NCBI GenBank assembly: GCA_964532505.1 | Contig: CAZHIF010000003.1 | Coordinates: forward strand, 21,237-85,236 | Reading direction: 5' to 3' | DNA from: an uncultured Candidatus Peribacteria bacterium | GTDB taxonomy: Bacteria; Patescibacteriota; Gracilibacteria; CAIRYL01 | DNA: 64,000 bases | Shown here: positions 1 to 64,000 of the stretch, one piece after another | How positions within the stretch are numbered: the first letter of the stretch is position 1 | Layout of the letters: every line of letters begins with the position of its first letter | Notes under the pieces: generated by a model | Databases searched by the model: none | The model's input: only the letters and a program-made list of their open reading frames with translations | Told to the model about the DNA's origin: nothing | Position numbers and translations under genes: made by a program

Positions 1-494
1 GGAAACAGCCAGTGGTGGTAGAGGCTACGAATACACCATCTCCAGCCACTCCTTCTAAAACACCTAAAAGCCCTCGACTGGTTTCGACTGGGGTTTCTGC
101 CGAACAATATGTAATCCCATTGAATACGATCAATGCGCAAATGGTGTTTCCACATGAATATCAGATTTCAAGTATTGTGCGAGGAGGAAATGCGCTAGGA
201 GATGAATCAGTAAGTTTTTCTGTAAGCACTCCAAACTCGCTTCGAGGATTTGTGACCGTGCAATTATCTCACTCTGGAAATCGAGTTGATGAATATGCTC
301 AGCAGTTTAAAAAAGCGAATACTAGTCAGAATATCTTCTTGATTACCGATCTCACAGAAAAAACTATTACCTATACAACGTTTTTCAACGGAGTAATGTG
401 GGATATTAATATTGCTTTGCCATTCTCCAGCGTCCCAACAAAAGATGATTTCTATAGCATCTTGCTACCAATGGTGTTTGAAGAAAAAGAGTAG
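1..494 (+). CDS. hypothetical protein, C-terminal part (ORF open to the 5' window edge)
   Basis: The reading frame is open from nt 3, and the track's M at 12 is a GTG. A Thr/Pro/Ser-rich linker (TPSPATPSKTPKSP) precedes a globular tail. No recognisable motif. Confidence 0.4.
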   Translation, partial: KQPVVVEATNTPSPATPSKTPKSPRLVSTGVSAEQYVIPLNTINAQMVFPHEYQISSIVRGGNALGDESVSFSVSTPNSLRGFVTVQLSHSGNRVDEYAQQFKKANTSQNIFLITDLTEKTITYTTFFNGVMWDINIALPFSSVPTKDDFYSILLPMVFEEKE

Positions 495-585
495 GCTAAT
501 AGTGAATTACAAATTCTTTTTTGCTTTCAAAAAATCCTTTTACTGTTGTATACTGTGAAGGATTTTTTATTTTTCCAAAACGAAT

Positions 586-2007
586 ATGGCGGCTGTGGTG
601 GCTATTGTGGGGCGTCCTAATATTGGGAAATCGACCTTGTTTAATCGGCTTATTGGCTCTCGAAAGGCAATTGAATGCGATGTGGAAGGAACCACTCGAG
701 ATCCTATCACTGCGCTACATGAAGGGGAAAATGTAGATTTTTTGTTGGTGGATACAGGAGGATTGGAGTTTGATGAACTAGCTGGGACGATTGAAGAAGA
801 TACACAGGCTCAGGCGAGAATTGCCGCCACACAGGCAGATCTCATTTTATTCTGCGTCGATACAAAATCTGAAATAACACGAAACGATGAGAGGGCGGCA
901 GAGTTTTTGCGAAAAAATGTTCGGCACACTCCCATTTTTTTGGTGGGAACAAAGGCCGATGGAGGTGGGCATATTTCCGAATATCCAGAGCTTTTTTCTT
1001 TGGGAGTGAATGCCGAGGAAAGCCTTGCGGTGAGTGCATTACACGCAAAAGGACTTCGAACTCTTCTGGAAAAAATCGAGCACACATTAGAAAAGCTAGG
1101 GCACAAAAAACGATTTGTACGAGAAGAATCTGATCAGTCGCCTCCTCGAATTTCTTTTTTGGGAATGCCAAATGCAGGAAAATCATCATTTGTAAATGCG
1201 TTGGTGCAGAGAAAAGAATGTATCGTGTCGGAAATTGCGGGAACAACACGAGACTGCAAAGAAATTCCGTTCCATTTTTTGGGAAACGACTATGTGTTGG
1301 TGGATACTGCTGGAATTCGAAGGAAATCAAAAATTGATGATATCATCGAGCATTTTGCGGTGATGAGAAGTTTTCAGGCAGCATTGCAGAGTGATGTGGT
1401 AGTGTATTTGGTGGATAATAGCAAAGGAATAACCGCAATGGATCAAAAACTCATCGGAGAACTTTTGGATATGAAAACAGGAGTGATTATCGCTGTGAAC
1501 AAATGGGACCTGAGCGAAAAGGGAGAAGACGCACAAGATCGATTCAGAAAATATATCAACCGAAAACTTCCATTTATTCCTTGGGCTCCTGTGATTTTTA
1601 CTTCGGCAACAGAAAAGAAAAACATCATGAAAATCTTCGAAATCGCTAATGGAATTGTGCAAATGCGAGCGCAAAAATTTTCCACTGGAGAACTTAATTC
1701 ATTTTTGCAAGAAGTTATTCATCTTCATAAGCCAGCAGGACTCAAAAATATGCATCCCAAAATGAAATACATGACACAAACGGGGATTAACCCTCCTCAG
1801 TTTCGTATTTTTGGAAGCCATTTGGATTTTCTCCACTGGTCATATCAACGATTTTTGGAACATAGGTTTCGAGATGCGTTTGGATTTGAAGGAACTGGAA
1901 TCACTTTAGAGTATAAAAATGGAACTCCAAATCCTTATGATCTAGGTGGAGGAAAGAAAAACTGGAGGGCTGTAAAAAAAGGAAATTTTAAAGAAGAAAA
2001 CTTGTAA
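586..2007 (+). CDS. der: ribosome-associated GTPase Der/EngA (two tandem GTPase domains plus KH-like C-terminus)
   Basis: Two P-loops (GRPNIGKSTLFN and GMPNAGKSSFVNAL), two DTGG/DTAG G3 motifs and NKWD G4. The size and architecture are typical of Der. Confidence 0.95.
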   Translation: MAAVVAIVGRPNIGKSTLFNRLIGSRKAIECDVEGTTRDPITALHEGENVDFLLVDTGGLEFDELAGTIEEDTQAQARIAATQADLILFCVDTKSEITRNDERAAEFLRKNVRHTPIFLVGTKADGGGHISEYPELFSLGVNAEESLAVSALHAKGLRTLLEKIEHTLEKLGHKKRFVREESDQSPPRISFLGMPNAGKSSFVNALVQRKECIVSEIAGTTRDCKEIPFHFLGNDYVLVDTAGIRRKSKIDDIIEHFAVMRSFQAALQSDVVVYLVDNSKGITAMDQKLIGELLDMKTGVIIAVNKWDLSEKGEDAQDRFRKYINRKLPFIPWAPVIFTSATEKKNIMKIFEIANGIVQMRAQKFSTGELNSFLQEVIHLHKPAGLKNMHPKMKYMTQTGINPPQFRIFGSHLDFLHWSYQRFLEHRFRDAFGFEGTGITLEYKNGTPNPYDLGGGKKNWRAVKKGNFKEENL

Positions 2008-2068
2008 AATTAAGAATGCAGAATTAAAGAATCCTTAAACTGCTTCTCATTGAATTTTAACCTCAGGT

Positions 2069-2854
2069 ATGAGTATTTCATTGATAATTGTAGATTATAA
2101 AAAGGCAAAAAAAGTAGTGGAAAATGTGAAAGGAATTATGCAGCAAGAAGGCATTGAACTGCCAGAAATCCTGATTTGGGATAATTCGGAGGATCCTGCC
2201 AATGCAAAAATCTTGCAAACAAAACTTGGAAAGATGAAAAATGTGCATCTGCATATTTCTGAAAAAAATGTGGGATACAGCAAGGCAAATAATGCCTTGG
2301 CAAAACAGGCAACGGGAGATTTTTTTTGTTTTGTGAATCCAGATATTGTATGGCCAGAAACGAACACAGTTGCTCAGCTTTTGGAGTATCTTCACAATAA
2401 TAAAAAAGCGGGGATCGTAGCGCCTCGACAGTTGGAACCCAATGGAGAAGACGCGCTTTCCATTCGCCAATTCCCAAATTTCTTTTTGCAGATTCTTCGC
2501 CGAACTCCATTGAAGAATATTGCCCCTTTCGCAAGCTGGGTGCAGCATGACGAAATGAGGCATGTGGATAGAACTCAAACACAAACTGTAGACTGGGTGC
2601 AGTCTTCTTTTTTGATGATTTCAAAAAGCCTTTGGGAAGCAATTGGAGGATTTAATGAGCGATATTTTTTGTTTTTGGCAGATACCGAGCTCTGCAAAAA
2701 AGTGTGGGAGAGAGGAAGGCAAGTGGTGTATTATCCAAAAACAACCGTAAAATCAGACGGAGAGCGTTGCAGTGATGGTGGAGTTCAAGATTTTTTTTCC
2801 TCCAAACCCATGCAGATCCATTTGAAAGATAGTTTAAGATATTTTTTAGGATAA
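2069..2854 (+). CDS. family 2 glycosyltransferase
   Basis: Layout typical of GT-A fold GT2 enzymes: N-terminal SLIIVDYK, then an NSEDP... motif, GYSKANN, and an FVNPD (DxD-like) motif. Confidence 0.8.
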   Translation: MSISLIIVDYKKAKKVVENVKGIMQQEGIELPEILIWDNSEDPANAKILQTKLGKMKNVHLHISEKNVGYSKANNALAKQATGDFFCFVNPDIVWPETNTVAQLLEYLHNNKKAGIVAPRQLEPNGEDALSIRQFPNFFLQILRRTPLKNIAPFASWVQHDEMRHVDRTQTQTVDWVQSSFLMISKSLWEAIGGFNERYFLFLADTELCKKVWERGRQVVYYPKTTVKSDGERCSDGGVQDFFSSKPMQIHLKDSLRYFLG

Positions 2855-2885
2855 TGCAGTACGTGCAAATAGTATAAAAAAGTAA

Positions 2886-3587
2886 TTAAAACGCTTCAAT
2901 AATTACTTGTTCTTTGGGCAATGCAAACGTTTCGAGCAATATTGTTTTCGCTTCTTTAATCATGGCAGGATTTCCACATATGATAATTTCGGTATTGGAA
3001 AGCATTTCTGCCGATAGGTTTGCAATCCATTCGGTGATGCGCCCTGTTTTTCTTGTGCACCCTTCTTCTGGACGAGAAACGTAGAGATCATATTCGAAAT
3101 TTTCGTATTCTTTTGCTAGTTGGTTAAAATACGCATCATAAGAGGCAAATTCTAACGAGCGTACTCCAAAAACCAATTGCACTTTCACAGGAAAGCCTTT
3201 TTCTTTTTCATCGTCTAAAATAGCTTTAAGCGGAGCAATTCCTGTTCCTGTCCCCAAAAGGAGCACTTCTTTTGACGTATCTTTTCTTCCAAAGTGCCCA
3301 AAAGGTCCCATAAATTCCACAGTATCCCCCGCTTGCATTCGGTCAATATATCCTGATCCTTTTCCATTTTCCACTACTTTCACACACAGTTCAAACTGTG
3401 GTAGCCGAGCAGAAGAAGATGCAACAGAATAAGCTCTCATCACCTTCGGCTCTACTTTCACATTTACAAATTGACCTGTGTGAAACGTAAATTCAGGATC
3501 TAATACTTCAAAAACAGTTTTTCTGGTTTCTGTGGCAATGTATTCATTAGAAACGACAACGGCGGAAAAATTTCGAGGAGGAAGCAT
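2886..3587 (-). CDS. FNR-like FAD/NAD(P)-binding oxidoreductase
   Basis: RAYSVAS (RxYS FAD-binding motif), GKGSGY, and an LLLGTGTGIAPL NAD(P)-binding motif. Size is about 230 aa. Confidence 0.75.
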   Translation of the reverse strand: MLPPRNFSAVVVSNEYIATETRKTVFEVLDPEFTFHTGQFVNVKVEPKVMRAYSVASSSARLPQFELCVKVVENGKGSGYIDRMQAGDTVEFMGPFGHFGRKDTSKEVLLLGTGTGIAPLKAILDDEKEKGFPVKVQLVFGVRSLEFASYDAYFNQLAKEYENFEYDLYVSRPEEGCTRKTGRITEWIANLSAEMLSNTEIIICGNPAMIKEAKTILLETFALPKEQVIIEAF

Positions 3588-3734
3588 GGGAGTGAATCGT
3601 TAAAAGCTAAATGTGGAAATCTGAAGAAAATCTTCAAAAAAACAATGTATATTCTACCTATTTTTTATTATCATGATACATTGTTTTTTTTTAAAAAAAA
3701 TTGTAAAATATTAAATGTTTTATATTTTACATTC

Positions 3735-4079
3735 ATGAACACAAATATTTCTTTTCTGCGGCTTCCAAATATTTCAAGTACTATTGTTATTCATTTACGT
3801 GATGGAATAGACATGAATGAATCTGTGAGGAAACAAATTATGGAGGCTGATTTGAATGCTTTTCAAAATATTTTTTTTAGCCTCAAAAATCATAATCAGC
3901 CAACTTCTGAATGTTTTGAAATCATTTTGGAATTGCGTAGAAAGCTGAAAGAGTCTGGGAAAAGCTTTTTTTTGGTAGAGGTTCCGCCATCTCTTATTCC
4001 TGTGATCTCCAATATTGGAATTCCTTCTATAGAGTGTTTTACAAGCTTAGCGGAAGCGGTGATGAGTGTTGGAGAATAG
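3735..4079 (+). CDS. possible STAS-domain (anti-sigma-factor-antagonist-like) protein
   Basis: A weak STAS-like pattern: IVIHLRDGIDMNES...KESGKSFFLVEVPPSLIPVISNIGIPSIECFTSLAEA. An internal ATG at 3735 is preferred over 3645 because the upstream part is low-complexity. The 3' end abuts the topA stop. Confidence 0.3.
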   Translation: MNTNISFLRLPNISSTIVIHLRDGIDMNESVRKQIMEADLNAFQNIFFSLKNHNQPTSECFEIILELRRKLKESGKSFFLVEVPPSLIPVISNIGIPSIECFTSLAEAVMSVGE

Positions 4080-6449
4080 CTATCTATGCTTTTTTAGTGT
4101 TTTTTTTGCAGGAGCTTTTTTGGCGCTTGTTTTTTTTTCCATTGCTTTTGTTGCTTTTTTCACCCCTTTCCCTTTTTTAGCGGGGCGACCATCTTCTTTC
4201 AAAATCTTTTCACACTCTGTAAGCGAAAGAGTGAGAGGGTCTTCTATTGTTTTTGGAATTTTTGCGTTTTTTTCTCCGTCGCTTAAATATGGTCCCCATC
4301 GTCCTTTCAAAATCTGTACATCAGAATTTGGGAAATTCTTCATATATTTTTCTTTCTCGGCGGTGAGCTTTGCTTCATACAATTCAATCGCCTCTTCCAG
4401 TGTAATATCGAGCGGATCTTTTTTCCCAAGGCTTACAAATAGTTTTCCCACTTGAATATATGGACCAAATCGCCCAAAATTTGCTTTGATGTCTTGCCCG
4501 TCTTTCGTCTGCCCCACCAATCTGGGTAGTTTGAAAAGTTCAATCGCCTCTTCCAGTGTAATAGTCTCCCATCGTTGCCCTGGCTTGAGCGAGGCAAACA
4601 CGGGTTTTTCTTCATCGTCTTTTGTTCCGATCTGTGCATATGGACCAAATCGCCCAACCCGTACAGAAAGAGGCTTTCCAGTCTTGGGATCATTCCCTAG
4701 CACTCGTTCTTGAATAGCAGCCGATCTCTCCACATTTTCCATTTTTTCTCCAATAGTTGCTTTAAACGGTGTATAAAAATCTGCAATCATTGCATTCCAT
4801 TTCTTCTTTCCTTCTGCAATTTCATCAAACTCTTCTTCCACATTTTTGGTGAAATCATAATCCACAATTTGAGAAAAATGCAGCACCAAAAAATCATTCA
4901 CCACCGTTCCGATTGCAGTGGGAAGAAGTCGTCCTTTGTCGCTTCCTGTTTTTTCTTTTTTTTCTGATCGCTTGATAGTGGTATTTTTGAGCTCCAGTTG
5001 TATGGAAATGCGCTCTTCTCCTTCACTTTCTCCTTTCATCACATATCCTCGGTCTTGAATGGTGGAAATGGTGGGCGCATAGGTCGAAGGCCGTCCAATC
5101 CCATTATCTTCTAACGCCTTTACCAGCGAAGCTTCTGAGTATCTTGCAGGGGGGCGGGTAAATGTTTCCTTTGCTATAACGCTGTCATATGCAAGCGCAT
5201 CGCCTTTTTTCAAAATTGGAAGCAAAGTGTCTTTGTCTTGATCTCCAAAGACTTTCAAAAATCCATCAAAAGTAACCACCTCTCCCGTTGCCACAAAAAG
5301 TGGTGTTGTCGAGGGAAATGAAAGCATGATCGTGGTTTTGAGCACCTTAGCACTTGCCATTTGCGAAGCGATCGCTCGTTGCCAAATGAGCCGATAGAGC
5401 TTTTTTTGCTGCTCATCGTTTCCTGTAAATTCCACCGAAAAATCTGTTGGGCGAATAGCTTCGTGGGCTTCTTGAGCCCCTTTTGTTTTGGTGGTAAATT
5501 GCCTCACTTCCGAATATTCCGCTCCAAACATTTTGGTGATGTTTTCTTTGGCGTTGGCAATGGCATGCCCAGAAAGATTCACTGAATCTGTACGCATGTA
5601 GGTGATTTTTCCCGCTTCATAGAGCCGTTGTGCCAATTGCATGGTTTGCTTCACCGAAAAACCCAAACGCTGAGAGGCGAGTTGTTGAAGTGTTGATGTG
5701 GTGAAGGGTGGCGATGGATTTTTTGATCCTGGTTTTTGTTCGAGTGATTCCACCGTTGCATTTTCCCCCGAAATACTTTCTAAAAACTGTTTTGCAGCTT
5801 TTTCATTTTCAAATTTTTTCTCTAATTCACTAGAAAATTCTTTTCCATCTGCTGTGAATGTGGCAATGATTTTAAACGAAGAAGTGCTTTCAAATGCTTG
5901 AATTTCTCTCTCTCGCTCCACAATCAGCCGCACAGCAACGCTTTGCACTCGTCCTGCAGAAAGTCCTGTTTGAATTTTTCTCCATAGCACAGGAGACAAC
6001 TCATATCCCACCAATCGGTCGAGCACTCGCCGAGCCTGCTGCGCATCCACCAAATGTTGATCAATTTCTCCGGGATTTGCTACGGCTTTTTGTACGGCGC
6101 TTTTGGTGATTTCCGAAAATACAATTCGTTTTGTGTTTTTGTTTTTCAGCCCCAATGTTTCAAATAAATGCCATGCAATGGCTTCTCCTTCTCGGTCGGG
6201 ATCGGCTGCCAAATAGACAACATCGGATTCCTTTACGGCTTTTTTCAATTCTGCAACCACTTTTCCTTTTCCATCTGAAATTTCGTATTCTGGCTGAAAC
6301 GTTCCGCCTTCAATATCCAGCGCCATTCCACTTTTTGGAAGATCTCGAATGTGTCCAAAGCTAGATTTTACAGTGAAATCCGCCCCAAGGTATTTTTCAA
6401 TAGTTTTAGCTTTCGCAGGAGACTCAACAATAACAAGGTTTTTGGACAT
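4080..6449 (-). CDS. topA: DNA topoisomerase I, with a zinc-finger-less C-terminal repeat region and Lys-rich tail
   Basis: N-terminal Toprim MSKNLVIVESPAKAKTIEKYLG, DPDREGEAIAWH, and active-site region ITYMRTDS. The C-terminus has three GR[FW]GPY repeats, no Cys4 fingers, and a basic tail KKGKGVKKATKAMEKKTSAKKAPAKK. Confidence 0.97.
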   Translation of the reverse strand: MSKNLVIVESPAKAKTIEKYLGADFTVKSSFGHIRDLPKSGMALDIEGGTFQPEYEISDGKGKVVAELKKAVKESDVVYLAADPDREGEAIAWHLFETLGLKNKNTKRIVFSEITKSAVQKAVANPGEIDQHLVDAQQARRVLDRLVGYELSPVLWRKIQTGLSAGRVQSVAVRLIVEREREIQAFESTSSFKIIATFTADGKEFSSELEKKFENEKAAKQFLESISGENATVESLEQKPGSKNPSPPFTTSTLQQLASQRLGFSVKQTMQLAQRLYEAGKITYMRTDSVNLSGHAIANAKENITKMFGAEYSEVRQFTTKTKGAQEAHEAIRPTDFSVEFTGNDEQQKKLYRLIWQRAIASQMASAKVLKTTIMLSFPSTTPLFVATGEVVTFDGFLKVFGDQDKDTLLPILKKGDALAYDSVIAKETFTRPPARYSEASLVKALEDNGIGRPSTYAPTISTIQDRGYVMKGESEGEERISIQLELKNTTIKRSEKKEKTGSDKGRLLPTAIGTVVNDFLVLHFSQIVDYDFTKNVEEEFDEIAEGKKKWNAMIADFYTPFKATIGEKMENVERSAAIQERVLGNDPKTGKPLSVRVGRFGPYAQIGTKDDEEKPVFASLKPGQRWETITLEEAIELFKLPRLVGQTKDGQDIKANFGRFGPYIQVGKLFVSLGKKDPLDITLEEAIELYEAKLTAEKEKYMKNFPNSDVQILKGRWGPYLSDGEKNAKIPKTIEDPLTLSLTECEKILKEDGRPAKKGKGVKKATKAMEKKTSAKKAPAKKTLKKHR
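4383..4563. repeat. exact 25-nt direct repeat (4383-4407 and 4539-4563) inside the topA C-terminal domain repeats
   Basis: ttcaatcgcctcttccagtgtaata occurs twice, 156 nt apart. It encodes the ITLEEAIEL segment of successive C-terminal repeats. A second near-repeat, tatggaccaaatcgcccaa, lies near 4460 and 4639 and encodes GRFGPY. Confidence 0.9.
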
Positions 6450-6623
6450 AAGAAAAAAATGAATTATGCAGAAAAAGGAACAAAAAAATCGTATAAAAAT
6501 TCAGGATTAAAGTCCAGCTCTTGGGATTTTTATTCAATTTTATCAAAAGAAATGGAAGCTATTTGAAATACGAAAGGCTCTTTGAACCGAGAAAAACAAC
6601 CACCTTGAAGCGGCAAAGGATGC

Positions 6624-6680
6624 AATACATTTTGTGCAATTGACCAAGGAACCAATTGCTAAAGTTTTGAGAAAAAAGAT
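6624..6680. repeat. dispersed intergenic element, copy A (exact 21-mer shared with 53837-53857)
   Basis: aatacattttgtgcaattgac is identical at both sites. About 27 further nt are roughly 60 percent identical, followed by an A-run. It contains a GCAATTG/CAATTGC hairpin. Confidence 0.8.
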
Positions 6681-6865
6681 TGATAAAAAAAGAGTTTATT
6701 ATGTTAACAATATTGTTATTTTACAATATTGTTAGGGTGTTTTTGGAAAATTCTTTGGTTCAGCATGCAAAATCAACTCGATAGGGAAGTTTTTGCTTTG
6801 CACAATAAAAAACGCGCCTTTAGGTGTGTCTTTTATCATACCCTCAATAATGCATCATTATTTTT

Positions 6866-7708
6866 TTAAAACGGCAAATCCCCAGGCTTGATATTTGATT
6901 CATATTGAATGCTTGGGATTTCTGGGAGGTTGTCTGCTGCCATGGAAGAACTTGCAGCTGCAATCACTACTGTTGACCCCACGGGGGCGCTCATTTCCAC
7001 TGGGCTTTCAGATCCGAGCAATGCGCACTTTTCCACAATTACTTCGGTGGTATATTTTTTTTCTCCTTCTGGCGTATCCCAACTTCTGGTTTGCACTCGT
7101 CCGCTGATGTAAACCTTCCGTCCTTTTTTTATCATAGTTTCTCCCTCGCTTGCCAGTGCACCCCACAATACCAAGTTGTGATATTCAGTTTCTTCTTTTA
7201 GCTCATCACTGGCCTTGTCTTTCCATTTTCGGTTTGATGCCACAGAAGTGGTTCCCACCGTGCTTCCATTTGGTGTTTGACGCACTTCTAGATCTTTGGT
7301 CAGGTTTCCAATGATTTCCACATTATTCATTCCAGTTGCAAAAATATTACTTTGCACGGCAGGGTATCCTCCGTTTTGTGGAGTGAGAAGAAGCATGTCT
7401 TCCGCGATTACTTTTGTTTTATATTTTTTCTTTCCCGGCTCTGGTTCCCAGTGTTCTGTTTTGAGGCGTCCTTCCACATAAATTTGAGATCCTGCTTGAG
7501 TATATTGCGCAATGTTTTCTGCTTGTTTCCCCCAAAAAGTAATACTGTGGAAAGAGGTGCTGTCAAATGACCCACCTCCCATTTCTTTTTCCACTTTTGA
7601 AATAACTCGTAAATTCACGTCGCACACACTCATTCCGCTAGGCAAATTTCGCAGTTCTACGGTTTCAGTTACATATCCAATAAGTTTTACTCTGTTAAGT
7701 GCGTACAT
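6866..7708 (-). CDS. ssb: single-stranded DNA-binding protein with two tandem OB folds
   Basis: There are two SSB-type OB domains: NRVKLIGYVTETVELRNLPSG...FWGKQAEN...YVEGRLKTEHWE, and NNVEIIGNLTKDLEVRQTPNG...LWGALASE...YISGRVQTRSWD. The acidic/hydrophobic C-terminal tip is ...PGDLPF. Confidence 0.9.
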   Translation of the reverse strand: MYALNRVKLIGYVTETVELRNLPSGMSVCDVNLRVISKVEKEMGGGSFDSTSFHSITFWGKQAENIAQYTQAGSQIYVEGRLKTEHWEPEPGKKKYKTKVIAEDMLLLTPQNGGYPAVQSNIFATGMNNVEIIGNLTKDLEVRQTPNGSTVGTTSVASNRKWKDKASDELKEETEYHNLVLWGALASEGETMIKKGRKVYISGRVQTRSWDTPEGEKKYTTEVIVEKCALLGSESPVEMSAPVGSTVVIAAASSSMAADNLPEIPSIQYESNIKPGDLPF

Positions 7709-7876
7709 AAAAAGGTGATTAAAAAGCTACTTGCAAGAGTATCAAATGCAAAGTAAAGAAAGAATTGTTTTTTATAAAAGCAAGTTTTATAGTCGTAATT
7801 TTTTAAAATTCTCCATTTTCAATTCTTCATTTTTTTTGCATACTGAAAACACAAATTTAATTCTTCATTCATTGGT

Positions 7877-8887
7877 ATGATTTCAAAAATTCAAATCCTT
7901 AAAGATCAGGCTGTTTCTGCCATTTCAGTGGCTCAAAGCTCGGCAGATCTCGAACAAATTGAACAAGAGTATTTTGGACGAAAATCAGGAAAGATCAATG
8001 ATATTCTAAAATCGCTTGCAAGCCTTTCTCCTGAAGAAAAAAAAGAGGTGGGGTCAGCAGCTAATGAGGCAAAAAAAGAAGTGGAAGCATTCCTTGCTCA
8101 AAAGCTTTTTGCATTGGAAGAAGAAAAAATGGGGAAATTGGTCGAAACACAGTGGATTGATGTGACTGCTCCTTTAGCCCCAAAGCCAAAAACTGCCGCC
8201 AATCGGCATCCTCTTTCGCAGTTTATGCTCGAATGCGAAGAGGTGTTTGGAAAGCTCGGGTTTGAGGTGGCAGAAGGGTTTGAGATTGAAGATGAGGATC
8301 ATAACTTTAATTTTCTCAATATCCCTGCCGATCATCCTGCGCGTGAAATGCAGGACACATTTTGGCTTAAAAACGAAATGGAAGGACATGTGCTTCGTAC
8401 TCAAACTTCGAATATGCAAATTCGGTTTATGGAAGCGAACACTCCACCATTTCGAATTATCGCTCCAGGAAAGGTATTTAGAAAAGACTCTGATGCGACA
8501 CATTCTCCCATGTTTCATCAAATAGAATGCTTGATGATTGACAAAAACATTTCTCTCGCGAATTTGCGATTTGTGCTTCTTTCTGCACTTCGAGAGATTA
8601 TTGACCCTGATGTAAAGCTTCGATTTCGACTTTCATTTTTTCCTTTTGTGGAACCGGGTCTTGAGGTGGATGCGCTTTTGAAAGTAGGTGGAGAGCAAAA
8701 ATGGTTGGAAATTGGAGGTGCTGGAATGGTACATCCGAATGTGCTTCGAAGCTGTCATGTGGATCCAAATGAATGGAATGGGTTTGCATTTGGCTTTGGG
8801 ATTGAGCGAATGGTAATGATTAAGTATGGAATCAAAGACCTTCGGTTGTTTTTTGAGAATGATTTGCGGTTTTTGAATCAGTTATAA
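7877..8887 (+). CDS. pheS: phenylalanine--tRNA ligase alpha subunit
   Basis: Class II motifs HPAREMQDTFW, LRTQTS, FRIIAPGKVFRKD and GFAFGFGIERMVM. Length is 336 aa. Confidence 0.95.
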   Translation: MISKIQILKDQAVSAISVAQSSADLEQIEQEYFGRKSGKINDILKSLASLSPEEKKEVGSAANEAKKEVEAFLAQKLFALEEEKMGKLVETQWIDVTAPLAPKPKTAANRHPLSQFMLECEEVFGKLGFEVAEGFEIEDEDHNFNFLNIPADHPAREMQDTFWLKNEMEGHVLRTQTSNMQIRFMEANTPPFRIIAPGKVFRKDSDATHSPMFHQIECLMIDKNISLANLRFVLLSALREIIDPDVKLRFRLSFFPFVEPGLEVDALLKVGGEQKWLEIGGAGMVHPNVLRSCHVDPNEWNGFAFGFGIERMVMIKYGIKDLRLFFENDLRFLNQL

Positions 8888-9076
8888 GAAAGGTGAAATT
8901 TATTCTGTTTTGATGCCATTTGAGAAAATAAAAACAATCCTTCATTATCCTTTTTTTCTCAAAATTTTTGCAATTGGCGGCTTTGCCATCTCAAAATATT
9001 GATTCACTTAACACAGTTCTAATTTATTTTATTTAGGTTTTTTCTTGAAAATCTCCTGAATTGCCAAAATTTTTTT

Positions 9077-9826
9077 CTACCGCAACACCTCTTCCAACAC
9101 CAAAGAAGTTTCTGTTTTCTCATCTCGATATTTCACAATAATTGCACAATTGGCAGAGAGTCCTAGCAATGCCCCCCATTCATTTGAAACGGGGCGTGAT
9201 CCCGGAATTACCACTGCCCCAGCAGGAACTTCTCCTTTGAGGATCGTTTGATTAACCATGTCATAAATCGGTACCGCAGCAGAGAGATGTACTCCCGGCG
9301 CCAACACCGCTCGAGATCGCACCACTACTCCTTCGGTGACGATCACCCCTGCTCCCAAAAACACATCATCTTCTATAATAACTGGCCTGTTTCCAATAGG
9401 TTCCAATACTCCTCCAATCTGCACAGCAGTGGAAAGATGCACTCTTTTTCCGATCTGCGCACAAGACCCCACCAGCACATGCGAATCTACCATGGTTCCT
9501 TCGTCGATATATGCTCCGATGTTGATATACGAAGGAGGCATAATGATTACACCTTTTGAAATATATGCTCCAGATCGCACAGAAGATCCACCCGGAACCA
9601 TTCGCACTCCATCTTCAAGAGAGAATTTTCTTGGAGTTAGAAGGTTTTTATCGGGAAACCCCGAATAGGCAGGATTTTTATACCCCATGTCGATCATGGT
9701 AGAATCTTTGAACACTTGTAAAATGCCCTGTTTTACTTCCATATTTGCCACCCATTCATCTCCTTTTTTTTCTGCAGCGCGCAGTGATCCAGATTCTAAT
9801 GCCCGAAGAAACGAAATGCTATCCAT
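9077..9826 (-). CDS. dapD: 2,3,4,5-tetrahydropyridine-2,6-dicarboxylate N-succinyltransferase (hexapeptide-repeat)
   Basis: Collinear with remembered E. coli DapD: LESGSLRAAEK, MPSYINIGAYIDEGTMVDS..VGSCAQIGKRVHLS..VQIGGVLEP....PVIIEDD.F.GA. Confidence 0.9.
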   Translation of the reverse strand: MDSISFLRALESGSLRAAEKKGDEWVANMEVKQGILQVFKDSTMIDMGYKNPAYSGFPDKNLLTPRKFSLEDGVRMVPGGSSVRSGAYISKGVIIMPPSYINIGAYIDEGTMVDSHVLVGSCAQIGKRVHLSTAVQIGGVLEPIGNRPVIIEDDVFLGAGVIVTEGVVVRSRAVLAPGVHLSAAVPIYDMVNQTILKGEVPAGAVVIPGSRPVSNEWGALLGLSANCAIIVKYRDEKTETSLVLEEVLR

Positions 9827-10151
9827 AGAGTTGTAAAAATAAGTGCTTTAAAAATGGTGGAGTGGGTGAGGTCTGAAATCGTACTCGTCCAGATTATTAA
9901 GCTACCACCCCTTATCACCTTTTGTATAATACAAAAAAAGATCGTTTTCCAACAGTTATTTTTTGTGAAACCCAGATAATTACCTCCGATACCACTATCG
10001 CATCATTTTGATATTGTTTTTGTAAAAGCTTTTTATACTGTGCAATCTTCAAAAGATAATTAATAATATCTTTAATTGAATTGCAATATTGCTTTCTTTC
10101 AAAAAACACCATTTTCTGGTATTATGATCTGAAAATTTTCAAATATCATAT

Positions 10152-11579
10152 ATGCACACGAATACTTATTCGCACCGCTTGGCAGAGCAAATTCCTCACA
10201 AAACCCCGAAGGGAGTGCTGGAGAAAAAGAAAAAATATTGGAAGCCTCTTTCTTCGCAAAAATATTTGCAGAAGAAATTTCGACAAATGGCATTTCTGTT
10301 TTCTTCCATAGCTCTTTTTATTGGGCTTTCTAGCCCCTCTTTTGCATTTGCAGCCCCTAACTTTGAGATTTCCCAGTGTGATGAGACTTCATGCTCTGTG
10401 GTGAATAGTGTTTTAATATCTCCCAATGCCAATCAAACCATCACCATTCGAATCGGTATCAAAAATCCAGATCAAAATGCTATTTATTCAGTGCAAAGCT
10501 GGTTGAAATATAATCCCCAAGTGTGGGAAGTGGTAGAATTATCTGATGAACATTCTGATTTTGAACTGGCAGCACCTGGTGAATTTAAAGCCAAGGCTGA
10601 TACTGGTGAAATTCGTATCGGTCGAGCAGTGGCAGGAACCGCCATCACTTCGCCAAATGCGATTGTGGCAGATATTACTCTGAAATCAAAAAAAGACCCT
10701 ACTTTTTCCACCATTTCATGGATTGATTTTATCAGTAATGATATTGGAAAAACGGCAATTGTGGGACTCAATGGGAATGCACCTATCAACTTACTAAGCA
10801 CGAAGCCTAAAGATATTACGTTTAATAGAGCTACTACTTCAATTCCTTCAAAAAATACTTCTTCCAATAATATTTCATCTGGTTCGACAAAAAATGTGTC
10901 GGGAAATACCTCTGGAAATTATGGAGCGCAAAACAACAATGCTTCTTCCGCTGTAGTGCAAAACCAAGGAAAAACCGATACACAGCTGAATAATCCGAGT
11001 ATGAATTTTGCGGATATTCCACGTCCAAATGGGCTCAGAAGCCGAACGCATAAAGATGGAAGTGTGGATCATCTGTGGCAAATGGGAACCGATCCGAAAA
11101 TAACAGGATATTATTTGTATTATAGTACTTCATCTGGAGTATATATGCACCGACGAGATGTTGGGAAGACTAATACGATAACCTTTCCTTCGGGGTTTTT
11201 TGAAAAAGGAAAGCGAGTGTATTTTGCCGTGCAGGCATACACTTCCGCACAAGCGGTATCCGATTTTTCTGATGAAACCTATCTTGTGGTGGGAACTGTG
11301 GGATCTGAAAGCCATCCTTTTTTTGAACAGATTTTTCCAAATGCTGTGAGTGTAGGAGTGAGTGGTGCAAATGCTTACTATGGAAAGCCTGGGCAAACAA
11401 CGTCTCTCGCTCAGGCGGATTTGACAGGGTCGTCGCAAGCTACTGCAAACAAATCAATTCAAGCAAAGCCAAAAACCAATACACAGTCTGGAATTGAGAT
11501 TCCTCCATATGTGTTGCTGATTCTTGGAGGAATTGCTTTGCTTTTTTCCAGAAGGTTTTTGATAATGAACAAAAGATAA
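10152..11579 (+). CDS. membrane-anchored surface protein with a cohesin-like domain, Ser/Asn-rich linker and FN3-like domain
   Basis: Signal peptide MAFLFSSIALFIGLSSPSFAFA, so the true start may be the ATG at 10287. A cohesin-like beta pattern spans about 10359-10797. A low-complexity S/N tract spans about 10840-10990. An FN3-like segment (GYYLYYSTS...YFAVQAYT) spans about 11020-11295. The C-terminal TM plus basic anchor is YVLLILGGIALLFSRRF. Confidence 0.6.
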   Translation: MHTNTYSHRLAEQIPHKTPKGVLEKKKKYWKPLSSQKYLQKKFRQMAFLFSSIALFIGLSSPSFAFAAPNFEISQCDETSCSVVNSVLISPNANQTITIRIGIKNPDQNAIYSVQSWLKYNPQVWEVVELSDEHSDFELAAPGEFKAKADTGEIRIGRAVAGTAITSPNAIVADITLKSKKDPTFSTISWIDFISNDIGKTAIVGLNGNAPINLLSTKPKDITFNRATTSIPSKNTSSNNISSGSTKNVSGNTSGNYGAQNNNASSAVVQNQGKTDTQLNNPSMNFADIPRPNGLRSRTHKDGSVDHLWQMGTDPKITGYYLYYSTSSGVYMHRRDVGKTNTITFPSGFFEKGKRVYFAVQAYTSAQAVSDFSDETYLVVGTVGSESHPFFEQIFPNAVSVGVSGANAYYGKPGQTTSLAQADLTGSSQATANKSIQAKPKTNTQSGIEIPPYVLLILGGIALLFSRRFLIMNKR

Positions 11580-11585
11580 GATGCT

Positions 11586-14500
11586 ATGAAGATTTTTTTA
11601 CTATCGCATTTTTCGGGTGACGAATACACGAACTCTTTTGTGGAACACAGAAGGGTGAGGTTTGCTGATATTGAACAGAATGAAGGAAAAAATCTACAAA
11701 ATAGAGAAAAATCTCAAGACCCAATAACTATTGAAGAAGAAGATAAAAAAAATGAAATTCGGGATGGAATAAAAAAAGCATTGCAAGAGCCAAATGAGGA
11801 AACGAAAAAAAAGAATATTAAAGAACTCAAAGATAAATACGGACAAAGGGTGGAAAAAATTTTAGAAGAAGATAAAGAAGCAGGATATTGGATTACAGAA
11901 GATGTAAAGACGCACGATTCGGTGATGAATATTTTGGAGGAAAAAGAAAAAACAGAAGAAACAAGTTTTTTGGAATTTGTAAAAGATGCGTACATAAAAG
12001 ATTTTTCCGAAATTCCAAAAGAAAAGCTTTCTGCATTTTTAGCAATTCCATTGCCCAAAGCATTACAATTGCTCGAAAAAAATCCAGAATACAAAAAAAA
12101 ATATTTATCATTTCTTAAGACACTTTCTTCCGAAAATAAAGAAGTACAAAAATGGGTTTTGAGCTATACAGAAAAATTTACAGGAGAAGAAACGGCATAC
12201 GTAAAATTACCCGTAGAAGCCAAAGAACATTTTATTCGGTTGCATCAAGAAATGCTTGGGAAAAAAGGGAATAAGCTCATAGAAGCAATAGAAAAACACA
12301 CCAAAGATGATGTGCAATCTATCGCCGAAATTACCAAAGCCAATGCATCATCAGAAGTGCAGACGGAAGATGAGTTGTTGCAAAAAATACGCCAGCATTT
12401 CAACGATCCTGTGCTGTTGAAAACCCTTAAAGGTATATCTCTTAGAAATAACACAGAAAATGAAAAATCTCTTCAGTCTGATATGATCGATGAAGTGGTG
12501 AAATATGTGTTGCAAAAACAAAAAGAAAACACAGAATATACTGAAGCAGGAATAAAAGCCCTGCAAAGAGATTACGAGGCTTTGCATCAGATTATATTTG
12601 AAACTGTTGGCACGGTGGCATCTTCTAAAAAAATAGAACACCTGCGAATACAATTAAAAGAAACACAAGAGAATATTCAAAAGCTACAAGAAGGTTTACA
12701 GAATGGATTTTCTAAAACTGGATTTTTACCAAACGATAGCGACGATTATAAAGATGCAAAAAAAATAGATACGTTTTTGCAATCGTTTGACAGTCTGTCA
12801 AAAAAATCATTTGGAGAAACCATGATAAACATGCGTCGAGCGTATGAAGCGAGCATTGTTGAGATCAATGCAGAAAAAAAACAATACAGGAGGACAAAAA
12901 ATATTTCCTCATGTTTACAAAATTTGCAAGCAAAGGGTATTAGCGTTGATCCTCAAAACCTGCGTGCACATTTCGAAAATCAAAAACAGGGAGATATTCC
13001 ATTAGAATGGATTACATCACTTTTTGCATTATTGCCACCAGAGCGCAGAAATATTGATCTCAAAATATACGCTCCATATATCAAAAATCCACTGCAGCAT
13101 ACCGAAAAAATAGACCCCAAAATGCTTGCTGGTATTTTGAATGCAGAGCCTTCAGCAGGGCTTACTTATCTCTATTCAAAAAATAACAACATTATTGCCA
13201 CAGAGGCAATCGTTGATCATTTAGAGCAATCAACCAGCTCTTTGGTGAATCAATTGCAGTATGAACTGCAAGGGAAAAACAGTAAAGAGGTGATAATGGA
13301 AGCACTTGAAAGGTTTTCTAACCCAGAATTTTTTGAGAATATCTATAAAAAACTTTCACTTATTTTTAATGAGATAGAAAATACTATCAAGACTAATCTC
13401 GAAAAAAACCCAACGCTTAAGGCAAATATGCTATGGGAATTTGGACAAAAAAAAACAAAGATACCAATGCTTCCTCTTGATAGGATAGATTGGAAACAAG
13501 GAGCTTCTCAGTTTTTATTAGAAATGCAGGATTTTTTGAAAAGTGAAAATCCCAAAAACGCAGAAGATATTATTCAGATAATGAACCAGTCGGCTGATGT
13601 TTTGGAGGACAGAATGCTCATGCCGTGGCAAAAAAAACTATTCGAAGTGAAAAAATATTCACAAGATCCAGAAACTTGGCAGAAAAAGTTGGATGCTGAT
13701 GTCTATGCAGAAAAAAATCCATCTTCTGCATACAATTCATTACACGCAGAATCTCAAAGTGTTGAAATACACGAAAAACACTTCAAAGCATTGCAAGAAG
13801 CTTTTTTAATCGCTTCGAGAGGAGAGGGTTTTTCTTTAAATGGAACACTTGCGCTTCAAAATCTTTTAAATCAAAAAACAAAAACAGGGACGCCTCTTAT
13901 CATACCTCGAAACTTCAACAATTCTGAGGAAAAAGTGATATTAATGAACCAAGAAAGTGCATCATACAATAGAACAACTGGGCAAATTGAAATAAGTCAT
14001 GATTTATACAATGCTCTCAAAAATTTCAAAAACAATGAAGCTCCTTATAATCTTACAGAAAAAGGATTAGGTGCATTGTGGCACGAAGTTGGGCACTTGC
14101 TTGTGGATAGTATTTCGCATGCAAACCAAATATCAGACCAAAAAAATATTTCAGAACTAGTGCCTTCTTTTGCCGATATGGTGAAGGGGAAAATGGGTGC
14201 AGAAAAATATGCACAGCTTATTGCTAAAGCAACACCTCTCATCACAGGGGATCCCGCATTTGCCGAAGAGGAATTATGTATTATGCTGTGGGAATTTCTG
14301 CAAATTTCTCCCGAAAAACGAGCTACAACACAATATGCAGAAAATTCTTTGGGGAGAATTGTACAAGAAATATTTAGAAATGTTGGAGAAAAAAGTATTC
14401 GTGATTTTTTTATGACCAAAGTGCAGCAATTGATCATGGAAAATGCGAAAACAATGCCTCAATATTTTACATACCCAAAAAAAGAACAAAGGCTCTACAA

Positions 14501-16859
14501 TCAAAACACTGGAGAAATACTCAACACATCATCTCAAGAAGAAGGCAATGCCACAAAAAATGCTTCACCCGAAATAAAAATGGGGAAAGCAGATCGGGAT
14601 AAAAAATTAGAAGAGTATAATAATAAAGTAGCCGATCTCAAAAAAAAGATAACCGATATTGAAAAAATTATAAAAGAAACACAAAATTTGCCCAACAATA
14701 TGGTTGAAAAAATACAAAAAACCATAAAAGATTGTAATGCCATTATGGCGTATGGAAGGCAAAAAATTGCGACAGAAAACCTCACAGCAGAACAAGCCAC
14801 AAGCATTATTATACAGCTAAGCAATCGACAGCCAATCGATGAAAATGGCGATAAAAAAGTGGAAAAAAAGGATAGCACTTCAGTGGAAGGAGTTTTGAAT
14901 GGAATCTTGAAAGCGATGAGTGATTTTCCTATAGACGAAAGAAGTGGCGTACAAAAATTTTGGAACAATGTAGAATTTTTGGCACTAGATGATCTGAAAG
15001 CACCTTGGAAAACACTAAAAGATTATATCAAACAACGATGGAGGGATCAGCAATCACTGAGAACCAATAAGGTATTTTCGAGTATTGTTCCAAAGTGGGG
15101 ATGGCTTACGGGGCTTGAAAATGAATTTAGTAATGCTGAGGAGGGTAGTCGTTCAAAAATTGTGAAAAAATATGCTGATGGAATCGCCAATGAAGAAAAT
15201 AGCTATATTTCAACAATCTTCCTTCCCAACGTGACAAATCCAGAAGCGTTGCTAGCGGCTGTGAAGCACTTGTGTAAAGGAGGGAATATGAAATGGGTAG
15301 AATCAGCAGGGAAAGCGGTGGCACAAAAACTTCAAGAATTTGGAAGCGGGGTAAAGTTTTATAATAGCGATTTTAAAGACGAGCTCGTAATGCGATTAAA
15401 ATTTAAAAAAGCATTTTATCGAGTATACGGAAAAGAAACGCTATACGATAAATTGTATACCGAAAATAAGGCCGCAAATGAAGGATCTGTGGAAAAAGGA
15501 ATAGATCAAGTAAGTAAACTTACCTATTCTGGAAGTGATCAGATTAGAGATTGGATACGGCAGAAATGTATATATAAAAAGGAGCCAAAAGAGTTTTATG
15601 TGAAAGGGCAAATATTGGAAGGGTTTATTATTGGAAATTATCTTGATGGAAATTTTGACAATCCAAACGAAGTAATTTTTTATATGATTATGGGAATTGC
15701 TCAAGGGATTATTGGGGCTGACGCTTGGGGAAGAGCTTGGGGGAAGGTGGGGTCAAATCCTCTATTTAATATTCTTAATGGATTTTCTGGAGACAAAGAG
15801 AAAATGATTGAATGGCAAAAAGAAATATTGTGGGATGAGCAAATGCAAGATTTCAGAAAACCATGGGATCCTCCGCCTCCTTGGTTTGATGCGTGGGTGG
15901 ATAATACATTGGTGGCCAATACTGTTACTGCTACTCGAGTGATGAAAACAGGGGCTCAAACGGTGAATTATGATCATGATAATACATATTTGATACTTTC
16001 TCATTCGTATGCAGAAGGAGCGGATCGTGTTTTGCAAAGTGGGTATGGAGGGCAAGAACAGCCCACTCGATTTAACAATATTCCAAGTGGAACGATGCGG
16101 GTTTTTACCAGCTTTGCTTTGAATAAAAAATCTAACGAAAAGGCTCCTTCTGAGGATTTTTTGAGACACATGGGGTATTACTCTACTATTTATGGATTAG
16201 GAGTTCTTGATAATAAAGAACCCGATAATCCAAACATTCGACGATATACATATGGAACAGAAGTGCTGCGGCAGAATCCTCGAGGAACAGGGAGGGGATA
16301 TAATTCAGATATGAAGATTAATGATTATTTTGTAGCACAAAATGAAATGTTTTTGAGCATGGCAAAAATTCCGAGTCAAGAACAGGGATTTGCAGCATTT
16401 TTGAACCTTCTCTATTCTCCAGAATCTCGAATGCTCACGAGTGAACAATTTGGAGAGGAACTCAAGAGAATATATGAATCATCTGCAACTTTTAGAGAAT
16501 CATTAGAGGGAATGAAAACTGATTTTAGAGGAAGGAATTCATATGTGTTCACGAGTATGGTGCCTGCAGTGTTTAAATATTATTTAACACCCAAAGGAGA
16601 TACAGAGCGTAAGCTGTACTCAAAAAAATCATCAGAATTAAACTATGCAGTTATGATGCAAACGATTGATGATATTTCATCGGGGAGGTACAATCCTGCT
16701 TGGGCAAATCAAAAAGACATGAGGGTTGTACATCCTCATTCTACGGCTGGATATCCCCCTCAAAGAGTTCCAGATGTATTTATGAAAAAAGAAAAAACAG
16801 CGTTGAGTTGGAACAAGGACGGATCTATGAATAAAAAAGATTTTACAAAAGCTGCATAA
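11586..16859 (+). CDS. giant hypothetical protein (1757 aa) with a single HEXXH (HEVGH) motif
   Basis: An uninterrupted 5.3-kb ORF starting 6 nt after the preceding gene. The N-terminal half is Lys/Glu-rich and coiled-coil-like. HEVGH lies at 14082-14096. I saw no signal peptide, TM segment or P-loop. Confidence 0.85.
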   Translation: MKIFLLSHFSGDEYTNSFVEHRRVRFADIEQNEGKNLQNREKSQDPITIEEEDKKNEIRDGIKKALQEPNEETKKKNIKELKDKYGQRVEKILEEDKEAGYWITEDVKTHDSVMNILEEKEKTEETSFLEFVKDAYIKDFSEIPKEKLSAFLAIPLPKALQLLEKNPEYKKKYLSFLKTLSSENKEVQKWVLSYTEKFTGEETAYVKLPVEAKEHFIRLHQEMLGKKGNKLIEAIEKHTKDDVQSIAEITKANASSEVQTEDELLQKIRQHFNDPVLLKTLKGISLRNNTENEKSLQSDMIDEVVKYVLQKQKENTEYTEAGIKALQRDYEALHQIIFETVGTVASSKKIEHLRIQLKETQENIQKLQEGLQNGFSKTGFLPNDSDDYKDAKKIDTFLQSFDSLSKKSFGETMINMRRAYEASIVEINAEKKQYRRTKNISSCLQNLQAKGISVDPQNLRAHFENQKQGDIPLEWITSLFALLPPERRNIDLKIYAPYIKNPLQHTEKIDPKMLAGILNAEPSAGLTYLYSKNNNIIATEAIVDHLEQSTSSLVNQLQYELQGKNSKEVIMEALERFSNPEFFENIYKKLSLIFNEIENTIKTNLEKNPTLKANMLWEFGQKKTKIPMLPLDRIDWKQGASQFLLEMQDFLKSENPKNAEDIIQIMNQSADVLEDRMLMPWQKKLFEVKKYSQDPETWQKKLDADVYAEKNPSSAYNSLHAESQSVEIHEKHFKALQEAFLIASRGEGFSLNGTLALQNLLNQKTKTGTPLIIPRNFNNSEEKVILMNQESASYNRTTGQIEISHDLYNALKNFKNNEAPYNLTEKGLGALWHEVGHLLVDSISHANQISDQKNISELVPSFADMVKGKMGAEKYAQLIAKATPLITGDPAFAEEELCIMLWEFLQISPEKRATTQYAENSLGRIVQEIFRNVGEKSIRDFFMTKVQQLIMENAKTMPQYFTYPKKEQRLYNQNTGEILNTSSQEEGNATKNASPEIKMGKADRDKKLEEYNNKVADLKKKITDIEKIIKETQNLPNNMVEKIQKTIKDCNAIMAYGRQKIATENLTAEQATSIIIQLSNRQPIDENGDKKVEKKDSTSVEGVLNGILKAMSDFPIDERSGVQKFWNNVEFLALDDLKAPWKTLKDYIKQRWRDQQSLRTNKVFSSIVPKWGWLTGLENEFSNAEEGSRSKIVKKYADGIANEENSYISTIFLPNVTNPEALLAAVKHLCKGGNMKWVESAGKAVAQKLQEFGSGVKFYNSDFKDELVMRLKFKKAFYRVYGKETLYDKLYTENKAANEGSVEKGIDQVSKLTYSGSDQIRDWIRQKCIYKKEPKEFYVKGQILEGFIIGNYLDGNFDNPNEVIFYMIMGIAQGIIGADAWGRAWGKVGSNPLFNILNGFSGDKEKMIEWQKEILWDEQMQDFRKPWDPPPPWFDAWVDNTLVANTVTATRVMKTGAQTVNYDHDNTYLILSHSYAEGADRVLQSGYGGQEQPTRFNNIPSGTMRVFTSFALNKKSNEKAPSEDFLRHMGYYSTIYGLGVLDNKEPDNPNIRRYTYGTEVLRQNPRGTGRGYNSDMKINDYFVAQNEMFLSMAKIPSQEQGFAAFLNLLYSPESRMLTSEQFGEELKRIYESSATFRESLEGMKTDFRGRNSYVFTSMVPAVFKYYLTPKGDTERKLYSKKSSELNYAVMMQTIDDISSGRYNPAWANQKDMRVVHPHSTAGYPPQRVPDVFMKKEKTALSWNKDGSMNKKDFTKAA

Positions 16860-16925
16860 CAACGCGTTTCTTTTCTATTGTAAAAAATAAGAGTATACTT
16901 CTTTTGCCTTTTTATTTTTTTGTGT

Positions 16926-17897
16926 ATGGCTTCAATGCTCACCGGAATACAGTCCAGCGGAATTATCCATATTGGAAACTATTTTGGATCTATTAAGCCT
17001 TCTTTGGAGATGTGTAAAAATCATGATATTTCATATTTAATGATTGCAGATTTACACAGCCTTACAACGGTGAAAGACGCTGAAGTTTTAAAAAATAATA
17101 TTTTTCAATTAGCAGCTACTTATTTAGCTTGCGGAATGAATCCAGAAAAAACAACTCTTTTTAGAATGAGTCAAGTTTCAGCTCATGCAGAACTGGCGTG
17201 GATTTTATCATGCCATACTCCCATGGGAATGCTCGAAAGAGCCCATTCGTATAAAGATAAGCAAGCAAGAGGACTTGAAACCAATGTTGGGCTTTTTACC
17301 TACCCTGTCCTGATGGCGTGCGATATTTTGCTCTATGATGTGGATAAAGTGCCTGTAGGGAAAGATCAAAAACAACATTTGGAAATGACTAGAGACATTG
17401 CTGAACGATTTAATTTTGCCTATCAAAAAGAGGTTTTCAAACTCCCAGAGCCGATTATTTCTGAGAGTACAGGGGTTGTTCCGGGAATCGATGGACAAAA
17501 AATGAGTAAAAGCTACGGAAACACCATTCCACTATTTGGCGAGGAAAAAGAAATCAAAAAACGAGTAATGCAAATCGTTACCGATTCCACTCCTTTGGAA
17601 GATCCAAAAAAACCAGAAACTTGTAATGTGTTTACGCTCTGTAAATTATTTTTATCGAACGAAGAATTGGCGAATTTGGAAGACCGATACCGAAGCGGAG
17701 GAATGGGGTATGGACATGCCAAAACAATGCTGTGGGAGGCCATGCAAAAAACCTTTACCCCGATGTGGGAGAAAAAACGAGAACTTGATCAAAAGCCTGA
17801 TTTTATAAAAAGCGTTCTAGTGGAAGGCACGAAAAAAGCAAATGCCATTGCTCAAAAAAAATTAGTAGAAGTTTTTGAAATTGTAGGCCTAAAATAA
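16926..17897 (+). CDS. trpS: tryptophan--tRNA ligase
   Basis: Class I motifs: a HIGH-like IHIGNYFG and KMSKS. Typical size. First ATG at 16926. Confidence 0.95.
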   Translation: MASMLTGIQSSGIIHIGNYFGSIKPSLEMCKNHDISYLMIADLHSLTTVKDAEVLKNNIFQLAATYLACGMNPEKTTLFRMSQVSAHAELAWILSCHTPMGMLERAHSYKDKQARGLETNVGLFTYPVLMACDILLYDVDKVPVGKDQKQHLEMTRDIAERFNFAYQKEVFKLPEPIISESTGVVPGIDGQKMSKSYGNTIPLFGEEKEIKKRVMQIVTDSTPLEDPKKPETCNVFTLCKLFLSNEELANLEDRYRSGGMGYGHAKTMLWEAMQKTFTPMWEKKRELDQKPDFIKSVLVEGTKKANAIAQKKLVEVFEIVGLK

Positions 17898-17919
17898 CCA
17901 CTATCTAATATCTAATCGC

Positions 17920-19017
17920 ATGAAAACACTGTTGGTTGACATCTCACCAAAAACCGAAAGCAAAGACGTTCAATCTCGTCGTGCTGAAGAACTTAAAAGC
18001 CTTATCACCACACATGGAGGAATGGAAGTGCAAGAAATTTTTTCCAGAAAAATGGAGACCGATTTAAAGCTGTTTCTCAGAAAAGGAATTTTGGAGGATA
18101 TTCAAGATTTTTGTAAGTCGAATAACATCAAGAGAGTGGTGCTCGGGAATATTCTCAAGCCTCGGCAGATCTATGAGCTTTCTGAAATCTTTAGAAAAAT
18201 AGGGGTAGAAATCTGGGATAAAGTCGATCTCATCCTGCAAATCTTTACTCTGCATGCGCAAAGCTCTGAAGCCAAATTACAAATTCAACTTGCCAAAATT
18301 CGCCACATGGGTCCGCGGATTTATAAAATGGGAGGAGATGAACTTTCAAAACAAGGAGGGGGAAGCCGAAATGCAAAGGGGCAAGGGGAGACCAACACCG
18401 AAATAATGAAACGGCATCTCAAGCGAGAAGAGCAGCAGATTATTGAAAAGCTGAAAGACGTGGCTCGAACAAAATGCTTACATCGTCAGAATAGAAAGCG
18501 AAACCAAAAACAAACTATTTCATTAGTTGGATACACCAATGCAGGAAAGTCAAGTCTGATGAATGCACTTTCTAAAAAAGGAGTGGTGGTAAAAGATGTT
18601 CTTTTTCAGACGCTGGATACTAGAGTGGGGCTTGTATTTTTACCACAAAGCCGAAAAGAAGTTTTTATCTCTGACACCATTGGGTTTATTGCAGATTTGC
18701 CCCCTGAACTTATTTCTGCTTTTGCATCTACCCTTGCTGAAAGCATGCATGCCGATGTTTTATTACATGTAGTTGATGTGTCTGATCCACGACGAGAAGA
18801 AAAGATAAAAGTGGTGGATGATATTTTGGAAAAATTGGAAATTGCTGATAAATCACAGATTTTGGTCTTCAACAAAACCGATAATGCTCCAAAGCGCTTT
18901 GGAAAAATTAAATTGGAAAAAAAATACAAAGATCGCCATCCAGTATTTGTTTCGGCGCACAATAAAGAAGGGCTGGATGATTTGCGAATTACGATTGAGA
19001 AATACCTTCCGGTATAA
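17920..19017 (+). CDS. hflX: GTPase HflX
   Basis: HflX N-terminal domain with coiled linker (LQIQLAKIRH...GETNTE), then a G domain with GYTNAGKSSLMNAL, DTIGFI and NKTD. Confidence 0.9.
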   Translation: MKTLLVDISPKTESKDVQSRRAEELKSLITTHGGMEVQEIFSRKMETDLKLFLRKGILEDIQDFCKSNNIKRVVLGNILKPRQIYELSEIFRKIGVEIWDKVDLILQIFTLHAQSSEAKLQIQLAKIRHMGPRIYKMGGDELSKQGGGSRNAKGQGETNTEIMKRHLKREEQQIIEKLKDVARTKCLHRQNRKRNQKQTISLVGYTNAGKSSLMNALSKKGVVVKDVLFQTLDTRVGLVFLPQSRKEVFISDTIGFIADLPPELISAFASTLAESMHADVLLHVVDVSDPRREEKIKVVDDILEKLEIADKSQILVFNKTDNAPKRFGKIKLEKKYKDRHPVFVSAHNKEGLDDLRITIEKYLPV

Positions 19018-19042
19018 GGGATATTATTCAGAGGCTTCTTTG

Positions 19043-19636
19043 TTACATTTCCACAAAATGCCTCAAAATGCTCAACCCCTCTTTTCCGCTTTTTTCTGGG
19101 TGAAATTGCACTCCCCAAATATTTTTTTGCTGAATCGCCGAACAGAATGAAAAGTTTTCATACACGGTGGAAGCAATCGTTTTGCTGGAGTCAAATGGAT
19201 CACAGTAATAGGAGTGCACAAAATAAAAATCGGTTTTTTGGGGAGTATTTTCGAAAAGAGGATTTTCTGTGTGTGTAATTTCGTTCCAACCCATATGCGG
19301 AACGATGTGTACAAGATTTTGATCAAATTTTTTCACACTTCCTGAAATGATTCCAAGGCATTTGGTATCTCCTTCTTCAGAAAAATCAAAAAGCATCTGC
19401 ATCCCCACACAAATTCCCAACACAGATTTTTCTGTCGTTTTGAGAAACGCATCAAATCCTCTATTTTGTAATTCTTTCATGCAGCTTTTGGCATGTCCCA
19501 CTCCTGGGAAAATCACTTTTTCTGTATTTATCAGTGCATCAGGAGAAGAAGCTACTACAAAAGGGGTGCCAAGAGACTCCAGTGCATTACACACCGATTG
19601 CAGGTTTCCCGCATTATAGTCTATAATTCCGAGCAT
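19043..19636 (-). CDS. hisH: imidazole glycerol phosphate synthase, glutamine amidotransferase subunit HisH-like
   Basis: MLGIIDYNAGNLQSVCNAL, FPGVGH, LGICVGMQ (catalytic Cys), and VQFHPEKSG (His/Glu). Collinear with E. coli HisH as remembered. Confidence 0.9.
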   Translation of the reverse strand: MLGIIDYNAGNLQSVCNALESLGTPFVVASSPDALINTEKVIFPGVGHAKSCMKELQNRGFDAFLKTTEKSVLGICVGMQMLFDFSEEGDTKCLGIISGSVKKFDQNLVHIVPHMGWNEITHTENPLFENTPQKTDFYFVHSYYCDPFDSSKTIASTVYENFSFCSAIQQKNIWGVQFHPEKSGKEGLSILRHFVEM

Positions 19637-19844
19637 AAAAAAACATTATGAATTTATACATATTGTAAACAAATGCCATTTTGTATGCTAGAATTTTTTT
19701 TGTTGTCTTAAAATTCACTAATTTTTCATAAAAAGAGAGGAGGCGTAAATATTCTCTCTTTTTTGTGGAAATTGATATGTTTTTTCCCTCAATCCCTGTC
19801 AAATAGGTGTTTTGGAATTTTGAAAAAGGCATGGGAATGAAGCC

Positions 19845-21437
19845 TTAGTACTTCTCTAATGCATCGATTAAGTCCAAAAGTGAATTTTTCTGCGTTTCCC
19901 AATTTTTATAAGAATTACTCTTTTTAAAATTCAAAGACTGATTACTTTCTTGCCCGAACAACGGATTAAAAACTTTTTCCAAATCCCAATTTTTAATTTC
20001 ATTTCGTAATATTTCAATGTCTGCCACTGGTATAAAATTTTTCGCTTTAATTGTAGATTGAAATTTTTTTACCTTCTTTTCCCATATTTTCATAGTCTTG
20101 TCGAGTTCTTCTGCAAGAAGCTTTTCTTTAGGTTTTTCATTATCCTCCGGATTGTCGGGATTTAAAAAATGTGAAGATGTAATATTGCTTGGACCACTAT
20201 GATAAAAATGTGGGTTTAATGCATTCTGGCCATGTTCTGGAGGAGTGCCTTTTCCTCTTTGTTTTTCAATAAACTGTCTTTCTAAAAAATCGTTGTTGAT
20301 AATGCGATATGCCAAAGGAATATATTCTGCAATTTCTTGTTCGTTAGGAATAAACTGCTTTAATGCTAAAAATTTTTTTGCGTTTTTTTGCAGTTGTAGA
20401 ATATTTTGCTGGGTGGCCTTTAAATGATCAGAATTGATTAATTTTAAATTTTTTCTAAATTTTTTAAATGATTGCTTCGCTATTCTTTCTGCATCTTCTG
20501 CAATCACTTCTAATATTTTTTGTTTATCTTTAGAAGAAACAGAAGATGATTTTTTTAAAAGATTCAATAGCATTTTTTCCTGCTGTTTTTTTGATTTTTT
20601 CTTTTTCTCTTTATCATTTGTTTTATTGGGGTCAAACTCATCAAAATATGTCAACCAATAGGCAGGATTTGCAGGTTCTTTCTTATGCGCCTCTTCTATT
20701 TGTCGAAAACTTTTTCCTTGACTATGCGCAACTGCTACATCGACTAGAGTATTAGAATTTTCTGGAGACGAAGAATGGGGAGCTCCCGAAGATGAAACTT
20801 CATTCACAGAATTTTCACCATTTGCATTTATTTTTTCATTTCGCCTGACTCCATCTTGCGCAGCATTAAGATTACTTTTCCTTTTTCTGAATTTTTGGAT
20901 TACATTTTCTATTCTTATTTTTTCACCATCCTCAGCCCTTTTTCCCAAACTGGTAAGATTTGAAATAATCGTGGCACACAGGTTTGTATCATTGCAATTT
21001 TCCACAGAAAGGTCTTCTAGTGCTGGAATAACTGAATCGACTAATTTTTGCTTCCAAGCAGCTGCCAATGTTTTTTTTGTTGACTCATCAAAATAATATT
21101 CATTCTCACCAAAAAGATCATTTGCCAGGGTTGCAAAGGTAGCAAGAGATTTAAAAACGGAATAAAAAGAAGAATTATCCATGGAAAAATCTTCGATCTC
21201 GGATTTTCTTTTCTCTGCAGAATTTTCTTGCAACTCTTCAACACCTGCTTGATCGGACGTATTAAGGGGAGTGGGAGTTTTATGATCGGCATTATGAGTA
21301 TTTTCTCTAAAGTTCAAAAACTCAAGAAGCCTAGTAGCATATGTTCTGGATTGCGAAACAATGCTCAAAATTGCAGGCTTAATATTGAGACGCGTATTGC
21401 TCGGTTGGATCGCCTCTGGTGTGTTATGCTTTTTCAT
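19845..21437 (-). CDS. hypothetical Lys/Glu/Asn-rich protein (530 aa), last gene of the ORFan operon
   Basis: A long ORF starting 15 nt after the upstream gene. No TM segment and no recognisable motif. Contains a KKKKSKKQQEK basic tract. Confidence 0.75.
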   Translation of the reverse strand: MKKHNTPEAIQPSNTRLNIKPAILSIVSQSRTYATRLLEFLNFRENTHNADHKTPTPLNTSDQAGVEELQENSAEKRKSEIEDFSMDNSSFYSVFKSLATFATLANDLFGENEYYFDESTKKTLAAAWKQKLVDSVIPALEDLSVENCNDTNLCATIISNLTSLGKRAEDGEKIRIENVIQKFRKRKSNLNAAQDGVRRNEKINANGENSVNEVSSSGAPHSSSPENSNTLVDVAVAHSQGKSFRQIEEAHKKEPANPAYWLTYFDEFDPNKTNDKEKKKKSKKQQEKMLLNLLKKSSSVSSKDKQKILEVIAEDAERIAKQSFKKFRKNLKLINSDHLKATQQNILQLQKNAKKFLALKQFIPNEQEIAEYIPLAYRIINNDFLERQFIEKQRGKGTPPEHGQNALNPHFYHSGPSNITSSHFLNPDNPEDNEKPKEKLLAEELDKTMKIWEKKVKKFQSTIKAKNFIPVADIEILRNEIKNWDLEKVFNPLFGQESNQSLNFKKSNSYKNWETQKNSLLDLIDALEKY

Positions 21438-21452
21438 TATAAAAAAATTATC

Positions 21453-22589
21453 TTATGCCATCACTGCATTTGGCAGTAATGATTTTCTGTTCTGTTTTCT
21501 TCTTTCTTTCATCTCACTTGCCTTTTCAAATAGTGATTTTGCGAGTCTTCCTTCCTTTATTTCTTGTGCAACACTTGTAAATGCTTTGTTGTATTTATCA
21601 GCAATATTTTTTCCCAAAAATAATCGAACGATGGATGAAGTTGGTCGTAAAATAAAAGCAGTTGTTGTATCTATTACATTATCTTTTGTTTCTTTGATAA
21701 TGGAAAAAAGATTTTTTAAAACTCCTTGGCTGTCTTTCACTTGCAAATTCCCATATTCTTTAATTTTTTTGTTTCGAGTAAGAAATCCAAGACCTTGCAT
21801 GGTTTTTCCAAAAGCTCTTCGGCCAAATTGACCCACTCCAGATAGCATAGTGTCGAGCTGAGCTCGAAAGCCATAATAGAGGACGGAGATTGCAGGTCCC
21901 ACAGAAATATCCCATAATACAGGCTTTTCTCCAAAAGGATTATCTTTATCTTTCCACACAGTGGAAACCCCTTTTCCTCCCACATGCTTCACGCCTTCCC
22001 AAGTTTTTTTCAGACCCCAAGAAACTCCTGCTTGTCCGAATTCGTTTCCTTCTTTTCCCCTCCATGTATATTTAAGCCCTTTCCATCCATGGTGCGCTGC
22101 GTCTCGAATAACTGGTGCGGCCAATGCTGCAGCTCCTCCTGCTATCACCATTTCTCCAACCCCTGCACCTGCTAACGCAGCTGTTCCTGCACCCAATGCT
22201 GCAGGAACTCCAATGGTTGAAGTTGCCAATGGCATACTTGCACCAACGGCGGCGCCGACACCTCCACCTAATGCATATCCAGCAGCTGCGTAAGGGACAA
22301 TGCTCCCTACTACACCAATTGCTGCCAATGTTTTTTCCCCAACACCACTTGCTTGTTTAAATTGTTCAACTCTTTTTTGTATTCCTGCTCCTGTGAGAAG
22401 TTTCATTACACTTGATTGATACTTAGCTCTTTGAGGATTTACACCTGACTGAGGTGATTGTGCTGCAGCTACAGATGCAGCGGGAGCAGTGGCAGCCTGA
22501 GGAGAACCTGCAGGAGCAGGTGGTGTTTTGGAAGGCGTGTTAGGAGGTGTATTGTATGCAAGCCGACGCTCAAGAAACATTCCATTCAT
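21453..22589 (-). CDS. hypothetical membrane protein (378 aa) with a Pro/Ala-rich N-terminus and Gly/Ala-rich hydrophobic core
   Basis: NTPPNTPSKTPPAPAGSPQAATAPAAS is followed by about 80 aa of G/A-rich hydrophobic sequence (nt about 22095-22330), then a basic soluble C-terminus. Confidence 0.75.
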   Translation of the reverse strand: MNGMFLERRLAYNTPPNTPSKTPPAPAGSPQAATAPAASVAAAQSPQSGVNPQRAKYQSSVMKLLTGAGIQKRVEQFKQASGVGEKTLAAIGVVGSIVPYAAAGYALGGGVGAAVGASMPLATSTIGVPAALGAGTAALAGAGVGEMVIAGGAAALAAPVIRDAAHHGWKGLKYTWRGKEGNEFGQAGVSWGLKKTWEGVKHVGGKGVSTVWKDKDNPFGEKPVLWDISVGPAISVLYYGFRAQLDTMLSGVGQFGRRAFGKTMQGLGFLTRNKKIKEYGNLQVKDSQGVLKNLFSIIKETKDNVIDTTTAFILRPTSSIVRLFLGKNIADKYNKAFTSVAQEIKEGRLAKSLFEKASEMKERRKQNRKSLLPNAVMA

Positions 22590-22665
22590 AGTGTTTTTTT
22601 AATTTATTATATTTTAAAATTTTTATTTATAAAATGCAATTATTTTTTCTGAATTATGTAGCGGA

Positions 22666-24657
22666 TCAAGACTTACTCCATCCTTTTTTGATCATCTCCC
22701 ATAATATTTCGGATATTCCATGTTCTGTAATCTTCCCCAAAAGGCCAGAACCGCCTGAAGATTCTGAGTTAGAGGTAGAAGATGGAGATTGCGCCGCTTC
22801 TGCTGTTTCAAAATTGTGAGTCCATTGATTATATCCATCAAATTTACGACTAAAGGTAAGAGAAAGAGCATTATTTGTTGTTAATATTTTTACAATTATA
22901 GATTTTAACCCCCCTTTCGCAGTATCCGAGTTAATAGCCTGCAAAAATCTAGACTTGGCACTTTCTTCTAAAGAATTATAAGTCGTTTGCAGGTTTATCT
23001 TTTCTGCAATTTCATTAGTATAAGTTCCATTAAAAATAGCATCATTAAATTCGTTTTCAAATTGCGATATATAAGAATTTGCCGCTTCTGGATTCTTCGA
23101 TTGCAAAGCATTAAAAACACTCAACATTGAATCTGCAGAATTTGTTGTGTTTCCATAATCATTGCGAATACTGGTTGCATTATCATTTAAAAACCTTTCC
23201 CAAGCATCTTTTTTATACAGCTTCTTTTTTTCATCGGTAGAAATATATTTTACAATTTCTCTTCTAAGCATAAGATCATTGGATTCCATAATCTTTTCAA
23301 CCCAAGGTTTGTTTTTAGCCCAAAGGCTTTTTTTTCTATCTGATGCAGAGGTATACGGATCAACCTTAAAATTTGCAGTTCTTCCAATAAGCGCCAACCT
23401 ATCCAAAATCTCGTTAGGAGTCATATGCAATGCTGTTTCATTTTGGAATATCCAGTGGGTTTTTCTTTTTTTCTCCCTTTTATACAAAAACGCATTCCAT
23501 CCGGTTGTCACCCCTGTTTCATTTTCTTGATTCAACAATTCTTTCATAAACTGCATTCTTCCTTTTTTCCCCAAATCAAAATGGCTTCTTTTTTCATCCC
23601 AAGTCATATTTTTAATACGTTTAGTAGACAAAAAAGGCACCTTTTCTGAAAGTGTTGTAAATGCTTTTTGTCCATCAGCCTCATCTTGCGCTAAAATCTT
23701 CTGAAACAGGGTAAAAAATCTTTCAATATCAGGATCATTTTCTAGCCTATGTTTATCAACTTTTTGAGTGTTTTTCAGAAGCCCATGAACCACCGCACCA
23801 GCTCCAACAGCTCCAGCCACTCCCAAAGAAACAACCGGAATGGATGCCATTGCAGCAGTTACCCCTGCTCCCACCATCAATGTTTTTGAAGTATTACTCC
23901 ACAATCGTAAAGACATTAAGTCATTCTTAACATTCGTAATAGTAGACTTAATAGTATTTATTCCTTCTTTTTTCAAAGGATTCACATTGATTCCAGAAAT
24001 GGATAAATGTGATATCATATTTCGAACGGCAATAATCCCTCCTGCTATTGCTGCAGTAGCAGGGGTAAGCGCAAAGAAAGGAAGGCTCAATACTAACAAA
24101 AATTGCAAAATAATAAGAAGTCGATTCCTCCATACAGAATCTTTTCCTTTCAGTAGTTGAGCTACTCCAATTGCACCTCCAGACAACAATAAGCCAATAG
24201 CATTCACATCGCCAGGCAACAAACCAATTGCCGCACCAATTCCCACAATAGTGGATATGATAATAGGGGAAAATACTCCATCTTTTCCAAAACGAGTCAA
24301 AAAATCATCAATAGTAAATCCCCCTTCATATTTTTTTGCCTGATTACTTTCATGAAAAGCATTTATTAAACCAGAACCAATAGCTAATCCTGGAGGTAAG
24401 GCAAGAGCTCCATGAAAATAACCACGAAAAGATTCAATAACACCATTCACTGCATTTTTACCTCCTTCTAACAGAGTCTTTCCCACCTCAGAAAAAGGAA
24501 GTTCATCACTGGGGATCCCCACACCTCCTGTAGTAGCATTATCTATAGGAGTTCCAAAATCAAAAGTAGGATTCAAGATACTACTTTCAACTACTGGATC
24601 TGCCGGTGGACAAGCTATTGTTTGTCCTGTCGCATTTTTACAGTATAATGTTTCCAT
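22666..24657 (-). CDS. hypothetical polytopic membrane protein (663 aa) with a large soluble C-terminal domain
   Basis: The N-terminal half has several Gly/Ala-rich hydrophobic helices (nt about 23780-24275). The C-terminal roughly 350 aa are hydrophilic. No recognisable motif. Confidence 0.8.
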   Translation of the reverse strand: METLYCKNATGQTIACPPADPVVESSILNPTFDFGTPIDNATTGGVGIPSDELPFSEVGKTLLEGGKNAVNGVIESFRGYFHGALALPPGLAIGSGLINAFHESNQAKKYEGGFTIDDFLTRFGKDGVFSPIIISTIVGIGAAIGLLPGDVNAIGLLLSGGAIGVAQLLKGKDSVWRNRLLIILQFLLVLSLPFFALTPATAAIAGGIIAVRNMISHLSISGINVNPLKKEGINTIKSTITNVKNDLMSLRLWSNTSKTLMVGAGVTAAMASIPVVSLGVAGAVGAGAVVHGLLKNTQKVDKHRLENDPDIERFFTLFQKILAQDEADGQKAFTTLSEKVPFLSTKRIKNMTWDEKRSHFDLGKKGRMQFMKELLNQENETGVTTGWNAFLYKREKKRKTHWIFQNETALHMTPNEILDRLALIGRTANFKVDPYTSASDRKKSLWAKNKPWVEKIMESNDLMLRREIVKYISTDEKKKLYKKDAWERFLNDNATSIRNDYGNTTNSADSMLSVFNALQSKNPEAANSYISQFENEFNDAIFNGTYTNEIAEKINLQTTYNSLEESAKSRFLQAINSDTAKGGLKSIIVKILTTNNALSLTFSRKFDGYNQWTHNFETAEAAQSPSSTSNSESSGGSGLLGKITEHGISEILWEMIKKGWSKS

Positions 24658-24675
24658 TTTGGATTTTTATTTATT

Positions 24676-27600
24676 TTAAGGAGATGAAGGAGGAGGTGTA
24701 ATTCCAATGCTATCAATAAAAGCTTTAAAATCCTTTACGTCTACATATATATCATTAAATTCTGTTTGCAAAGTTGAGAGGCTCGCTGATTGTTCTGAGG
24801 TAGCTTCTCTCCAAATAGCAAAAACTTTTTTAGTATTTTCTAACGTTTCATTAAATCTTCTACCTATTTCATCTGCATTCAACAATTGTGCACTTGCTGC
24901 ATTTTTTTCTGCATCGGTAGCCTTAGGGGTAGGTTTTCTTTCTTTAATTGTAGCATATAACTTATTGAGATTTGTTTGAATAATAATCATTTCATTTTTT
25001 TTCTCTTGCAGAGTTGCCAATAAATTTAATGCCATTTCTTTTGCCTTTTCCTTTCCAATTTTTGGCACAAGACTTTTCAAATCACCTTTGGCATCTACTT
25101 CATTCTCCGCCCAAGAGGTATCTGTCTTCATATTTTCCACAAAAGCATTTTCTAATTCTGCAACCGAAATAATAATTCCTGAATCACTCAATTCTTTTGC
25201 CCTATCTTCCAATGGGGATTTTTGAGTGGTTGGATCTTTTTCTTTCAATTTCTTCATAATATTGGGAATGGTTGGAAGTTCTTTAATCATCTTGTCAACA
25301 TACTCTGTTGTTTGCAGAGAAACTAATGGACCAGTGCTGTTAAACTTTCCTTTTTCAATTCCTGCGCCCACCGCTTGCATTCCCAAGAAATTAGCAATTT
25401 CTGTACCCGCAGCTGGAACCGCATTCCACGCATTTCGCAAATATCCAACGGAAGAAACCGCATTGGCAATAGCTCCTCCTTGAATCACTTGCATCACTTC
25501 CGAGCTGGTAATATTTCCCCATTGCACAGGCTTATCATCTGCGGTAGGGCTGAATGTTCCTTCTATTATCCCTGCCTGTGCCTTGCTGATAATCGAGGTT
25601 CGAATATTTTTAATTTCTGCAAAGAATGCAGTTTCATCTGGAACAATTGCATTGATAAATGCATCCCATTGACTAGGTGACATATTTCCTCGAATCCCGT
25701 ATGCTTGGATAATAGCGCTTTGAATTTCTTGATTGCTGATATAATCTTTCAAGGCAACTTTGAAAGCATCTTGGGTATTGCCGTTAGGAGAAATGGGCGT
25801 TGCGTTTGCATTTAAAGCATAATTTGCAAGCGGATCAACAGCGCTTGTTTTTAGCCAATTGAGCACTCCCATAATAGCATCTGGACTGGCTTTCAGCGCA
25901 TCATTAGTAATTTCAAGACCTTTTCCAGTAAGCATAAATGGTAGCTTGATAATCCAAGGAGCATTATCATATTTTTCCACAATAAATTTCGTTGCTTCAT
26001 TGGTCCCATCCCAAAACACCAATTCATCACCAGCTCCTTCCCACACCTTGTATCCCATTTTTTGCACAAAAGCGAGCATGTCTTTTCCTTCTTTTGAAAG
26101 GTCAATGCCAAAATTCTGTTCAAATTCATCAAATTTTCGAGCCATAAATCCACTTGTTACCCCCCACAACTCTGACAAATCGGCAATCATTTGAGATTTT
26201 CCTTCTTTTACCATTTTTTCCTGTTTTGCAGTTACCTCCGATGCAAAAATAATATCCATATTGAATTTCCCACTATTTTGCAAAAGTCGAGCTTCTGCTG
26301 TATTTCCAAGATAGGTATCTCGAATATATCCAAATCCATTTTCGGGACTTGCTACATCGTTTGGATGTTCTTTGTTATTGGCACTTACGTGCATAAAAAA
26401 GTTTTCTAAATATTGATACATCGCCTTTGCTTTATAGCTTTCGGAATTTTCTCCTGCTGGTGCTTTAATAAATCCTAATGCTTTTTTTGCAATTTCATTT
26501 TCACAAATAATATTAAAAGGATGGAGTTTATATTTTTCTTTTTCAGAAAGAGTGCTTTGAGAAACATTCTCATACCATTGTAATGCAACACTTGGATCAA
26601 TTCCTTTCAAAGCCATTCCTGCAAACAGCCTATCTCTTTTGTCAATTTCATATTTCCCCCATCGCTTATCCATTCCCTCTGCTCTTTCCATAAACATTCC
26701 CACGGGATCTGTGGTTGAAATTTCTTCTCCCAACGCATACCGCTCTGCATCATCCCACATATTACTCCCTTTTATATTTTCATAGAGATCGGAAGATGCC
26801 ACTCCAACAAGCGTCGCAATTCCCGCCCCCATGGCAATTTTTCTTCCTTTTTTCGTCATCAATAAAAGCACTGCCAAAGCCACCATCACTCCTGTACCTT
26901 GCATTTCTCCATTGGTGGCATAGTCTTTCAATTCTCCAAAAAATGTTGAAAGATTTCCTTGCGCATTTGCTTCTTTTCCAAATTTATCAAGCACATCTTC
27001 AGGGCTAGCACTTCCTGTTGCTCCTGTTGTATTTTGCCTTTCTTTGATATATCCTCGAATTTGTTGTATAAATGATGGAAGTTGATTTTGGGGAATTTGA
27101 GAAAGCCTTTGAGATCCCACTGCAAATAAAAGAAACTGCTGAATCACAGGATTTGAGGGGTTCCATTGTTCAGCCAACAAAATCTTTCTTTCGTCTTGGC
27201 TTGCTGTGGTAAAAAATTCAAGATATTTGGCATATATAAACCCTGCTTTCACCCCATACTGTTTTTCAAACATGGATTCTTGAGAAATTTCTCCTTTTTG
27301 GTCTAAATTCACTTCTCGATAGCTTCGCAATGCATTATAAAAATTATCCCTTTCGGAAGCATTGAGAGCATGCGCCCAATAGAGATTTGCATCTATTGTA
27401 AATTTTTTAATAAGGAATTCTTTTTTCTGTGGATTTTGCTCGTTTATAATGGCGCCAATATCTCCATAAAACTTAGCAGTAAATGGCATGTTATGGTTTG
27501 AATCTGCTTCATAGACGGCAATATTTTGCAAAAGACGATGTAGTGAAGCGGCAGGAACTCCTCCTGCTTCAGATGCGTAAATTAAGAATGATTTAGTAGA

Positions 27601-29226
27601 AGCATCAGGTGGAGCTGCAAGATTAGAAAAAATAACCTTCTCTAGTTCCGTGTGTACATGCGCCATTTCCTTGAGCGCAAGATTGGTATTCAGATTTCCT
27701 TTATCGTCAATCAATTCAGAATGGAGTATAACTCCAGTATCCACCTCAGACCGTCCCGCATGTTGTTTTTTTAAGATGCGTAATTGATCTTTGAAATATG
27801 CAATTTTTTGTGCAGCCAACTCCCTATCTTGTTTTGTTTGCTCTGCTATTTCTGGGTTATTGGAAATCTTTGTTGAAATTTTTTCGAGCTGCTCAATATA
27901 TTTCTCTACTTGTTGCATCATGACCACCTCATTTGTCAAATGATTTCCATTTTTATCAATCTGAAATCCATTGATAGTGTGTCCAACGAAAGAAACAAGT
28001 TTTTGGAATACTTCTGGCTGATAACTAATAGAAAGCATTCCAAATCGTTCTGCTAAGGTGTTGGTATCAGAAAAATGCAATCCATGAGTCTCTGCAATAT
28101 CGTTTCGTATTGCAGTTGCCTTGCCATATTCTTCATTACTAGATATAGGATTTGACACTGTTTCTCCTGCCAATTGCAGTGCGCTATTCATCTGAAATTG
28201 TTTTTGCTTTTCCTTCAACAATGAACGATAAATCGCCTCCATTCGATTCAAAAAGTCATTAGCACTTTCTGATAAATGAGGCTCATTCCCAGGATTTGGA
28301 TTGGTGAGTGTTTGCTGTGATTGTTTCCACTTTGTAATTTTTTTATCCACTTCATTTCTTATATTCGAAATTTTTCTCAATCCTTCCCAAATTTTATTAT
28401 CCGTAAAGGGGCTATCATTAGCCCTTATGGCATTTAAATCATTTATAAAAGTCTGCAGCTCATATTCTCTTTCTTGCCTCCATTTCTCATCAGAAGTATT
28501 TCTATCGCTATGTAAATCTATCGGAATAATCCACAGTATATGATTTGCAAAACTTCTAGCGCCATAATCCCACACCTTTTGCGCCTCAATGGCATTGGCA
28601 GCTCGTTGATTTTGCAAAAATTCCAATTCACTTTTATAAGTCTCTGCATCTCTCTTAAAATCAGCTTTTAACACTTCTGCATCTTTTGGAGAATGAGTCC
28701 TCAATTCATTCATCCCAGAAACCAATACTTGATCTCCTCTCACATATAACTTCTTAAATCCTTCATCAAAATCTGCCTCGCTGAGCTGTTGCCCTGTATA
28801 AAAAGACTGAGAAGCATTTTGCTGTGATTGAGAATGTCGCACCTTCCATCCCTCAACTGCCACCATTCCAACCCAAGAAAGATAGCCTTTGCGCTGTTCA
28901 TCCGAAAGGCTATTGGCATATCCCATGAGTTTTTCTGAAAAATCTTTTTCCAAAAAAACATCAAAAGATCCGTGCCAAGTGTTTGCAGGTGTAGGATTAT
29001 ATTCGCGGCGCAGATTCGCATTTTGCGCTTGAATTCTTTCTTGATATCTTGACAACCCAATTCTAGCCCGCTCCTGTTGTTGTTGATAATATATCGCTTG
29101 CTGAGCTTCTTCCTCTGGAGATCGATACAACCTTCCTCTTTCTGGAGACGCAGAAAGAGGCGATGGCTGATTCTCCCACGCCCTCCGTGCTTCATAAAAC
29201 CAATGCTGTTGTGATGGTAATATCAT
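24676..29226 (-). CDS. giant hypothetical protein (1516 aa) with a central paired hydrophobic hairpin, first gene of the ORFan operon
   Basis: An uninterrupted 4.55-kb ORF with no signal peptide. The only hydrophobic region is GVMVALAVLLLMTKKGRKIAMGAGIATLVGVA at nt about 26795-26910. No P-loop or catalytic motif seen. Confidence 0.85.
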   Translation of the reverse strand: MILPSQQHWFYEARRAWENQPSPLSASPERGRLYRSPEEEAQQAIYYQQQQERARIGLSRYQERIQAQNANLRREYNPTPANTWHGSFDVFLEKDFSEKLMGYANSLSDEQRKGYLSWVGMVAVEGWKVRHSQSQQNASQSFYTGQQLSEADFDEGFKKLYVRGDQVLVSGMNELRTHSPKDAEVLKADFKRDAETYKSELEFLQNQRAANAIEAQKVWDYGARSFANHILWIIPIDLHSDRNTSDEKWRQEREYELQTFINDLNAIRANDSPFTDNKIWEGLRKISNIRNEVDKKITKWKQSQQTLTNPNPGNEPHLSESANDFLNRMEAIYRSLLKEKQKQFQMNSALQLAGETVSNPISSNEEYGKATAIRNDIAETHGLHFSDTNTLAERFGMLSISYQPEVFQKLVSFVGHTINGFQIDKNGNHLTNEVVMMQQVEKYIEQLEKISTKISNNPEIAEQTKQDRELAAQKIAYFKDQLRILKKQHAGRSEVDTGVILHSELIDDKGNLNTNLALKEMAHVHTELEKVIFSNLAAPPDASTKSFLIYASEAGGVPAASLHRLLQNIAVYEADSNHNMPFTAKFYGDIGAIINEQNPQKKEFLIKKFTIDANLYWAHALNASERDNFYNALRSYREVNLDQKGEISQESMFEKQYGVKAGFIYAKYLEFFTTASQDERKILLAEQWNPSNPVIQQFLLFAVGSQRLSQIPQNQLPSFIQQIRGYIKERQNTTGATGSASPEDVLDKFGKEANAQGNLSTFFGELKDYATNGEMQGTGVMVALAVLLLMTKKGRKIAMGAGIATLVGVASSDLYENIKGSNMWDDAERYALGEEISTTDPVGMFMERAEGMDKRWGKYEIDKRDRLFAGMALKGIDPSVALQWYENVSQSTLSEKEKYKLHPFNIICENEIAKKALGFIKAPAGENSESYKAKAMYQYLENFFMHVSANNKEHPNDVASPENGFGYIRDTYLGNTAEARLLQNSGKFNMDIIFASEVTAKQEKMVKEGKSQMIADLSELWGVTSGFMARKFDEFEQNFGIDLSKEGKDMLAFVQKMGYKVWEGAGDELVFWDGTNEATKFIVEKYDNAPWIIKLPFMLTGKGLEITNDALKASPDAIMGVLNWLKTSAVDPLANYALNANATPISPNGNTQDAFKVALKDYISNQEIQSAIIQAYGIRGNMSPSQWDAFINAIVPDETAFFAEIKNIRTSIISKAQAGIIEGTFSPTADDKPVQWGNITSSEVMQVIQGGAIANAVSSVGYLRNAWNAVPAAGTEIANFLGMQAVGAGIEKGKFNSTGPLVSLQTTEYVDKMIKELPTIPNIMKKLKEKDPTTQKSPLEDRAKELSDSGIIISVAELENAFVENMKTDTSWAENEVDAKGDLKSLVPKIGKEKAKEMALNLLATLQEKKNEMIIIQTNLNKLYATIKERKPTPKATDAEKNAASAQLLNADEIGRRFNETLENTKKVFAIWREATSEQSASLSTLQTEFNDIYVDVKDFKAFIDSIGITPPPSSP

Positions 29227-29294
29227 TTTCTATTGTTTTATTTTTTTTTAAAGAAAAAAAATTTCAGACCATTATAGCATGCTTTTCTTATCTA

Positions 29295-29323
29295 TTGCAA
29301 TATTTCTTTATTTTTGATAACAT
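29295..29323 (+). promoter_or_regulatory. candidate sigma70-type promoter for the small exported-protein/pilin-like cassette
   Basis: TTGCAA (29295-29300), a 17-nt spacer, then TAACAT (29318-29323), about 30 nt upstream of the ATG at 29354. It lies inside the 127-bp AT-rich divergent intergenic region. Confidence 0.3.
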
Positions 29324-29353
29324 AAACAGAAAAATAATTTTTTTTAAATATAT

Positions 29354-29857
29354 ATGAATATCAAACTTCATGACTTTCGAATATTAGGATTCATTTTGGC
29401 ATTTGGAAGTGTCCTTGGGCTTTCGCTTTTCGCCTTTCCGTCGTTTCAAAAAGCAGATTTTTCCGATGCCTCATCGCACACAAGCTTTATTTCTAGTGCC
29501 GAAACAATTCGAAAAAAAGTAGTCCCATTTTCCTCAGAAAATTCTATCACTCTCACACTTCCAGCAACGCCCAAAGAAATCTCAATCCTTCCTAAAGGAA
29601 TCATTTTTAATACTTCTTCTGAAGAAATTTTGAGAATGGAGAATTTTCCAGCCTTTGGGCTGGAAGTACTTTCAACCATGGAAAACACTCGAGCCGCAGC
29701 AAAAGAAGCTATAAAAGGTGTTATTTTAGAGCAAAATTCTAGCGGAGAAGTGTCTGGGCGTATTTTGTTTGAGAAAGCACCTCCTTGGTATACTGAATAT
29801 GTGATGCATTGGAATAATAAAAAAACTATCCCCCTCGAAATCGTCCCAGCTAAATAG
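29354..29857 (+). CDS. small exported or signal-anchored hypothetical protein (167 aa)
   Basis: N-terminal hydrophobic segment ILGFILAFGSVLGLSLFAF, then a hydrophilic domain. It is the first gene of the cassette divergent from the ORFan operon. Confidence 0.6.
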   Translation: MNIKLHDFRILGFILAFGSVLGLSLFAFPSFQKADFSDASSHTSFISSAETIRKKVVPFSSENSITLTLPATPKEISILPKGIIFNTSSEEILRMENFPAFGLEVLSTMENTRAAAKEAIKGVILEQNSSGEVSGRILFEKAPPWYTEYVMHWNNKKTIPLEIVPAK

Positions 29858-29866
29858 TAGAAGTAT

Positions 29867-30262
29867 ATGCGCTTTCTTTTTTCTTTTCTATTGGCATTCG
29901 GATTAGGATTCGGAGCATTCGCCGAAAACACCCAAAATTCGGCAACCGCACCTGTCGACGTGATCTACCATGAAAGCATTCATCAAGTCGATGTAAATGA
30001 TTTTGGGAACCTTTCACCCATCACCAGTGTGGGTGAGGTGATGCAAAAACTCTTGAATATCATGATGACGCTTTTGGGAAGCCTTGCTCTTTTGGGAATG
30101 ATTGTGGGTGGAGTGATGATGATGGGAGAAGGAATCAACGACGGACAAGCCAAAAAAGGAAAACAAATCGTACTCTATTCTGCCATTGGAGTTGTCGTTG
30201 CTATTTCGTCTTTGATCATCGTTACCCTCGCACAAACCATATTTTATTATTTTGGAACATGA
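29867..30262 (+). CDS. VirB2/TrbC-like (T4SS pilin-like) small membrane protein
   Basis: Signal peptide MRFLFSFLLAFGLGFGAFA, then two TM helices (LLNIMMTLLGSLALLGMIVGGVMMM and IVLYSAIGVVVAISSLIIVTLA). They are separated by a short charged loop, GEGINDGQAKKGKQ. Confidence 0.6.
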   Translation: MRFLFSFLLAFGLGFGAFAENTQNSATAPVDVIYHESIHQVDVNDFGNLSPITSVGEVMQKLLNIMMTLLGSLALLGMIVGGVMMMGEGINDGQAKKGKQIVLYSAIGVVVAISSLIIVTLAQTIFYYFGT

Positions 30263-30729
30263 CAAGATTTTTCTCGCTTTTGTTGATACTTATTTTCTTG
30301 GGAGTAAATCTTTTGGTCAGCACCTCTTCTTTGGCAGATTGCACAACAAATCCAAATGGAGCAGGATGTTCTGCCACGGTAAATAATGGACTCAATCAAA
30401 CCAATGGAACTATTATTCTCCGAGAACCTCTTTTGCCAGGGAAAAACATAATTGATGTTTCGGCAAGCCAAGGAACGTTGGGCATTGTTTCGCAATATAT
30501 CAAAATGGTGTATCAATATATGCTAGCAGCAGGGAGCCTGATTGGCATTATTTCTTTAATGTTTGCAGGAGTGCAAATGATGGTGTCGGCAGGTGATTCG
30601 AAAGCCATGGGGGAAGCGAAAAAAATCATCACTACCACCTTTCAAGCTCTAGCAATTTTATATCTTTCCGGACTCATCTTGTATGTAATCAACCCAACGT
30701 TTTTTACCTTTGGAGGAGGAAGTAGCTAA
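30259..30729 (+). CDS. VirB2/TrbC-like (T4SS pilin-like) small membrane protein, paralog
   Basis: ATGA start/stop overlap with the previous gene. Signal peptide ...LLVSTSSLA, then two TM helices (LAAGSLIGIISLMFAGVQMMV and TFQALAILYLSGLILYVI) flanking the loop SAGDSKAMGEAKK. Confidence 0.6.
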   Translation: MTRFFSLLLILIFLGVNLLVSTSSLADCTTNPNGAGCSATVNNGLNQTNGTIILREPLLPGKNIIDVSASQGTLGIVSQYIKMVYQYMLAAGSLIGIISLMFAGVQMMVSAGDSKAMGEAKKIITTTFQALAILYLSGLILYVINPTFFTFGGGSS

Positions 30730-31985
30730 TCGCTCACACCTTGTGCCACTTCCGAAGGCGGAATGGCCGCATCCGCTCCTTTGATTGTCCAAACCCCTCT
30801 GGCCTGATAGGGAGAAAAGAATTTATCAGTATAGAGTTCCTTCTTCTGCTCCAGCACATCTCGATAGAAATATGCATCAAACCCCACCACTTCATGCGAC
30901 ACTACTTGTGTTTGCCCTGGCGCGAGGTCTTCTGAAATAGTGGTTTTGGGAGCTGGCGGATTTCTATAGTTTTTAATAATCGGTCCAAAAATATACACAT
31001 CTCTATCAGGCGCTGTTCCATAATAATGAAAAAACAATTCTTGATTTCCACGCCCCCCTCTTCTGGTTTGCATCAAAAGCGCATTTCCTGTTGTATTTTT
31101 AAATTTAAAATCTTTAGATCCTACATAAATGGTAGCATCACTTCCTGGTGGATCGTAATACCTTACCGAATAAGAATGATTAAACCTCTCCACTATTTCC
31201 ACACCTGCTAGCATAGCCCCTCTGTAGGCGGTGGAAGAAACCTGACATAACCCTCCACCATAGTCTGGAACTACTTTTTGCCCCAAAATAACAAGTTCTT
31301 TCACATACCCAGCTGCTGCGTTCACCGCCCCAAGCCTATCAGTAAACGAAAACACTGCATCTTTAGGGATAATATATCCATTAAATTTATTCGCCCCTGT
31401 CATCACATTATGCACACGGCCTCCCGACGACCCAGAAAAATCTGATCGCCCTACAGCCACCAACTCTTTAATTCCCATCTGCTTCAATTCTTCATCATCC
31501 ACGGTAACCGTTGGAGCAATGATATCCACTTCCAAATTCACAAACCCAATATTTTCCTGAATAGCAGCAGCAATCAGTTTTGCAGAATTAGCAATTTGCA
31601 AAGTTACCCCATTCTGAGCATATCCTTCAAATTGGATATTCTTTTTCTTATCTCGAAAAATCCGCACATCTTTTTTTTCTTGATTAATCTGCGGAGCAAT
31701 AACTTTTGAAAGATATGCTTCAATGGCAGGCAAATCTACACTACTTGAAGAAATGGCCTGAGGAGAAACGTCTTGTGGGGCGTCTTCGGCAATGCAAAAA
31801 GGATCATTTGCTATCGATTTGACGATAGTCGTGCTTTTTAAAAACTTTTCAGGATTGGAAAGAATAAAATGCTGATATTCATACTTTAAGCGAATTTCTT
31901 TTGGTACTTCAGCAAAAACAGGGGCTGATGCCACTATTCCAAAAATTGAAAAAAACAAGAAAAAAGAAAGACGGAATGTTTGCAC
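30726..31985 (-). CDS. VanW family protein (exported)
   Basis: Signal peptide MQTFRLSFFLFFSIFGIVASAPVFA. VanW core: GYVKELVILGQKVVPDYGGGLCQVSSTAYRGAMLAGVEIVERFNHSYSVRYY. Confidence 0.85.
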   Translation of the reverse strand: MQTFRLSFFLFFSIFGIVASAPVFAEVPKEIRLKYEYQHFILSNPEKFLKSTTIVKSIANDPFCIAEDAPQDVSPQAISSSSVDLPAIEAYLSKVIAPQINQEKKDVRIFRDKKKNIQFEGYAQNGVTLQIANSAKLIAAAIQENIGFVNLEVDIIAPTVTVDDEELKQMGIKELVAVGRSDFSGSSGGRVHNVMTGANKFNGYIIPKDAVFSFTDRLGAVNAAAGYVKELVILGQKVVPDYGGGLCQVSSTAYRGAMLAGVEIVERFNHSYSVRYYDPPGSDATIYVGSKDFKFKNTTGNALLMQTRRGGRGNQELFFHYYGTAPDRDVYIFGPIIKNYRNPPAPKTTISEDLAPGQTQVVSHEVVGFDAYFYRDVLEQKKELYTDKFFSPYQARGVWTIKGADAAIPPSEVAQGVSD

Positions 31986-32276
31986 AATCTAATAGCAAAA
32001 AAGACTTTTTTAGTATCGCAAAAAATTATTAAAAGTGAAAAACAAATACATTGAAAAACGTATTGTAAAAAATAAAAAAAGCAATAAAGTAATGAATCAT
32101 ATATATAAAATTAAAAAATATGCGATCAGTAAGCAATAAAAAGTGTTTTTTATTTTTCACTTGCCAAAAGCACAAAAAGTATGCAAAAATCCATAAGCAC
32201 TGTTTTTTCGACAAGGCTCAGTATTTTGCGTTGCCTTCTCGTAAAAAGACGTTTTGTCCTTTTATCCACAAAAAAC

Positions 32277-32696
32277 ATGACAGCGCATTATGAAACCATG
32301 CTGATTTTTGCACCAGAACTAGCAGAAACAGCTGTTAAAAAAGAAGTTGAACTTCTCAAAAAGCGAATCACTTCTGAAGAAGGTTCATCTATTACCTTTG
32401 AAGATCTTTGGGGAAAGCGAACTTTGGCATACCCTATTCGAAAAAAAGATTCTGGATACTATGTAGTTATTCGATATTTGTTCCCAACAGCTCAAATGCG
32501 AACGCTTGATGAAGAACTTCGAATTGATCTTAAGATCCTTCGACATTTCACCGTAAAACTGGAAGGAAACGAACCAGAGCTAACCTATGCAGAAATCTTG
32601 AAAGAACAAGAAGAATTCGTGGCAGAAAAAATCGCAGGAAAGCGAAAAGTAAGCAAGATTTCTACTCGAAAAGAATCGCTCGACGTTTCTAAATAA
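32277..32696 (+). CDS. rpsF: 30S ribosomal protein S6
   Basis: MTAHYETMLIFAPEL...WGKRTLAYPIRKKDSGYYV. The internal ATG at 32277 is chosen over the track start. Confidence 0.9.
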   Translation: MTAHYETMLIFAPELAETAVKKEVELLKKRITSEEGSSITFEDLWGKRTLAYPIRKKDSGYYVVIRYLFPTAQMRTLDEELRIDLKILRHFTVKLEGNEPELTYAEILKEQEEFVAEKIAGKRKVSKISTRKESLDVSK

Positions 32697-32720
32697 TTGT
32701 CCCTTTTACGAATTAATTAT

Positions 32721-32948
32721 ATGGCTATGCAACCAACCAAAACCAGGCAAAAGAAAGATCTTTTTGTCTCCCGAGGGATCACGCATATCGACTACAAAAA
32801 CTTTCCTCTTTTGAAAAAGGTAGGGGTATCGTTTTTTGCAAAGATCAAGCCTCGAAAATATACAGGAGTGCAGCTTGGAAATCAGAAAAAAATGGCAGTA
32901 GCCATCAAGCGAGCTCGATTTATGGCACTTCTCCCTTTTGTTAAATAA
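32721..32948 (+). CDS. rpsR: 30S ribosomal protein S18
   Basis: ITHIDYKNFPLLKK...KYTGVQLGNQKKMAVAIKRARFMALLPF. ATG at 32721. Confidence 0.9.
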   Translation: MAMQPTKTRQKKDLFVSRGITHIDYKNFPLLKKVGVSFFAKIKPRKYTGVQLGNQKKMAVAIKRARFMALLPFVK

Positions 32949-32993
32949 TCTCTCAATGTTCCCACTTGGGGAACAATCTTTAATATTTTTTCT

Positions 32994-33215
32994 ATGGCAC
33001 AATCAGGAATCCACCCAATGTACACCACCACCACGTTTATCTGTGGATGTGGAGCGATTCATTCAATCCCTTCTACGCTAGGGGAAACGTATAACATTGA
33101 GCTTTGTTCGGAATGTCACCCGTTTTACACTGGTAAAATTCGACAAGTAGATAGCGCTGGTCGAATTGATCGGTTTAAAGCAAAAGAAGCGGCAGCGACA
33201 GCAAAGAAGAAGTAA
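32994..33215 (+). CDS. rpmE: 50S ribosomal protein L31
   Basis: [16 protein letters not shown]...[25 protein letters not shown]. Confidence 0.9.
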
Positions 33216-33222
33216 TTTTGGG

Positions 33223-33256
33223 GGAGAGGATTTTTTCCTCTCCAACTCTTTTTTAA
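33223..33256 (+). terminator. rho-independent terminator after rpmE
   Basis: Perfect 8-bp stem GGAGAGGA (33223-33230) / TCCTCTCC (33236-33243) with a TTTTT loop, followed by aactcTTTTTT. Confidence 0.6.
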
Positions 33257-33313
33257 TTGATACTTCTTCGTTGTGAATTATTAGATATGAGCTGTTAAGT
33301 ATTCATTGTTTTT

Positions 33314-33388
33314 GGGTTGGTAGCTCAGCGGTAGAGCAGAAGACTCTTAATCTTTTGGTCGCGGGTTCAAATCCCGCCCGACCCACCA
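33314..33388 (+). tRNA. tRNA-Lys (anticodon CTT), CCA encoded
   Basis: Hand-folded cloverleaf. Acceptor GGGTTGG/CCGACCC, D-arm GCTCAGCGGTAGAGC, anticodon loop CTCTTAA, T-arm GCGGG-TTCAAAT-CCCGC, discriminator A plus CCA. Confidence 0.95.
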
Positions 33389-33407
33389 GAAATGACATTT
33401 CTAAAAA

Positions 33408-33437
33408 ATCCATAGCTTTCTGGGCTGTGGATTTTTT
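33408..33437. terminator. hairpin terminator after tRNA-Lys (possibly bidirectional; A-run upstream, T-run downstream)
   Basis: ATCCATAGC (33408-33416) pairs with GCTGTGGAT (33424-33432), including one G.U pair. It is flanked by AAAAAA and TTTTT and lies between tRNA-Lys (+) and the convergent VanW gene (-). Confidence 0.55.
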
Positions 33438-33482
33438 GCGCCTAAAAAACAAGCGAAGACCATCTCTCCAAAGCTTGTCTTA

Positions 33483-34385
33483 TTATATTTTTAGCATCAA
33501 AGTTCCATTCTGCTCAAACTCATCTTTGTTGATTGCATACATCACCGGAGCAAAATTTTCAAAAACCTGAACAGAATTGATTTCTTTTCCTTGTTTTTTT
33601 TCTGTTTGCCAAATCTGATTATATCGAAACCAATTTTCGTTGTGCTCTACAAAACAATGCTCTTTTTCTTCCACATGCCATTTGCTGGGCAAGTGTTGTG
33701 GAGATAAAATTCTTCCCTTGAGATATTTTTCTTCCACCCAAATGTTGAGCTGCAATGGGACCGAAAGTGTATTTTTGATCTGCAAATCTAAGAAATTATA
33801 TATCACCGTAGCACCACTCCCAAAAGGAATCACTCGTCCAGAATCTGGAAACACGTCAAGCGAATGATGATAGCGCTCCACGATTTCAACGGGTAAGTGT
33901 AAAAACATCCAGCAGAGCAGATTTGCCATTTGGCAAAGTCCTCCGCCCGCACCTTCCACCACTTTCCCTCCAGAAAGCAACATTCCATCCACAAATCCAT
34001 TAGAATAGGTGGGCGGACCAACTGATTCCCAAAAAGAAAAAATTTCTCCAGGATGAATAACGAGTCGATTGAGTTTTTCCGCTGCCTTTTGGAGATTGAT
34101 CACCTTTTGCTCTTGCAGCCGAGGATTAGAATCTCCCAAACGCCGACGCAAAACCGATTGATGGCGAACCAAAATGCTCGAAAACATTTCCTGTTGTTTT
34201 CTTTTGGAAATTGGTTTTTGTAGGTTTTTGAGGCTACGCCAGTGTTTTTTAATCGCCAAGATTGGTTTTTTCAAAAACGGATATTTTTTGGAAAGAGCTG
34301 TTCTTTTGGGAGAAAGGTGATGATGGAGAAGGTGGGTGATGCGAAATTTAAGGTCGAAAGAAGGCATAAAAAAACTGAATAACAA
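33483..34385 (-). CDS. VanW family protein (second copy, no obvious signal peptide)
   Basis: VanW core: GKVVEGAGGGLCQMANLLCWMFLHLPVEIVERYHHSLDVFPDSG. Confidence 0.8.
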   Translation of the reverse strand: MLFSFFMPSFDLKFRITHLLHHHLSPKRTALSKKYPFLKKPILAIKKHWRSLKNLQKPISKRKQQEMFSSILVRHQSVLRRRLGDSNPRLQEQKVINLQKAAEKLNRLVIHPGEIFSFWESVGPPTYSNGFVDGMLLSGGKVVEGAGGGLCQMANLLCWMFLHLPVEIVERYHHSLDVFPDSGRVIPFGSGATVIYNFLDLQIKNTLSVPLQLNIWVEEKYLKGRILSPQHLPSKWHVEEKEHCFVEHNENWFRYNQIWQTEKKQGKEINSVQVFENFAPVMYAINKDEFEQNGTLMLKI

Positions 34386-34693
34386 ATAAGCAAATATCTA
34401 ACCGCGAAGGAATATATATTAGGAGCGTTTTTCTTAATGAAAATCCCCTCTATAAGATTTTATACCTCGCCACTGAAAATACAGTGAAAAAATGGACTAT
34501 ACAAATTCAAAACTGCTCAGAGATAATTTCTCAGTTCCATGTCCATTTCCATTTCCAAGACAGAATCCCTTCTACCCTCTGATTTTTTCACCTTTTAGAC
34601 CCAGATTATTTGAAAGTCCCAAGTGCTCACTGAAAAACGGTTGCCTCTCGATCGTATCCAATAATATACTATAGATACTTTTATTCTTTTCGT

Positions 34694-35407
34694 ATGTCTT
34701 TAATAATCAAAAGCAGTATTGCATTGTTTGCTCTTTCTTTATTTGCAGGATGTAGTTTAGATCCTACGAAAACTACAGAAACGAGCGCTCTTCCTGATCT
34801 CACCAGTTTATACGCTCAAGTGTGTGAAGTAAAAGAAGGTCCTTGCAGCCCTATGATGTGTAGCATGCAGGCTTCGGGTGCATATCAATGTGCAGAAAAC
34901 ATTGCACAAATAGGTCAAAACTGCGCTCCTGCAAAAACCATGGACGATGTTATTACTTCATATCAAATTTGCGGAAAAGAAAATGGTGCGGCTTTGAGTA
35001 TTTTTTCATACGCTCAAACATTAGAAAATCTTCATGCCGACATGTCTCCTGCTCAACTTGAACAAAAGATTAAAGAAGAAACCGCCGCGGTGGAGAATGG
35101 CGGAACTTCGAGTTTTCTTTCTACTATGCTGGCAACTGCTGGAGGAATGATGCTCGGAGGGCTGATTTCGAATGCGTTGTTTGGACAGAGAAATGCGATG
35201 CCTCCAATGCGTCCTGCATCTGCCTACGAACAGCCTCTTACAAAGTCTTCACTCGATGCTGCCAAGGCGGATACGAAAGCAAATACTGCCAAGATCCAAA
35301 ATGCTGTAAAACAAGCTAGGTCAAAGGCTTCATCTTCAGGAAACACTACAAAAAAAAATAATACCTCAGGAAACAAGACCCAGAAAAGTGTAAAAAAAAG
35401 AAAATAA
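34694..35407 (+). CDS. lipoprotein, hypothetical (Cys-rich N-domain, glycine-zipper segment, Lys-rich tail)
   Basis: Lipobox LSLFAGC. Eight further Cys in the next ~75 mature residues after the lipobox Cys. A GGMMLGGLISNALFG hydrophobic stretch and a basic C-terminus. Confidence 0.6.
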   Translation: MSLIIKSSIALFALSLFAGCSLDPTKTTETSALPDLTSLYAQVCEVKEGPCSPMMCSMQASGAYQCAENIAQIGQNCAPAKTMDDVITSYQICGKENGAALSIFSYAQTLENLHADMSPAQLEQKIKEETAAVENGGTSSFLSTMLATAGGMMLGGLISNALFGQRNAMPPMRPASAYEQPLTKSSLDAAKADTKANTAKIQNAVKQARSKASSSGNTTKKNNTSGNKTQKSVKKRK

Positions 35408-35434
35408 TAAGCGCACAATGGTGAAAGAGGTAAT

Positions 35435-36961
35435 CTACTTCCCTTTTCCCATCACTCCAATAAATTTCCCCGTTGCATTCCAAATTCTTCTTGCTCGTTC
35501 TGGTTGTTTAAAAAGTCGATATACCCATTCTAGTCCAAATGTTCGGAGCCATTTTGGTGCCCGAGTTTGGTGTCCTGAAAGAAAATCAAAACTTCCACCA
35601 ACACCCATGGCAAAAGAAATCTTTGGCAACTGAGCAATGGTTTCATGAATAATTTTCTCTTGTTTTGGTGCTCCTAATGCTACAAATAATACATTTGCAT
35701 GCGAGTCGTTTATTTTTTTCAAAATATTCGGCAATGTTTTTTCGTTCACAAATCCATCTTCATATCCCACCACATGATCATATTTCTGCTGCAAAAAAAC
35801 AGCGCTCCCTTCCGTTCCTCCAAGCAAGAACACTCGTCCCACTTTTTTTTCTAAAAATTCTCGAAATATATCACTTCCGCAAATAGGATGTGAAAGCATT
35901 TTGGGATACGATTTTCTGGCGAAAAAATAATGCATCAATGACCATCCTATTTGCCCCCATTTCCAAACAATTCCTTTTAGAGGAATATTTTTGAGTCCTG
36001 ATGCCCACAAAATCCCGTTTCCATCCGCCAAAGAAAGATCTGCATTTTGCAGTATTGTTCTAAAATATTCATTTGTCTGCACCTCCACCACCATTTCTGG
36101 GTTTGGTGTGTAGACTTTTTTTTGCAGACCCTCTTTTTGTGCCCAGTTTTCCAGCATGTTCATGACTTCGTTAAACGATGTCTTATCAAAAGGGATTCCT
36201 GTAATCCAAAATCGTTTTTTGACAGGAATTGTTTTTTTTGCCTTCACACAAATATTTTTTGCATCATCTGAAAAAAATAGGAGTGGGTCCATAAACCCAG
36301 TTTGTTCCAGTAAGTCACGCAGTTCTTCGGGGTCAAATCCATAATAATATCGTGGAATTTTTTGCGCTCCAAACGGAATCATTCCGTCGTGTGTTGTCCA
36401 AAGAGGATTCCAGCTGGTACGTATTTGTGCTTCTTTTACGATGTTCGCATATTTTTCTTGATTTCTCCAATTCCAAACGGTGATTACCAATTCTCCATTT
36501 TCTGTAAGCGCACGGTGGCAATTTTCGAGTGCTGTTTTGCGCTCTGCAATGCTGGAAAGATGGTGAAAGCTTGCAATCATCGCAATAGCATCGTAGGCAT
36601 TTTCTTCGTCTATTTCCAAAACGCTTTTTTTGCAAAACGAAGCATTCGGAGTTTCTTGATACGTTTTTTTTGCGATATCCAAAAGATTTTCTGAAATATC
36701 AATTCCTGTGTATTTTTCAATCTGCTTTTGCTCCAAAAGATATGCAAAAAGTCTCCCATTCCCACATCCCACATCCAGCACTTTTGCGTTTTCTGGAAGA
36801 TTTTCAAACAGTGGCTCAAACTCTTTCCATGCAAAATGCCGAGTGTTGGAAAAATCTTCAGCGATAGTGTTGTATGAATTTTTCAGGGCAGAGGCAGCGG
36901 AGGAAGGAGAAAAAAACATAAAAATTAAAAATTTAAAATGCAGAACTGATAAAAATTGCAA
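35435..36961 (-). CDS. fusion protein: class I SAM-dependent methyltransferase (N) plus WecG/TagA/CpsF-family glycosyltransferase (C)
   Basis: The N-terminal part has VLDVGCGNGRLFAYL (SAM motif I). The C-terminal part has GIPFD...YTPNPEMVV...ADGNGILWA...LLGG...VALGAPKQE...GVGGSFDFLSG...RAP.W....GLEWVYRL, typical of the WecG/TagA family. Confidence 0.8.
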   Translation of the reverse strand: MQFLSVLHFKFLIFMFFSPSSAASALKNSYNTIAEDFSNTRHFAWKEFEPLFENLPENAKVLDVGCGNGRLFAYLLEQKQIEKYTGIDISENLLDIAKKTYQETPNASFCKKSVLEIDEENAYDAIAMIASFHHLSSIAERKTALENCHRALTENGELVITVWNWRNQEKYANIVKEAQIRTSWNPLWTTHDGMIPFGAQKIPRYYYGFDPEELRDLLEQTGFMDPLLFFSDDAKNICVKAKKTIPVKKRFWITGIPFDKTSFNEVMNMLENWAQKEGLQKKVYTPNPEMVVEVQTNEYFRTILQNADLSLADGNGILWASGLKNIPLKGIVWKWGQIGWSLMHYFFARKSYPKMLSHPICGSDIFREFLEKKVGRVFLLGGTEGSAVFLQQKYDHVVGYEDGFVNEKTLPNILKKINDSHANVLFVALGAPKQEKIIHETIAQLPKISFAMGVGGSFDFLSGHQTRAPKWLRTFGLEWVYRLFKQPERARRIWNATGKFIGVMGKGK

Positions 36962-36977
36962 AAAGCCTACTACTTCC

Positions 36978-37925
36978 CTATGGGCTTTTTTTCATTTTTG
37001 CAATAAAAAAGCCTTCCGTATTTTGAGAAGGGATAACGCGCATGGCAAGGGGATATGCCCCGAATCCTTGTTTCGATTCTGGAATCTGGATATGGTTCAT
37101 GGGAATCAAGGAAACCGTTGGAAAATCTTTCAATACCTCTTTGAGTACTTCTTCATTTTCTTCAGCCGAGAGTGTGCAGGTGGAATAGATGAGTTCTCCA
37201 TTGGGCGCCAAGTGATGAAGACTTGCTGTAAGTAATGCTTTTTGCAGGGTTGCGTTTTGCTGTACTTTTTTTTCACTCCAAAATCCGAAACTTTTTTCGT
37301 TTTCAAAATGCATTCTTCCTTCGGCAGAGCACGGCGCATCGAGCAGAATGTGAGAAAAAAATCTTTTGTTGTGTTCAAGGTATTTAAGAGCATCGGCTTT
37401 GATTGCAGTGGTGTTCGTCACTCCTTGTGTTTTGAGAGTATGCAAGAGCTTTTCATATCGAATTTGATTTTTTTCTAGCGCCACAATACTTCCTCTGTTT
37501 TGCAGTATACTTGCCATTTGCGATGTTTTACTTCCTGGTGCTGCGCACACGTCTAAAACCGTTGGATTTTTGGTGGTAGAAAAGTCAAACTCCATCACAG
37601 GAAGAAGGCTTGAAATACTCTGCAGATAAATATCTCCTTCATAAAAAGCTCTGGAACCTTTGATGGAAAAAAGCGATTCAGGGGCAAATGTCCACACCAA
37701 TGGGAAATTTGTTTTTTTTATGGCAATGTTTTTTTCTTGAAATTCTTTTTCCACCTTTTCGGGCAACACGAAAGACTCCACTAAGGGATGGCGAAGCGTA
37801 TTGATGCGAAATGATCCATTTCGTTTAGCGCTAAACCCTTGTTGAATGGTTTCCAAATCATTTGGAAAAAGAGTTTCTATCGTGCGCCAAAGTGCCGAAG
37901 GAAATTTTGAAACCTCTGTGTGCAC
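36978..37925 (-). CDS. RsmB/RsmF (NOL1/NOP2/Sun) family RNA m5C methyltransferase
   Basis: VLDVCAAPGSKTSQMA (SAM motif), ILLDAPCSAEG, and TCTLS (the two catalytic Cys regions). Confidence 0.8.
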   Translation of the reverse strand: MHTEVSKFPSALWRTIETLFPNDLETIQQGFSAKRNGSFRINTLRHPLVESFVLPEKVEKEFQEKNIAIKKTNFPLVWTFAPESLFSIKGSRAFYEGDIYLQSISSLLPVMEFDFSTTKNPTVLDVCAAPGSKTSQMASILQNRGSIVALEKNQIRYEKLLHTLKTQGVTNTTAIKADALKYLEHNKRFFSHILLDAPCSAEGRMHFENEKSFGFWSEKKVQQNATLQKALLTASLHHLAPNGELIYSTCTLSAEENEEVLKEVLKDFPTVSLIPMNHIQIPESKQGFGAYPLAMRVIPSQNTEGFFIAKMKKSP

Positions 37926-38027
37926 AAGGGTATATAAAATCTATCTTTCGCTATTGTAAAGAAAACAAAAGCAAAAAAAAAGAGATTGCCATGGCAATCT
38001 CTTTTGAAAAATAAGAATAATTGAAAA

Positions 38028-38372
38028 TTACATAAGCATTTGCAGCTCAATTGTTCCTTTTGCTCCATCTTTTGGAGCGGCAATACATGTGAGAATGGTG
38101 TCATCATCCGTTTCGATATACTGCTCTCCAAATTTCTTATGATCAATCAGATCTCGTCCGCACGTTACTTGCGCTGCACAGCTCATGCATGCACCTGCAT
38201 GGCAAGAAAATGGTAAATCAACTCCCTTTGTTCCACACTCATCCAAAATGCTTTCCGAAGCATCCACAGGACCTTCATATACCACTACCCCAGAACTGTC
38301 TTTTACGCGAAGCGTAACTCCTTCAGCTATCACAGTTTTTGCGGTCTCCACCGCGTCTTGAACAAATGACAT
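38028..38372 (-). CDS. plant-type [2Fe-2S] ferredoxin
   Basis: Cluster ligand pattern SCHAGACMSCAAQV ... LTCIAAP (C-x4-C-x2-C ... C). The start is taken at MSFVQD (38372); the track ORF extends to 38396. Confidence 0.8.
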   Translation of the reverse strand: MSFVQDAVETAKTVIAEGVTLRVKDSSGVVVYEGPVDASESILDECGTKGVDLPFSCHAGACMSCAAQVTCGRDLIDHKKFGEQYIETDDDTILTCIAAPKDGAKGTIELQMLM

Positions 38373-38556
38373 ACAGTAAAAAAAATAACATATCACAGTG
38401 CATTCTACTTGTTTTTTTTTGATACAGGCAAGGAAAAAGTTTTTTTGCTTGATTCACAAGTCTATGCCTTGGTATAATTCCCTTCGCGTCTTTGTTTTTT
38501 TTCGTGGCCAAAGAAAATAGGCGTTTTTATTATTTTGAGCCACACCACATATTTTT

Positions 38557-39732
38557 ATGACACTTGTTGCAAAAAAAGGGCACGATGAAATGCTGCATTC
38601 GATCATCGGTGCTGGACCTTCTGGTATTGCTATTTCTCCAGGGTTGGTTATTCCTGGGAGAGTAATCGCTAAAGAAAAAGGTCGAGTTTTGGTTGATCTT
38701 GGTGGAACTACTACAGGGGTGGTTTCTGGAAAGGAACTTATTGACGGGTTTAACACCTCAAAAGCGCTTCAAATTGGAGACGAGGTGATGGTGTTTGTGT
38801 TGGAAGATGAAAACGAAGAAGGAATGGTGGTGCTTTCGTTCAGAAAGGCTGCACAAATGCAGGCATGGGACAAGTTCCTCAAGATGAAAGAATCAAAAGA
38901 AACGCTTCAAGTAGTGGCGAAAGAAGCAAATAAAGGAGGTCTTATGGTGGATGCTATGGGGATCAAAGCCTTTTTGCCGGTTTCGCAGCTCGCTCCAGAG
39001 CACTATCCTCGTGTGGATGGAGCCAATGCAGAGGCTATTTTGGAATACCTTGAAAAATTTATTGGGCAGAAGTTTACAGTTTGTGTGATTACCATCAGCG
39101 AAGAATCTCGAAAGCTAGTTGTATCAGAACGAGAAGCGCTCCACAAAGATCGGTCGAAAGAACTCAAAGAATTAACTCTTGGGGCAGCGGTGAAAGGGCG
39201 AATCCATGGACTTGTGAAGTTTGGAGCATTTATGACGTTTGGAAAATTGGAAGGACTTATCCATATTTCAGAAATTTCTTGGGGGCATATTAAGACGCCA
39301 GGAGAAGTGCTTAAAGTAGGGCAAGAAGTGGAAGCCATGATTATTGGAATCGATGAAGAAAAAATCTCTCTTTCTATGAAGCGGCTAACCCCTGATCCTT
39401 GGGTAGAAGCGGTGAAAAACTTTGCTATTGGATCTCGAGTAAAGGGGACTCTTTCAAAAATTGCTGAGTTTGGAATGTTTGTCGCGCTCACTGAAAACGT
39501 GACCGGATTGGTGCACAAATCACAATTCACGGAAGAAGAGGTGGTAAATCTAACCGAAGGGCAAGAGGTGGAGGTGACTATTTTGGAAATCAATGAAAAA
39601 GATCATTCTCTCAAACTTACCTTTCGGGAGCTGAAGGATGTGGAAGAAATGCAAAAGGAGTCACCAAAGAAAAAAGAGGAAGCTATTGCTGATGATGTTT
39701 CAGAAAAAGTAGACGCACCTGATGAAGCATAA
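38557..39732 (+). CDS. rpsA: 30S ribosomal protein S1 (about four S1 domains)
   Basis: Repeated S1 OB motifs: GRVIAKEKGRVLVDLGG, GGLMVDAMGIKAFLPVSQ, GRIHGLVKFGAFMTFGKLEGLIHISE, GTLSKIAEFGMFVAL...GLVHKSQ. Confidence 0.9.
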   Translation: MTLVAKKGHDEMLHSIIGAGPSGIAISPGLVIPGRVIAKEKGRVLVDLGGTTTGVVSGKELIDGFNTSKALQIGDEVMVFVLEDENEEGMVVLSFRKAAQMQAWDKFLKMKESKETLQVVAKEANKGGLMVDAMGIKAFLPVSQLAPEHYPRVDGANAEAILEYLEKFIGQKFTVCVITISEESRKLVVSEREALHKDRSKELKELTLGAAVKGRIHGLVKFGAFMTFGKLEGLIHISEISWGHIKTPGEVLKVGQEVEAMIIGIDEEKISLSMKRLTPDPWVEAVKNFAIGSRVKGTLSKIAEFGMFVALTENVTGLVHKSQFTEEEVVNLTEGQEVEVTILEINEKDHSLKLTFRELKDVEEMQKESPKKKEEAIADDVSEKVDAPDEA

Positions 39733-39760
39733 TTTCCAAAAAACTTGCACAACAAAAAAA

Positions 39761-39782
39761 AGGAGCGATGAGCTCCTTTTTT
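39761..39782 (+). terminator. rho-independent terminator after rpsA
   Basis: AGGAGC (39761-39766), a 5-nt loop, GCTCCT (39772-39777), then TTTTT. It is preceded by an A-run. Confidence 0.7.
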
Positions 39783-40153
39783 GCAATTTCCAAAAAAATG
39801 GTAAAAGTATTGGCGGTTATAAATTTTTAGAATGACTAATTACGGACTCTAAAAAGCCCCAATATATAAAAATAGGTACTGAATCAAAAGATTTTGTGCA
39901 AAATTTCTCAGCTTTGAAGGATTTCGTTTAACTGGAAAAAAAGGGGGGGCATTACATTACATACCTACTGCAGAATTGAAGCAGTAAAATAAATCTCTTC
40001 TAAGGAGGTTCGATGCTTTAAGGTTTTCTTCACTTTTCCTATTCTTGTATTGAGCAGAGGAAGCTTTTTAAATAAAAAAAATGCCAGCAATCCTTTCTGG
40101 AAGCTGCTTTTTATCTTTTTTAATATATTCTCAAAAAAAAGTAAAAAAAACTC

Positions 40154-40183
40154 TTGACTCACCTAAAACATTTTTGATACTCT
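40154..40183 (+). promoter_or_regulatory. candidate rRNA operon promoter
   Basis: TTGACT (40154-40159), a 16-18-nt spacer, then GATACT/TACTCT (40176-40183), with an A-rich tract immediately upstream. It lies about 240 nt upstream of the 23S 5' processing stem. Confidence 0.3.
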
Positions 40184-40424
40184 GCATTGGCTCTGATTTT
40201 TTCAGGTCAGAGTTTTACGGTCTTTTACATCATTGGAAAGAATTTTATGAGAAAAGAAAGAGAAGAAAAATCTTTCAATGAACGACATTAAATTATAACT
40301 ATTTCTTTTTGTTAACCACATAAGAAATTGCAATTTTTGTAAGTAATAAAAGGTTTTTCTCGAGCAAAATTCATCTCTTTTTGTTAAAAAAGAAAGAGGT
40401 GTTTGTCAAATGGAAAGAGCATTT

Positions 40425-43412
<2,988 letters not shown>

Positions 43413-43582
43413 TATTTGCTCTTTCGATGACTTCAAAGTGATCTCAAGTGCTTTTTGCTATTATAGTAAAAACTTGAGTAAAAGGTCCTTGAGACCCTTT
43501 GAGGGTTTGACAAACAGCCTCTTTGTTTTTACTCATAGGTTTCTTTCCTCTGATACTGACCGTTTTGTAAAAAAAAGGTCGT

Positions 43583-43701
43583 GTCTTGGTGGTTATAGAG
43601 GAGGGGGTACACCTGATCCCATTCCGAACTCAGCAGTTAAGTCCTCCATCGCCCATGGTACTTGGACCATAGGTCCTGGGAGAGTAGGTCGCCGCCAAGA
43701 C
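43583..43701 (+). rRNA. rrf: 5S ribosomal RNA
   Basis: GTCTTGGTGG...CCCATTCCGAACTCAGCAGTTAAG...GAGAGTAGGTCGCCGCCAAGAC. Helix I closes perfectly, and the sequence is collinear with bacterial 5S. Confidence 0.95.
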
Positions 43702-43722
43702 ACGGTCTTTTTTTATGTCTCA

Positions 43723-43752
43723 ATCTGATAGCATTCTTATCAGATTTTTTTT
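43723..43752 (+). terminator. rho-independent terminator of the rRNA operon
   Basis: ATCTGATA (43723-43730) / TATCAGAT (43738-43745) is a perfect 8-bp stem with a 7-nt loop, followed by eight T. Confidence 0.7.
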
Positions 43753-43916
43753 GTTAACGATTTTTAAAAACTTTTTTAGAGTAAGCTATATTCTATACTG
43801 TTTTGAATTCTGAAACTGTTTATCAAATGAATGCTCATTGGCATTGCTTTCTGGTGTTCTTCTGAGTGGGTGGTAGTAGAATTTTCTTGAGATAGCAAAG
43901 GTTTGGTGGAATAATT

Positions 43917-44876
43917 TTAGCTTTGTTCGGTTATAGAATCTATAATGCGCTGAATGTGTTCAGGAATGTTTCTTGGATGGTATATTTTTTTAACTGCTAC
44001 AGCAACTTCTGATTGTAATATCTTTGGATCCGTTCCATTGTTTATTTGGCTTATCAAATTGCTTAATGGAAACTGACTCTCTTTGCGATCTCTTTTAAGT
44101 GCAACTCTCAATTGACTTATTATTCTTCCTAGAGTTAATTTATTTACACGCCTATCTTGCCTATCTATATATTTTCTTGTTTTTATTTCAATTTGATGAG
44201 CTTCTTTTTCTCTGCCTGTATTCAAGAAAAAACCATACAAAGATAGAAGAAGAAATAGTATCGCTCCTATTCCAAATATTTTTAAAAGTTCTTCATGCTT
44301 TTCTTTGAGGATTTTTAGAATAGTTTTTGCCTCTTGAGGTTCTATTCCTTTAGTACTGTAATTATTTACAATCGTTTTTGCATCCTCAAAACTCTTAGCA
44401 TTTTCTAACTCATCAAATATACTTTGTGGAACATCAAGCAACACATGAAATGTATTATGTTTACGTTGATCTAATGAGTCTGAAAATAAAATAGGGATGT
44501 TTTTATCTTTTGCAATATCTCTGATTTCCTTAATTAAATTTAAGATTTCTTTCTTTTTCTCTTCATTATTTAATACTCCAAGGTCCTTTATTGCTTGTTG
44601 CAAAAAGACTTGTAATTTGGTGATAATATGACTAACTCCATCTTCCGTATACTCTAATTTCTCAGAATTGGCTTGTTCCAATGCTTTTCTTACTAATATA
44701 AGTGTTTTTTTAAGATCATCATACGATAAAGTTCCAACGGTCTTGGTGTGAGGAAGTACCGTATCTGGAGCTATTGATAAAGCGTCTTCCCCTTTATTCA
44801 ACTGAACAGTTGTTGCAACGGCCTGTGGAGAGAGCAAAGCTAATGCTAATATTGATGCTGATGCTATTTTATTCAC
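43917..44876 (-). CDS. hypothetical exported, single-pass membrane protein (319 aa)
   Basis: Signal peptide MNKIASASILALALLSPQAVA, a helical ectodomain, TM segment IFGIGAILFLLLSLYGFFL, and a basic cytoplasmic tail. No recognisable motif. Confidence 0.6.
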   Translation of the reverse strand: MNKIASASILALALLSPQAVATTVQLNKGEDALSIAPDTVLPHTKTVGTLSYDDLKKTLILVRKALEQANSEKLEYTEDGVSHIITKLQVFLQQAIKDLGVLNNEEKKKEILNLIKEIRDIAKDKNIPILFSDSLDQRKHNTFHVLLDVPQSIFDELENAKSFEDAKTIVNNYSTKGIEPQEAKTILKILKEKHEELLKIFGIGAILFLLLSLYGFFLNTGREKEAHQIEIKTRKYIDRQDRRVNKLTLGRIISQLRVALKRDRKESQFPLSNLISQINNGTDPKILQSEVAVAVKKIYHPRNIPEHIQRIIDSITEQS

Positions 44877-44880
44877 AAAA

Positions 44881-45777
44881 TTATGATTTTATAGATTGAA
44901 GATGGGATTGATTAATAGAACTGTTAGAAATGTTTTGAGAAAATTTAGGATTAATAATAAATGTTTTTATTTGATTATCAGACCCTAGGCTATTATTTCC
45001 TACTTCTACTAATTGAATTGTATTTCCGATAATAGTAATAGATTTTGCTTTTTTAATACGGTTTAGGTCGAGTGCGGTTCTATTGTCGCTTTGATCAATA
45101 AATACCATCATTTCGATAGCTCTTATCAGCCCATCAGCAGATGATAAATCAAAGTTTTCTTGTGGGGCTTTTTCTTCTTTTTCCTTTTCTGGGGTTCTTG
45201 GTCTGATAATCGATTTTGGTTTTTGAGTACGGGGATTTATTTCCTGAGATGGCTTATTTATTTTATCTAAAGAAGTAGCTTGTTGTTTTATTTGTGGAGG
45301 ACTAAGGATACTTCTTGCCAATGCATGATCTGGATGATTTGCTTTTTCTGCTACTGTCTGAAGCATTAATGGATTGTTTTTATAAAACTCTACAAGCTTG
45401 CTTTGAGTGTTGTTTGGTTGTGTGGGGTTATTTTTTGGTTGTTGTGGAGATGGAGTAGGTTTTGTTTTCTTATTGATATAAGCCTGATATTCCTCTGGAT
45501 ACTGTTTTGCATATCCTGCACTGATGGCAAATTTTTCTTCTAATTGTGCTTGTGTTAGCGGAGTTTTTTGTTGGGTACTGGAATCAACTTTCTGTTTGAG
45601 TTTATTTTGAGCTGATTTTTGAGACAGCAAAAACGCTCTATATTCTGCTTGCAATTTTTTTTGATGTTTCCCTATCTTTTCGTTCATTTGCTCTTTGAAT
45701 TTCTGTTTTGTATTCTTGTATCGTTTTTGGTTGCTTCGAGTTGTTGTTATTCTTTTCTGTTTCGTTTGCAGGAGCAA
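44881..45777 (-). CDS. hypothetical Lys/Gln/Pro-rich protein (298 aa)
   Basis: It ends 4 nt upstream of the start of the downstream 43917-44876 gene. It is largely low-complexity and basic, with a short structured C-terminal part. No recognisable motif. Confidence 0.55.
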   Translation of the reverse strand: MLLQTKQKRITTTRSNQKRYKNTKQKFKEQMNEKIGKHQKKLQAEYRAFLLSQKSAQNKLKQKVDSSTQQKTPLTQAQLEEKFAISAGYAKQYPEEYQAYINKKTKPTPSPQQPKNNPTQPNNTQSKLVEFYKNNPLMLQTVAEKANHPDHALARSILSPPQIKQQATSLDKINKPSQEINPRTQKPKSIIRPRTPEKEKEEKAPQENFDLSSADGLIRAIEMMVFIDQSDNRTALDLNRIKKAKSITIIGNTIQLVEVGNNSLGSDNQIKTFIINPKFSQNISNSSINQSHLQSIKS

Positions 45778-45906
45778 TTTGTTGTCCGAAAAAATGAGCC
45801 AATCTCTTTTCTAAAAATATCATATATTTTTTATAAATTTCTTATTATTTTATCGAATTTTCAAAAAAAAAGAAATCCAAATTTTTAATAAAAATAATTC
45901 CTCATA

Positions 45907-46164
45907 TTAGTGTCCCTCATTTCGAATAAAAAATCCTTCTTCATTCCCTTCTTCTGGAGGATTTTGAATGGCTTCGTTGAGCTCATCAATCAGTTCCAAA
46001 AGCTCTCCTTCCGAAAATCCATGGCTTAAAATTCCTTGTTCTAGCGTTTCAAATTCGCTGACATGACATGACGCACAGTGCACTCCATAGTCAAAAAAAA
46101 TTTCTACGGTAAATGGATAGCTTCTGACGATGTCTCCGATAATGGTTTTTTTTGTGATGTTCAT
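45907..46164 (-). CDS. DUF1858-type small protein (hybrid-cluster-protein-associated redox disulfide domain)
   Basis: TIIGDIVRSYPFTVEIFFDYGVHCASCHVSEFETLEQG matches the remembered DUF1858 pattern (..P....f...GmhC.gC......tleea). Confidence 0.65.
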   Translation of the reverse strand: MNITKKTIIGDIVRSYPFTVEIFFDYGVHCASCHVSEFETLEQGILSHGFSEGELLELIDELNEAIQNPPEEGNEEGFFIRNEGH

Positions 46165-46259
46165 GATAATTGAAGAGATTTCAAGAAATGATAAAAAAAC
46201 TACTCGATTGTATCAATTTCTGCGCAGTCGTGCAAATTCACCCTCTCCAAATTCGCCTC

Positions 46260-48953
46260 TTATCCCAAAAGTCCTTTATCTCCCCTCAGTCGACAGTGTA
46301 GTGTAAGAAAGGTGTCCCACTGTGCCACGTCTTCTGCCGAAAACGGATAGGCGTTTGTTTGGCAAGAGAGAAACTGGCATGCTTTGGCAACTATAGAAGC
46401 AGCGTTTTGCTCCCAGTTTTCCTGCATGGCATCCAGTGAAGGCGAAGAAAAATCCCACCGAAGACCATTTTCATTTGAGTATGAAGCCGAAAGCATGGCT
46501 TTGAGCGAAGGAGTAAAGCATGCAATACACTCTTTTTGTGCCGATTTGGGAAGGGCTGCTATGCAGGGAAAAGAATCTTTGAGGATTGCTTCGATGAGAA
46601 ATGGTACCATTTTTTGCACCTGTTGCCACGACGGTTCTAGTGTGTTGGCAACACTCTCAAATCCATTGAGCATAAGTGTGGAAAACACATGTGGCGCAAT
46701 GGCAGAAAATTGTCGAATGGTTTGCAGCAAGTCAAATGCTTCGAATGATAGCAATACCGAATGATATTGATCTGAAGAAAGTGCCGCGAACCCCTCCCCT
46801 TTCCCCAAAAGCGCGAGTGGATAGAGCACTGAAGATGCGGTATTGGCAGCAATAGCACGAGCATTTATCTGTTGGCTTGCGGTGATTTTTTCTCGAAGAT
46901 GTACCCCTGAAATTTTTTCTCCACCGGATTCTCGTTTGAGGGTTCGATCTCGCAGTACCGGAGTGATTTCTGTTGCAAAGAGTTCAATGAGCGCAGGGAG
47001 CGAAACAGGGTCTTTGTTGGTATCTTCTTCCGATCCTATAATAGCTTCATAGTACCTATTCTCTTCCTTCACAAATACTTCAACTCCCGCGGAAGGTGCA
47101 AAATGCTGTGGATTGCTGCTAGAAAGAATTTTCATATTCTGTGCTTTTGTTTCTTTCAGCGTATTGAGCAGTTTTGAAAGGCGTAATGATCCCATCGACA
47201 TTGCCCATTCTCGGGCTTTGCTCTGCAGGGTGATGGCATTGAGCCATGGGTATTTTCTGAGAAGAGAAAGTAGCCCGTTCCCTTTGCGTTTTACTTGATC
47301 GTTCCAATGGGGGCCGAGGCACTCACGAAGTTTTGATATTTTTTCTTCTGGCAGATTTTCTGCAAAAACAGAAATATCAAAATGTGGGTCCAAAAATCCA
47401 CTTTGCCGAAATGTTGATTCTCCAGTCCCCAGCTTCACTCGCACATCCATATCATTTTTTTTGCTCCATTCCCAAATGGCGATTGCTGCTCTCCATGTTT
47501 GCGTGAAACTACTAGCAGATCCCATCGATTTGGAAAGATCTGATCCTGCAAAGAAAAATTCTGGAATACGCTTTGTAAAGTCTTTTTTCCCATAAAACGC
47601 AAGGAGCGTATCGAGCATCGAAACGACATGATGCACTGTCGTTGTTTTCTTTGTTTCTAGGAGTGGACAAAGCGAAAGGGATTCAAGTGGATCGGCTGCC
47701 GAAAACTGAGATAGGCGTTCTTTCCAGCGTTTTCCTTTTTCTTTCAAAAACTGTTCAATTGTGATGATATCTTGGGCACAGGTGCACTGTGCCAAAATAA
47801 TCTGACAAACAGTGTCGGGCGAAATGGTGTTGATAGTGAGAATTTGATCGATAATGTGCGAAGCAGTTTTGTAGTGTTGCATTTCCGATTTACTTAGTAA
47901 GTTGAGCGAATTTCCCAGCTCGCTTTTTTGCAGCGCGATAATAAATTTGGGATCAAATCGAGGAATGAAGTGCACTCGTTCGGAAAGATACACAATATCT
48001 GCCTCTGAAGAAGACGATTTTCGTCGCTTGCTTTCGTCTCTCATTTTCACAAGTTTTCGCAAATGCCACTCTCGTTTTCGCTTGAGCTGTTCCATTTGAG
48101 CGATGTAAACAGGATTTTCACTGTCTTCATGGTTTCCTGCCAAGTGCCGAGTGAGCGCAAAAATCGACCGATCGATGCGATGAAATTCCGACACGAGGTT
48201 TCTGTTTTCTTCTCGCTCTGCAAGGGTGAAAAGCGAATCTTTTCGCACAAAATCTTGTTCCGAAATTCCTCTGGCGCTTTGGTTTATGTCGTCAATGAGG
48301 AGCTCTGCAAAAATAGAAAGCATGATTCCATCAGGGCGTTTTGCTCCGTCAAAATCAATCCATTGATAGAATTTTGATTCTCCTGAAAGGAGCATTTTTT
48401 TCGCGGTCATCACAGCCTCCAGTCTCTCATCTAAATATACAGGGTCTTGCTTTTCTTCGTCTAAAAACGCTGCAAAAGAGATGTTTTTTTCCTCTGCTTT
48501 TTCTTCTGCTTTCCACTGTGGAATGGTTGCGTATCGGTTGTAGAGCCGAAAAAACGAAGGCACTTTTTGCAAGAGCAGAGGAGTCATTTGTGCATGGGCT
48601 GGGATTTTCGCATTTTCGAGCGAATAGATTCGTTTTTTGCATTCTTCAAAAATGGTTTTAGCACATTTTTCTGCATATTCCGAAGAATTGATGCTTTCTC
48701 CTTGGTCAAATAATCTGAGCGCTGAATGTTTTGCTTCTCGCACTTTTTGCTTGATGAGCGTATCCCACGTTTGCGAAGGATGTGTTGTCCATTCAAAAAT
48801 CCGATCATGGTGTTGCCCTTTTTTATCTTCTGCATTGGTGCAAAGAGCAGCAATCATGTTTTTTTTATACGGAATATCTTCCACATATTCTTGAATTTCT
48901 CGGGAGATATCTTGCAATATCATGGCTTCGTAGTGGGACAACAGAAGAGGCAT
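46260..48953 (-). CDS. highly divergent phosphoenolpyruvate carboxylase-like protein (897 aa), with catalytic Gly/Arg loop degenerate
   Basis: Collinear with remembered E. coli Ppc motifs: WTTHPSQ vs LTAHPTE (48771-48788), W..FDGAKRPDG vs WMGGDRDGNP, and PLLET vs PLFET. Also FFFAGSDLSKSMG vs VMIGYSDSAKDAG (47508-47561) and GTGESTFRQSG vs GRGGSIGRGG (47397-47429). The length is similar to Ppc. Assigned by eye only. Confidence 0.4.
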   Translation of the reverse strand: MPLLLSHYEAMILQDISREIQEYVEDIPYKKNMIAALCTNAEDKKGQHHDRIFEWTTHPSQTWDTLIKQKVREAKHSALRLFDQGESINSSEYAEKCAKTIFEECKKRIYSLENAKIPAHAQMTPLLLQKVPSFFRLYNRYATIPQWKAEEKAEEKNISFAAFLDEEKQDPVYLDERLEAVMTAKKMLLSGESKFYQWIDFDGAKRPDGIMLSIFAELLIDDINQSARGISEQDFVRKDSLFTLAEREENRNLVSEFHRIDRSIFALTRHLAGNHEDSENPVYIAQMEQLKRKREWHLRKLVKMRDESKRRKSSSSEADIVYLSERVHFIPRFDPKFIIALQKSELGNSLNLLSKSEMQHYKTASHIIDQILTINTISPDTVCQIILAQCTCAQDIITIEQFLKEKGKRWKERLSQFSAADPLESLSLCPLLETKKTTTVHHVVSMLDTLLAFYGKKDFTKRIPEFFFAGSDLSKSMGSASSFTQTWRAAIAIWEWSKKNDMDVRVKLGTGESTFRQSGFLDPHFDISVFAENLPEEKISKLRECLGPHWNDQVKRKGNGLLSLLRKYPWLNAITLQSKAREWAMSMGSLRLSKLLNTLKETKAQNMKILSSSNPQHFAPSAGVEVFVKEENRYYEAIIGSEEDTNKDPVSLPALIELFATEITPVLRDRTLKRESGGEKISGVHLREKITASQQINARAIAANTASSVLYPLALLGKGEGFAALSSDQYHSVLLSFEAFDLLQTIRQFSAIAPHVFSTLMLNGFESVANTLEPSWQQVQKMVPFLIEAILKDSFPCIAALPKSAQKECIACFTPSLKAMLSASYSNENGLRWDFSSPSLDAMQENWEQNAASIVAKACQFLSCQTNAYPFSAEDVAQWDTFLTLHCRLRGDKGLLG

Positions 48954-49084
48954 AGGAAATGAAATATTCTTTTGTAGAAGTATACTTGGGGAATGAAAAA
49001 TTGAAAATGGAGAATTTTTAAAAAAAAGAGGTGTTATTTAAATGTTAGGATAATGATTAAAAGATGCTATGATGACGTGCGAAT

Positions 49085-49876
49085 ATGTTTTTTTACCCTG
49101 AAATGTCTAAAAAATCATCAAAATCAATTTTATTGCCAAAAACTCCTCATGAAATTGAAATAATGCGTCGAGGAGGAAAAATCCTCTATACCATCTTGCA
49201 TGAGCTAGGAAAAAAATCAGTAGAGGGGGCAACGATGAAAGATATCGATTGCATAGCGCATGCCCTTTGTCGGCAATATCACGTGAAACCAGCATTTTAT
49301 AAGCTCTATGATTTTCCGGGGGCTATTTGCTGTAGCGTGAATGATGAAGTGGTACACGGAACGCCTCGAGATATTCCACTAAAAAATGGTGATTTGTTTA
49401 CTATTGATTTTGGTGTTGAGATGGATGGATATTGTACCGATTCGGCATATACGTTTGTGGTGGGCGGTATTACGTCTCCAGAAAATAAAAAATTTTTAGA
49501 TACGGTTCAAAATGCACTGAATAATGCAATTGCCATTTGCAAAGATGGAGTACGGGTGGGAGATATTGGACATGTTATCGAGCAAACGATTTTAGGAGGA
49601 GGATATAGCGTGGTGGAAGAATTGGGCGGACATGGAATCGGGAAAAAAGTGCATGAAGATCCGCATATTTATAACTATGGAGACTGCAATACAGGAAAGG
49701 TTTTGAAGAAAGGAATGACAATTGCCATTGAGCCCATTGCCAACATGGGCAAAGGGAAGGTGGTAACCGATAAGGATAAATGGACGATTCGCAGCAAAGA
49801 TGGAAGTCTATCTGCCCAATTTGAGCATACTATTGTAATTGGAGAAACATGTGGAGATATTTTGACAATTGCCTAA
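49085..49876 (+). CDS. map: type I methionine aminopeptidase
   Basis: Metal ligands and motifs: VVHGTP, DFGVEMDGYCTDSAYTF, GHGIG, IAIEP, QFEHTIV. The start could be 49085 or the ATG at 49103. Confidence 0.95.
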   Translation: MFFYPEMSKKSSKSILLPKTPHEIEIMRRGGKILYTILHELGKKSVEGATMKDIDCIAHALCRQYHVKPAFYKLYDFPGAICCSVNDEVVHGTPRDIPLKNGDLFTIDFGVEMDGYCTDSAYTFVVGGITSPENKKFLDTVQNALNNAIAICKDGVRVGDIGHVIEQTILGGGYSVVEELGGHGIGKKVHEDPHIYNYGDCNTGKVLKKGMTIAIEPIANMGKGKVVTDKDKWTIRSKDGSLSAQFEHTIVIGETCGDILTIA

Positions 49877-50583
49877 TTTTCTTCACTAAAATGTATTGGT
49901 TCTTTTTTTGGCATTCCCACCATTCGTGGGTATTGTTTTTCTGTTGGCTCCACTTTTTTGATGTTCCAAAGCTCTCTAGCCTCACCTGTTGGCAGGGAGT
50001 ATGAAAACACTTCTTCGCAAAATCCTCCAAAATGATCAAGCACCAAATCATCATCTTTTTCGTTATGCTCTGGTCCTCTGTAGGAAATAAGGGGTTTCCC
50101 GAATTTGAGAAAGGGCAATGTCATTTCGAGCATCGGAGAAAAATGTGCAAAGGCACGAGTGATAACCATATCATACTGTTCTCGGTGTTTTTTTTCATGT
50201 GCTAGTTCTTCTGCTCTTCCCCACAGCACGTGCACGTTTTTGAGTCCCATTTTCTGTGCAAATTCTTCCACTGCTTTCAGCTTTTTTTGCACGCTATCCA
50301 CTGCATAAAACTGAATTTCTTGATATGCAAATGCGAGGGGAAGGGTTGGGAATCCGCCGCCTGTTCCCATGTCTATAATTGTTTTTGGCTGATATTTTTC
50401 AATATATCTACTTGCCGAAAGCGAATCATAAAAATGCTTACTCCACACTTCTTCTGCTGTTTTAAATGAGGAGAGATTAAGTTGCTCATTTTTTTTCAGA
50501 AAAATTCTACACAGTCGTTCAAATCCTTGCATATGAAAAACAGTGGCTTTTGGAAAAATGGCGTGAAGGGTTTCGAGGGTCAT
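49873..50583 (-). CDS. rsmG: 16S rRNA (guanine527-N7)-methyltransferase RsmG
   Basis: IIDMGTGGGFPTLPLA, YAVDSVQKK..., and WGRAEEL, typical of GidB/RsmG. The 3' end overlaps convergent map by 4 nt. Confidence 0.9.
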   Translation of the reverse strand: MTLETLHAIFPKATVFHMQGFERLCRIFLKKNEQLNLSSFKTAEEVWSKHFYDSLSASRYIEKYQPKTIIDMGTGGGFPTLPLAFAYQEIQFYAVDSVQKKLKAVEEFAQKMGLKNVHVLWGRAEELAHEKKHREQYDMVITRAFAHFSPMLEMTLPFLKFGKPLISYRGPEHNEKDDDLVLDHFGGFCEEVFSYSLPTGEARELWNIKKVEPTEKQYPRMVGMPKKEPIHFSEEN

Positions 50584-50601
50584 AAGAGGGAAAAGAAAAA
50601 A

Positions 50602-51210
50602 TTATGCAAATACCTTTGGTTGAAAGTTTTCATTATTGAGAATTTGCATATTTCCATCTTTCGATTGCACGAAAACAAAAAGCCCTTTTTTTTCTGCATA
50701 TTTTTCCACTTCATCTTTCACTACAAGCCCTCCGATGCCTCCTAATACGTTATATGTTTTATATTCTGGTAAAGCATCTTTAAATTTTGGAAGCTGTTCT
50801 GATAAAAATTTATCGATATGTTTTTGTGTGAGTTTATTTTTTACTTCAATTGGCAAAACCTCTGTTCCATTCACTACAATAACATCATATTCTGCGAATA
50901 TTTTTTTATTGCGTACGATTTTTACATTGCGTCGAATAGTGTCAAATTTTTTTCCTCGTTTTTCGAGCTCTGTTGGAATTGCTCTATAAATTGCCTCTTC
51001 TGCTATTTCACCCTGCACCAATCCCAGTTCTCCAAATAGAACCCCAATATCATCTAACTTTTTTATAGTTTTAGCCAGTTGGGCATCTGTTTTAGCCAGT
51101 TGGGCATCTGTTTTAGCCAGTTGGGCATCTGTTTTGGCTTGAGATTTCTCAAGGCGAGTAATGGAAACAGCGAGGTTTTCCACCAAATCTCTCAGTGCTT
51201 GATCGGTCAT
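50602..51210 (-). CDS. PD-(D/E)XK nuclease-like protein with an N-terminal AKTDAQL heptad-repeat coiled coil
   Basis: The N-terminus has 3.5 copies of AKTDAQL. The C-terminal core GEIAEE...EYDVIVVNGTEVLPIEVKNKL fits a D...E.K restriction-endonuclease-like motif. It resembles the DUF3782-type family as I remember it. Confidence 0.5.
   Translation of the reverse strand: MTDQALRDLVENLAVSITRLEKSQAKTDAQLAKTDAQLAKTDAQLAKTIKKLDDIGVLFGELGLVQGEIAEEAIYRAIPTELEKRGKKFDTIRRNVKIVRNKKIFAEYDVIVVNGTEVLPIEVKNKLTQKHIDKFLSEQLPKFKDALPEYKTYNVLGGIGGLVVKDEVEKYAEKKGLFVFVQSKDGNMQILNNENFQPKVFA
51068..51130. repeat. perfect tandem repeat, 3 x 21 nt (gttttagccagttgggcatct), plus a degenerate fourth unit to about 51145
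   Basis: Read directly from the sequence. It is in frame (7 codons per unit) within the 50602-51210 CDS. Confidence 0.95.
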
Positions 51211-51287
51211 ATCTTATATTTAAATTATTTTCATTTTCCCAAAAAAATATAAAAAACGCAAGTAGAAGGTGGGTCAAGGAAGTAATA

Positions 51288-53786
51288 TTATTTTTCATTC
51301 ACTTCCACCCCTGTATAATAATACTTCAAAATCTCTTGATAGTTAAATCCTTCATTTGCCATTGATTCCGCTCCACAGCCAGAGAGTCCCACTCCATGCC
51401 CTTGCAAGATTCCCTTTCCTTTTTTGCAATGGGTGTCGTCGACTGCTTTCAAATATGGTGTATTGTCCCATCCCCACACTTCTTTAGCACTCCTAGTTCG
51501 TCCATCACTTTCTGAAAAATAAGGCGTTTTCACCATATTCCCCAAAAACATTACCACTTGATTTTTTGTGGCGTCTACTGCTTGGGAAAAATGGGGAGAT
51601 CTTTTTTCGTATCCATATCCTAAATATTTTTGAAAACTCTCAGGGCTATCATCTCCATCATACGGTTTTCCTGGGTATTTTCGGTTGATTTCGTTCATAT
51701 AAAAGGCGGCATATGTTCTGGCGATCACTGCTATAGCTTTTTGTTTTTCGGTGGGGGCTGAATCAGAGACTTCGGCGATCCCTTTTAGATAGCTTTCCAG
51801 AGGAAGTTCGTTGATTACCATGAGTTTTCCGTTTTCAGAACGCAGCTCCAATACCCCTCGAAACTGATTATCATTGAGCGATTTATTCCATGTTGGTTGT
51901 CGTTCCCAAGAATCAATCGTGAGAATACCAGAATCGCTACTAAGCCGTACGACATTTGCAAGAATTTGATTATTTACTAGCACTTGATTTTTCTGCGTTG
52001 ACAGGTTGAGATTTAATCCTCCTGTAATAGTTTTTCCATCAAGGGTGATACTTAGCGGGTCTCCTGAGACAGTAGCGATATTTTCCGGATAGGAAAGCAA
52101 AATTCTAATATTTTCAGAATCACTTGACGAGCTGATGGAGCTGGATAAAGGAGTGGGGATTGGGCTGGTGAGCGGAGATTCCAAGGGTGTCAATTTCCAT
52201 TTTGCTCGTCCTCCAGAAATATTTTTTTTGTTTCGCTGTAATGTGATTGTATAGTTTTGGTTTTTGCTTAGCGGTTCAAACGCCTTAATCGTGAATGTGG
52301 CAACTGCATTAGGAGGAACGTTCACTTCATTCATGGGAATATTTTGCTTTACGCCAAGTCGCTTAATCTGCAATGACACGATTCCTTTTTGCCACGTGGT
52401 GTTTCCTGTGTTTTGAATTGAAATGGTGCTGGTTGGAGTAGTGTTGATTTTTGCCATTTGTCGAATAATTTTATTACTCATAAGTTTTGCCTTCCAAACA
52501 GGGGTAACTGCTGATGTGGGAGGAGAAAAAATAGAGTCCTGAGAAAGTTTGGCATAGTCTACTGTGTTTGTTCTGATGGCAGGAAGAAGTGCATATAGAA
52601 ATTTTCCAGGGCACGCAGTGCTTCCAAAATCTTTGTGTCCAAGCACATTAGGTGTAGTTTCTCCGTGAAATGAAGATGTTCCAGAAATATTGATATTATA
52701 TTTTTGGGAAAGTTCTTTAAGGAGTTTTTCAAGAGCTTTTATTTGCTCCACCGAAGGAGTTCCTGTTTCAAAATTCCCCATGAGCGAAATCCCCATGCTT
52801 TGTGCATTGGCGCAATACACATGTCCTCCCATGATATAATCTCCTCCAGCCTTTCCTTCATAAATTGTTCCACTTGGACCTATAACAAAATTATATCCAA
52901 TATCTCCCCATCCTTTGTTTTTGGCATGATATTTATAAATTGCTTGCATGATTTCTGCTTCTGTTCGAGTGCTTAAGCTTTCCATGCTTTCTGCCGTGTG
53001 GTGGATGAATATTTTTTTTATGACGGGAGAGTATCGATGTGGCCATGCTAGTTTTTTCCCGTTTTCATAATAGACCGATGCAGAGGTTTTGAAATCTTCT
53101 GGGGCAGCTGCTTGCCACGCCTCGCACTGAATATCTTGAGCAGAAGGAGTTGGGGTAGGTTTCCAAGGTGTGGGTTCTGGCGTGAGAGTAGGGATTGATG
53201 TGGGAGTTGGTACCACAAATCGAATCGATTCATCTGCTCCCCATGCTTCTCGTTTTACAATTCCTAAATTTTGAAAAAATGATTCATCCCTGCTGTATCC
53301 AATGCCTATATCCACCGTTCCTGCAAAAAACGGTTTTTGTGTCTCGATGGCAAATATTTGAAAAATAACGCTTTTCTCGCTTGTTTTAAACCGAAAATGA
53401 TCGACAGAAGCTGGCAAGATAAAAAGTTCAGAAAACGATTCATTCGCTGTATTCTCATCGCTTAGCGTAAGTATCTTCCATGTCTTTCCTTGGTCAAAAG
53501 AAATTTCCACAGGGGAAAACGCTTTCACCGAAACTGCATCAAATTTTTTTGAAAAAGTAATTTCTTTATTTTGATGACTTGCATCCAGCGTATATTCCAC
53601 GCCGTTGTATATATTTTGCGTTACATCAATCGTCATGGCAAACGTAGGAATTGCGAAAAATGCAGAGATAAAAAAAACAGTGTTTATAAAAAATCGTTGT
53701 ATCATAGGATTGTAATAAGAATTTTCGAAAAAAAGTGTAGCATACTTCAAAGCAGAAAAAATGAAAAAAGAGAGGTGTTGATTCAT
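51288..53786 (-). CDS. exported fusion protein: N-acetylmuramoyl-L-alanine amidase (Amidase_2/PGRP-type) plus SpoIID/LytB-type domain
   Basis: A likely true start is MIQRFFINTVFFISAFFAIPTFA (ATG near 53705), which forms a signal peptide. Amidase motifs are IFIHHTAE, GWGDIGYNFVIGPSGTIYEG and HKDFGSTACPG (about 52586-53021). The SpoIID-like C-terminus has YLKGIAEV...AIAVIARTYA...YFSESDGRTRSAKEVWG (about 51288-51926). Confidence 0.85.
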   Translation of the reverse strand: MNQHLSFFIFSALKYATLFFENSYYNPMIQRFFINTVFFISAFFAIPTFAMTIDVTQNIYNGVEYTLDASHQNKEITFSKKFDAVSVKAFSPVEISFDQGKTWKILTLSDENTANESFSELFILPASVDHFRFKTSEKSVIFQIFAIETQKPFFAGTVDIGIGYSRDESFFQNLGIVKREAWGADESIRFVVPTPTSIPTLTPEPTPWKPTPTPSAQDIQCEAWQAAAPEDFKTSASVYYENGKKLAWPHRYSPVIKKIFIHHTAESMESLSTRTEAEIMQAIYKYHAKNKGWGDIGYNFVIGPSGTIYEGKAGGDYIMGGHVYCANAQSMGISLMGNFETGTPSVEQIKALEKLLKELSQKYNINISGTSSFHGETTPNVLGHKDFGSTACPGKFLYALLPAIRTNTVDYAKLSQDSIFSPPTSAVTPVWKAKLMSNKIIRQMAKINTTPTSTISIQNTGNTTWQKGIVSLQIKRLGVKQNIPMNEVNVPPNAVATFTIKAFEPLSKNQNYTITLQRNKKNISGGRAKWKLTPLESPLTSPIPTPLSSSISSSSDSENIRILLSYPENIATVSGDPLSITLDGKTITGGLNLNLSTQKNQVLVNNQILANVVRLSSDSGILTIDSWERQPTWNKSLNDNQFRGVLELRSENGKLMVINELPLESYLKGIAEVSDSAPTEKQKAIAVIARTYAAFYMNEINRKYPGKPYDGDDSPESFQKYLGYGYEKRSPHFSQAVDATKNQVVMFLGNMVKTPYFSESDGRTRSAKEVWGWDNTPYLKAVDDTHCKKGKGILQGHGVGLSGCGAESMANEGFNYQEILKYYYTGVEVNEK

Positions 53787-53836
53787 TCTCTTTTTTTGAA
53801 GTTTATTTTCTCACTTTTATCCCTATCTTTAATAAA

Positions 53837-53893
53837 AATACATTTTGTGCAATTGACAAAGAAGCGAGTTGTAAGTGTTTTCACAAAAAAACT
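53837..53893. repeat. dispersed intergenic element, copy B (exact 21-mer shared with 6624-6644)
   Basis: aatacattttgtgcaattgac is identical to copy A, and the following roughly 27 nt are similar. It lies 50-70 nt upstream of the amidase gene start on the opposite strand. Confidence 0.8.
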
Positions 53894-53961
53894 GGGTACA
53901 AACAGTTGATTTATACGCAAAGGGATAAGAATTGATGAAAAACTCCACCTAAAAAAGAGGG

Positions 53962-54699
53962 TTATAAAAACTTCTCTAATTCTAAAAAGTTTTCAATAAT
54001 ACTATCTGCTTTTTGTATCACTTTTTCTCTTCGAATATTTCCTACAAATGCTATAAAAGCTCCATTTTTAGACTTCATCGAGATATCATTTGATCCATCT
54101 CCAATTCCGATTACTTCAATTTCTTCCATTTTTTTTAAAGAAAGAGAATGGGCCAAAGAAATAGCCATGCTTCCTTTTGCATTTTCTTTCCACATCATGC
54201 TCCTATTCCAATCTATTCCGCATACATTTCCGTCTTTATTCCACAAAAAATAATTTGCAAAAATTTGATTTTGCAAAATTTCTTGTTCTTTTTTAGAAAT
54301 ATCAAGCTCTCGAATTTTTGGTGCAATCACTTCAAAAAAACCACCAGAAACGATATAAAATCGATTTTTCAGACTCCCATGTTTTTGAATAAGTTTTTGC
54401 AAAAAGACTTCCACGCCAGCAGAAAAAGAAAGATTATTTTTTGCTACTTCTTCTAAGTTTTTTTTTGTCAAAAACTTTTTAGTATTATCTAATGCGTCCA
54501 AAAGCATTTCCACTCTCATTTCCAAACTTTTTTGAAATGGAATAGACTCATTCCCGTTCATTTGTTGATTTGTAAAGGTGGCAATTTTTTCAAATAATTC
54601 TTTTGAAACGAATTTAGCAATTTCATCTAATCCTTCTTCTCGCATAAGAGTTGAATCATTATCGCAGAGGAAAATAAGATTTTTATAGCTATTACACAT
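53962..54699 (-). CDS. serB: phosphoserine phosphatase-like HAD hydrolase
   Basis: HAD motif I FLCDNDSTLM, followed by EEGLDEIA, which is SerB-like. Motif IV is GDGSNDISM. It sits next to serC. Confidence 0.7.
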   Translation of the reverse strand: MCNSYKNLIFLCDNDSTLMREEGLDEIAKFVSKELFEKIATFTNQQMNGNESIPFQKSLEMRVEMLLDALDNTKKFLTKKNLEEVAKNNLSFSAGVEVFLQKLIQKHGSLKNRFYIVSGGFFEVIAPKIRELDISKKEQEILQNQIFANYFLWNKDGNVCGIDWNRSMMWKENAKGSMAISLAHSLSLKKMEEIEVIGIGDGSNDISMKSKNGAFIAFVGNIRREKVIQKADSIIENFLELEKFL

Positions 54700-54739
54700 A
54701 TTTTTGCGCTTATAAATAATTTAAAAACAAATTAGATTT

Positions 54740-55816
54740 TTATACAGAAGAGTCCAATACTTCTATTAATTGCTTTATGTCTTCCATTCTATGGGCAGGA
54801 AAATTAGCAATTCGTATTTCGGTATCTTTATATTTTCCATATCCAGACCCCAAAATAATTCCATGTTCTTTTACTTTCGTGATAATTTCAGAAGATGACT
54901 TTCCGGATTTGCTATCTATTTTAAAACATGGAGTGCTTACGGAATGCATTAAAATTTTTGGAGTCGAATTGGCGTGAGCATGAATATATGGAATTTTTTG
55001 AGAAATGGAGGAATATAAATATTCCGCTTTTAAAAGGGTGTATGCGTTTAAATGCTCTTTACTTCCAAAATCTTTTATAAATTGCTGACACACAAAGCCA
55101 AATCCTGCAATGCCCAGTACATTTGGAGTAGAAGGAGTTTGAAACACTTCCATTTTTTTTACCAAATTTTCAAAAATATATGGTTGCGTGAGTAATGCTT
55201 TTTCAACTGCTCGAGACGACATAATGCAAATTCCAAGCCCTGAAGGAAGTCCAAATGCTTTTTGCACTGAAAACACCCACGCATCAGCACTGGAAATATC
55301 ATAGGAATACGCTCCCATGATAGAAGTGACATCTACTGCTAAAAATTTTTCAGGATATTTTTTTCGAACTTCATTAATTTCTTCCTGAGCATACATCACT
55401 CCAGAAGAGGTTTCGTTTGCGGTGATGGTTATAAGATTTGTTTCTGATGACACTGGAAGTGTGTTGAGGTCAGCCTTTTGCCCGTGTTCGACACTGTGAA
55501 TAATAACGTTTTTTCCTGCATCTGTCGAAAGTTCACACCAAAGTTTTCCAAATGCACCGTTTTGAATTTGCACCGAAGTCGTATCGCACAAACTTTTGGA
55601 AACCAAAGAAAGCCCTTCGGTTGCAGAAGAGGTGTAAAAAATATGGTACTGATGCGGAATATCAAAAAAAGTTCGAAATGCCATCAGTGCGTTTTTTGAA
55701 ATTTCTGAAAATTTTTTACTTCGATGAGAAAGGGATCCAAGATCATTTTGAATTTGTTCGCATAAAAATTCTTTTACCCCAGAATAGAGCTGTGCAGGAC
55801 CAACGGTAAAGTGCAT
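54740..55816 (-). CDS. serC: phosphoserine aminotransferase
   Basis: FTVGPAQL, SHRSKKF, NETSSG, and FSVQKAFGLPSGLG (PLP-Lys region), collinear with E. coli SerC as remembered. Confidence 0.85.
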   Translation of the reverse strand: MHFTVGPAQLYSGVKEFLCEQIQNDLGSLSHRSKKFSEISKNALMAFRTFFDIPHQYHIFYTSSATEGLSLVSKSLCDTTSVQIQNGAFGKLWCELSTDAGKNVIIHSVEHGQKADLNTLPVSSETNLITITANETSSGVMYAQEEINEVRKKYPEKFLAVDVTSIMGAYSYDISSADAWVFSVQKAFGLPSGLGICIMSSRAVEKALLTQPYIFENLVKKMEVFQTPSTPNVLGIAGFGFVCQQFIKDFGSKEHLNAYTLLKAEYLYSSISQKIPYIHAHANSTPKILMHSVSTPCFKIDSKSGKSSSEIITKVKEHGIILGSGYGKYKDTEIRIANFPAHRMEDIKQLIEVLDSSV

Positions 55817-55832
55817 ATAATAAGATGAAAAA

Positions 55833-56693
55833 CTATTTTTTCTTATGAAGCATAAGCAATTTAAAAATATTTACAGAGTGCTGTGCTAAAATATAAAAAC
55901 TTGGACCGAGGACATAAAGCGGACCCAAAAAAGTAGCAGCAATCCAAATCATAAATCCAACATTTCGTTGTCCATAGCATTGAGAAAACTCTTCGCTGCA
56001 TGATCCTCCTATTTTTTTTCCAATCCAAAAATGAAAAATACACAACGTAAAAGCTATACCAATAATCGGAAAAATAATATATATTTGGTCGACATGTTCT
56101 TGCAAATACGCAGAAGCCTGAGCAACTCCACTCACAATTAAAATTGCCCATGCATAAAATCCAACTTCTTTTATACGGATAAGTTTTTGTGTAAGCCATG
56201 GAGAAAGATATTTTATACCTTTTGCAAGAAAAAAAGCGGGAGCAAGTAGCCAAAAAATCTTTACCAGCATTTCAGAAGAAGTTGCTAGTACAGACGGAGC
56301 AACAATGGGAGTAATAATCGGTAAAAATAATGCAATCCCCACATGGGTAAGCACCACCGCAGCAATCGCAAAACGCACATTTCCTCCAAAAACCGAAACC
56401 ATAGTAGGAGCTGCTGCCGCAGTAGGAATTGATGCTATTAAAAATCCTATTACGGCAAGTTCATAAGAAAATGGACGAAGCATAAAAAATACAATCATGC
56501 TTATCGTAATCATCATAAGCAATAGCAGCCATACAGAAGGAATTGAAAAATCTTTAACCTGAATATCAGATGATAAAAATGGAAAAAACATTACGACCAT
56601 TAAAATGAGCGGAACAAAATCTTTTAAAAAAGAAAGATCTGGAAACACTGCCCCCAAAAGCATAGCGATAATAAGAGTAATAGGCTGTTTCAC
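55833..56693 (-). CDS. bile acid:sodium symporter (SBF-like) family membrane transporter
   Basis: About 9-10 hydrophobic helices. ASIPTAAAAPTMVSVFGGNVRFAIAAVVLTHV resembles the BASS signature region. Assignment is tentative. Confidence 0.5.
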   Translation of the reverse strand: MKQPITLIIAMLLGAVFPDLSFLKDFVPLILMVVMFFPFLSSDIQVKDFSIPSVWLLLLMMITISMIVFFMLRPFSYELAVIGFLIASIPTAAAAPTMVSVFGGNVRFAIAAVVLTHVGIALFLPIITPIVAPSVLATSSEMLVKIFWLLAPAFFLAKGIKYLSPWLTQKLIRIKEVGFYAWAILIVSGVAQASAYLQEHVDQIYIIFPIIGIAFTLCIFHFWIGKKIGGSCSEEFSQCYGQRNVGFMIWIAATFLGPLYVLGPSFYILAQHSVNIFKLLMLHKKK

Positions 56694-56707
56694 AATAAGT
56701 AAAAAAA

Positions 56708-57057
56708 TTAAGAACGAGATAAAAAATAACGACGCAGGAGTATCGTTGCAATGAATGAAATATTTATAAAAATAATAGCACTAGGATAAAAAGCAGTGAT
56801 TATGGAAATTTCATCGAGTACATAAATCGTACAAAGAGAAACGAAGGATCCACTCACGAAAACCCCAAGAGGTTCTGAAAATGGATTATTCCAGCTTTTT
56901 CTAAGTGTTGGAAATACCAAAGCCCATCAATAAAATTGATAAGAATAACAGAATAAAGAGGGGTGTCGGTTGCAAGCCATAAAGGAATCGAAAACAGTGC
57001 AATTATCACATATAGGCGATAATTAAAACAAAATACGAACTTTCCGAGTTCCGTCAA
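56708..57057 (-). pseudogene. possible frameshifted small membrane-protein gene (two overlapping hydrophobic ORFs)
   Basis: ORFs 56854-57057 and 56708-56920 are both hydrophobic and would join with a 1-nt shift near 56915. The upstream ORF overlaps the serA 3' end by 35 nt. Confidence 0.2.
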
Positions 57058-58240
57058 TTGCTTTCAGCATTTCTCCTAATTCTTCAAAATACCCATGTTC
57101 ATCAATGTCAACAACCACATATCCGACCTCTCCACGGGTTTGTAAAAACTGTCCAAGAATATTTATTCCTTTTTCAGAAAAAATTTGATTGATTTTAGAA
57201 AGCATTCCGGAGCGATTTTCATGAACATGCAAAATTCGATGTCCTTGTTTTTGAAGAGGTAATGAAACTTCTGGGAAATTGACCGCTGATTTCGTTGACC
57301 CATTGTCAGAATACATTACCAGTTTTTCTGAAACTTCGATTCCAATATTTTCCTGTGCCTCCAAGGTGCTTCCTCCAATGTGCGGTGTAAGAATAACATT
57401 ATCAAAGCCTCTCAATGATGATTCAAAAGGATCTTGATTGCTTTTTGGCTCTGTTGGGAAAACATCAATTGCAGCTCCTCGAAGTTTTTTTGAAGATAAC
57501 GCATCACAAAGGGCATCAATATCAACAACATTTCCGCGAGCATAATTCAAAAATACAGCCCCTTCTTTCATTTGATCAAATTGTTCTTTTTTCATCATCA
57601 TTTTTGTTTCCGTTGTTGCGGGAACATGCATGGTGACAATATCAGAAATCTGTAATAGTTCATTCAGTGTGGCACACAGCTTAGCATTTCCATGGGTAAG
57701 TTTTTTTTCTATATCGTAATAATAAACATGCATTCCAAGCGCACTTGCTAGCACTGAAAGCTGGGATCCAATATTCCCATACCCCACAATTCCAAGTTTT
57801 TTTCCTCGTACTTCGTTTGAATTTTTCGCCGATTTTTCCCACACTCCACGATGGGCTTTTGCATTTTTTTCAGGGATGCCACGAATAAGCATAATGGAAA
57901 GTGCCAATACAAGCTCTGCGACACTTCGAGTATTGGAAAAGGGAGCATTGAAAACAGGGATTCCAAGTCTTGCAGCGGCATCTAAATCAACCTGATTGGT
58001 TCCAATGCAAAAACATCCAATGGCTTTTAGCTTTGGGCATTTTTCCAATACTTCACGAGTCAATTTTGTATTTGACCGAATTCCAACAAACGAAGCATCT
58101 TTTAGCTTTTCCACCAGCTCATCACCCAAAAGAGCATTTGGTAAAAGCTCTACATTTTCGTATCCATGCTCCGCAAAGCAATGTACGGCACTTTTGTGAA
58201 TTCCTTCCAAAAGAAGAATTTTGATAGATTGTTTTTTCAT
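57023..58240 (-). CDS. serA: D-3-phosphoglycerate dehydrogenase (long form with C-terminal ACT domain)
   Basis: Long stretches are near-identical to remembered E. coli SerA: IGCFCIGTNQVDLDAAARLGIPVFNAPFSNTRSVAELV, GIVGYGNIGSQL, LTPHIGGST.EAQENIG, YSDNGST.SAVNFPEVSLP. Confidence 0.95.
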   Translation of the reverse strand: MKKQSIKILLLEGIHKSAVHCFAEHGYENVELLPNALLGDELVEKLKDASFVGIRSNTKLTREVLEKCPKLKAIGCFCIGTNQVDLDAAARLGIPVFNAPFSNTRSVAELVLALSIMLIRGIPEKNAKAHRGVWEKSAKNSNEVRGKKLGIVGYGNIGSQLSVLASALGMHVYYYDIEKKLTHGNAKLCATLNELLQISDIVTMHVPATTETKMMMKKEQFDQMKEGAVFLNYARGNVVDIDALCDALSSKKLRGAAIDVFPTEPKSNQDPFESSLRGFDNVILTPHIGGSTLEAQENIGIEVSEKLVMYSDNGSTKSAVNFPEVSLPLQKQGHRILHVHENRSGMLSKINQIFSEKGINILGQFLQTRGEVGYVVVDIDEHGYFEELGEMLKAIDGTRKVRILF

Positions 58241-58247
58241 AAAATTA

Positions 58248-58469
58248 TCAAGAAAGTTTTTTTTTCATTTCAGCTATTTTATTGGAAATGTCGTATATTA
58301 TAGCAACTGGTAAAATGATGATATCTAATACTTTATGAATACTTTCTCGTACTACGGTTTTGAACAATCCAATTTCTTTTACGGCATCTTGAAATTCTTT
58401 ACTTTCTATCGCTGGCAAAGAAAAAATGTTTTTTACACTCTTTCCAGTTTCTGATTTTTTAAAACTCAT
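58248..58469 (-). CDS. small hypothetical protein (73 aa)
   Basis: Same strand as serA, ending 7 nt upstream of its start. One hydrophobic segment (VLDIIILPVAIIY). No motif. Confidence 0.35.
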   Translation of the reverse strand: MSFKKSETGKSVKNIFSLPAIESKEFQDAVKEIGLFKTVVRESIHKVLDIIILPVAIIYDISNKIAEMKKKLS

Positions 58470-58621
58470 AATTATAATTTAAATATTAAAAAAATCATCA
58501 ACACTTTATATAATTTGCTTCTTTAAAAACAATGTAAAAATGTAATTTCACATATTTTATTTGTCGAAAATATATCAACACTTTTTTTAAAAATAAAAAA
58601 TCTGATCGCGTCAAAAAATTC

Positions 58622-58651
58622 TTGCACGGGAAAGACCAAGTGCGATACACT
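58622..58651 (+). promoter_or_regulatory. candidate promoter for tRNA-Leu
   Basis: TTGCAC (58622-58627), an 18-nt spacer, then TACACT (58646-58651), ending about 15 nt upstream of the tRNA 5' end. Confidence 0.3.
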
Positions 58652-58666
58652 GCGTTGGTAGCTTTT

Positions 58667-58752
58667 GCGCAAGTGGTGAAATGGTATACACGCAGCCTTG
58701 AGGTGGCTGTGCCCGTATGGGTGTGGAGGTTCAAGTCCTCTCTTGCGCACCA
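58667..58752 (+). tRNA. tRNA-Leu (anticodon GAG), class II with long variable arm, CCA encoded
   Basis: Hand-folded. Acceptor GCGCAAG/CTTGCGC, 3-bp D-stem GTG/CAC, anticodon stem CAGCC/GGCTG with loop TTGAGGT, a 15-nt variable arm, T-arm GGAGG-TTCAAGT-CCTCT, then A plus CCA. Confidence 0.95.
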
Positions 58753-58775
58753 TTTTTTTTATAGATGCTCTGTCT

Positions 58776-58827
58776 GCACCAGCTATTTCTCTTGCGGAAA
58801 TGGTTTTGATCAGCTGGTGCTTTTTTT
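58776..58827 (+). terminator. terminator-like hairpin after tRNA-Leu
   Basis: GCACCAGCT (58776-58784) / AGCTGGTGC (58812-58820) is a perfect 9-bp stem followed by TTTTTTT. The loop is unusually long (27 nt). Confidence 0.5.
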
Positions 58828-59019
58828 GAAAAATTTAAGGAGTCTCTGCAAAATCTATCGTAGCCCCTGCCTTCCCCCTGCAGAGGATTCTAATGGTTGG
58901 CTGAGTTCCGAAAAAAATCGGGAGAAGAATTGTAATCTCCACAAAAAAGAGAGAGTATTTGCGTACCCTCTCTTTTTATGAAAAATCGGTATGTTGTGCA
59001 GAAGTTCCTTGGCTATTTT

Positions 59020-60834
59020 TTATTTGAGCGAAGCTAGGAATGGATCTTCATGTTGAGGTTGTGATTGCGTGGGCGCATCGGAAAAACCTTGAGGAGTTGG
59101 AATGCTTGTACGGAGCGAGGCGAGAGTGTCTTCTTCGCGGTGCATTTCTGAGTGGTGTTCCTCTAGTGCTTTTGCTACTTGTGCTCCAGGCGATGGAGTA
59201 GAAGGCAAAAACACTTCTCCTTTGGCATTATCCTGCATTTGAGAAATGAAATCTGCAAAATCATCAATCTGAACTTTTGGCTTTTCAAAACCTTCAAAGT
59301 TTGGTTTTTGGATAGTTTTTTCTGGAAGAGGCATTCCAAAGTTTTCTTGCCCTAATAGCTTCGATTCTTCTTCGCTCAGCGGAAAATCATCTAATAATTC
59401 TTCTTCTGGTTCAGTTTGGGGTGTTTGGGGTGCGTGGTATTCGCTTTCTGGTCGGTAGAAATGTTCTGCTTCCAATGTTTCTTCGTCTTTATTCTCTTCT
59501 TCGTGAGCAATTGGTTCTACTGGTGGTACGGGAGGAGGGGGTGGCATGTTGAGTTCTTCATTTTTTTGTGGAGCTGGTTCTGAAGGAATTTCCGAAGCAT
59601 TTGTTGTTGCGAGAAATGTTTTGATGTTTTGCACAGGTGGAGCAATGCCTAGCCGTGTTGCTTGAAAATTCTTCGCCTCCCACACAATGTCCGAAACGAT
59701 TTCTTCAAAGCTTTTTCCTCCCCAGTCTCGGATTTTAAATCCTGCAGCCTGCTTGTGTCCTCCTCCTCCAAAAAGCTGCGCGAAGGAAACAGAATCGACC
59801 AACGGAGAAGAGCTTCGCACGCTGGTGGAAATAATCCCGTCTTCTCGTTCTTTCACAAGCAGCACGAGCTCTGTTCCGGGGGTAGTGGAAAGCAGTTCGT
59901 CGATGAGTCCATCGGCATCTTCTGATTTTGATTGGGTTTCTTCTAAGTCAATTTTTGATACAGAGCTCCAGATCATTCGATAGATCGGATCGTTTTGAAG
60001 CTTGGTGAGGAGCCGTCCCCACAATCGGAGAGTAGAAAGGTTTTTGGTTTTAAAGAGGTTTTTGATAATTTCCTGATGCCGAGCTCCTTTTTCGATAAGA
60101 TCTGCAGCGATATCAAGAGATCTAGGCGTTGTGTTGGCATGTTGAAAACTTCCTGTATCGGTTAACATTCCTGCCAGCAACAGTGTCGCTACATTTTCAT
60201 CGATATAATTTTTTTCAGTGTCTAAGAGTGGAAGCAATGAATAAATCACTTCGGTGGTGGAACATGCTTTGTAATCTACTAAATTAACATCTCCAAAAAG
60301 AGTATTGGAAATATGATGATCGATATTGATGATAGGGGTTTTTTCGAACAATTCTTGGTTGTCGCTGTATATTTTCCCCAATTGCTGAGTATCTCCAGAA
60401 TCAAGTGTAATGATGAGGTCTGGGCGAAAAGATGTTCCGATAAATGAAAAATCTTTTTCTTCAAATGGTGCTCCGTCAGAAAAAAACAGGATATTCACCT
60501 TTCCGTCTTTCATTTCATATTTTAGATCTTTAAATGATTTTTTATCGGTATTCAGGGAAATCATAAATGCTTTTTCATTGCCTAATATTTTTGGAATATC
60601 ATCCGAAAAAACATCGGTGGATGGCAAAAATGCAAAGCTTTCTGGCACTGGGTCGGTGCAAATGGCGGAAGGGTTTTTTTGTAAATTGCGCAGCACGAGA
60701 TAGAGAGAAAGCGCAGCAGACATTCCATCGCAGTCCATTTTCGCGTGAGGGATTAGCAAAATATTGGTAGCTTTGGAAATAAGCTCGGATGCTTTGGTAA
60801 ACTCTTCGGAGATCATAGAAGAAGTGGCAGACAT
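59020..60834 (-). CDS. DHH/DHHA1 phosphoesterase (NrnA-like) with a roughly 200-aa acidic Pro/Glu-rich C-terminal extension
   Basis: DHH motifs: HAKMDCDGMSA, the LDSGD region, INIDHHISN, and the DHHA1 motif GGGGHKQAAGF. The tail from about residue 400 is PPPPPVPPVEP...EEE-rich. Confidence 0.85.
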   Translation of the reverse strand: MSATSSMISEEFTKASELISKATNILLIPHAKMDCDGMSAALSLYLVLRNLQKNPSAICTDPVPESFAFLPSTDVFSDDIPKILGNEKAFMISLNTDKKSFKDLKYEMKDGKVNILFFSDGAPFEEKDFSFIGTSFRPDLIITLDSGDTQQLGKIYSDNQELFEKTPIINIDHHISNTLFGDVNLVDYKACSTTEVIYSLLPLLDTEKNYIDENVATLLLAGMLTDTGSFQHANTTPRSLDIAADLIEKGARHQEIIKNLFKTKNLSTLRLWGRLLTKLQNDPIYRMIWSSVSKIDLEETQSKSEDADGLIDELLSTTPGTELVLLVKEREDGIISTSVRSSSPLVDSVSFAQLFGGGGHKQAAGFKIRDWGGKSFEEIVSDIVWEAKNFQATRLGIAPPVQNIKTFLATTNASEIPSEPAPQKNEELNMPPPPPVPPVEPIAHEEENKDEETLEAEHFYRPESEYHAPQTPQTEPEEELLDDFPLSEEESKLLGQENFGMPLPEKTIQKPNFEGFEKPKVQIDDFADFISQMQDNAKGEVFLPSTPSPGAQVAKALEEHHSEMHREEDTLASLRTSIPTPQGFSDAPTQSQPQHEDPFLASLK

Positions 60835-61115
60835 GGACGTATTGTGAAAAATGATATATAAAAAGTCTGTTAGGTAATAGTTTTTTGCTATCTAATTATT
60901 ATATAATAAAAAAAATAAAAATGCAAATTATTTTATAGTATTTACACTGTGCTGGTGATAGAGGTATACTCCTTATGCGTAAATCTGGTTAGATTATTGG
61001 GTGATCTTTAACAGAAGAAGGGATTCTTAGTCCTAAATTCTGCAGATTTACGCTGTTTGGTATATTCTTTCTTTTATGAAATGCAAGGTCTATTCGTTGA
61101 AAATACAATACTATT

Positions 61116-62942
61116 ATGAAAGTTTTTTCTCTTGCATTCATCGGCACACACAAATCTCTTCGACATTTGCCAAAGTTTTATGCAGGACAAGAAATTCCTG
61201 AAATTGGTGATTTGGTGGAGGCTCCGCTCAAAAGCGAACGAGGGGAAGGGATTGTGATGTATGTGAGCGAAGAAGAAGACTCAGACTATAAAACCCTTGG
61301 GAAAATCGTGAAAAAAAACGTTTTTTCAAGCAAATATATTGAGTGGCTTTCTCTTTCTGCTCGTCGTTTTTTTTGCCATCCTTCGCTTTTTTTGCAAAAG
61401 ATGTTTTTGCCAAGTGAGAAAAAAAATCTTGCAGAAGCAACATTTCCAACATGTGCCTCAGGTCAATTTTTTTCAGAAGAATTGTTTTTAGGATTTCATT
61501 TTTCTGGGAAAAATCTGGAATTAGTGCAGCGTATAAAAAAAACCTTAGAGCAAAAACTTCCGGTTCTATTTATAGTTCCATCATACCTTGCTCTTTTTCA
61601 AGTCCATAAAAAATTTTCTGAGATTTTTGAACATGCAAATATCGCGACTGTGCATTCTTTTATCACCGAAAAGCAAAAGAAGAAAATTCACAAATCGCTG
61701 GCAAATAATGAAATTGATATTATTATCGGAACCCCTCAGTCCATTTGCCTTCCTTTTTCGCGTCTTGGGCTCATAGTGTTGCATGAATATGCCGATGATT
61801 CGTATGCGGATCTTCTTTCTCCATTTGTGCACTGGGGAGATGTCGCACGCTTGTTTGCCAAGATCTTTTCCATTCCGATGATACTCTCTTCTAATATTGG
61901 CAAAATAGAAGACTTGGCAAATCATGCGCTTCAGAAAAAAGAATTTCCAGAGTTGTTTCCTATGCCGATTACTATCGCCGATATGCGACTAGAAAAAGCT
62001 AATAAAAACGAATTGCCTCTTTCTGCAGTAGCTCTACATGCGATTGGATCCGCATTAGATCGAAAACATCAGAGCATTGTGCACATCAATAGAAAAGGGC
62101 TTCATTGGACGATGATATGTGTCAATTGTGGATATTCTCCTGTTTCTCCGTTTTCTGGGCTCAAAATGGGCGTGTTTCAAAACCAAAAAACAGGTACACA
62201 GTTTCTCAAGTGTTCCACCTCTGGTTACACCGAAAGTTTGAAACTCAAATGTCCAGAATGCCAAGGTGATTGGACGATGGTGGGTTCGGGTACGCAGGAT
62301 GTGGAGCATTTACTGTCGAACTATTTTCCCACAGCAAAGGTAGTGCGTGCAGATAAAGATGTGCTGAGCACCAAGAGAAAAATGGAAGATTTTATCACTC
62401 AAGTAGAATCGAAAAATGTTGATATTATTGTGGGAACGAGTTTTGCGTTGAAAGGATTCGCATTTTCTCATGTTTCCACGGTGGTGGAGGTCAATGCGGA
62501 TCTTGCACTTATGATTCCACAAATTGGAGGAGAGGAGCATGCACTCGGAAAACTTCGCCAGCTGGTGGATAAAATTGGGAATGCAATACATCCTGTTGCC
62601 ATTTTGCAAACGAGTATCCCAACACATCCTGTGTATGCTTTATTGCAGGCGAAATCTGACGATTTGTTGCGCCGATATTTCCCACAGCGACAGCAGTTTT
62701 TTCATCCTCCATTTTCTCGAGTTGTTCGTTTGGTCTCTCGCGCCAAGCGAAAAGAAACAGTAGAAAAGCATCTTGCTGAATATGTTCACACCTATAGTAC
62801 TTGGTTTTTTCATCTCTTTGCGCCTCGCGTACAGTTTTTTGAAAAGACACAAGCCTATGAAGGATTTGTGGAAGGATTTTTACGACCAGAATATGAAGAA
62901 ATGTTGTTTGAGAGTAGGGCGGAGGTGGAAGTGAGGAAGTGA
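61116..62942 (+). CDS. priA: primosomal protein N' (PriA)-like protein with degenerate helicase and Zn-finger motifs
   Basis: Collinear with E. coli PriA as remembered, but four motifs differ. Walker A is HFSGKN (61494-61514) vs GVTGSGKT. DEEH is HEYA (61782-61793). The Cys-rich region retains CVNC and CPEC but not the two middle CxxC pairs. Motif VI is QLVDKIGN vs QVAGRAGR. Confidence 0.75.
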   Translation: MKVFSLAFIGTHKSLRHLPKFYAGQEIPEIGDLVEAPLKSERGEGIVMYVSEEEDSDYKTLGKIVKKNVFSSKYIEWLSLSARRFFCHPSLFLQKMFLPSEKKNLAEATFPTCASGQFFSEELFLGFHFSGKNLELVQRIKKTLEQKLPVLFIVPSYLALFQVHKKFSEIFEHANIATVHSFITEKQKKKIHKSLANNEIDIIIGTPQSICLPFSRLGLIVLHEYADDSYADLLSPFVHWGDVARLFAKIFSIPMILSSNIGKIEDLANHALQKKEFPELFPMPITIADMRLEKANKNELPLSAVALHAIGSALDRKHQSIVHINRKGLHWTMICVNCGYSPVSPFSGLKMGVFQNQKTGTQFLKCSTSGYTESLKLKCPECQGDWTMVGSGTQDVEHLLSNYFPTAKVVRADKDVLSTKRKMEDFITQVESKNVDIIVGTSFALKGFAFSHVSTVVEVNADLALMIPQIGGEEHALGKLRQLVDKIGNAIHPVAILQTSIPTHPVYALLQAKSDDLLRRYFPQRQQFFHPPFSRVVRLVSRAKRKETVEKHLAEYVHTYSTWFFHLFAPRVQFFEKTQAYEGFVEGFLRPEYEEMLFESRAEVEVRK

Positions 62943-63014
62943 GGATACATAATTCACCTTTCCAAAAAATCTCTTTTTTTGTTATGCTTCTGGCGTTTTT
63001 TTAACCATCCCACT

Positions 63015-64000
63015 ATGCTTGACAAATACGAACCAGTGATGGGGCTGGAGATTCATGCCCGACTCAAAACCAAGACGAAAATGTTTTGTAATTGTTCTAA
63101 CGACACGTGGAAAGCAGAGCCGAATGAGCACACTTGCCCTGTGTGTATGGGGTTCCCTGGATCTCTTCCTGTTGTCAATAATCAAGCAGTATATTTGGGG
63201 AGAAAGATGGGGTTGGCACTTGGGTGCTCCCTTCGAAGCCATTCAAAGTTTGATAGAAAAAGCTATTTCTATCCTGATCTTCCCGCTGGGTTTCAAATCT
63301 CTCAATATGATGAACCTGTGGCAGAAAAAGGAGATCTCAAAATTATCGTAAATGGTGAAGAAAAGCATATTCGTATCAATCGGCTTCACTTGGAAAATGA
63401 TGCAGGGAAGCTCACACACGTGGGAGATTCTTCACTTGTCGATTGGAACCGTGCGGGTTCTCCGCTTGCCGAAATGGTAACAGAAGCAGATTTTAGAAGT
63501 CCTGAAGAAGTGTCGGCATTTCTTAAAGAATTGCAAAGAATTTTGCGGCTTTTGGATATTTCTGATGCCGATATGGAAAAAGGGATGATGAGGTGTGATG
63601 TGAACGTTTCGGTTCGTCCTCGAGGGCAAGAAAAATTTGGAACGAAGGTGGAGCTGAAAAACATGAATTCATTTCGGTTTATCGAAAAAGCCTTGTATTT
63701 TGAAATCGATCGACAAATTCATCTATATGAAACAGGAAGGCAAACCGAAATTGTGCAAGAAACTCGGGGGTATGATGCTGATAAAAATAAGACTTTTTCT
63801 CAACGGAGCAAGGAGGAAGCAATGGACTATCGATACTTTCCAGAGCCCGATTTGCCACCGCTCACCATTTCGCAAGCCGAAATTGATGCTTTGCAATTAG
63901 AAATTCCAGAATTGCCTGCCACTACCATTCAGCGATATATGGCTTCTGGACTCACTTTTGTGGAAGCAGAAATTATTGTAAACGATGAGACGAACAAAAC
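63015..64000 (+). CDS. gatB: Asp-tRNA(Asn)/Glu-tRNA(Gln) amidotransferase subunit B, N-terminal 328 codons (runs off the 3' edge)
   Basis: My translation from the ATG at 63015 gives MLDKYEPVMGLEIHARLKTKTKMFCNCS...CPVCMGFPGSLPV...DRKSYFYPDLPAGFQISQ...RLHLENDAGK...NRAGSPLAEMV...RCDVNVS...KNMNSFR...YFPEPDLPP. It is absent from the ORF track only because no stop codon lies within the window. Confidence 0.9.
   Translation, partial: MLDKYEPVMGLEIHARLKTKTKMFCNCSNDTWKAEPNEHTCPVCMGFPGSLPVVNNQAVYLGRKMGLALGCSLRSHSKFDRKSYFYPDLPAGFQISQYDEPVAEKGDLKIIVNGEEKHIRINRLHLENDAGKLTHVGDSSLVDWNRAGSPLAEMVTEADFRSPEEVSAFLKELQRILRLLDISDADMEKGMMRCDVNVSVRPRGQEKFGTKVELKNMNSFRFIEKALYFEIDRQIHLYETGRQTEIVQETRGYDADKNKTFSQRSKEEAMDYRYFPEPDLPPLTISQAEIDALQLEIPELPATTIQRYMASGLTFVEAEIIVNDETNK

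Follow-up and report, generated by a model that had tools for sequence, protein, structure and literature searches.

A conserved gene pair encoding a cohesin–FN3 surface protein and a giant protein with a zincin-like core in a Peregrinibacteria-group bacterium

We analysed a stretch of 64,000 nucleotides (hereafter the window) from a groundwater bacterium of the Peregrinibacteria group, an uncultured CPR organism with a small genome. It contains two adjacent genes, whose extents and lengths, as given in a first-pass annotation of the sequence, agree with the ORF list (Table 1). Gene 1 ends with a TAA stop, followed by six nucleotides (GATGCT) and then by gene 2 in the same frame. Promoter-like sites are no more common in the window than in shuffled sequence, and hence the site upstream of gene 1 is a candidate only. 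The sequencing runs that contain the locus are exclusively DNA runs from a subsurface metagenome.

Table 1. Features of the gene pair, in window coordinates
Feature	Coordinates	Strand	Basis
Promoter-like site TTCAAA, 16-nt spacer, TG-TATTAT (candidate)	10098..10125	+	Consensus scan; ~27 nt 5' of first ATG
Gene 1, 475-aa surface protein: signal peptide, cohesin, linker, FN3, conserved motif, anchor	10152..11579	+	ORF list, translation
Signal-peptide h/c region MAFLFSSIALFIGLSSPSFAFA, aa 46–67, ends AFA|A	10287..10352	+	Hydropathy; cleavage inferred
Cohesin module, aa 69–227	10356..10832	+	Pfam, pLDDT 84–96, Foldseek
Ser/Asn-rich linker, aa 228–285, predicted disordered	10833..11006	+	pLDDT about 25–28
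FN3 module, aa 290–380, seven-strand β domain	11019..11291	+	pLDDT 82–91; fold and family alignment
GSESHPFFEQIFP, membrane-proximal, most conserved stretch in gene 1 family	11301..11339	+	Alignment A1
C-terminal anchor: N-T-Q-S-G (aa 443–447), hydrophobic segment (aa 450–465), basic tail SRRFLIMNKR, stop	11478..11579	+	Hydropathy, alignment
Gene 2, 1757-aa soluble protein, member of sparse Peregrinibacteria-wide family	11586..16859	+	ORF list, translation, HMMER, hydropathy
N-terminal peptide SFVEHRRVRFAD, aa 17–28	11634..11669	+	Family consensus F-F-R-E-x-R-E/L-x-F-F-A
Hypervariable, helical Lys/Glu/Leu-rich region, aa about 30–740	11673..13805	+	Composition; 27–54% identity between two genomes
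Zincin-like metallopeptidase core, aa about 760–955	13863..14450	+	Conserved motifs, model, weak DUF4344 signal
Dockerin/EF-hand-like loop DENGDKKVEKKD, aa 1085–1096, single	14838..14873	+	Six-frame translation of window
All-α C-terminal domain, aa about 1125–1705, conserved	14958..16700	+	Alignments A2–A4; pLDDT mostly 80–94

The gene 1 product has 27 homologues (32–50% identity) in Peregrinibacteria/Gracilibacteria MAGs. A basic n-region of 45 residues (10152–10286) precedes the signal-peptide h/c region, the structure model places a helix at residues 35–59, and the xFA motif before the mature part is conserved across the family alignment. The cohesin-like domain seen in the first-pass annotation matches Pfam Cohesin (PF00963) over residues 92–190, above the gathering score (E = 3e-8; 34.4 bits against a cut-off of 24.1), and its fold matches cohesin structures 2w1n, 2vn6, 1qzn and 2vo8 (TMt 0.55–0.68 for single-module cohesin structures). 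A Cys76/Cys81 pair in this module is conserved. The linker varies in length and sequence among homologues. The FN3-like domain, also proposed previously, is supported by its fold and by alignment to the family, not by a Pfam match of its own: Pfam fn3 does not match the gene 1 product itself, whereas homologues aligned to this module do match (E = 3e-7 and 6e-7), a PDB-sequence profile search returns FN3 domains (E = 0.015), and Foldseek finds the FN3 structure 2dlh (TMt 0.64). Within the membrane-proximal stretch that follows, S387, H388, P389 and F390 are invariant in all 28 sequences of the alignment.

The hydrophobic segment and basic tail at the C-terminus fit the anchor described earlier, and G447 just upstream is invariant in the family. 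From its sequence, this region could be a tripartite sorting signal of the sortase type or a transmembrane anchor. Sortase A has been reported as encoded by Peribacteria (PMC4736985). At another locus, L016, a neighbouring protein ends in a similar signal (KSGPE, a transmembrane segment and RRKK). The signal peptide, the conserved Cys pair and the C-terminal anchor mark the predicted product as one of the Sec-exported type; with its single cohesin and FN3 modules, flexible linker and invariant motif, it is built like a module for docking or adhesion at the surface.

The best fold match of gene 1 is the cohesin+FN3 double module of Clostridium perfringens GH84C/NagJ (PDB 2w1n, with 2vo8; Foldseek E = 5e-9, sequence identity about 13%), which shares the two-module arrangement, is non-cellulosomal and, like gene 1, has no link to cellulose degradation. 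However, the C. perfringens module is part of an enzyme, whereas gene 1 encodes a stand-alone membrane- or wall-anchored protein. The C. perfringens cohesin–FN3 modules are protein–protein docking units that recruit dockerin-bearing toxins and enzymes; here, no dockerin partner is found in the adjacent giant or in the window. Gene 1 also resembles cellulosomal anchoring scaffoldins (C. thermocellum SdbA/OlpB-type; PDB 4fl4, 3kcp, 3ul4) in Foldseek similarity and in being a C-terminally anchored surface cohesin, but it has a single cohesin, no SLH domain and no dockerin-bearing carbohydrate-active enzymes nearby, and its host is a small-genome CPR bacterium rather than a cellulolytic Firmicute.

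Gene 2 encodes a giant protein which, as the first-pass annotation had it, lacks a signal peptide and transmembrane segments: the ORF cannot be extended upstream, and no 19-residue window exceeds a KD hydropathy of 1.5. No recognised secretion signal was found. In a related genome, a genuine extracellular giant has a signal peptide after start-codon correction, and hence the absence of one here is real. The giant has no Pfam match at E ≤ 0.1, and a word-indexed search returns only the protein itself, which fits the ORFan label it had been given. That label does not survive an exhaustive HMMER search, in which 22 relatives were found among 1.84 billion representative proteins; by these sequence matches, the giant is a member of a sparse, fast-evolving, lineage-restricted family, not a true ORFan. 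It is Lys/Glu-rich, with 5 Cys in 1757 residues, as in many cytoplasmic coiled-coil proteins. The N-terminal peptide is recognisable in about two-thirds of complete family members and missing from several others. Because distant relatives without a cohesin neighbour also carry this peptide, it is unlikely to be a cohesin-binding element. In the C-terminal domain we find the motifs WxNTxFLS, GxIDW and FYxSD, along with invariant R1451, D1463 and H1464 and a D1465 conserved in at least 90% of sequences (DHD, nt 15972–15980); a variable tail with a [VI]PxxF motif follows. Neither PDB nor BFVD yields a significant fold match to this domain (TM ≤ 0.14), and PDB gives no match by sequence.

The first-pass annotation also overlooked a zincin signature in the giant, HExxH plus a downstream Glu. 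HEVGH occupies residues 833–837 (nt 14082–14096), and Glu895–Glu896 lie at nt 14268–14273. HExxH is present in 6/6 paired giants first compared; H, E, H and EE are invariant in 10 paired giants; and in 20 sequences E834, H837 and E896 are invariant, with H833 conserved in at least 90%. Across the giant family, an invariant Glu lies about 60 residues after HExxH. The core model comprises three β-strands, an HExxH helix (model residues 86–107) and a Glu helix (151–166), with pLDDT of 83–93 at model residues 120–170. DUF4344 (PF14247, ‘putative metallopeptidase’) matches 6 of 10 members, all below the Pfam gathering score (best E = 2.5e-5); for the window giant, E is 0.13. Proabylysin matches the giant weakly (E = 0.59). 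Like DUF4344 and gluzincins including the minigluzincin proabylysin (PDB 4jiu), the core has an HExxH helix after a small β-sheet and a Glu on a later helix, but it is embedded in the middle of proteins of 1600–1800 aa, with unrelated flanking domains. The model as a whole returns no significant fold match. By its motifs the core is of the gluzincin type (HExxH...E), and we infer that the giant may be a zinc metallopeptidase-type effector. DUF4344 is one predicted toxic domain in Xanthomonad T4SS antibacterial effectors (PMC6536674).

That the giant contains no convincing dockerin, as noted in the first pass, can be extended to all 32 family members. The sole dockerin/EF-hand-like loop in the six-frame translation of the window sits in a low-confidence insert unique to the window giant and absent from 31 relatives, and is probably fortuitous. 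No dockerin-bearing ORF was seen in the window, nor in the neighbourhoods (roughly 20 kb) of pair-type loci. At a sister cohesin–FN3 locus (L006), the second gene upstream of the cohesin–FN3 gene encodes a DUF11 surface protein of 2434 aa whose C-terminus carries a Dockerin_1 domain (E = 8e-6, above the cut-off), and therefore cohesin–dockerin docking of giant proteins probably exists in this lineage.

The tight pairing claimed for the two genes is borne out by synteny. A giant homologue lies directly downstream of the cohesin/FN3 gene in 11/11 distinct related Peregrinibacteria/Gracilibacteria loci, with –49 to +126 nt between the two genes and differing relative frames. The flanks fall into at least five different contexts, while the order and strand of the pair are constant throughout the clade with this cohesin subfamily. 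The pairing is kept in all these loci despite the different flanks, so nothing that the first pass had named as fatal to its proposal was observed. An upstream S15 and downstream RecA are common to L003 and L005, and probably to L010, L011 and L015. The cohesin proteins of the pairs are 37–50% identical and the giants 20–25%. A sister cohesin subfamily keeps its own co-directional downstream partner, of 227–294 aa. In more distant relatives of the giant, the neighbours are ValRS, chorismate synthase, dUTPase or ftsZ/ftsA and not a cohesin gene, indicating that the giant can function without a cohesin encoded beside it. Inheritance of the giant family, which includes low-GC and high-GC (0.57–0.61) members, looks vertical rather than accessory.

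Between L003 and L005, housekeeping proteins are 72–92% identical, compared to 58% for the cohesin–FN3 protein and 54% for the whole giant (27% in its N-terminal part, 71–75% in its C-terminal domain). By these sequence comparisons, the two products evolve at similar rates and much faster than the housekeeping proteins encoded nearby, a pattern typical of surface or host-interaction proteins.

We tentatively read the pair as a conserved two-gene operon of Peregrinibacteria-type CPR bacteria that would function on the cell surface or at the interface with a host, an interpretation to which we give a little under even odds. The main alternative, a real possibility though on balance a doubtful one, places the giant in the cytoplasm, as a scaffold or enzyme that contains a zincin, is specific to the lineage and serves a core function of the cell, merely co-transcribed with gene 1; the cohesin would then bind dockerin proteins from other loci, or a ligand other than a protein, without any contact between the two products. 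Signal peptide, transmembrane segment and dockerin are absent from all 32 family members, extracellular giants of the lineage do have a signal peptide, and the housekeeping neighbours of distant members together with the range of GC content point to a core gene passed on vertically. The canonical dockerin-bearing cargo adjoining the sister cohesin–FN3 gene also fits this alternative. The missing export signal, the Lys/Glu-rich, Cys-poor helical composition and the housekeeping neighbours of distant members count against a surface reading as well. On the other hand, the two genes stay adjacent in every locus although their flanks have been rearranged, which speaks for a functional link; the giant changes far more quickly than cytoplasmic housekeeping proteins and keeps pace with its surface partner; and no ORF for a dockerin protein that the cohesin might bind was seen in the window or the pair-type neighbourhoods.

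Adjacency could instead be a historical accident in a gene-poor, slowly rearranging region, the two genes being functionally unrelated. The partly shared S15/RecA context is consistent with this, as is the occurrence of the giant family without a cohesin gene in other lineages. However, neutral synteny is normally lost at the divergence seen here, yet the pair stays intact, with short gaps, across its varied contexts, and the sister subfamily likewise retains a specific partner; we consider an accident improbable. It is scarcely conceivable that the two ORFs form a single surface-anchored giant, which a sequencing error has split or which arises by alternative-code read-through, although they share a frame, lie 6 nt apart and have relatives under the label Gracilibacteria, a group with some members that decode UGA as Gly. 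TAA is not reassigned in code 25 and is a stop there too, TGA ends real genes within the window, and in relatives an anchor and basic tail close gene 1 while the N-terminal peptide opens gene 2. We rejected such a fusion because homologous pairs differ in frame and gap.

Our preferred reading, with close to an even chance, is then that a cohesin–FN3 surface protein is paired with a zincin effector exported by a non-classical route. The giant would leave the cell without a Sec signal, possibly through a Patescibacterial type IV secretion system or by lysis/holin-type release, the latter being the route of large clostridial toxins. Once outside, it would work with the cohesin–FN3 protein. Either the cohesin may hold the giant by a non-dockerin contact, as in the anchor–cargo model of the first pass, or the cohesin–FN3 protein may make the contact with another cell or with a cell wall that serves to deliver the giant. 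From sequence, anchor–cargo docking on the cohesin is possible, but true physical docking seems unlikely, and cooperation of the two proteins without stable docking about equally so. In size, internal enzymatic domain and proposed outside role, the giant is like giant toxins that lack a signal peptide (TcdA/TcdB, Tc toxin A subunits, T4SS effectors), which undergo non-Sec release and act outside the producer cell. It has, however, no sequence or significant structural similarity to them (TcdA1 only at E = 0.3, TM 0.05). Beside the pair we identified neither a holin or lysis cassette nor a complete T4SS, and we found no VirB4 or VirD4 gene in the window. Two T4SS pilin genes do lie in the window, at 29867–30729, 13 kb from the pair, and T4SS are widespread in Patescibacteria (PMC12102498).

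The gene 1 product is a surface-displayed protein carrying a cohesin and an FN3 module. Pfam Cohesin (PF00963) matches aa 92-190 with an E value of 3e-8 (34.4 bits, compared to a gathering score of 24.1). In an AlphaFold2 model built with 27 homologues as the alignment, two confident β domains (aa 69-227 and aa 290-380) are joined by a disordered Ser/Asn linker. The N-terminal domain (pLDDT 84-96) is a nine-strand jelly roll, matched by Foldseek to 2w1n, 2vn6, 1qzn and 2vo8 (probability 1.00, TMt up to 0.68). Profile and fold thus bear out the cohesin proposed in the first-pass annotation. Its FN3 assignment stands at the level of fold and family: the second domain (pLDDT 82-91) is a seven-strand β-sandwich that matches the FN3 half of 2w1n, 2dlh (TMt 0.64) and many FN3 tandem structures; in more distant homologues, the corresponding region hits Pfam fn3 above the cut-off (E 3e-7 and 6e-7); and among PDB sequences the family profile picks up FN3 proteins at E 0.015. 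The window sequence itself gives no match to fn3 (PF00041) at E ≤ 0.1. For the whole model, the best PDB match was 2w1n, the cohesin+FN3 double module of C. perfringens GH84C (E 5e-9), followed by cellulosomal cohesins and many FN3 structures. The protein is a new member of the non-cellulosomal cohesin-FN3 kind, for which C. perfringens is the best example; here, in a CPR bacterium, it is anchored and stands alone.

The family alignment revealed further features missing from the earlier annotation: a conserved Cys76/Cys81 pair, a hydrophobic segment (aa 46-67) that ends in a signal-peptidase-like xFA site, and an invariant membrane-proximal motif, GSESHPFFEQIFP. Also new, at the C-terminus, N-x-Q-S-G (G invariant in 28/28) precedes a 16-residue hydrophobic stretch and a basic SRRF...KR tail. 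This arrangement would fit the tripartite layout of a sortase signal, and a plain TM anchor would explain it equally well; the pentapeptide is not LPXTG. A second protein, at the related locus L016, has a similar C-terminal signal. Among the scanned ORFs of the window (64 kb of genome) there is no sortase; Peribacteria are reported to encode sortase A (PMC4736985).

Both ORFs lie exactly where they had been placed, as judged from the ORF list. They share a reading frame, and between them lie a TAA stop and 6 nt (GATGCT). Some Gracilibacteria translate UGA as Gly, and the Gracilibacteria label of the closest relatives prompted us to consider a fusion. Read-through under code 25 is ruled out by the TAA stop, and genuine genes of the window terminate at TGA. 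Moreover, reading frames differ among homologous pairs, with the downstream gene starting anywhere from -49 to +126 nt from the upstream one. Given this, gene 1 and the giant gene are two genes, and a single split gene has virtually no chance of being correct. To gather related loci, we retrieved contigs that code for cohesin homologues and also searched collections of genomes and metagenomes. Eleven distinct loci have a cohesin-FN3 gene (its protein 37-50% identical to that of the window) with a giant homologue directly downstream on the same strand (11/11). The flanking genes differ: hexapeptide transferase and TrpRS in the window; M23-SLH/RuvA, aldehyde dehydrogenase/ParE, S15/RecA, epimerase/DnaB and further contexts elsewhere. 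The tight pairing noted at first pass is therefore reproduced in related genomes despite differing flanks, and chance adjacency is unlikely. Gene 1 and the giant gene form a real, conserved and uncharacterised gene pair, arranged as an operon. Between L003 and L005, two loci that share a context, housekeeping proteins are 72-92% identical, compared to 58% for cohesin-FN3 and 54% for the giant, indicating that both members of the pair evolve fast and at similar rates. Within the giant, identity ranges from 27% at the N-terminus to 71-75% in the C-terminal domain. Envelope and host-interaction proteins commonly evolve fast.

Features of the window and of related loci (positions in nt unless marked aa)
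Feature	Sequence	Position	Strand	Remarks
Gene 1	window	10152-11579	+	ORF, 475 aa
Gene 2 (giant)	window	11586-16859	+	ORF, 1757 aa
N-terminal peptide	giant	aa 17-28		SFVEHRRVRFAD; consensus FFRExRxxFFA; from alignments
Hypervariable region	giant			~700 residues, Lys/Glu-rich; from alignments
HExxH segment	giant	aa 833-837 (HExxH)		invariant Glu ~60 residues later (Glu895-Glu896); from alignments
C-terminal domain	giant			~580 residues, well conserved; R1451, D1463, H1464 invariant; from alignments
SSB protein	window	6866-7708	-	280 aa; two matched SSB/OB stretches
Cluster ORF	window	19845-21437	-	530 aa; no Pfam hit or signal peptide
Cluster ORF	window	21453-22589	-	378 aa; no Pfam hit or signal peptide
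Cluster ORF	window	22666-24657	-	663 aa; no Pfam hit or signal peptide
Cluster ORF	window	24676-29226	-	1516 aa; no Pfam hit or signal peptide
ORF before pilin genes	window	29354-29857	+	167 aa; N-terminal hydrophobic segment
T4SS pilin, VirB2/TrbC type	window	29867-30262	+	PF18895 E 2.6e-8, above cut-off
T4SS pilin, VirB2/TrbC type	window	30259-30729	+	PF18895 E 0.005, weak
VanW-domain protein	window	30726-31985	-	
VanW-domain protein	window	33483-34385	-	
Amidase_2/SpoIID protein	window	51288-53786	-	832 aa
Pfam-less ORF	window	43917-44876	-	319 aa
Pfam-less ORF	window	44881-45777	-	298 aa
Pfam-less ORF	window	46260-48953	-	897 aa
Large protein near pair	L003	2531-5647	+	1038 aa; no Pfam hit or signal peptide
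Large protein near pair	L005	1986-5309	+	1107 aa; no Pfam hit or signal peptide
Small ORF after sister cohesin-FN3	L016	7364-8248	+	no Pfam hits
Small ORF after sister cohesin-FN3	L006	11137-11985	+	no Pfam hits
Small ORF after sister cohesin-FN3	L023	11302-11985	+	no Pfam hits
DUF11/Big-repeat surface protein	L006	1766-9289	+	2434 aa; two genes upstream of sister cohesin-FN3
Sister cohesin-FN3 gene	L006	10001-11140	+	L006 is the same contig as L017

The giant is a soluble protein without a Pfam hit and, as stated at first pass, with neither a signal peptide nor a TM segment; its N-terminus lacks a hydrophobic window, and no upstream extension of the start is possible. Word-indexed searches, run with the sequence and with a profile, found nothing but the giant itself; in the profile search, low-complexity Lys/Glu words probably crowded out other hits. 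Exhaustive HMMER with the C-terminal 977 residues against 1.84 billion representative proteins recovered 22 relatives, almost all of 1200-1900 aa, and the ORFs that follow the cohesin homologues are clearly homologous to the giant (20-25% identity) and mutually alignable end to end. Given these relatives, the label of ORFan is not strictly correct. Alignments divide the giant into four parts (see table). An AlphaFold2 model of aa 740-1757 (mean pLDDT 74.6) is all-α outside the zincin-like part. Foldseek found no significant match to this 1018-residue model in PDB or BFVD, returning only generic helical-repeat or tape-measure structures (TM ≤ 0.14), and the family profile gave no significant match among PDB sequences. 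The C-terminal domain has no known relative. By the family HMM, none of the window's further large ORFs without Pfam hits, the 1516-aa one included, is a paralogue of the giant.

Across 20 sequences, E834, H837 and E896 are invariant and H833 is conserved in at least 90%; in 10 paired giants, the H, E, H and EE positions are all invariant. In the AF2 model the HExxH helix (fragment residues 86-107) follows three β-strands, and the Glu-Glu lies on a later helix (151-166). The predicted layout of the core is that of a zincin/gluzincin. The motif agrees with gluzincins; the profile matches are sub-threshold, and the fold search gave no peptidase match. When the ~190-residue core segment alone was scanned with PF14247 (DUF4344, 'putative metallopeptidase'), 6/10 family members matched, with a best E value of 2.5e-5 and all below the gathering score; the window giant reached E 0.13 (12.4 bits, cut-off 29.6). 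Proabylysin matched at E 0.59, and Foldseek, run on the 1018-residue model, listed no peptidase in its top 50. By motif, then, the giant is a putative gluzincin with weak profile matches, and its zinc binding and peptidase activity are predictions.

Could the giant dock? Pfam finds no Dockerin_1 in it, and a regex for Ca loops picked out one isolated dockerin-like loop, DENGDKKVEKKD (aa 1085-1096), in an insert unique to the window giant and missing from 31 relatives. Both results agree with the first-pass annotation, in which no convincing dockerin could be found. A partner with a dockerin defines a cellulosome-type system, and hence the pair is not classed as one. Neither the window nor the neighbourhoods of the 11 related loci encode carbohydrate-active enzymes or scaffoldins. 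The giant's N-terminal peptide is unlikely to be a cohesin-binding element, because it also occurs in several unpaired relatives.

At 32-33% identity, the cohesin-FN3 homologues of loci L006/L017, L016 and L023 are the most distant ones and form a sister subfamily in which the next gene is always a small ORF of 227-294 aa, not a giant. The small ORF of L016 ends in KSGPE, a hydrophobic stretch and RRKK, in the style of the cohesin-FN3 proteins, which hints at a shared sorting signal. On L006, the 2434-aa DUF11/Big-repeat protein carries a genuine C-terminal Dockerin_1 (aa 2354-2403, E 8e-6). The start in its public gene call is placed too far downstream; begun at an earlier GTG, the protein has a normal signal peptide. 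It and the sister cohesin-FN3 protein, encoded two genes downstream, are likely a canonical cohesin-dockerin pair in Gracilibacteria, and canonical docking of a giant protein probably exists in the lineage. Distant relatives of the window giant have housekeeping neighbours and no adjoining cohesin gene; some of them belong to high-GC genomes, and one was found on a 1.37-Mb contig. Judged from these sequences, the giant family is older and broader than its association with cohesin genes.

We looked for an export route for the giant. Its N-terminus shows no Sec/Tat signal; in the candidate Tat element 'HRRVRF', the arginine pair varies among relatives and has no hydrophobic core behind it. The C-terminal tail, variable but for a loosely conserved [VI]PxxF motif, matches no known secretion signal. 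T4SS pilin genes lie 13 kb downstream of the pair, and the 64-kb window has no VirB4/VirD4. DUF4344 domains are found in antibacterial effectors that Xanthomonads deliver by T4SS (PMC6536674), and T4SSs are widespread in Patescibacteria, with no adhesin identified for them (PMC12102498). Divergent from the pilin genes is a co-directional cluster of four ORFs without HMM homology to the giant, two of which begin like its N-terminal peptide (MFLERRLAY, HWFYEARRAWE). At L003 and L005, a large protein near the pair is ~30% identical between copies, compared to 72-92% for neighbouring housekeeping proteins, and its N-terminus, LFGEKRVIF, is the best match to the peptide outside the family. The 1516- and 378-aa cluster ORFs and the 1038-aa L003 ORF gave the top PSSM scores outside the giant family. 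A shared N-terminal 'FxExR' export motif in these three was rejected, as their number matches chance expectation, and is no more than a lead.

Synteny and evolutionary rates lead us to suggest, tentatively, that the pair is a surface or host-contact module, with the giant exiting by a non-Sec route and then being retained or delivered. Either the cohesin would hold it by a contact that involves no dockerin, or it would be delivered where the cohesin-FN3 protein makes contact. The DUF4344 domains of T4SS effectors, the Patescibacterial T4SSs and the nearby pilin genes add circumstantial evidence. The main rival, a cytoplasmic giant with the cohesin's ligand encoded elsewhere, is possible if somewhat doubtful; it agrees with the missing export signal, with distant relatives having no paired cohesin gene and with the amino-acid composition of the giant. 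Returning to the surface or host-contact module, a specific version seems rather unlikely, namely that a re-purposed CPR cohesin uses a new interface to hold a giant zincin effector that has no dockerin, after non-Sec export of the effector (e.g. by a Patescibacterial T4SS). The anchor-cargo idea first proposed for this locus is partly supported: the cohesin/FN3 anchor and the conserved pairing survive, and docking of the giant would have to be non-canonical.

CPR/Patescibacteria account for a large part of bacterial diversity and are considered to be host-attached. To our knowledge, almost none of their host-contact molecules are known outside Saccharibacteria. The locus offers a conserved, experimentally tractable pair, consisting of a small cohesin-FN3 ectodomain and a giant with a testable HExxH site, and a setting in which to ask whether partners without dockerins can dock to cohesins. 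The giants represent a family of ~1700 residues with no Pfam model, whose C-terminal domain has no significant match among solved or viral predicted structures. If the re-purposed cohesin were real, the pair would form a Peregrinibacteria-specific device on the cell surface for attacking hosts or attaching to them, and the all-α C-terminal domain would be a new enzymatic or pore-/contact-forming fold. If the giant is cytoplasmic, it would be a lineage-wide uncharacterised protein in a reduced genome, likely important for Peregrinibacteria biology.

The window is chromosomal DNA of low GC (~38%) from a CPR bacterium in a subsurface metagenome, with topA, ssb, pheS, trpS, hflX, a 23S-5S rRNA pair and other housekeeping genes. 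In a search for RNA evidence of co-transcription, the locus was present only in DNA runs of a subsurface metagenome. A phage, plasmid or defence-system origin of the locus was rejected: tblastn gave no match in phage and plasmid collections, PADLOC gave no hit, and PHROG gave a trivial one only. The rRNA operon appears unlinked, since no 16S rRNA lies upstream of the 23S rRNA (40424-43416, +), which is preceded by a ribosomal protein S1 gene ending at 39732; the 5S rRNA follows (43585-43700, +). The 897-, 319- and 298-aa Pfam-less ORFs adjoin a local GC dip (0.32 at 44-46 kb), and the 319-aa ORF has a signal-peptide-like N-terminus. The VanW and Amidase_2/SpoIID proteins have cell-wall remodelling functions; the VanW protein at 30726-31985 and the Amidase_2/SpoIID protein have hydrophobic signal-like N-termini. 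Finally, the length of the SSB protein and its two matched stretches suggest a duplicated OB-fold form, compared to the usual single-domain one.

Follow-up and report, generated by a model that had tools for sequence, protein, structure and literature searches.

A four-gene ORFan block beside a VirB2-like pilin array in the genome of an uncultured Candidatus Peribacteria bacterium

The DNA analysed (hereafter the window) was a 64,000-nt stretch from an uncultured Candidatus Peribacteria bacterium (GCA_964532505.1, contig CAZHIF010000003.1, positions 21,237-85,236 of the forward strand). The locus examined spans window positions 19845-30729 and contains four long minus-strand genes and three small plus-strand genes that diverge from them (Table 1). 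The minus-strand genes are separated by 15 nt (530-aa/378-aa genes), 76 nt (378-aa/663-aa) and 18 nt (663-aa/1516-aa). On the plus strand, the start of the 156-aa gene overlaps the stop of the 131-aa gene by 4 nt. ORF lengths, spacings and the size of the divergent gap were recomputed from the sequence and were exactly those given in the initial annotation.

Table 1. Features of the locus (positions are those of the window)
Feature	Positions	Strand	Basis
530-aa ORF, fourth operon gene	19845-21437	minus	ORF and translation
378-aa ORF, third operon gene	21453-22589	minus	ORF and translation
Possible internal promoter, TTTATA-16-TATAAT	22606-22633	minus	Consensus match alone; in the 76 nt that precede the 378-aa gene
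663-aa ORF, second operon gene	22666-24657	minus	ORF and translation
1516-aa ORF, first operon gene	24676-29226	minus	ORF and translation
AT-rich divergent intergenic region, 127 bp	29227-29353		Between the 1516-aa and 167-aa genes
167-aa ORF, first pilin-operon gene	29354-29857	plus	ORF and translation
131-aa ORF, VirB2-like T4SS pilin	29867-30262	plus	PF18895 profile and topology
156-aa ORF, second pilin-like protein	30259-30729	plus	Topology; PF18895 below cut-off

All seven genes are clearly real, coding and native. Their lengths are far beyond chance expectation at 38% GC, and their codon log-likelihood in the true frame was about 0.4-0.5 per codon higher than in either shifted frame. Synonymous codon usage fell inside the range of the housekeeping genes or just outside it. 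GC3 of the block was slightly lower (0.25-0.29 vs 0.34 in housekeeping genes).

A 13.5-kb stretch was scanned for promoter-like sites. The top-scoring site (TTGCAA-18-TATAAT with an upstream TG, minus strand, 29300->29271) lies inside the divergent region and faces the 1516-aa gene. Since this strong site faces the giant gene and no terminator-like site was found on the minus strand within the four-gene block, it is plausible that the four genes form a single transcription unit. The initial annotation needs one correction here: a 72-aa ORF and a hisH-like gene come next on the same strand. The 72-aa ORF is doubtful because its GC1 is 0.25.

The host genome uses the standard genetic code and belongs to the Patescibacteria (CPR), near Peribacteria/Gracilibacteria. 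The locus is flanked by genes for TrpRS, HflX and the hisH-like GATase on one side and by VanW, rpsF, rpsR and rpmE on the other. With these housekeeping neighbours, native codon usage, no integrase or flanking repeats and no plasmid or phage matches, the locus looks chromosomal, as had been proposed. Alternatively, the block could be what is left of a prophage or other mobile element that carried, for instance, a tape-measure-like protein, a reading that the giant helical protein with its internal Gly/Ala hydrophobic segment and the lowered GC3 would suit. This is very improbable, given that no integrase, flanking repeat or tRNA junction was found at the locus, that the PHROGs, phage, IMG/VR and plasmid collections gave no match to the block, that the neighbours are housekeeping genes and that synonymous codon usage is native.

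The plus-strand cassette is, on profile and hydropathy evidence, an ordinary Patescibacterial VirB2-like pilin array of a described class. The 131-aa ORF matched Pfam PF18895 (T4SS_pilin) at E 2.6e-8 and 34.2 bits (curated cut-off 26.6); it also matched TrbC/VirB2 (PF04956, E 9e-4) and, under the cut-off of that model, the NCBIfam Mbov_0395 pilin-like family (E 2e-4). The 156-aa ORF is a probable, not a proven, member of PF18895, because its score (E 5e-3, 17.3 bits) falls below the 26.6-bit cut-off. In both ORFs a signal peptide precedes two hydrophobic helices with a short charged loop between them (segments at aa 1-19, 62-80 and 101-119 in the 131-aa pilin and at aa 4-22, 87-105 and 123-141 in the 156-aa protein), which bears out the VirB2/TrbC topology assigned earlier to two of the small exported proteins. 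The 167-aa protein has a single strong N-terminal hydrophobic helix, either a signal anchor or a signal peptide, ahead of a domain some 135 aa long. It matched no family and no PDB entry, and its AF2 model (pLDDT 48) was unusable.

VirB2-like arrays with about 25% identity between copies have been documented in Patescibacteria (PMC12102498; Quinonero-Coronel et al. 2025). Such an array comprises 2-11 pilin genes in tandem or with one non-pilin gene between them (PMC12102498); in the cassette, two overlapping pilin genes come after a non-pilin gene. The cassette shares with these arrays the tandem small pilins, the non-pilin gene, the chromosomal location and the absence of a relaxase. Identity between the two pilins is 23%; the average reported for the arrays is 25% (PMC12102498). 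VirB4 and VirD4 are absent from the window and from about 8 kb past each of its ends (about 80 kb in all), in agreement with the earlier remark that no ATPase or coupling protein lies nearby, and these 80 kb contain no other T4SS gene either. In Saccharimonadia, by contrast, the pilins lie within the T4SS cluster, and in the T4SS cluster of Southlakia epibionticum a series of pilins is essential (PMC10633639). About 40% of assemblies have such pilins apart from virB4, and T4SS parts are typically dispersed in Gracilibacteria (PMC12102498). The view that the locus matched no canonical secretion or pilus locus is not supported, as the cassette corresponds to the known PF18895 VirB2-like arrays, including their reported detachment from virB4.

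The searches made here identify the four large proteins as true ORFans, in which no domain of an enzyme, an ATPase or a secretion system could be recognised. Profile searches, which assigned the 131-aa ORF to PF18895, were empty for all four, and the first description of them as lacking such components stands. No relative was detected among about 15 billion public proteins, and there were no matches in Pfam, NCBIfam, PHROGs, PADLOC, PDB, plasmid or phage collections. In PHROGs nothing scored below E 0.006, with nothing whatever for the 1516-aa protein; the PADLOC anti-phage defence models, searched with eight proteins, gave no match at E ≤ 0.1; and tblastn against 72,556 plasmids gave none. 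In 90% clusters the ORFan proteins were singletons, and two metagenome scans found no relatives. Word-indexed searches with the 1516-aa and 663-aa proteins returned only the queries, as did the search with the 378-aa protein and an exhaustive phmmer search with aa 201-1400 of the 1516-aa protein against 1.84 billion representatives. Single-sequence AlphaFold models had pLDDT values of 40-48 and were unusable; that of the 663-aa protein was all-alpha, at a confidence (pLDDT 39.7) too low for use. The T4SS ATPases VirB4, VirD4 and VirB11 are marked by a P-loop NTPase domain with Walker A and B motifs; none of the seven proteins matched an NTPase profile. The initial annotation had also excluded any GxxxxGK[ST] motif, but a literal GxxxxGKT string (GRRAFGKT, aa 256-263) occurs in the 378-aa protein. 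It is the sole Walker-A-like string in the seven proteins and is probably due to chance in a Gly-rich protein, because no NTPase profile matched.

Conservation of the block in related genomes had been set beforehand as a test of the proposal that it is an undescribed system. The loci of the nearest relatives showed neither homologues nor synteny, but the housekeeping proteins of these relatives are only 52-72% identical to those here (58-62% for HflX with the nearest species representative). A new system is therefore unsupported, since no conservation of the block was found, although a fair test would need closer relatives. Because homologues are lacking, the block offers no comparative handle and no sign that it, or its pairing with the pilins, is under selection. 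The four genes resemble those of the large, lineage-specific hypothetical proteins that are typical of CPR/Peribacteria genomes (PMC4736985) in being large and scattered among the housekeeping genes of a small genome. That paper emphasises large exported, cysteine-rich proteins, whereas the four ORFans are cysteine-poor (1, 2, 0 and 2 Cys) and none has a signal peptide.

Topologies were derived from simple hydropathy scales, not from a trained predictor. In the 1516-aa protein (170 kDa, acidic), aa 777-791 and 797-811 make up a single short hydrophobic helical hairpin; its loop, KKGRK, is basic, and it lies between large acidic flanks. The initial annotation had described this as a central hairpin. 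Its arms are only about 15 residues long and marginal on a Hessa-type scale, so that no convincing transmembrane segment is left in this protein. The 378-aa protein is basic (pI 10.1), with a Pro/Thr/Ala-rich N-terminus and a basic Trp/Gly/Lys-rich C-terminal half. Its 75-aa Gly/Ala core (aa 86-160) is 'glycine-zipper-like', with dense small-xxx-small repeats between basic flanks, and is likewise only marginally hydrophobic. The 530-aa protein is Lys/Asn/Glu-rich and soluble, has no hydrophobic segment, matched no family, and had no relative in metagenomes. The first 55 or so residues of the 663-aa protein are acidic; a hydrophobic G/A-rich region (about aa 80-295) and a basic, helical C-terminal half of about 370 aa make up the rest. 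By summed Hessa-type score, one of its transmembrane segments is strong (aa 180-198, -0.8), one is fair (aa 129-147, +1.5) and 4-5 more are marginal (+2.2 to +4); a VirB6-type channel subunit would be expected to have at least 5 transmembrane helices. Gly/Ala-rich hydrophobic character is thus present in three of the four proteins, as first noted, but the 663-aa protein is, on these scales, the only one with convincing transmembrane segments. Marginal hydrophobicity in a protein without a signal peptide would also be expected of translocated membrane effectors.

The ORFans, or at least the 1516-aa and 378-aa proteins, could be T4SS substrates, that is, membrane-inserting or pore-forming effectors aimed at the membrane of a host bacterium, whose weak hairpins would spare the membrane of the producer. 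The absence of signal peptides, the short or marginal hairpins, the glycine-zipper-like repeats and the adjoining pilins fit this, and extreme divergence suits proteins in an arms race. The likeness to colicin-type pore domains, T3SS translocators, chlamydial Inc proteins and glycine-zipper toxins is compositional (no signal peptide, the 1516-aa hairpin, the 378-aa repeats), and profiles of these families matched none of the ORFan proteins. No toxin family or effector family was matched, no small gene resembling an immunity gene was found, and no secretion signal could be defined. The 663-aa protein has a strong segment of the kind typical of proteins resident in the membrane. Such a role, argued throughout from composition, is improbable.

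In the monoderm VirB6 analogues ConG and TcpH, a polytopic N-terminal half is followed by a large soluble C-terminal half. The 663-aa protein, if its N-terminal half is polytopic, would share this gross architecture, and no more, with PrgH (pCF10), ConG (ICEBs1) and TcpH (pCW3). This is a lead; sequence or profile similarity to them is absent, and no VirB4 gene lies beside the 663-aa gene. The ORFans might then be an extremely diverged T4SS membrane platform, with the 663-aa protein as a VirB6/ConG/TcpH-type channel, the others as VirB3/VirB8/TrsD-like accessories and the 167-aa protein as a VirB8/PrgL-like part. Besides the putatively polytopic N-terminal half of the 663-aa protein, its soluble C-terminal half and the proximity of its gene to the pilins, this reading draws on the report that T4SS parts are dispersed in Gracilibacteria and that VirB6 is absent from them, 'suggesting extreme sequence divergence' (PMC12102498). 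We consider it more doubtful still than the effector reading. No TrbL/VirB6 (PF04610), PrgH, PrgI, VirB8 or VirB4 profile, nor any related conjugation model of Pfam or NCBIfam, matched even at E ≤ 1; tblastn of the 663-aa protein against the plasmids was empty at E ≤ 0.1; VirB4 is missing from the surrounding 80 kb; and a core part of the machine would be expected to be conserved in related genomes, where none was found.

The initial annotation treated the seven genes as one candidate system. Adjacency is the sole link between the two groups, whose divergent intergenic region is common to both in a genome that is 88% coding. Tight spacing and divergent promoters are weak evidence of a functional link because they are common at such a density. 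The pilin cassette and the minus-strand operon are best kept apart as two neighbouring units, a reading that we favour tentatively and at somewhat less than even chances. The cassette would then consist of an anchored accessory protein and a pair of divergent PF18895-type pilins. Sec would presumably insert these, and a monoderm-type T4SS (VirB4 and partners), with its genes elsewhere in the genome, would polymerise them. The minus-strand operon would be native but restricted to the lineage, and its four products fast-evolving and for the most part helical. Because these lack signal peptides, their most likely place of action is the cytoplasmic side of the cell's own membrane. The 663-aa protein would serve there as an integral anchor, the basic 378-aa protein would insert its Gly/Ala 'zipper' hairpins with both ends inside, the acidic 170-kDa giant would be tethered through its short monotopic hairpin, and the Lys-rich 530-aa protein would be a soluble partner. 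We infer this membrane topology and complex assembly, and likewise any shared regulation or joint action of the operon and the pilins by way of the 127-bp region.

Somewhat less probable than this reading, and on the whole unlikely, is that the adjacency is coincidental and the ORFans have a lineage-specific role unconnected with pilins or cell contact, for example as a cytoplasmic scaffold or a membrane-peripheral structure, the block being one of several accreted ORFan blocks. About 45% of the coding bases in the window are without a family assignment, so such blocks are normal for this genome, and further large ORFans (1757, 897, 319 and 298 aa) are interspersed with the housekeeping genes. 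The lack of homologues and synteny in the nearest relatives points the same way, as do the giant and the 530-aa protein, which have neither a convincing transmembrane segment nor a signal peptide. Against coincidence stand the unusual Gly/Ala hydrophobic character common to three of the four proteins and the position of the best promoter-like element in the region shared with the pilin operon.

The operon and the cassette might together form a lineage-specific contact apparatus, in which the 663-aa protein would be the diverged VirB6-type channel of Gracilibacteria/Peribacteria-type T4SSs and the 1516-aa and 378-aa proteins a translocon/effector pair inserted by the pilus into the membrane of the host; this is a long shot. 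The T4SS of Patescibacteria bears a pilus and lacks a relaxase, and in Gracilibacteria VirB6 has been reported as missing. Given this gap, the putatively polytopic 663-aa protein encoded next to pilins is a reasonable candidate to keep on file. The locus adds one further detached VirB2-like pilin array and one further unassignable block to the 'dark matter' of the CPR.

Re-reading of the sequence returned exactly the coordinates and ORF sizes of the initial annotation. Four minus-strand genes (the ORFan operon, whose 1516-aa product is called the giant) are spaced by 18, 76 and 15 nt from the giant to the 530-aa gene, and face three plus-strand genes (the pilin cassette), the last two of which share 4 nt. 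Using a codon model trained on the housekeeping genes of the window, each ORF in frame beat both shifted frames by about 0.4–0.5 log units per codon. Synonymous codon usage was within or just outside the housekeeping range, and GC3 was somewhat lower (0.25–0.29 versus 0.34 ± 0.04 in housekeeping genes). ORFs of this length cannot be a product of chance at 38% GC.

Within the 13.5 kb scanned, the top sigma-70-like match (TTGCAA-18-TATAAT, with TG upstream) was located in the divergent gap and directed towards the giant gene. The 76-nt gap of the operon held another match, and the same scan found no terminator-like site on the minus strand inside the block. These features make it plausible that the operon is transcribed as one long unit, possibly with a further promoter inside it. 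The −35-like hexamer TTGCAA equals its own reverse complement, so it could be shared by two promoters of opposite orientation; a consensus −10 is present only for the minus-strand partner.

Features of the locus and its surroundings (positions in the window unless indicated)
Feature	Position	Strand	Remark
SSB gene	6866-7708	-	280 aa
Cohesin-domain protein gene	10152-11579	+	
1757-aa ORFan	11586-16859	+	
hisH-like glutamine amidotransferase gene	19043-19636	-	
530-aa ORF	19845-21437	-	ORFan operon
378-aa ORF	21453-22589	-	ORFan operon
663-aa ORF	22666-24657	-	ORFan operon
1516-aa ORF (giant)	24676-29226	-	ORFan operon
Region where Logan contigs stop	24923-28463		inside giant gene
Divergent gap, AT-rich	29227-29353		127 bp, between giant gene and 167-aa gene
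TTGCAA hexamer	29295-29300		in divergent gap
167-, 131- and 156-aa ORFs	29354-30729	+	pilin cassette
First VanW-domain gene	30726-31985	-	
Second VanW-domain gene	33483-34385	-	
23S rRNA gene	40424-43416	+	
5S rRNA gene	43585-43700	+	
319- and 298-aa ORFs	43917-45777	-	without family
Low-GC stretch	44001-46000		GC 0.32
PdxS (SOR_SNZ) gene	3985-4863 of locus L017		past window end

The locus is flanked on one side by the genes of Der, TopA, SSB, PheS, TrpRS, HflX and the hisH-like glutamine amidotransferase (GATase), and on the other by those of VanW, S6, S18, L31, tRNA-Lys, RsmB, S1 and the 23S–5S rRNAs. The best relatives of HflX among GTDB species genomes were 58–62% identical and came from Candidatus Peribacteria and Gracilibacteria MAGs; S1 (72%) and SerA (52%) pointed to the same Peribacteria MAG. 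All three stop codons (TAA, TAG, TGA) are in use, and the long genes are intact under code 11. Together, these protein relatives and the standard stop usage place the lineage, by sequence, as a poorly sampled Patescibacterium (CPR) near Peribacteria. The searches revealed neither an integrase nor flanking repeats and no resemblance to plasmids or phages, and DNA repeats that might mark an island gave chance-level matches only. This supports the earlier view that the locus is chromosomal and not part of a mobile element; that it is a phage or mobile-element remnant is extremely unlikely.

Near-identical contigs are present in two sequencing runs, SRR11582162 and SRR11582163, neither of which turned up in a literature search by accession. 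Their independent Logan assemblies (loci L001, L014 and L015) are 99.98–100% identical to the window and stop inside the giant gene from both sides, which could reflect low coverage or strain-level variation of its middle part. The hisH-like gene follows immediately after the ORFan operon, in the same orientation, and stands alone: no hisF is nearby. A PdxS gene lies past the window end, so the product of the hisH-like gene may be not HisH but a PdxT-like partner of PdxS. The SSB protein has two SSB/OB domains in place of one. The rRNA genes are unlinked, as no 16S gene was found in the 40 kb upstream of the 23S and 5S genes. At 2993 nt, compared with 2925 positions in the model, the 23S match leaves no room for a large insertion.

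The pilin cassette is a further example of an already described class. The 131-aa protein passed the curated threshold of Pfam PF18895 (T4SS_pilin; 34.2 bits against 26.6) and also touched TrbC/VirB2 and a mycoplasma ICE pilin-like family in profile searches. The 156-aa protein scored below the PF18895 threshold; it has the topology of its 131-aa neighbour (signal peptide and two helices) and is 23% identical to it. Both pilins and the anchored, non-pilin 167-aa protein have unmistakable transmembrane (TM) helices on a Hessa-type insertion scale. The 167-aa protein had no PDB sequence match, and a pilin alignment found nothing in metagenomes. VirB2-like pilins of exactly this sort have been catalogued in 1,948 Patescibacteria assemblies, in only 1,135 of which they are near virB4 (Quinonero-Coronel et al., PMC12102498). 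They include 441 arrays of 2–11 copies with a mean identity of 25%, sometimes broken by a non-pilin gene. For Gracilibacteria, the same catalogue places most TrsD and VirB3 genes away from virB4 and reports VirB6 as undetectable (PMC12102498). In Southlakia epibionticum, an essential pilin series is located within the T4SS cluster (PMC10633639), whereas here VirB4 and VirD4 are absent from the window and from about 8 kb past either end, where only housekeeping genes were found. Given how often pilins and other T4SS parts are detached in this clade, the missing ATPases are not anomalous. The first VanW gene is convergent with the end of the pilin operon (4-nt overlap). Its paralogue lies 1.5 kb away, and the two flank rpsF-rpsR-rpmE and tRNA-Lys.

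The four large proteins were described initially as ORFans, and every search bore this out. Over all seven proteins, Pfam, NCBIfam, PHROGs and PADLOC matched the pilins alone; the four large ones gave nothing meaningful even at permissive thresholds, and no match among PDB sequences. Among 5.8 billion clusters, a word-indexed search with the 663-, 1516- and 378-aa proteins recovered the queries alone. The 530-aa protein forms a singleton cluster, and a metagenome scan yielded no relative of it. Residues 201–1400 of the giant were also compared by exhaustive phmmer with 1.84 billion representatives (about 15 billion proteins), and only the giant itself was recovered. In that search E = 0.001 needs about 41 bits, which a 20–25%-identical orthologue should exceed over 1200 residues; the giant is thus either missing from all that has been sampled or too diverged there to be recognised. 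IMG/VR scans and tblastn against plasmids and phages found nothing, and no internal repeats were found in the proteins. AlphaFold2 single-sequence models were of low confidence (pLDDT 39.7 for the 663-aa and 48.3 for the 167-aa protein), with all-alpha or alpha/beta folds. The four are genuine orphans, placeable in no family.

Signal peptides are lacking in all four. In the 663-aa protein, an acidic N-terminus (about 55 aa) is followed by a hydrophobic Gly/Ala-rich part of about 215 residues and a helical domain of about 370 residues that is basic. The protein has one strong, one fair and several marginal TM segments on the Hessa-type scale and almost certainly resides in the membrane as an integral protein. 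This putatively polytopic and then soluble architecture resembles monoderm VirB6 analogues, and a VirB6-type channel would be of interest as VirB6 is ‘missing’ in Gracilibacteria. An essential component of such a machine ought to have counterparts in related genomes, and none was found for the 663-aa protein; this identity is very unlikely. The 378-aa protein (pI 10.1, 12% glycine) has a core of 75 residues dense in small-xxx-small repeats, which never attains a classical TM score. Positive charge on both sides of this core favours, by the positive-inside rule, hairpins with both ends cytoplasmic. The giant has a hairpin with two arms of about 15 residues (aa 777–791 and 797–811) and a KKGRK loop, within acidic surroundings (pI 5.9 and 5.0). 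As the arms are too short for the bilayer and the loop is strongly basic, a monotopic anchor on the cytoplasmic leaflet is a better fit than a hairpin that crosses the membrane. Lys, Asn and Glu are abundant in the 530-aa protein, which is soluble. Membrane association is therefore well founded for the 663-aa protein and only suggestive for two others. Marginal hydrophobicity and the lack of signal peptides would also fit translocated membrane effectors, a distinctly unlikely reading.

The 378-aa core (aa 93–141) can be aligned to the giant around its hairpin (aa 762–808; 39% identity over 49 residues). The match was not taken as a sign of homology, as it is significant only in a tiny search space and probably reflects Gly/Ala composition. 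Contrary to the initial statement that no GxxxxGK[ST] motif occurs, the 378-aa protein contains a literal GxxxxGKT (GRRAFGKT, aa 256–263). It was treated as chance, since no NTPase profile of Pfam or NCBIfam supports it and the protein is glycine-rich.

Nothing shows that the seven genes form one system, as had been proposed. At the HflX-region loci of eleven related MAGs, nothing resembled any of the seven proteins and there was no synteny. Within the reach of public data, neither the block nor homologues were found in related genomes, the outcome that the initial annotation had named as refuting its proposal. Even the closest genomes sampled are so distant that envelope proteins, if they evolve fast, could have become unrecognisable. 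ORFs without family assignment make up about 45% of the coding bases of the window, including others of 1757 and 897 aa and several smaller ones. At a coding density of 88%, with gaps of 6–25 nt being routine between same-strand genes, close packing and a common divergent gap are normal for this genome and only weakly indicate a functional unit. A coincidental ORFan–pilin neighbourhood is the main rival reading, if a somewhat unlikely one. A second large orphan unit is formed by a cohesin-domain protein (signal peptide and C-terminal anchor) and, 6 nt on, the 1757-aa ORFan, which has no signal peptide, TM segment or family. The low-GC stretch immediately after the 5S gene carries two family-less ORFs, of which the 319-aa one has a signal peptide and one strong TM segment.

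The reading tentatively preferred is that the ORFan proteins may assemble, in this lineage specifically, on the cytoplasmic membrane of the cell that makes them, and that their operon is possibly co-regulated with the pilins. The original observation is confirmed and its interpretation only partly supported. The locus gives no evidence of a novel machine for secretion or contact; it is worth retaining as a candidate for work on Peribacteria-like T4SS biology.

Follow-up and report, generated by a model that had tools for sequence, protein, structure and literature searches.

The three-gene plus-strand operon p167-pilA-pilB (29354-30729), located in a 64 kb stretch of DNA (hereafter, the window), encodes two VirB2-like pilins of the PF18895 family that, judging from their sequences, are ancient paralogs and not recent duplicates. 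Our preferred reading, with a probability of about 0.6, is that PilA and PilB are two non-redundant pilin subunits assembled by a VirB4-driven type IV secretion system (T4SS) whose genes lie at another site in the genome. The locus is genuine but unremarkable, adding two more members to an already catalogued family. Divergent pilin arrays were reported previously in Patescibacteria (PMC12102498, PMC10633639). In a survey by Quinonero-Coronel et al. 2025, VirB2-like pilins occur near virB4 in 1135 of 1948 assemblies and away from it in ~40 %, and 441 arrays of 2-11 divergent pilins were found (PMC12102498). An earlier note on this DNA had implied that pilins lying apart from T4SS genes are a rarity. 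Such rarity is not supported: the separation is the published norm for the class Gracilibacteria, to which the window belongs: T4SS components are dispersed in this class and VirB6 is undetectable (PMC12102498).

Features of the p167-pilA-pilB locus (window coordinates)
Feature	Position	Strand	Basis
Divergent intergenic region	29227..29353	.	AT-rich; 15.7 % GC vs 38.6 % in the window
p167, 167-aa protein	29354..29857	+	N-terminal membrane anchor; invariant PPWYTEY motif
pilA, VirB2-like pilin (131 aa, stop TGA), rank-1 subfamily of array	29867..30262	+	PF18895 match, orthologs, AlphaFold2 hairpin
pilA predicted signal peptide, residues 1-19	29867..29923	+	hydropathy; AlphaFold2 helix 3-18
pilA helical hairpin, residues 55-129, loop GEGINDGQAKKGK	30029..30253	+	family alignment, AlphaFold2
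ATGA start/stop overlap of pilA and pilB	30259..30262	+	read directly from sequence
pilB, divergent VirB2-like pilin (156 aa, stop TAA), rank-2 subfamily of array	30259..30729	+	profile-level homology, AlphaFold2 hairpin
pilB predicted signal peptide, residues 1-26	30259..30336	+	hydropathy; AlphaFold2 helix 2-25

The coordinates of the two pilin ORFs and their ATGA overlap, both described in the earlier note, are confirmed by direct reading of the sequence. The overlap implies that translation of pilB may be coupled to that of pilA, and the commonest junctions in related pilin arrays are likewise overlaps (-1, -4 and -8 bp). A third conserved gene, which that note did not include, is part of the operon: p167 ends 9 bp before the start of pilA, and its product has a transmembrane segment at residues 7-31 by hydropathy. 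Orthologs of p167 lie directly upstream of pilA in the related loci L003 (34 % identity, E 1e-22) and L005 (37 %, E 9e-29), so that the closest relatives, too, have this conserved gene as the partner in front of pilA. Searches of Pfam, NCBIfam and PDB sequences gave no match to p167. The intergenic region in front of the operon separates it from a minus-strand ORF of 1516 aa and is likely its promoter region; a scan of this region for sigma-70-like consensus sequences gave only minus-strand matches, not above the expectation from shuffled sequences.

The GC content of the operon is native (0.40 vs 0.386 +/- 0.034), and profile searches of the window ORFs place it among housekeeping genes; it is thus a chromosomal gene set rather than a mobile element. 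We found no integrase, relaxase or repeats around pilA and pilB in the window. Large ORFs without annotation, of membrane or surface type, flank the operon, and the window, whose gene content is CPR-like and which has a 23S-5S pair without an upstream 16S, contains only two pilin-like ORFs. Under genetic code 25, in which UGA is read as Gly (the code of BD1-5 Gracilibacteria), pilA would have no stop codon. We rejected this code because coding density under table 11 is 90-97 % in the window and nearly all related loci, with code 25 doing no better, because TGA terminates seven window genes, and because the pilA orthologs all end in ...FGT.

PilA scores above the cutoff for PF18895 (T4SS_pilin; 34.2 bits, gathering score 26.6, E 2.6e-8) and below that for TrbC/VirB2, PF04956 (19.9 bits, gathering score 27.9, E 8.8e-4). 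An exhaustive phmmer search with pilA found homologs in 1462 cluster representatives at E<=1e-3, many of which fuse 2-8 hairpins in one polypeptide. Word-indexed searches with single proteins yielded one relative each for pilA and pilB; the family is too divergent for this kind of search, so exhaustive phmmer and profile searches were needed. A scan of a genome collection with the pilA alignment and two metagenome scans with the pilA and close-pilB alignments gave no matches.

PilB is recognised at the level of profiles. Alone, it scores 17.3 bits against PF18895, under the gathering score of 26.6, and it has no match to PF04956, to which one ortholog matches at E 0.025. Four of six pilB orthologs match PF18895, the best at 2e-7, and a comparison of the pilB-family and pilA-family profiles with hhalign gave a probability of 98 % (E 3e-13, 104 columns). 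A profile search found 376 homologous clusters for pilB, nearly all with PF18895, and their source names are "pilin" or "Type IV secretion system pilin". Given the PF18895 match of pilA, its 1462 homologous representatives and the presence of the ordered pair in dozens of independent loci, the pilin pair is not a chance resemblance.

Both proteins share one topology, a signal peptide and a hydrophobic hairpin. Kyte-Doolittle hydropathy gives hydrophobic segments at residues 1-19, 61-90 and 99-129 of PilA, and at residues 1-28, 84-112 and 123-151 of PilB. In the AlphaFold2 models, an N-terminal helix and a disordered stretch precede a helical hairpin (H55-89/H92-129 with pLDDT 84-92 in PilA; H73-109/H114-144 with pLDDT 87-93 in PilB). 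The loop between the helices holds the basic residues, in agreement with the positive-inside rule. PilA and PilB start with ordinary Sec signal peptides (MRFLFSFLLAF... and MTRFFSLLLIL..., respectively), and the -3/-1 rule predicts signal peptidase I sites at AFA|EN in PilA and SLA|DC in PilB. The pilA family alignment shows no variation at G82, G98, K99 and G108. PilA lacks Cys, while PilB has a pair (C28, C37) in its exposed N-terminal region and an invariant LYxINPxF motif at its C-terminus. The possibility that PilB is a lipoprotein was rejected: L-A-D-C has Asp at -1, the orthologs have Y-A-E-C, and neither agrees with the lipobox [LVI][ASTVI][GAS]C. N_methyl PF07963, which represents the class III G|F/M-xxxE motif of T4P pilins and pseudopilins, does not match either protein.

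These results bear out the assignment of both proteins to VirB2/TrbC-like pilins in the earlier note, with PF18895 rather than PF04956 as the profile that pilA matches above its cutoff. The topology it described, a signal peptide followed by two hydrophobic helices around a short Lys/Gly/Asp loop, is likewise recovered, with the loop rich in Lys, and the loops that it quoted occur where it had placed them. It also took mature PilB to begin with Cys; given the predicted SLA|DC site, the mature protein probably begins with Asp-Cys, but the N-terminal regions of the two proteins do diverge as it stated. Finally, it left a choice between distinct subunits and variants. With ~16 % identity in the profile alignment and separate sets of orthologs in the same order, pilA and pilB fit the former and not the latter.

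In structural comparison, helical hairpins carry little signal to discriminate by. With Foldseek, neither model matches any PDB entry at E<=0.001. The top match of PilA is 8dfu (E 1.1, TM 0.54 on the target, 81 columns), which ranks 34th for PilB (E 4.2), whose top matches include ATP-synthase subunit c. A search of PDB sequences with the pilA family profile gave chance matches only.

Comparison of neighbourhoods and copy number, which the earlier note had proposed, shows that the ordered pair is common to related genomes. We mapped 49 loci: the window and 48 related loci from MAGs of Peregrinibacteria, Peribacteria and "Gracilibacteria". In most of the related loci, a pilB-type gene comes after a pilA-type gene; this order is kept in L003, L005, L006 and L007 as well as in most of 44 genome loci. 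The pilA orthologs in these four named loci are 42-60 % identical to the window protein. Nearly all mapped loci contain arrays of 2-5 pilin genes with tight or overlapping junctions, and the pair usually comes first in a set of 4-5 pilins that keep a fixed order and are orthologous position by position. Among 14 five-gene arrays there are 182 cross-genome comparisons for each rank, and in 147-182 of these the best match of a gene had the rank of that gene; the array members are therefore old, distinct orthologous subfamilies. Of these, pilA and pilB appear to be the most consistently retained.

The search for T4SS machinery covered the 64 kb window, within a contig of 98.7 kb, and ~8 kb beyond its right end; an extension to the left yielded a contig of only 1.8 kb. 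Pfam and NCBIfam profiles for VirB4, VirD4, VirB6/TrbL, relaxase and T2SSE/PilT matched none of the window ORFs of at least 100 aa. The earlier statement that no T4SS genes are in view thus stands for everything that profile searches can detect in the window, and a complete T4SS immediately outside it, which would have made this an ordinary T4SS locus, is absent from the ~8 kb to the right (L054). We also considered whether a VirB6 or VirB4 is hidden among the large ORFs of 530, 378, 663 and 1516 aa. Even at E<=10, Pfam and NCBIfam gave no match to any of them. Nor do they have a plausible Walker A motif: the sole pattern match, GRRAFGKT in the 378-aa ORF, is not accompanied by a match to an ATPase family. 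Jackhmmer searches with the large window neighbours revealed no link to the neighbours of related arrays. The 663-aa polytopic ORF (22666-24657), which has no family match, could possibly be a very divergent VirB6.

The related loci are similar in this respect. All 49 mapped loci lack a VirB4 within 10 kb of the array, and the connection with a T4SS is therefore drawn from homology and from the Saccharibacteria. Three loci have a T4CP/VirD4-like ATPase, either directly upstream of the array (L046, L050) or 6 kb upstream (L013). In L010, a ~800-aa protein with six TM segments lies directly upstream of pilA and weakly matches the MMCAP2_0566 family (E 1.1e-4); clustered homologs occupy the same position in L009 and L011. 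An hhalign comparison of this family with the 663-aa window ORF gave a probability of 0.6 %.

In the reading that we prefer, pilA and pilB would be the first two members of an ordered 4-5-gene array ancestral to the class of Peregrinibacteria, Peribacteria and Gracilibacteria. In the window lineage, only these two would be left at this chromosomal site, co-transcribed with the anchored p167. Sec would insert each pre-protein and signal peptidase I would cut it, giving a hairpin in the membrane whose two ends face outwards while its Lys-rich loop faces the cytoplasm. A VirB4-driven T4SS, probably of a monoderm MPF-FATA-like type with its genes elsewhere in the genome, would then extract the subunits from the membrane pool and assemble them. 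The product may be a pilus- or tube-like surface structure for contact with host cells, in which the divergent N-terminal regions of PilA and PilB would be the exposed parts.

An unlikely alternative is that the two proteins are membrane-resident hairpins that never polymerise outside the cell, and instead contribute to a membrane channel or platform or support the large surface proteins encoded nearby as a scaffold. "Pilin" would then be a family label only. No filament or pilus built of the PF18895 family has been reported from any organism in the literature, and a pilus made of the VirB2-like proteins of Patescibacteria is described as a possibility only (PMC12857230). The fold is a generic helical hairpin, with ATP-synthase subunit c among the top structural matches, the fusions of 2-8 hairpins are hard to square with a simple pilus helix of individual subunits, and the operon has large unannotated ORFs of membrane or surface type on its flanks. 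However, homology to TrbC/VirB2 is detectable (E 8.8e-4), the best structural match of PilA, albeit weak, is an archaeal conjugative pilin, and the genes in Saccharibacteria are embedded in a T4SS cluster (PMC10633639). Moreover, the signal peptide, hairpin and basic loop agree with the known state of conjugative pilins before assembly.

It is quite improbable, in our estimation, that the VirB2-like proteins of this class serve a T4P apparatus and its PilT motor, perhaps as an accessory component, instead of a VirB4 T4SS. This idea arises from gene order. In 26 of the 49 mapped loci, none of which has VirB4 within 10 kb, a PilT/PilU-family ATPase (TIGR01420, 441-452 bits vs a cutoff of 319) is encoded directly upstream of the array, with operon-tight gaps of -47 to +32 bp in 25 of the 26. 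A T4P motor, and not a T4SS ATPase, is thus what adjoins the array within its operon in most related genomes, which weighs against our preferred reading. Past MetRS, the array is followed by PilX_N, three N_methyl pseudopilins, PilC and PilO. Yet all loci belong to one class, and FtsQ, Dus, MetRS and TilS, which are housekeeping neighbours, are equally syntenic with the arrays, so that pilT may adjoin them through inheritance of gene order and not for a functional reason. In the window and in its closest relatives (L003, L005, L006, L009-L011), pilA-pilB is kept without nearby pilT or T4P genes, the class III prepilin motif is absent from both proteins, and the family members in Saccharibacteria sit among T4SS genes (PMC10633639). 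A fixed-order heteromeric set of 4-5 subunits, co-transcribed with PilT beside T4P genes and with pilA-pilB as the minimal core kept in the window, might work within T4P-type machinery or be powered by it instead of by a VirB4 T4SS. We regard this as a long shot; if true, it would be a hybrid of two otherwise unrelated filament systems. The adjacency itself is an unreported lead, and a literature search for a link between pilT and VirB2-like proteins in Peregrinibacteria returned nothing relevant.

Two further readings, that a conjugative element is decaying and has left this pair as its remnant or that the pair arose by recent tandem duplication for antigenic variation, are highly implausible and were rejected. 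They could draw on the weak match of pilA to a pilin-like family of Mycoplasma ICEs (NF045849, Mbov_0395/MMCAP2_0565; E 2.4e-4, far below cutoff) and on speculation in the survey about host-range or antigenic versatility of pilin arrays (PMC12102498). However, both ORFs are intact with conserved motifs, the orthologs are 40-60 % identical across genomes in differing chromosomal contexts, and we saw neither frameshifts in relatives nor near-identical paralogs within a lineage. The low identity between pilA and pilB, the rank-specific orthology across arrays, and the native GC and housekeeping context without integrase, relaxase or repeats are also inconsistent with these readings.

Old orthologous subfamilies in a fixed order favour distinct structural roles, as major and minor subunits or in a heteropolymer, over variation in antigens or host range, which the literature has suggested. 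The pilT-array operon of related genomes also bears on how these essential, mechanistically obscure proteins are energised in host-dependent ultra-small bacteria.

Among known systems, the array of Southlakia epibionticum ML1 (SEML1_0006-0019; Wang et al. 2023, PMC10633639) is comparable in being chromosomal, of the same phylum and of the PF18895 family. It is a series of predicted pilins within a T4SS cluster and essential for epibiotic growth (PMC10633639). As in that array and the 441 catalogued ones, the window genes are tandem, tightly packed, divergent paralogs (~25 % identity reported; ~16 % here) without a relaxase. By contrast, the window has only two pilins, no virB4, virB6 or prgI within at least 30 kb, a lineage-specific p167 upstream, and a host in the Peregrinibacteria/Peribacteria/Gracilibacteria class and not in Saccharimonadia.

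VirB2 of the Agrobacterium Ti plasmid, TrbC of RP4 and TraA of F (PF04956) resemble PilA and PilB in their small size, signal peptide, two hydrophobic helices and basic loop, and their profile likeness to PilA is weak but detectable below the Pfam cutoff. Unlike these pilins, PilA and PilB continue from the signal peptide into a long, variable and partly disordered N-terminal extension, lack adjacent VirB3-VirB11 genes, have a host envelope that is monoderm-like, and show no sign of cyclisation, acetylation or a TraF-like peptidase.

The pilin-like protein of Mycoplasma ICEs is also a hairpin protein of similar length in a monoderm host. The scores of the matches to the 0565 and 0566 families are both far below cutoff (20.7 vs 40; 21.6 vs 90), and the window has neither an ICE context nor a 0566-like gene, but the 0565-0566 adjacency is mirrored in L010, where the 0566-like protein is upstream of pilA. 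Lastly, the pilin of the conjugation-like pilus of Aeropyrum pernix (8dfu) has no sequence similarity to the window proteins, and its structural match is not significant for PilA and ranks low for PilB. It is nevertheless a hairpin pilin of a single-membrane organism and the best Foldseek match of PilA.

Both proteins of the pair, pilA (131 aa) and pilB (156 aa), are assigned by profile evidence to the VirB2-like pilin family of Patescibacteria, based on the Pfam score of pilA and on profile and ortholog matches of pilB. pilA scores 34.2 bits (E 2.6e-8) against PF18895 (T4SS_pilin; gathering score 26.6), and an exhaustive phmmer search with it returned 1462 cluster representatives at E<=1e-3. 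Its match to TrbC/VirB2 (PF04956, 19.9 bits) is under the threshold of 27.9, and its match to the NCBIfam model NF045849, a pilin-like protein of a Mycoplasma integrative conjugative element (ICE), is weak (E 2.4e-4) and under the cutoff. Membership of pilA or pilB in TrbC/VirB2 proper is not demonstrated. On its own, pilB reaches just 17.3 bits against PF18895, and BLASTP gives no significant similarity between pilA and pilB. Profiles of pilB orthologs and pilA homologs match at 98 % probability (E 3e-13, 104 columns, 16 % identity), 4 of 6 pilB orthologs match PF18895, and a pilB profile search yielded 376 clusters, nearly all already annotated as PF18895. Clusters of pilB homologs are labelled "pilin" by NCBI and "Type IV secretion system pilin" by JGI.

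Many pilA homologs carry several pilin hairpins in tandem on one polypeptide, from 2 to 8 of them (P0013, with 606 aa and 7 stretches; P0020, with 820 aa and 8 stretches; P0016, P0022 and others). A two-domain member of ~220 aa occurs in two contigs of relatives, L003 and L006.

By Kyte-Doolittle analysis, each protein opens with a hydrophobic signal segment, and two more hydrophobic segments follow it. AlphaFold2 models of pilA and pilB, built from alignments of 21 and 36 homologs, both have an N-terminal helix, a low-confidence stretch of 35-50 residues and a confident helix-turn-helix hairpin (H55-89/H92-129 in pilA, H73-109/H114-144 in pilB; pLDDT ~84-93). The earlier note's description of VirB2-like pilins with a signal peptide and a short-looped two-helix hairpin is thus borne out, both in topology and in family. 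The loops, GEGINDGQAKKGK and SAGDSKAMGEAKK, contain the sole cluster of basic residues in each protein, so the positive-inside rule would place the loop in the cytoplasm and both ends outside. Conjugative pilins have this arrangement before assembly.

The -3/-1 rule suggests signal peptide cleavage between AFA and EN in pilA and between SLA and DC in pilB. Mature pilB would therefore start with Asp-Cys; the Cys that the note puts first would be its second residue. pilB was rejected as a lipoprotein, as LADC is no lipobox. In the family alignment, the exposed N-terminal region of pilB-type proteins has conserved cysteines. Longer Peregrinibacteria members have four nearly invariant Cys columns, two of which (C28 and C37) are retained in the window. 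This conservation suggests disulfide-stabilised surface loops in the extracytoplasmic domain of the pilB subfamily. Foldseek-type comparison with PDB structures was not discriminating: the top match of pilA was the Aeropyrum pernix conjugation pilus 8dfu, at only E 1.1, and that of pilB was ATP-synthase subunit c. A sequence-profile search of the PDB found nothing.

Features of the window and of related loci (L-numbers denote loci of relatives)
Feature	Position	Strand	Remarks
p167, ORF upstream of pilA	29354-29857	+	167 aa; 9 bp gap to pilA start
pilA	29867-30262	+	131 aa; ORF listing and raw sequence
pilB	30259-30729	+	156 aa; ORF listing and raw sequence
VanW-domain paralogs	30726-31985 and 33483-34385	-	419 and 300 aa; flank S6-S18-L31 and tRNA-Lys block
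Four consecutive ORFs	19845-29226	-	530, 378, 663 and 1516 aa; divergent from pilin operon
Cohesin-domain protein, then 1757-aa ORF	10152-16859	+	475 and 1757 aa
Tandem SSB	6866-7708	-	280 aa; two SSB/OB stretches in one polypeptide
23S-5S rRNA pair	40424-43700		no 16S upstream
PilT/PilU-family gene, examples	L048:268-1308; L013:7041-8084		pilin at 1314 in L048; loci range L013-L052
T4CP/VirD4-like ATPase	L046:6814-8805; L050:6732-8780; L013:1261-3510		664-750 aa; DUF87 and TrwB_AAD_bind, Walker A
Six-TM protein	L010:6010-8424; L011:7125-9515; L009:402-2936		~800 aa; closest genome relatives

The raw sequence confirms the ATGA overlap reported earlier, four bases (30259-30262) common to the end of pilA and the start of pilB. 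Upstream of p167 is an intergenic region of 127 bp with 15.7 % GC, on whose far side the 1516-aa ORF is divergent. At the other end, the 419-aa VanW gene is convergent with pilB and overlaps its end by 4 bp. The p167-pilA-pilB operon has a GC content of 0.40 (window mean 0.386 +/- 0.034). UGA encodes Gly in some Gracilibacteria, and this reading would abolish the pilA stop. We compared tables 11 and 25 in the window and related loci. Code 25 is ruled out for the window, which uses the standard code, because coding density with table 11 is already 90-97 % (window and nearly all related loci), 7 window genes terminate with TGA and all pilA orthologs share the C-terminus ...FGT.

In the contigs with the nearest pilA homologs (L003, L005, L006 and L007), a pilA ortholog (42-60 % identity) is directly followed by a pilB ortholog (40-59 %), and L003 and L005 have a p167 ortholog (34-37 %) just upstream. 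Scanning species-representative genomes with the pilB alignment gave 44 loci, from Peregrinibacteria, Peribacteria, "Gracilibacteria" MAGs and a few bins otherwise labelled. Four loci (L022, L029, L032 and L046) come from MAGs labelled Nitrospirota/Nitrospirae or Oceanicoccus; they show typical Peregrinibacteria synteny (FtsQ...PilT-pilin array-MetRS-T4P, the last denoting type IV pilus genes) and are probably mis-binned or mislabelled contigs. HMM mapping gave the same order in nearly all 44 loci: pilA-type (rank 1), pilB-type (rank 2), then 2-3 more pilins. Arrays have four genes in 21 loci, five in 15, three in 6 and two in 6. Most junctions between array genes range from -8 to +20 bp, and 1-, 4- and 8-bp overlaps are frequent, so the ATGA overlap is typical. 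For 14 complete five-gene arrays among L015-L052, we determined the best BLAST match of each pilin in another genome. This match had the same rank in most of the 182 comparisons made per rank: 175 for rank 1, 182 for rank 2, 181 for rank 3, 179 for rank 4 and 147 for rank 5. The array thus consists of distinct orthologous subfamilies in fixed order and not of recently amplified copies, and pilA-pilB is an ancient pair. Rank orthology favors separate roles for the subunits over antigenic variation and, of the note's two options, distinct subunits or variants, supports the first. The window has ranks 1 and 2 only, with no further pilin-like ORF in its 64 kb. Rank-3 and rank-4 types follow directly in L006, and lie 4 kb off on the other strand in L003.

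The window is ordinary CPR-type chromosomal DNA encoding Der, TopA, tandem SSB, PheS, a class I W/Y-type tRNA synthetase, HflX, S6/S18/L31, tRNA-Lys, two VanW proteins, RsmB, S1, MetAP, RsmG, an amidase/SpoIID protein, SerA, a DHH/DHHA1 (RecJ-like) protein and PriA. Its rRNA operon is unlinked, as S1 ends at 39732 and no 16S precedes the 23S gene. ORFs at 42940-43278 and 43345-43728 were discarded as spurious, since they are inside or overlap rRNA genes. The cohesin-domain protein (PF00963, E 3e-8) has a signal peptide and a C-terminal TM anchor; the 1757-aa ORF next to it has no family match beyond a weak coiled-coil-type match to TrbJ (E 0.004, far under cutoff).

We scanned every non-shadow window ORF of at least 100 aa with Pfam, and unannotated ones also with NCBIfam. 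As the earlier note had stated, no genes of a type IV secretion system (T4SS) are in view: none of these ORFs matched VirB4/CagE/AAA_10, VirD4/TraG, TrbL/VirB6, relaxase or T2SSE. A Logan contig extending ~8 kb past the right window end encodes only GatB, SerRS, PdxS, Fur, TrmD and ComM. The four ORFs at 19845-29226 have no Pfam or NCBIfam match and no homologs in related loci, and we found nothing linking them to T4SS proteins or to neighbours of related arrays. The 378-aa protein is Gly/Ala-rich and the 663-aa protein is polytopic, with several TM segments at ~residues 126-294; an extremely divergent VirB6 may be present in this cluster. Quinonero-Coronel et al. 2025 scanned 3,035 Patescibacteria genomes with PF18895, PF04956 and other profiles, and found VirB2-like pilins in 1,948 VirB4-containing assemblies, near virB4 in only 1,135, and 441 arrays of 2-11 pilins with ~25 % mean identity (PMC12102498). 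In class Gracilibacteria, TrsD and VirB3 mostly lacked virB4 association and VirB6 was undetectable (PMC12102498). Given this dispersal, pilins without adjacent T4SS genes are the expected situation in the class.

We favor a T4SS-pilin mechanism, to which, with distinct pilA and pilB roles included, we give a probability of roughly 0.6. The three genes would be transcribed from the AT-rich divergent region, with pilB translationally coupled to pilA. Both pre-pilins would be inserted via Sec and then cleaved, and the membrane hairpins would form a reserve of subunits; a T4SS encoded elsewhere would draw on it and assemble them into a surface structure. pilA and pilB would occupy different structural roles, as rank orthology across arrays supports. 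In Southlakia epibionticum, Tn-seq showed that epibiotic growth requires the T4SS cluster, to which several consecutive predicted pilin genes belong (Wang et al. 2023, PMC10633639). The same study notes that Gram-positive T4SSs normally have no pilus, and a 2025 review treats a pilus as a possibility, not an observation (PMC12857230). Tandem-hairpin fusions fit poorly with a simple pilus built of one subunit. Membrane-resident, non-filament roles are an unlikely explanation.

Cooperation with T4P/PilT machinery is less probable still. In 26 of 49 mapped loci, the array is immediately preceded by a gene for a PilT/PilU-family ATPase (441-452 bits against TIGR01420, cutoff 319; only about 50 bits against VirB11 models), and in 25 of these the gap measures -47 to +32 bp. 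Beyond a convergent MetRS gene downstream are PilX_N, three N_methyl pseudopilins, PilC and PilO. All mapped loci belong to one class and housekeeping neighbours are equally syntenic, so the adjacency may be inherited gene order; we found no paper mentioning pilT upstream of a VirB2-like array. In L046 and L050, PilT is replaced by a T4CP/VirD4-like ATPase, which in L013 is 6 kb upstream of the array. This is the sole T4SS-type ATPase near any mapped array; AAA_10 and TraG-D_C matches are confined to the L050 copy, and VirB4 is absent within 10 kb of every mapped array. An ICE remnant or recent variation cassette is very improbable; the window has no integrase, relaxase or repeat structure.

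The six-TM protein is directly upstream of pilA-pilB in L009-L011 and absent from the window. The L010 copy, the one scanned against NCBIfam, resembles the conjugal transfer protein MMCAP2_0566 of a Mycoplasma ICE, though weakly (E 1.1e-4, under cutoff), and the six-TM protein is possibly a very divergent VirB6-type partner. In the Mycoplasma ICE, MMCAP2_0565 and MMCAP2_0566 are adjacent genes; pilA weakly matches the former (model NF045849), and the upstream neighbour in L010 the latter.
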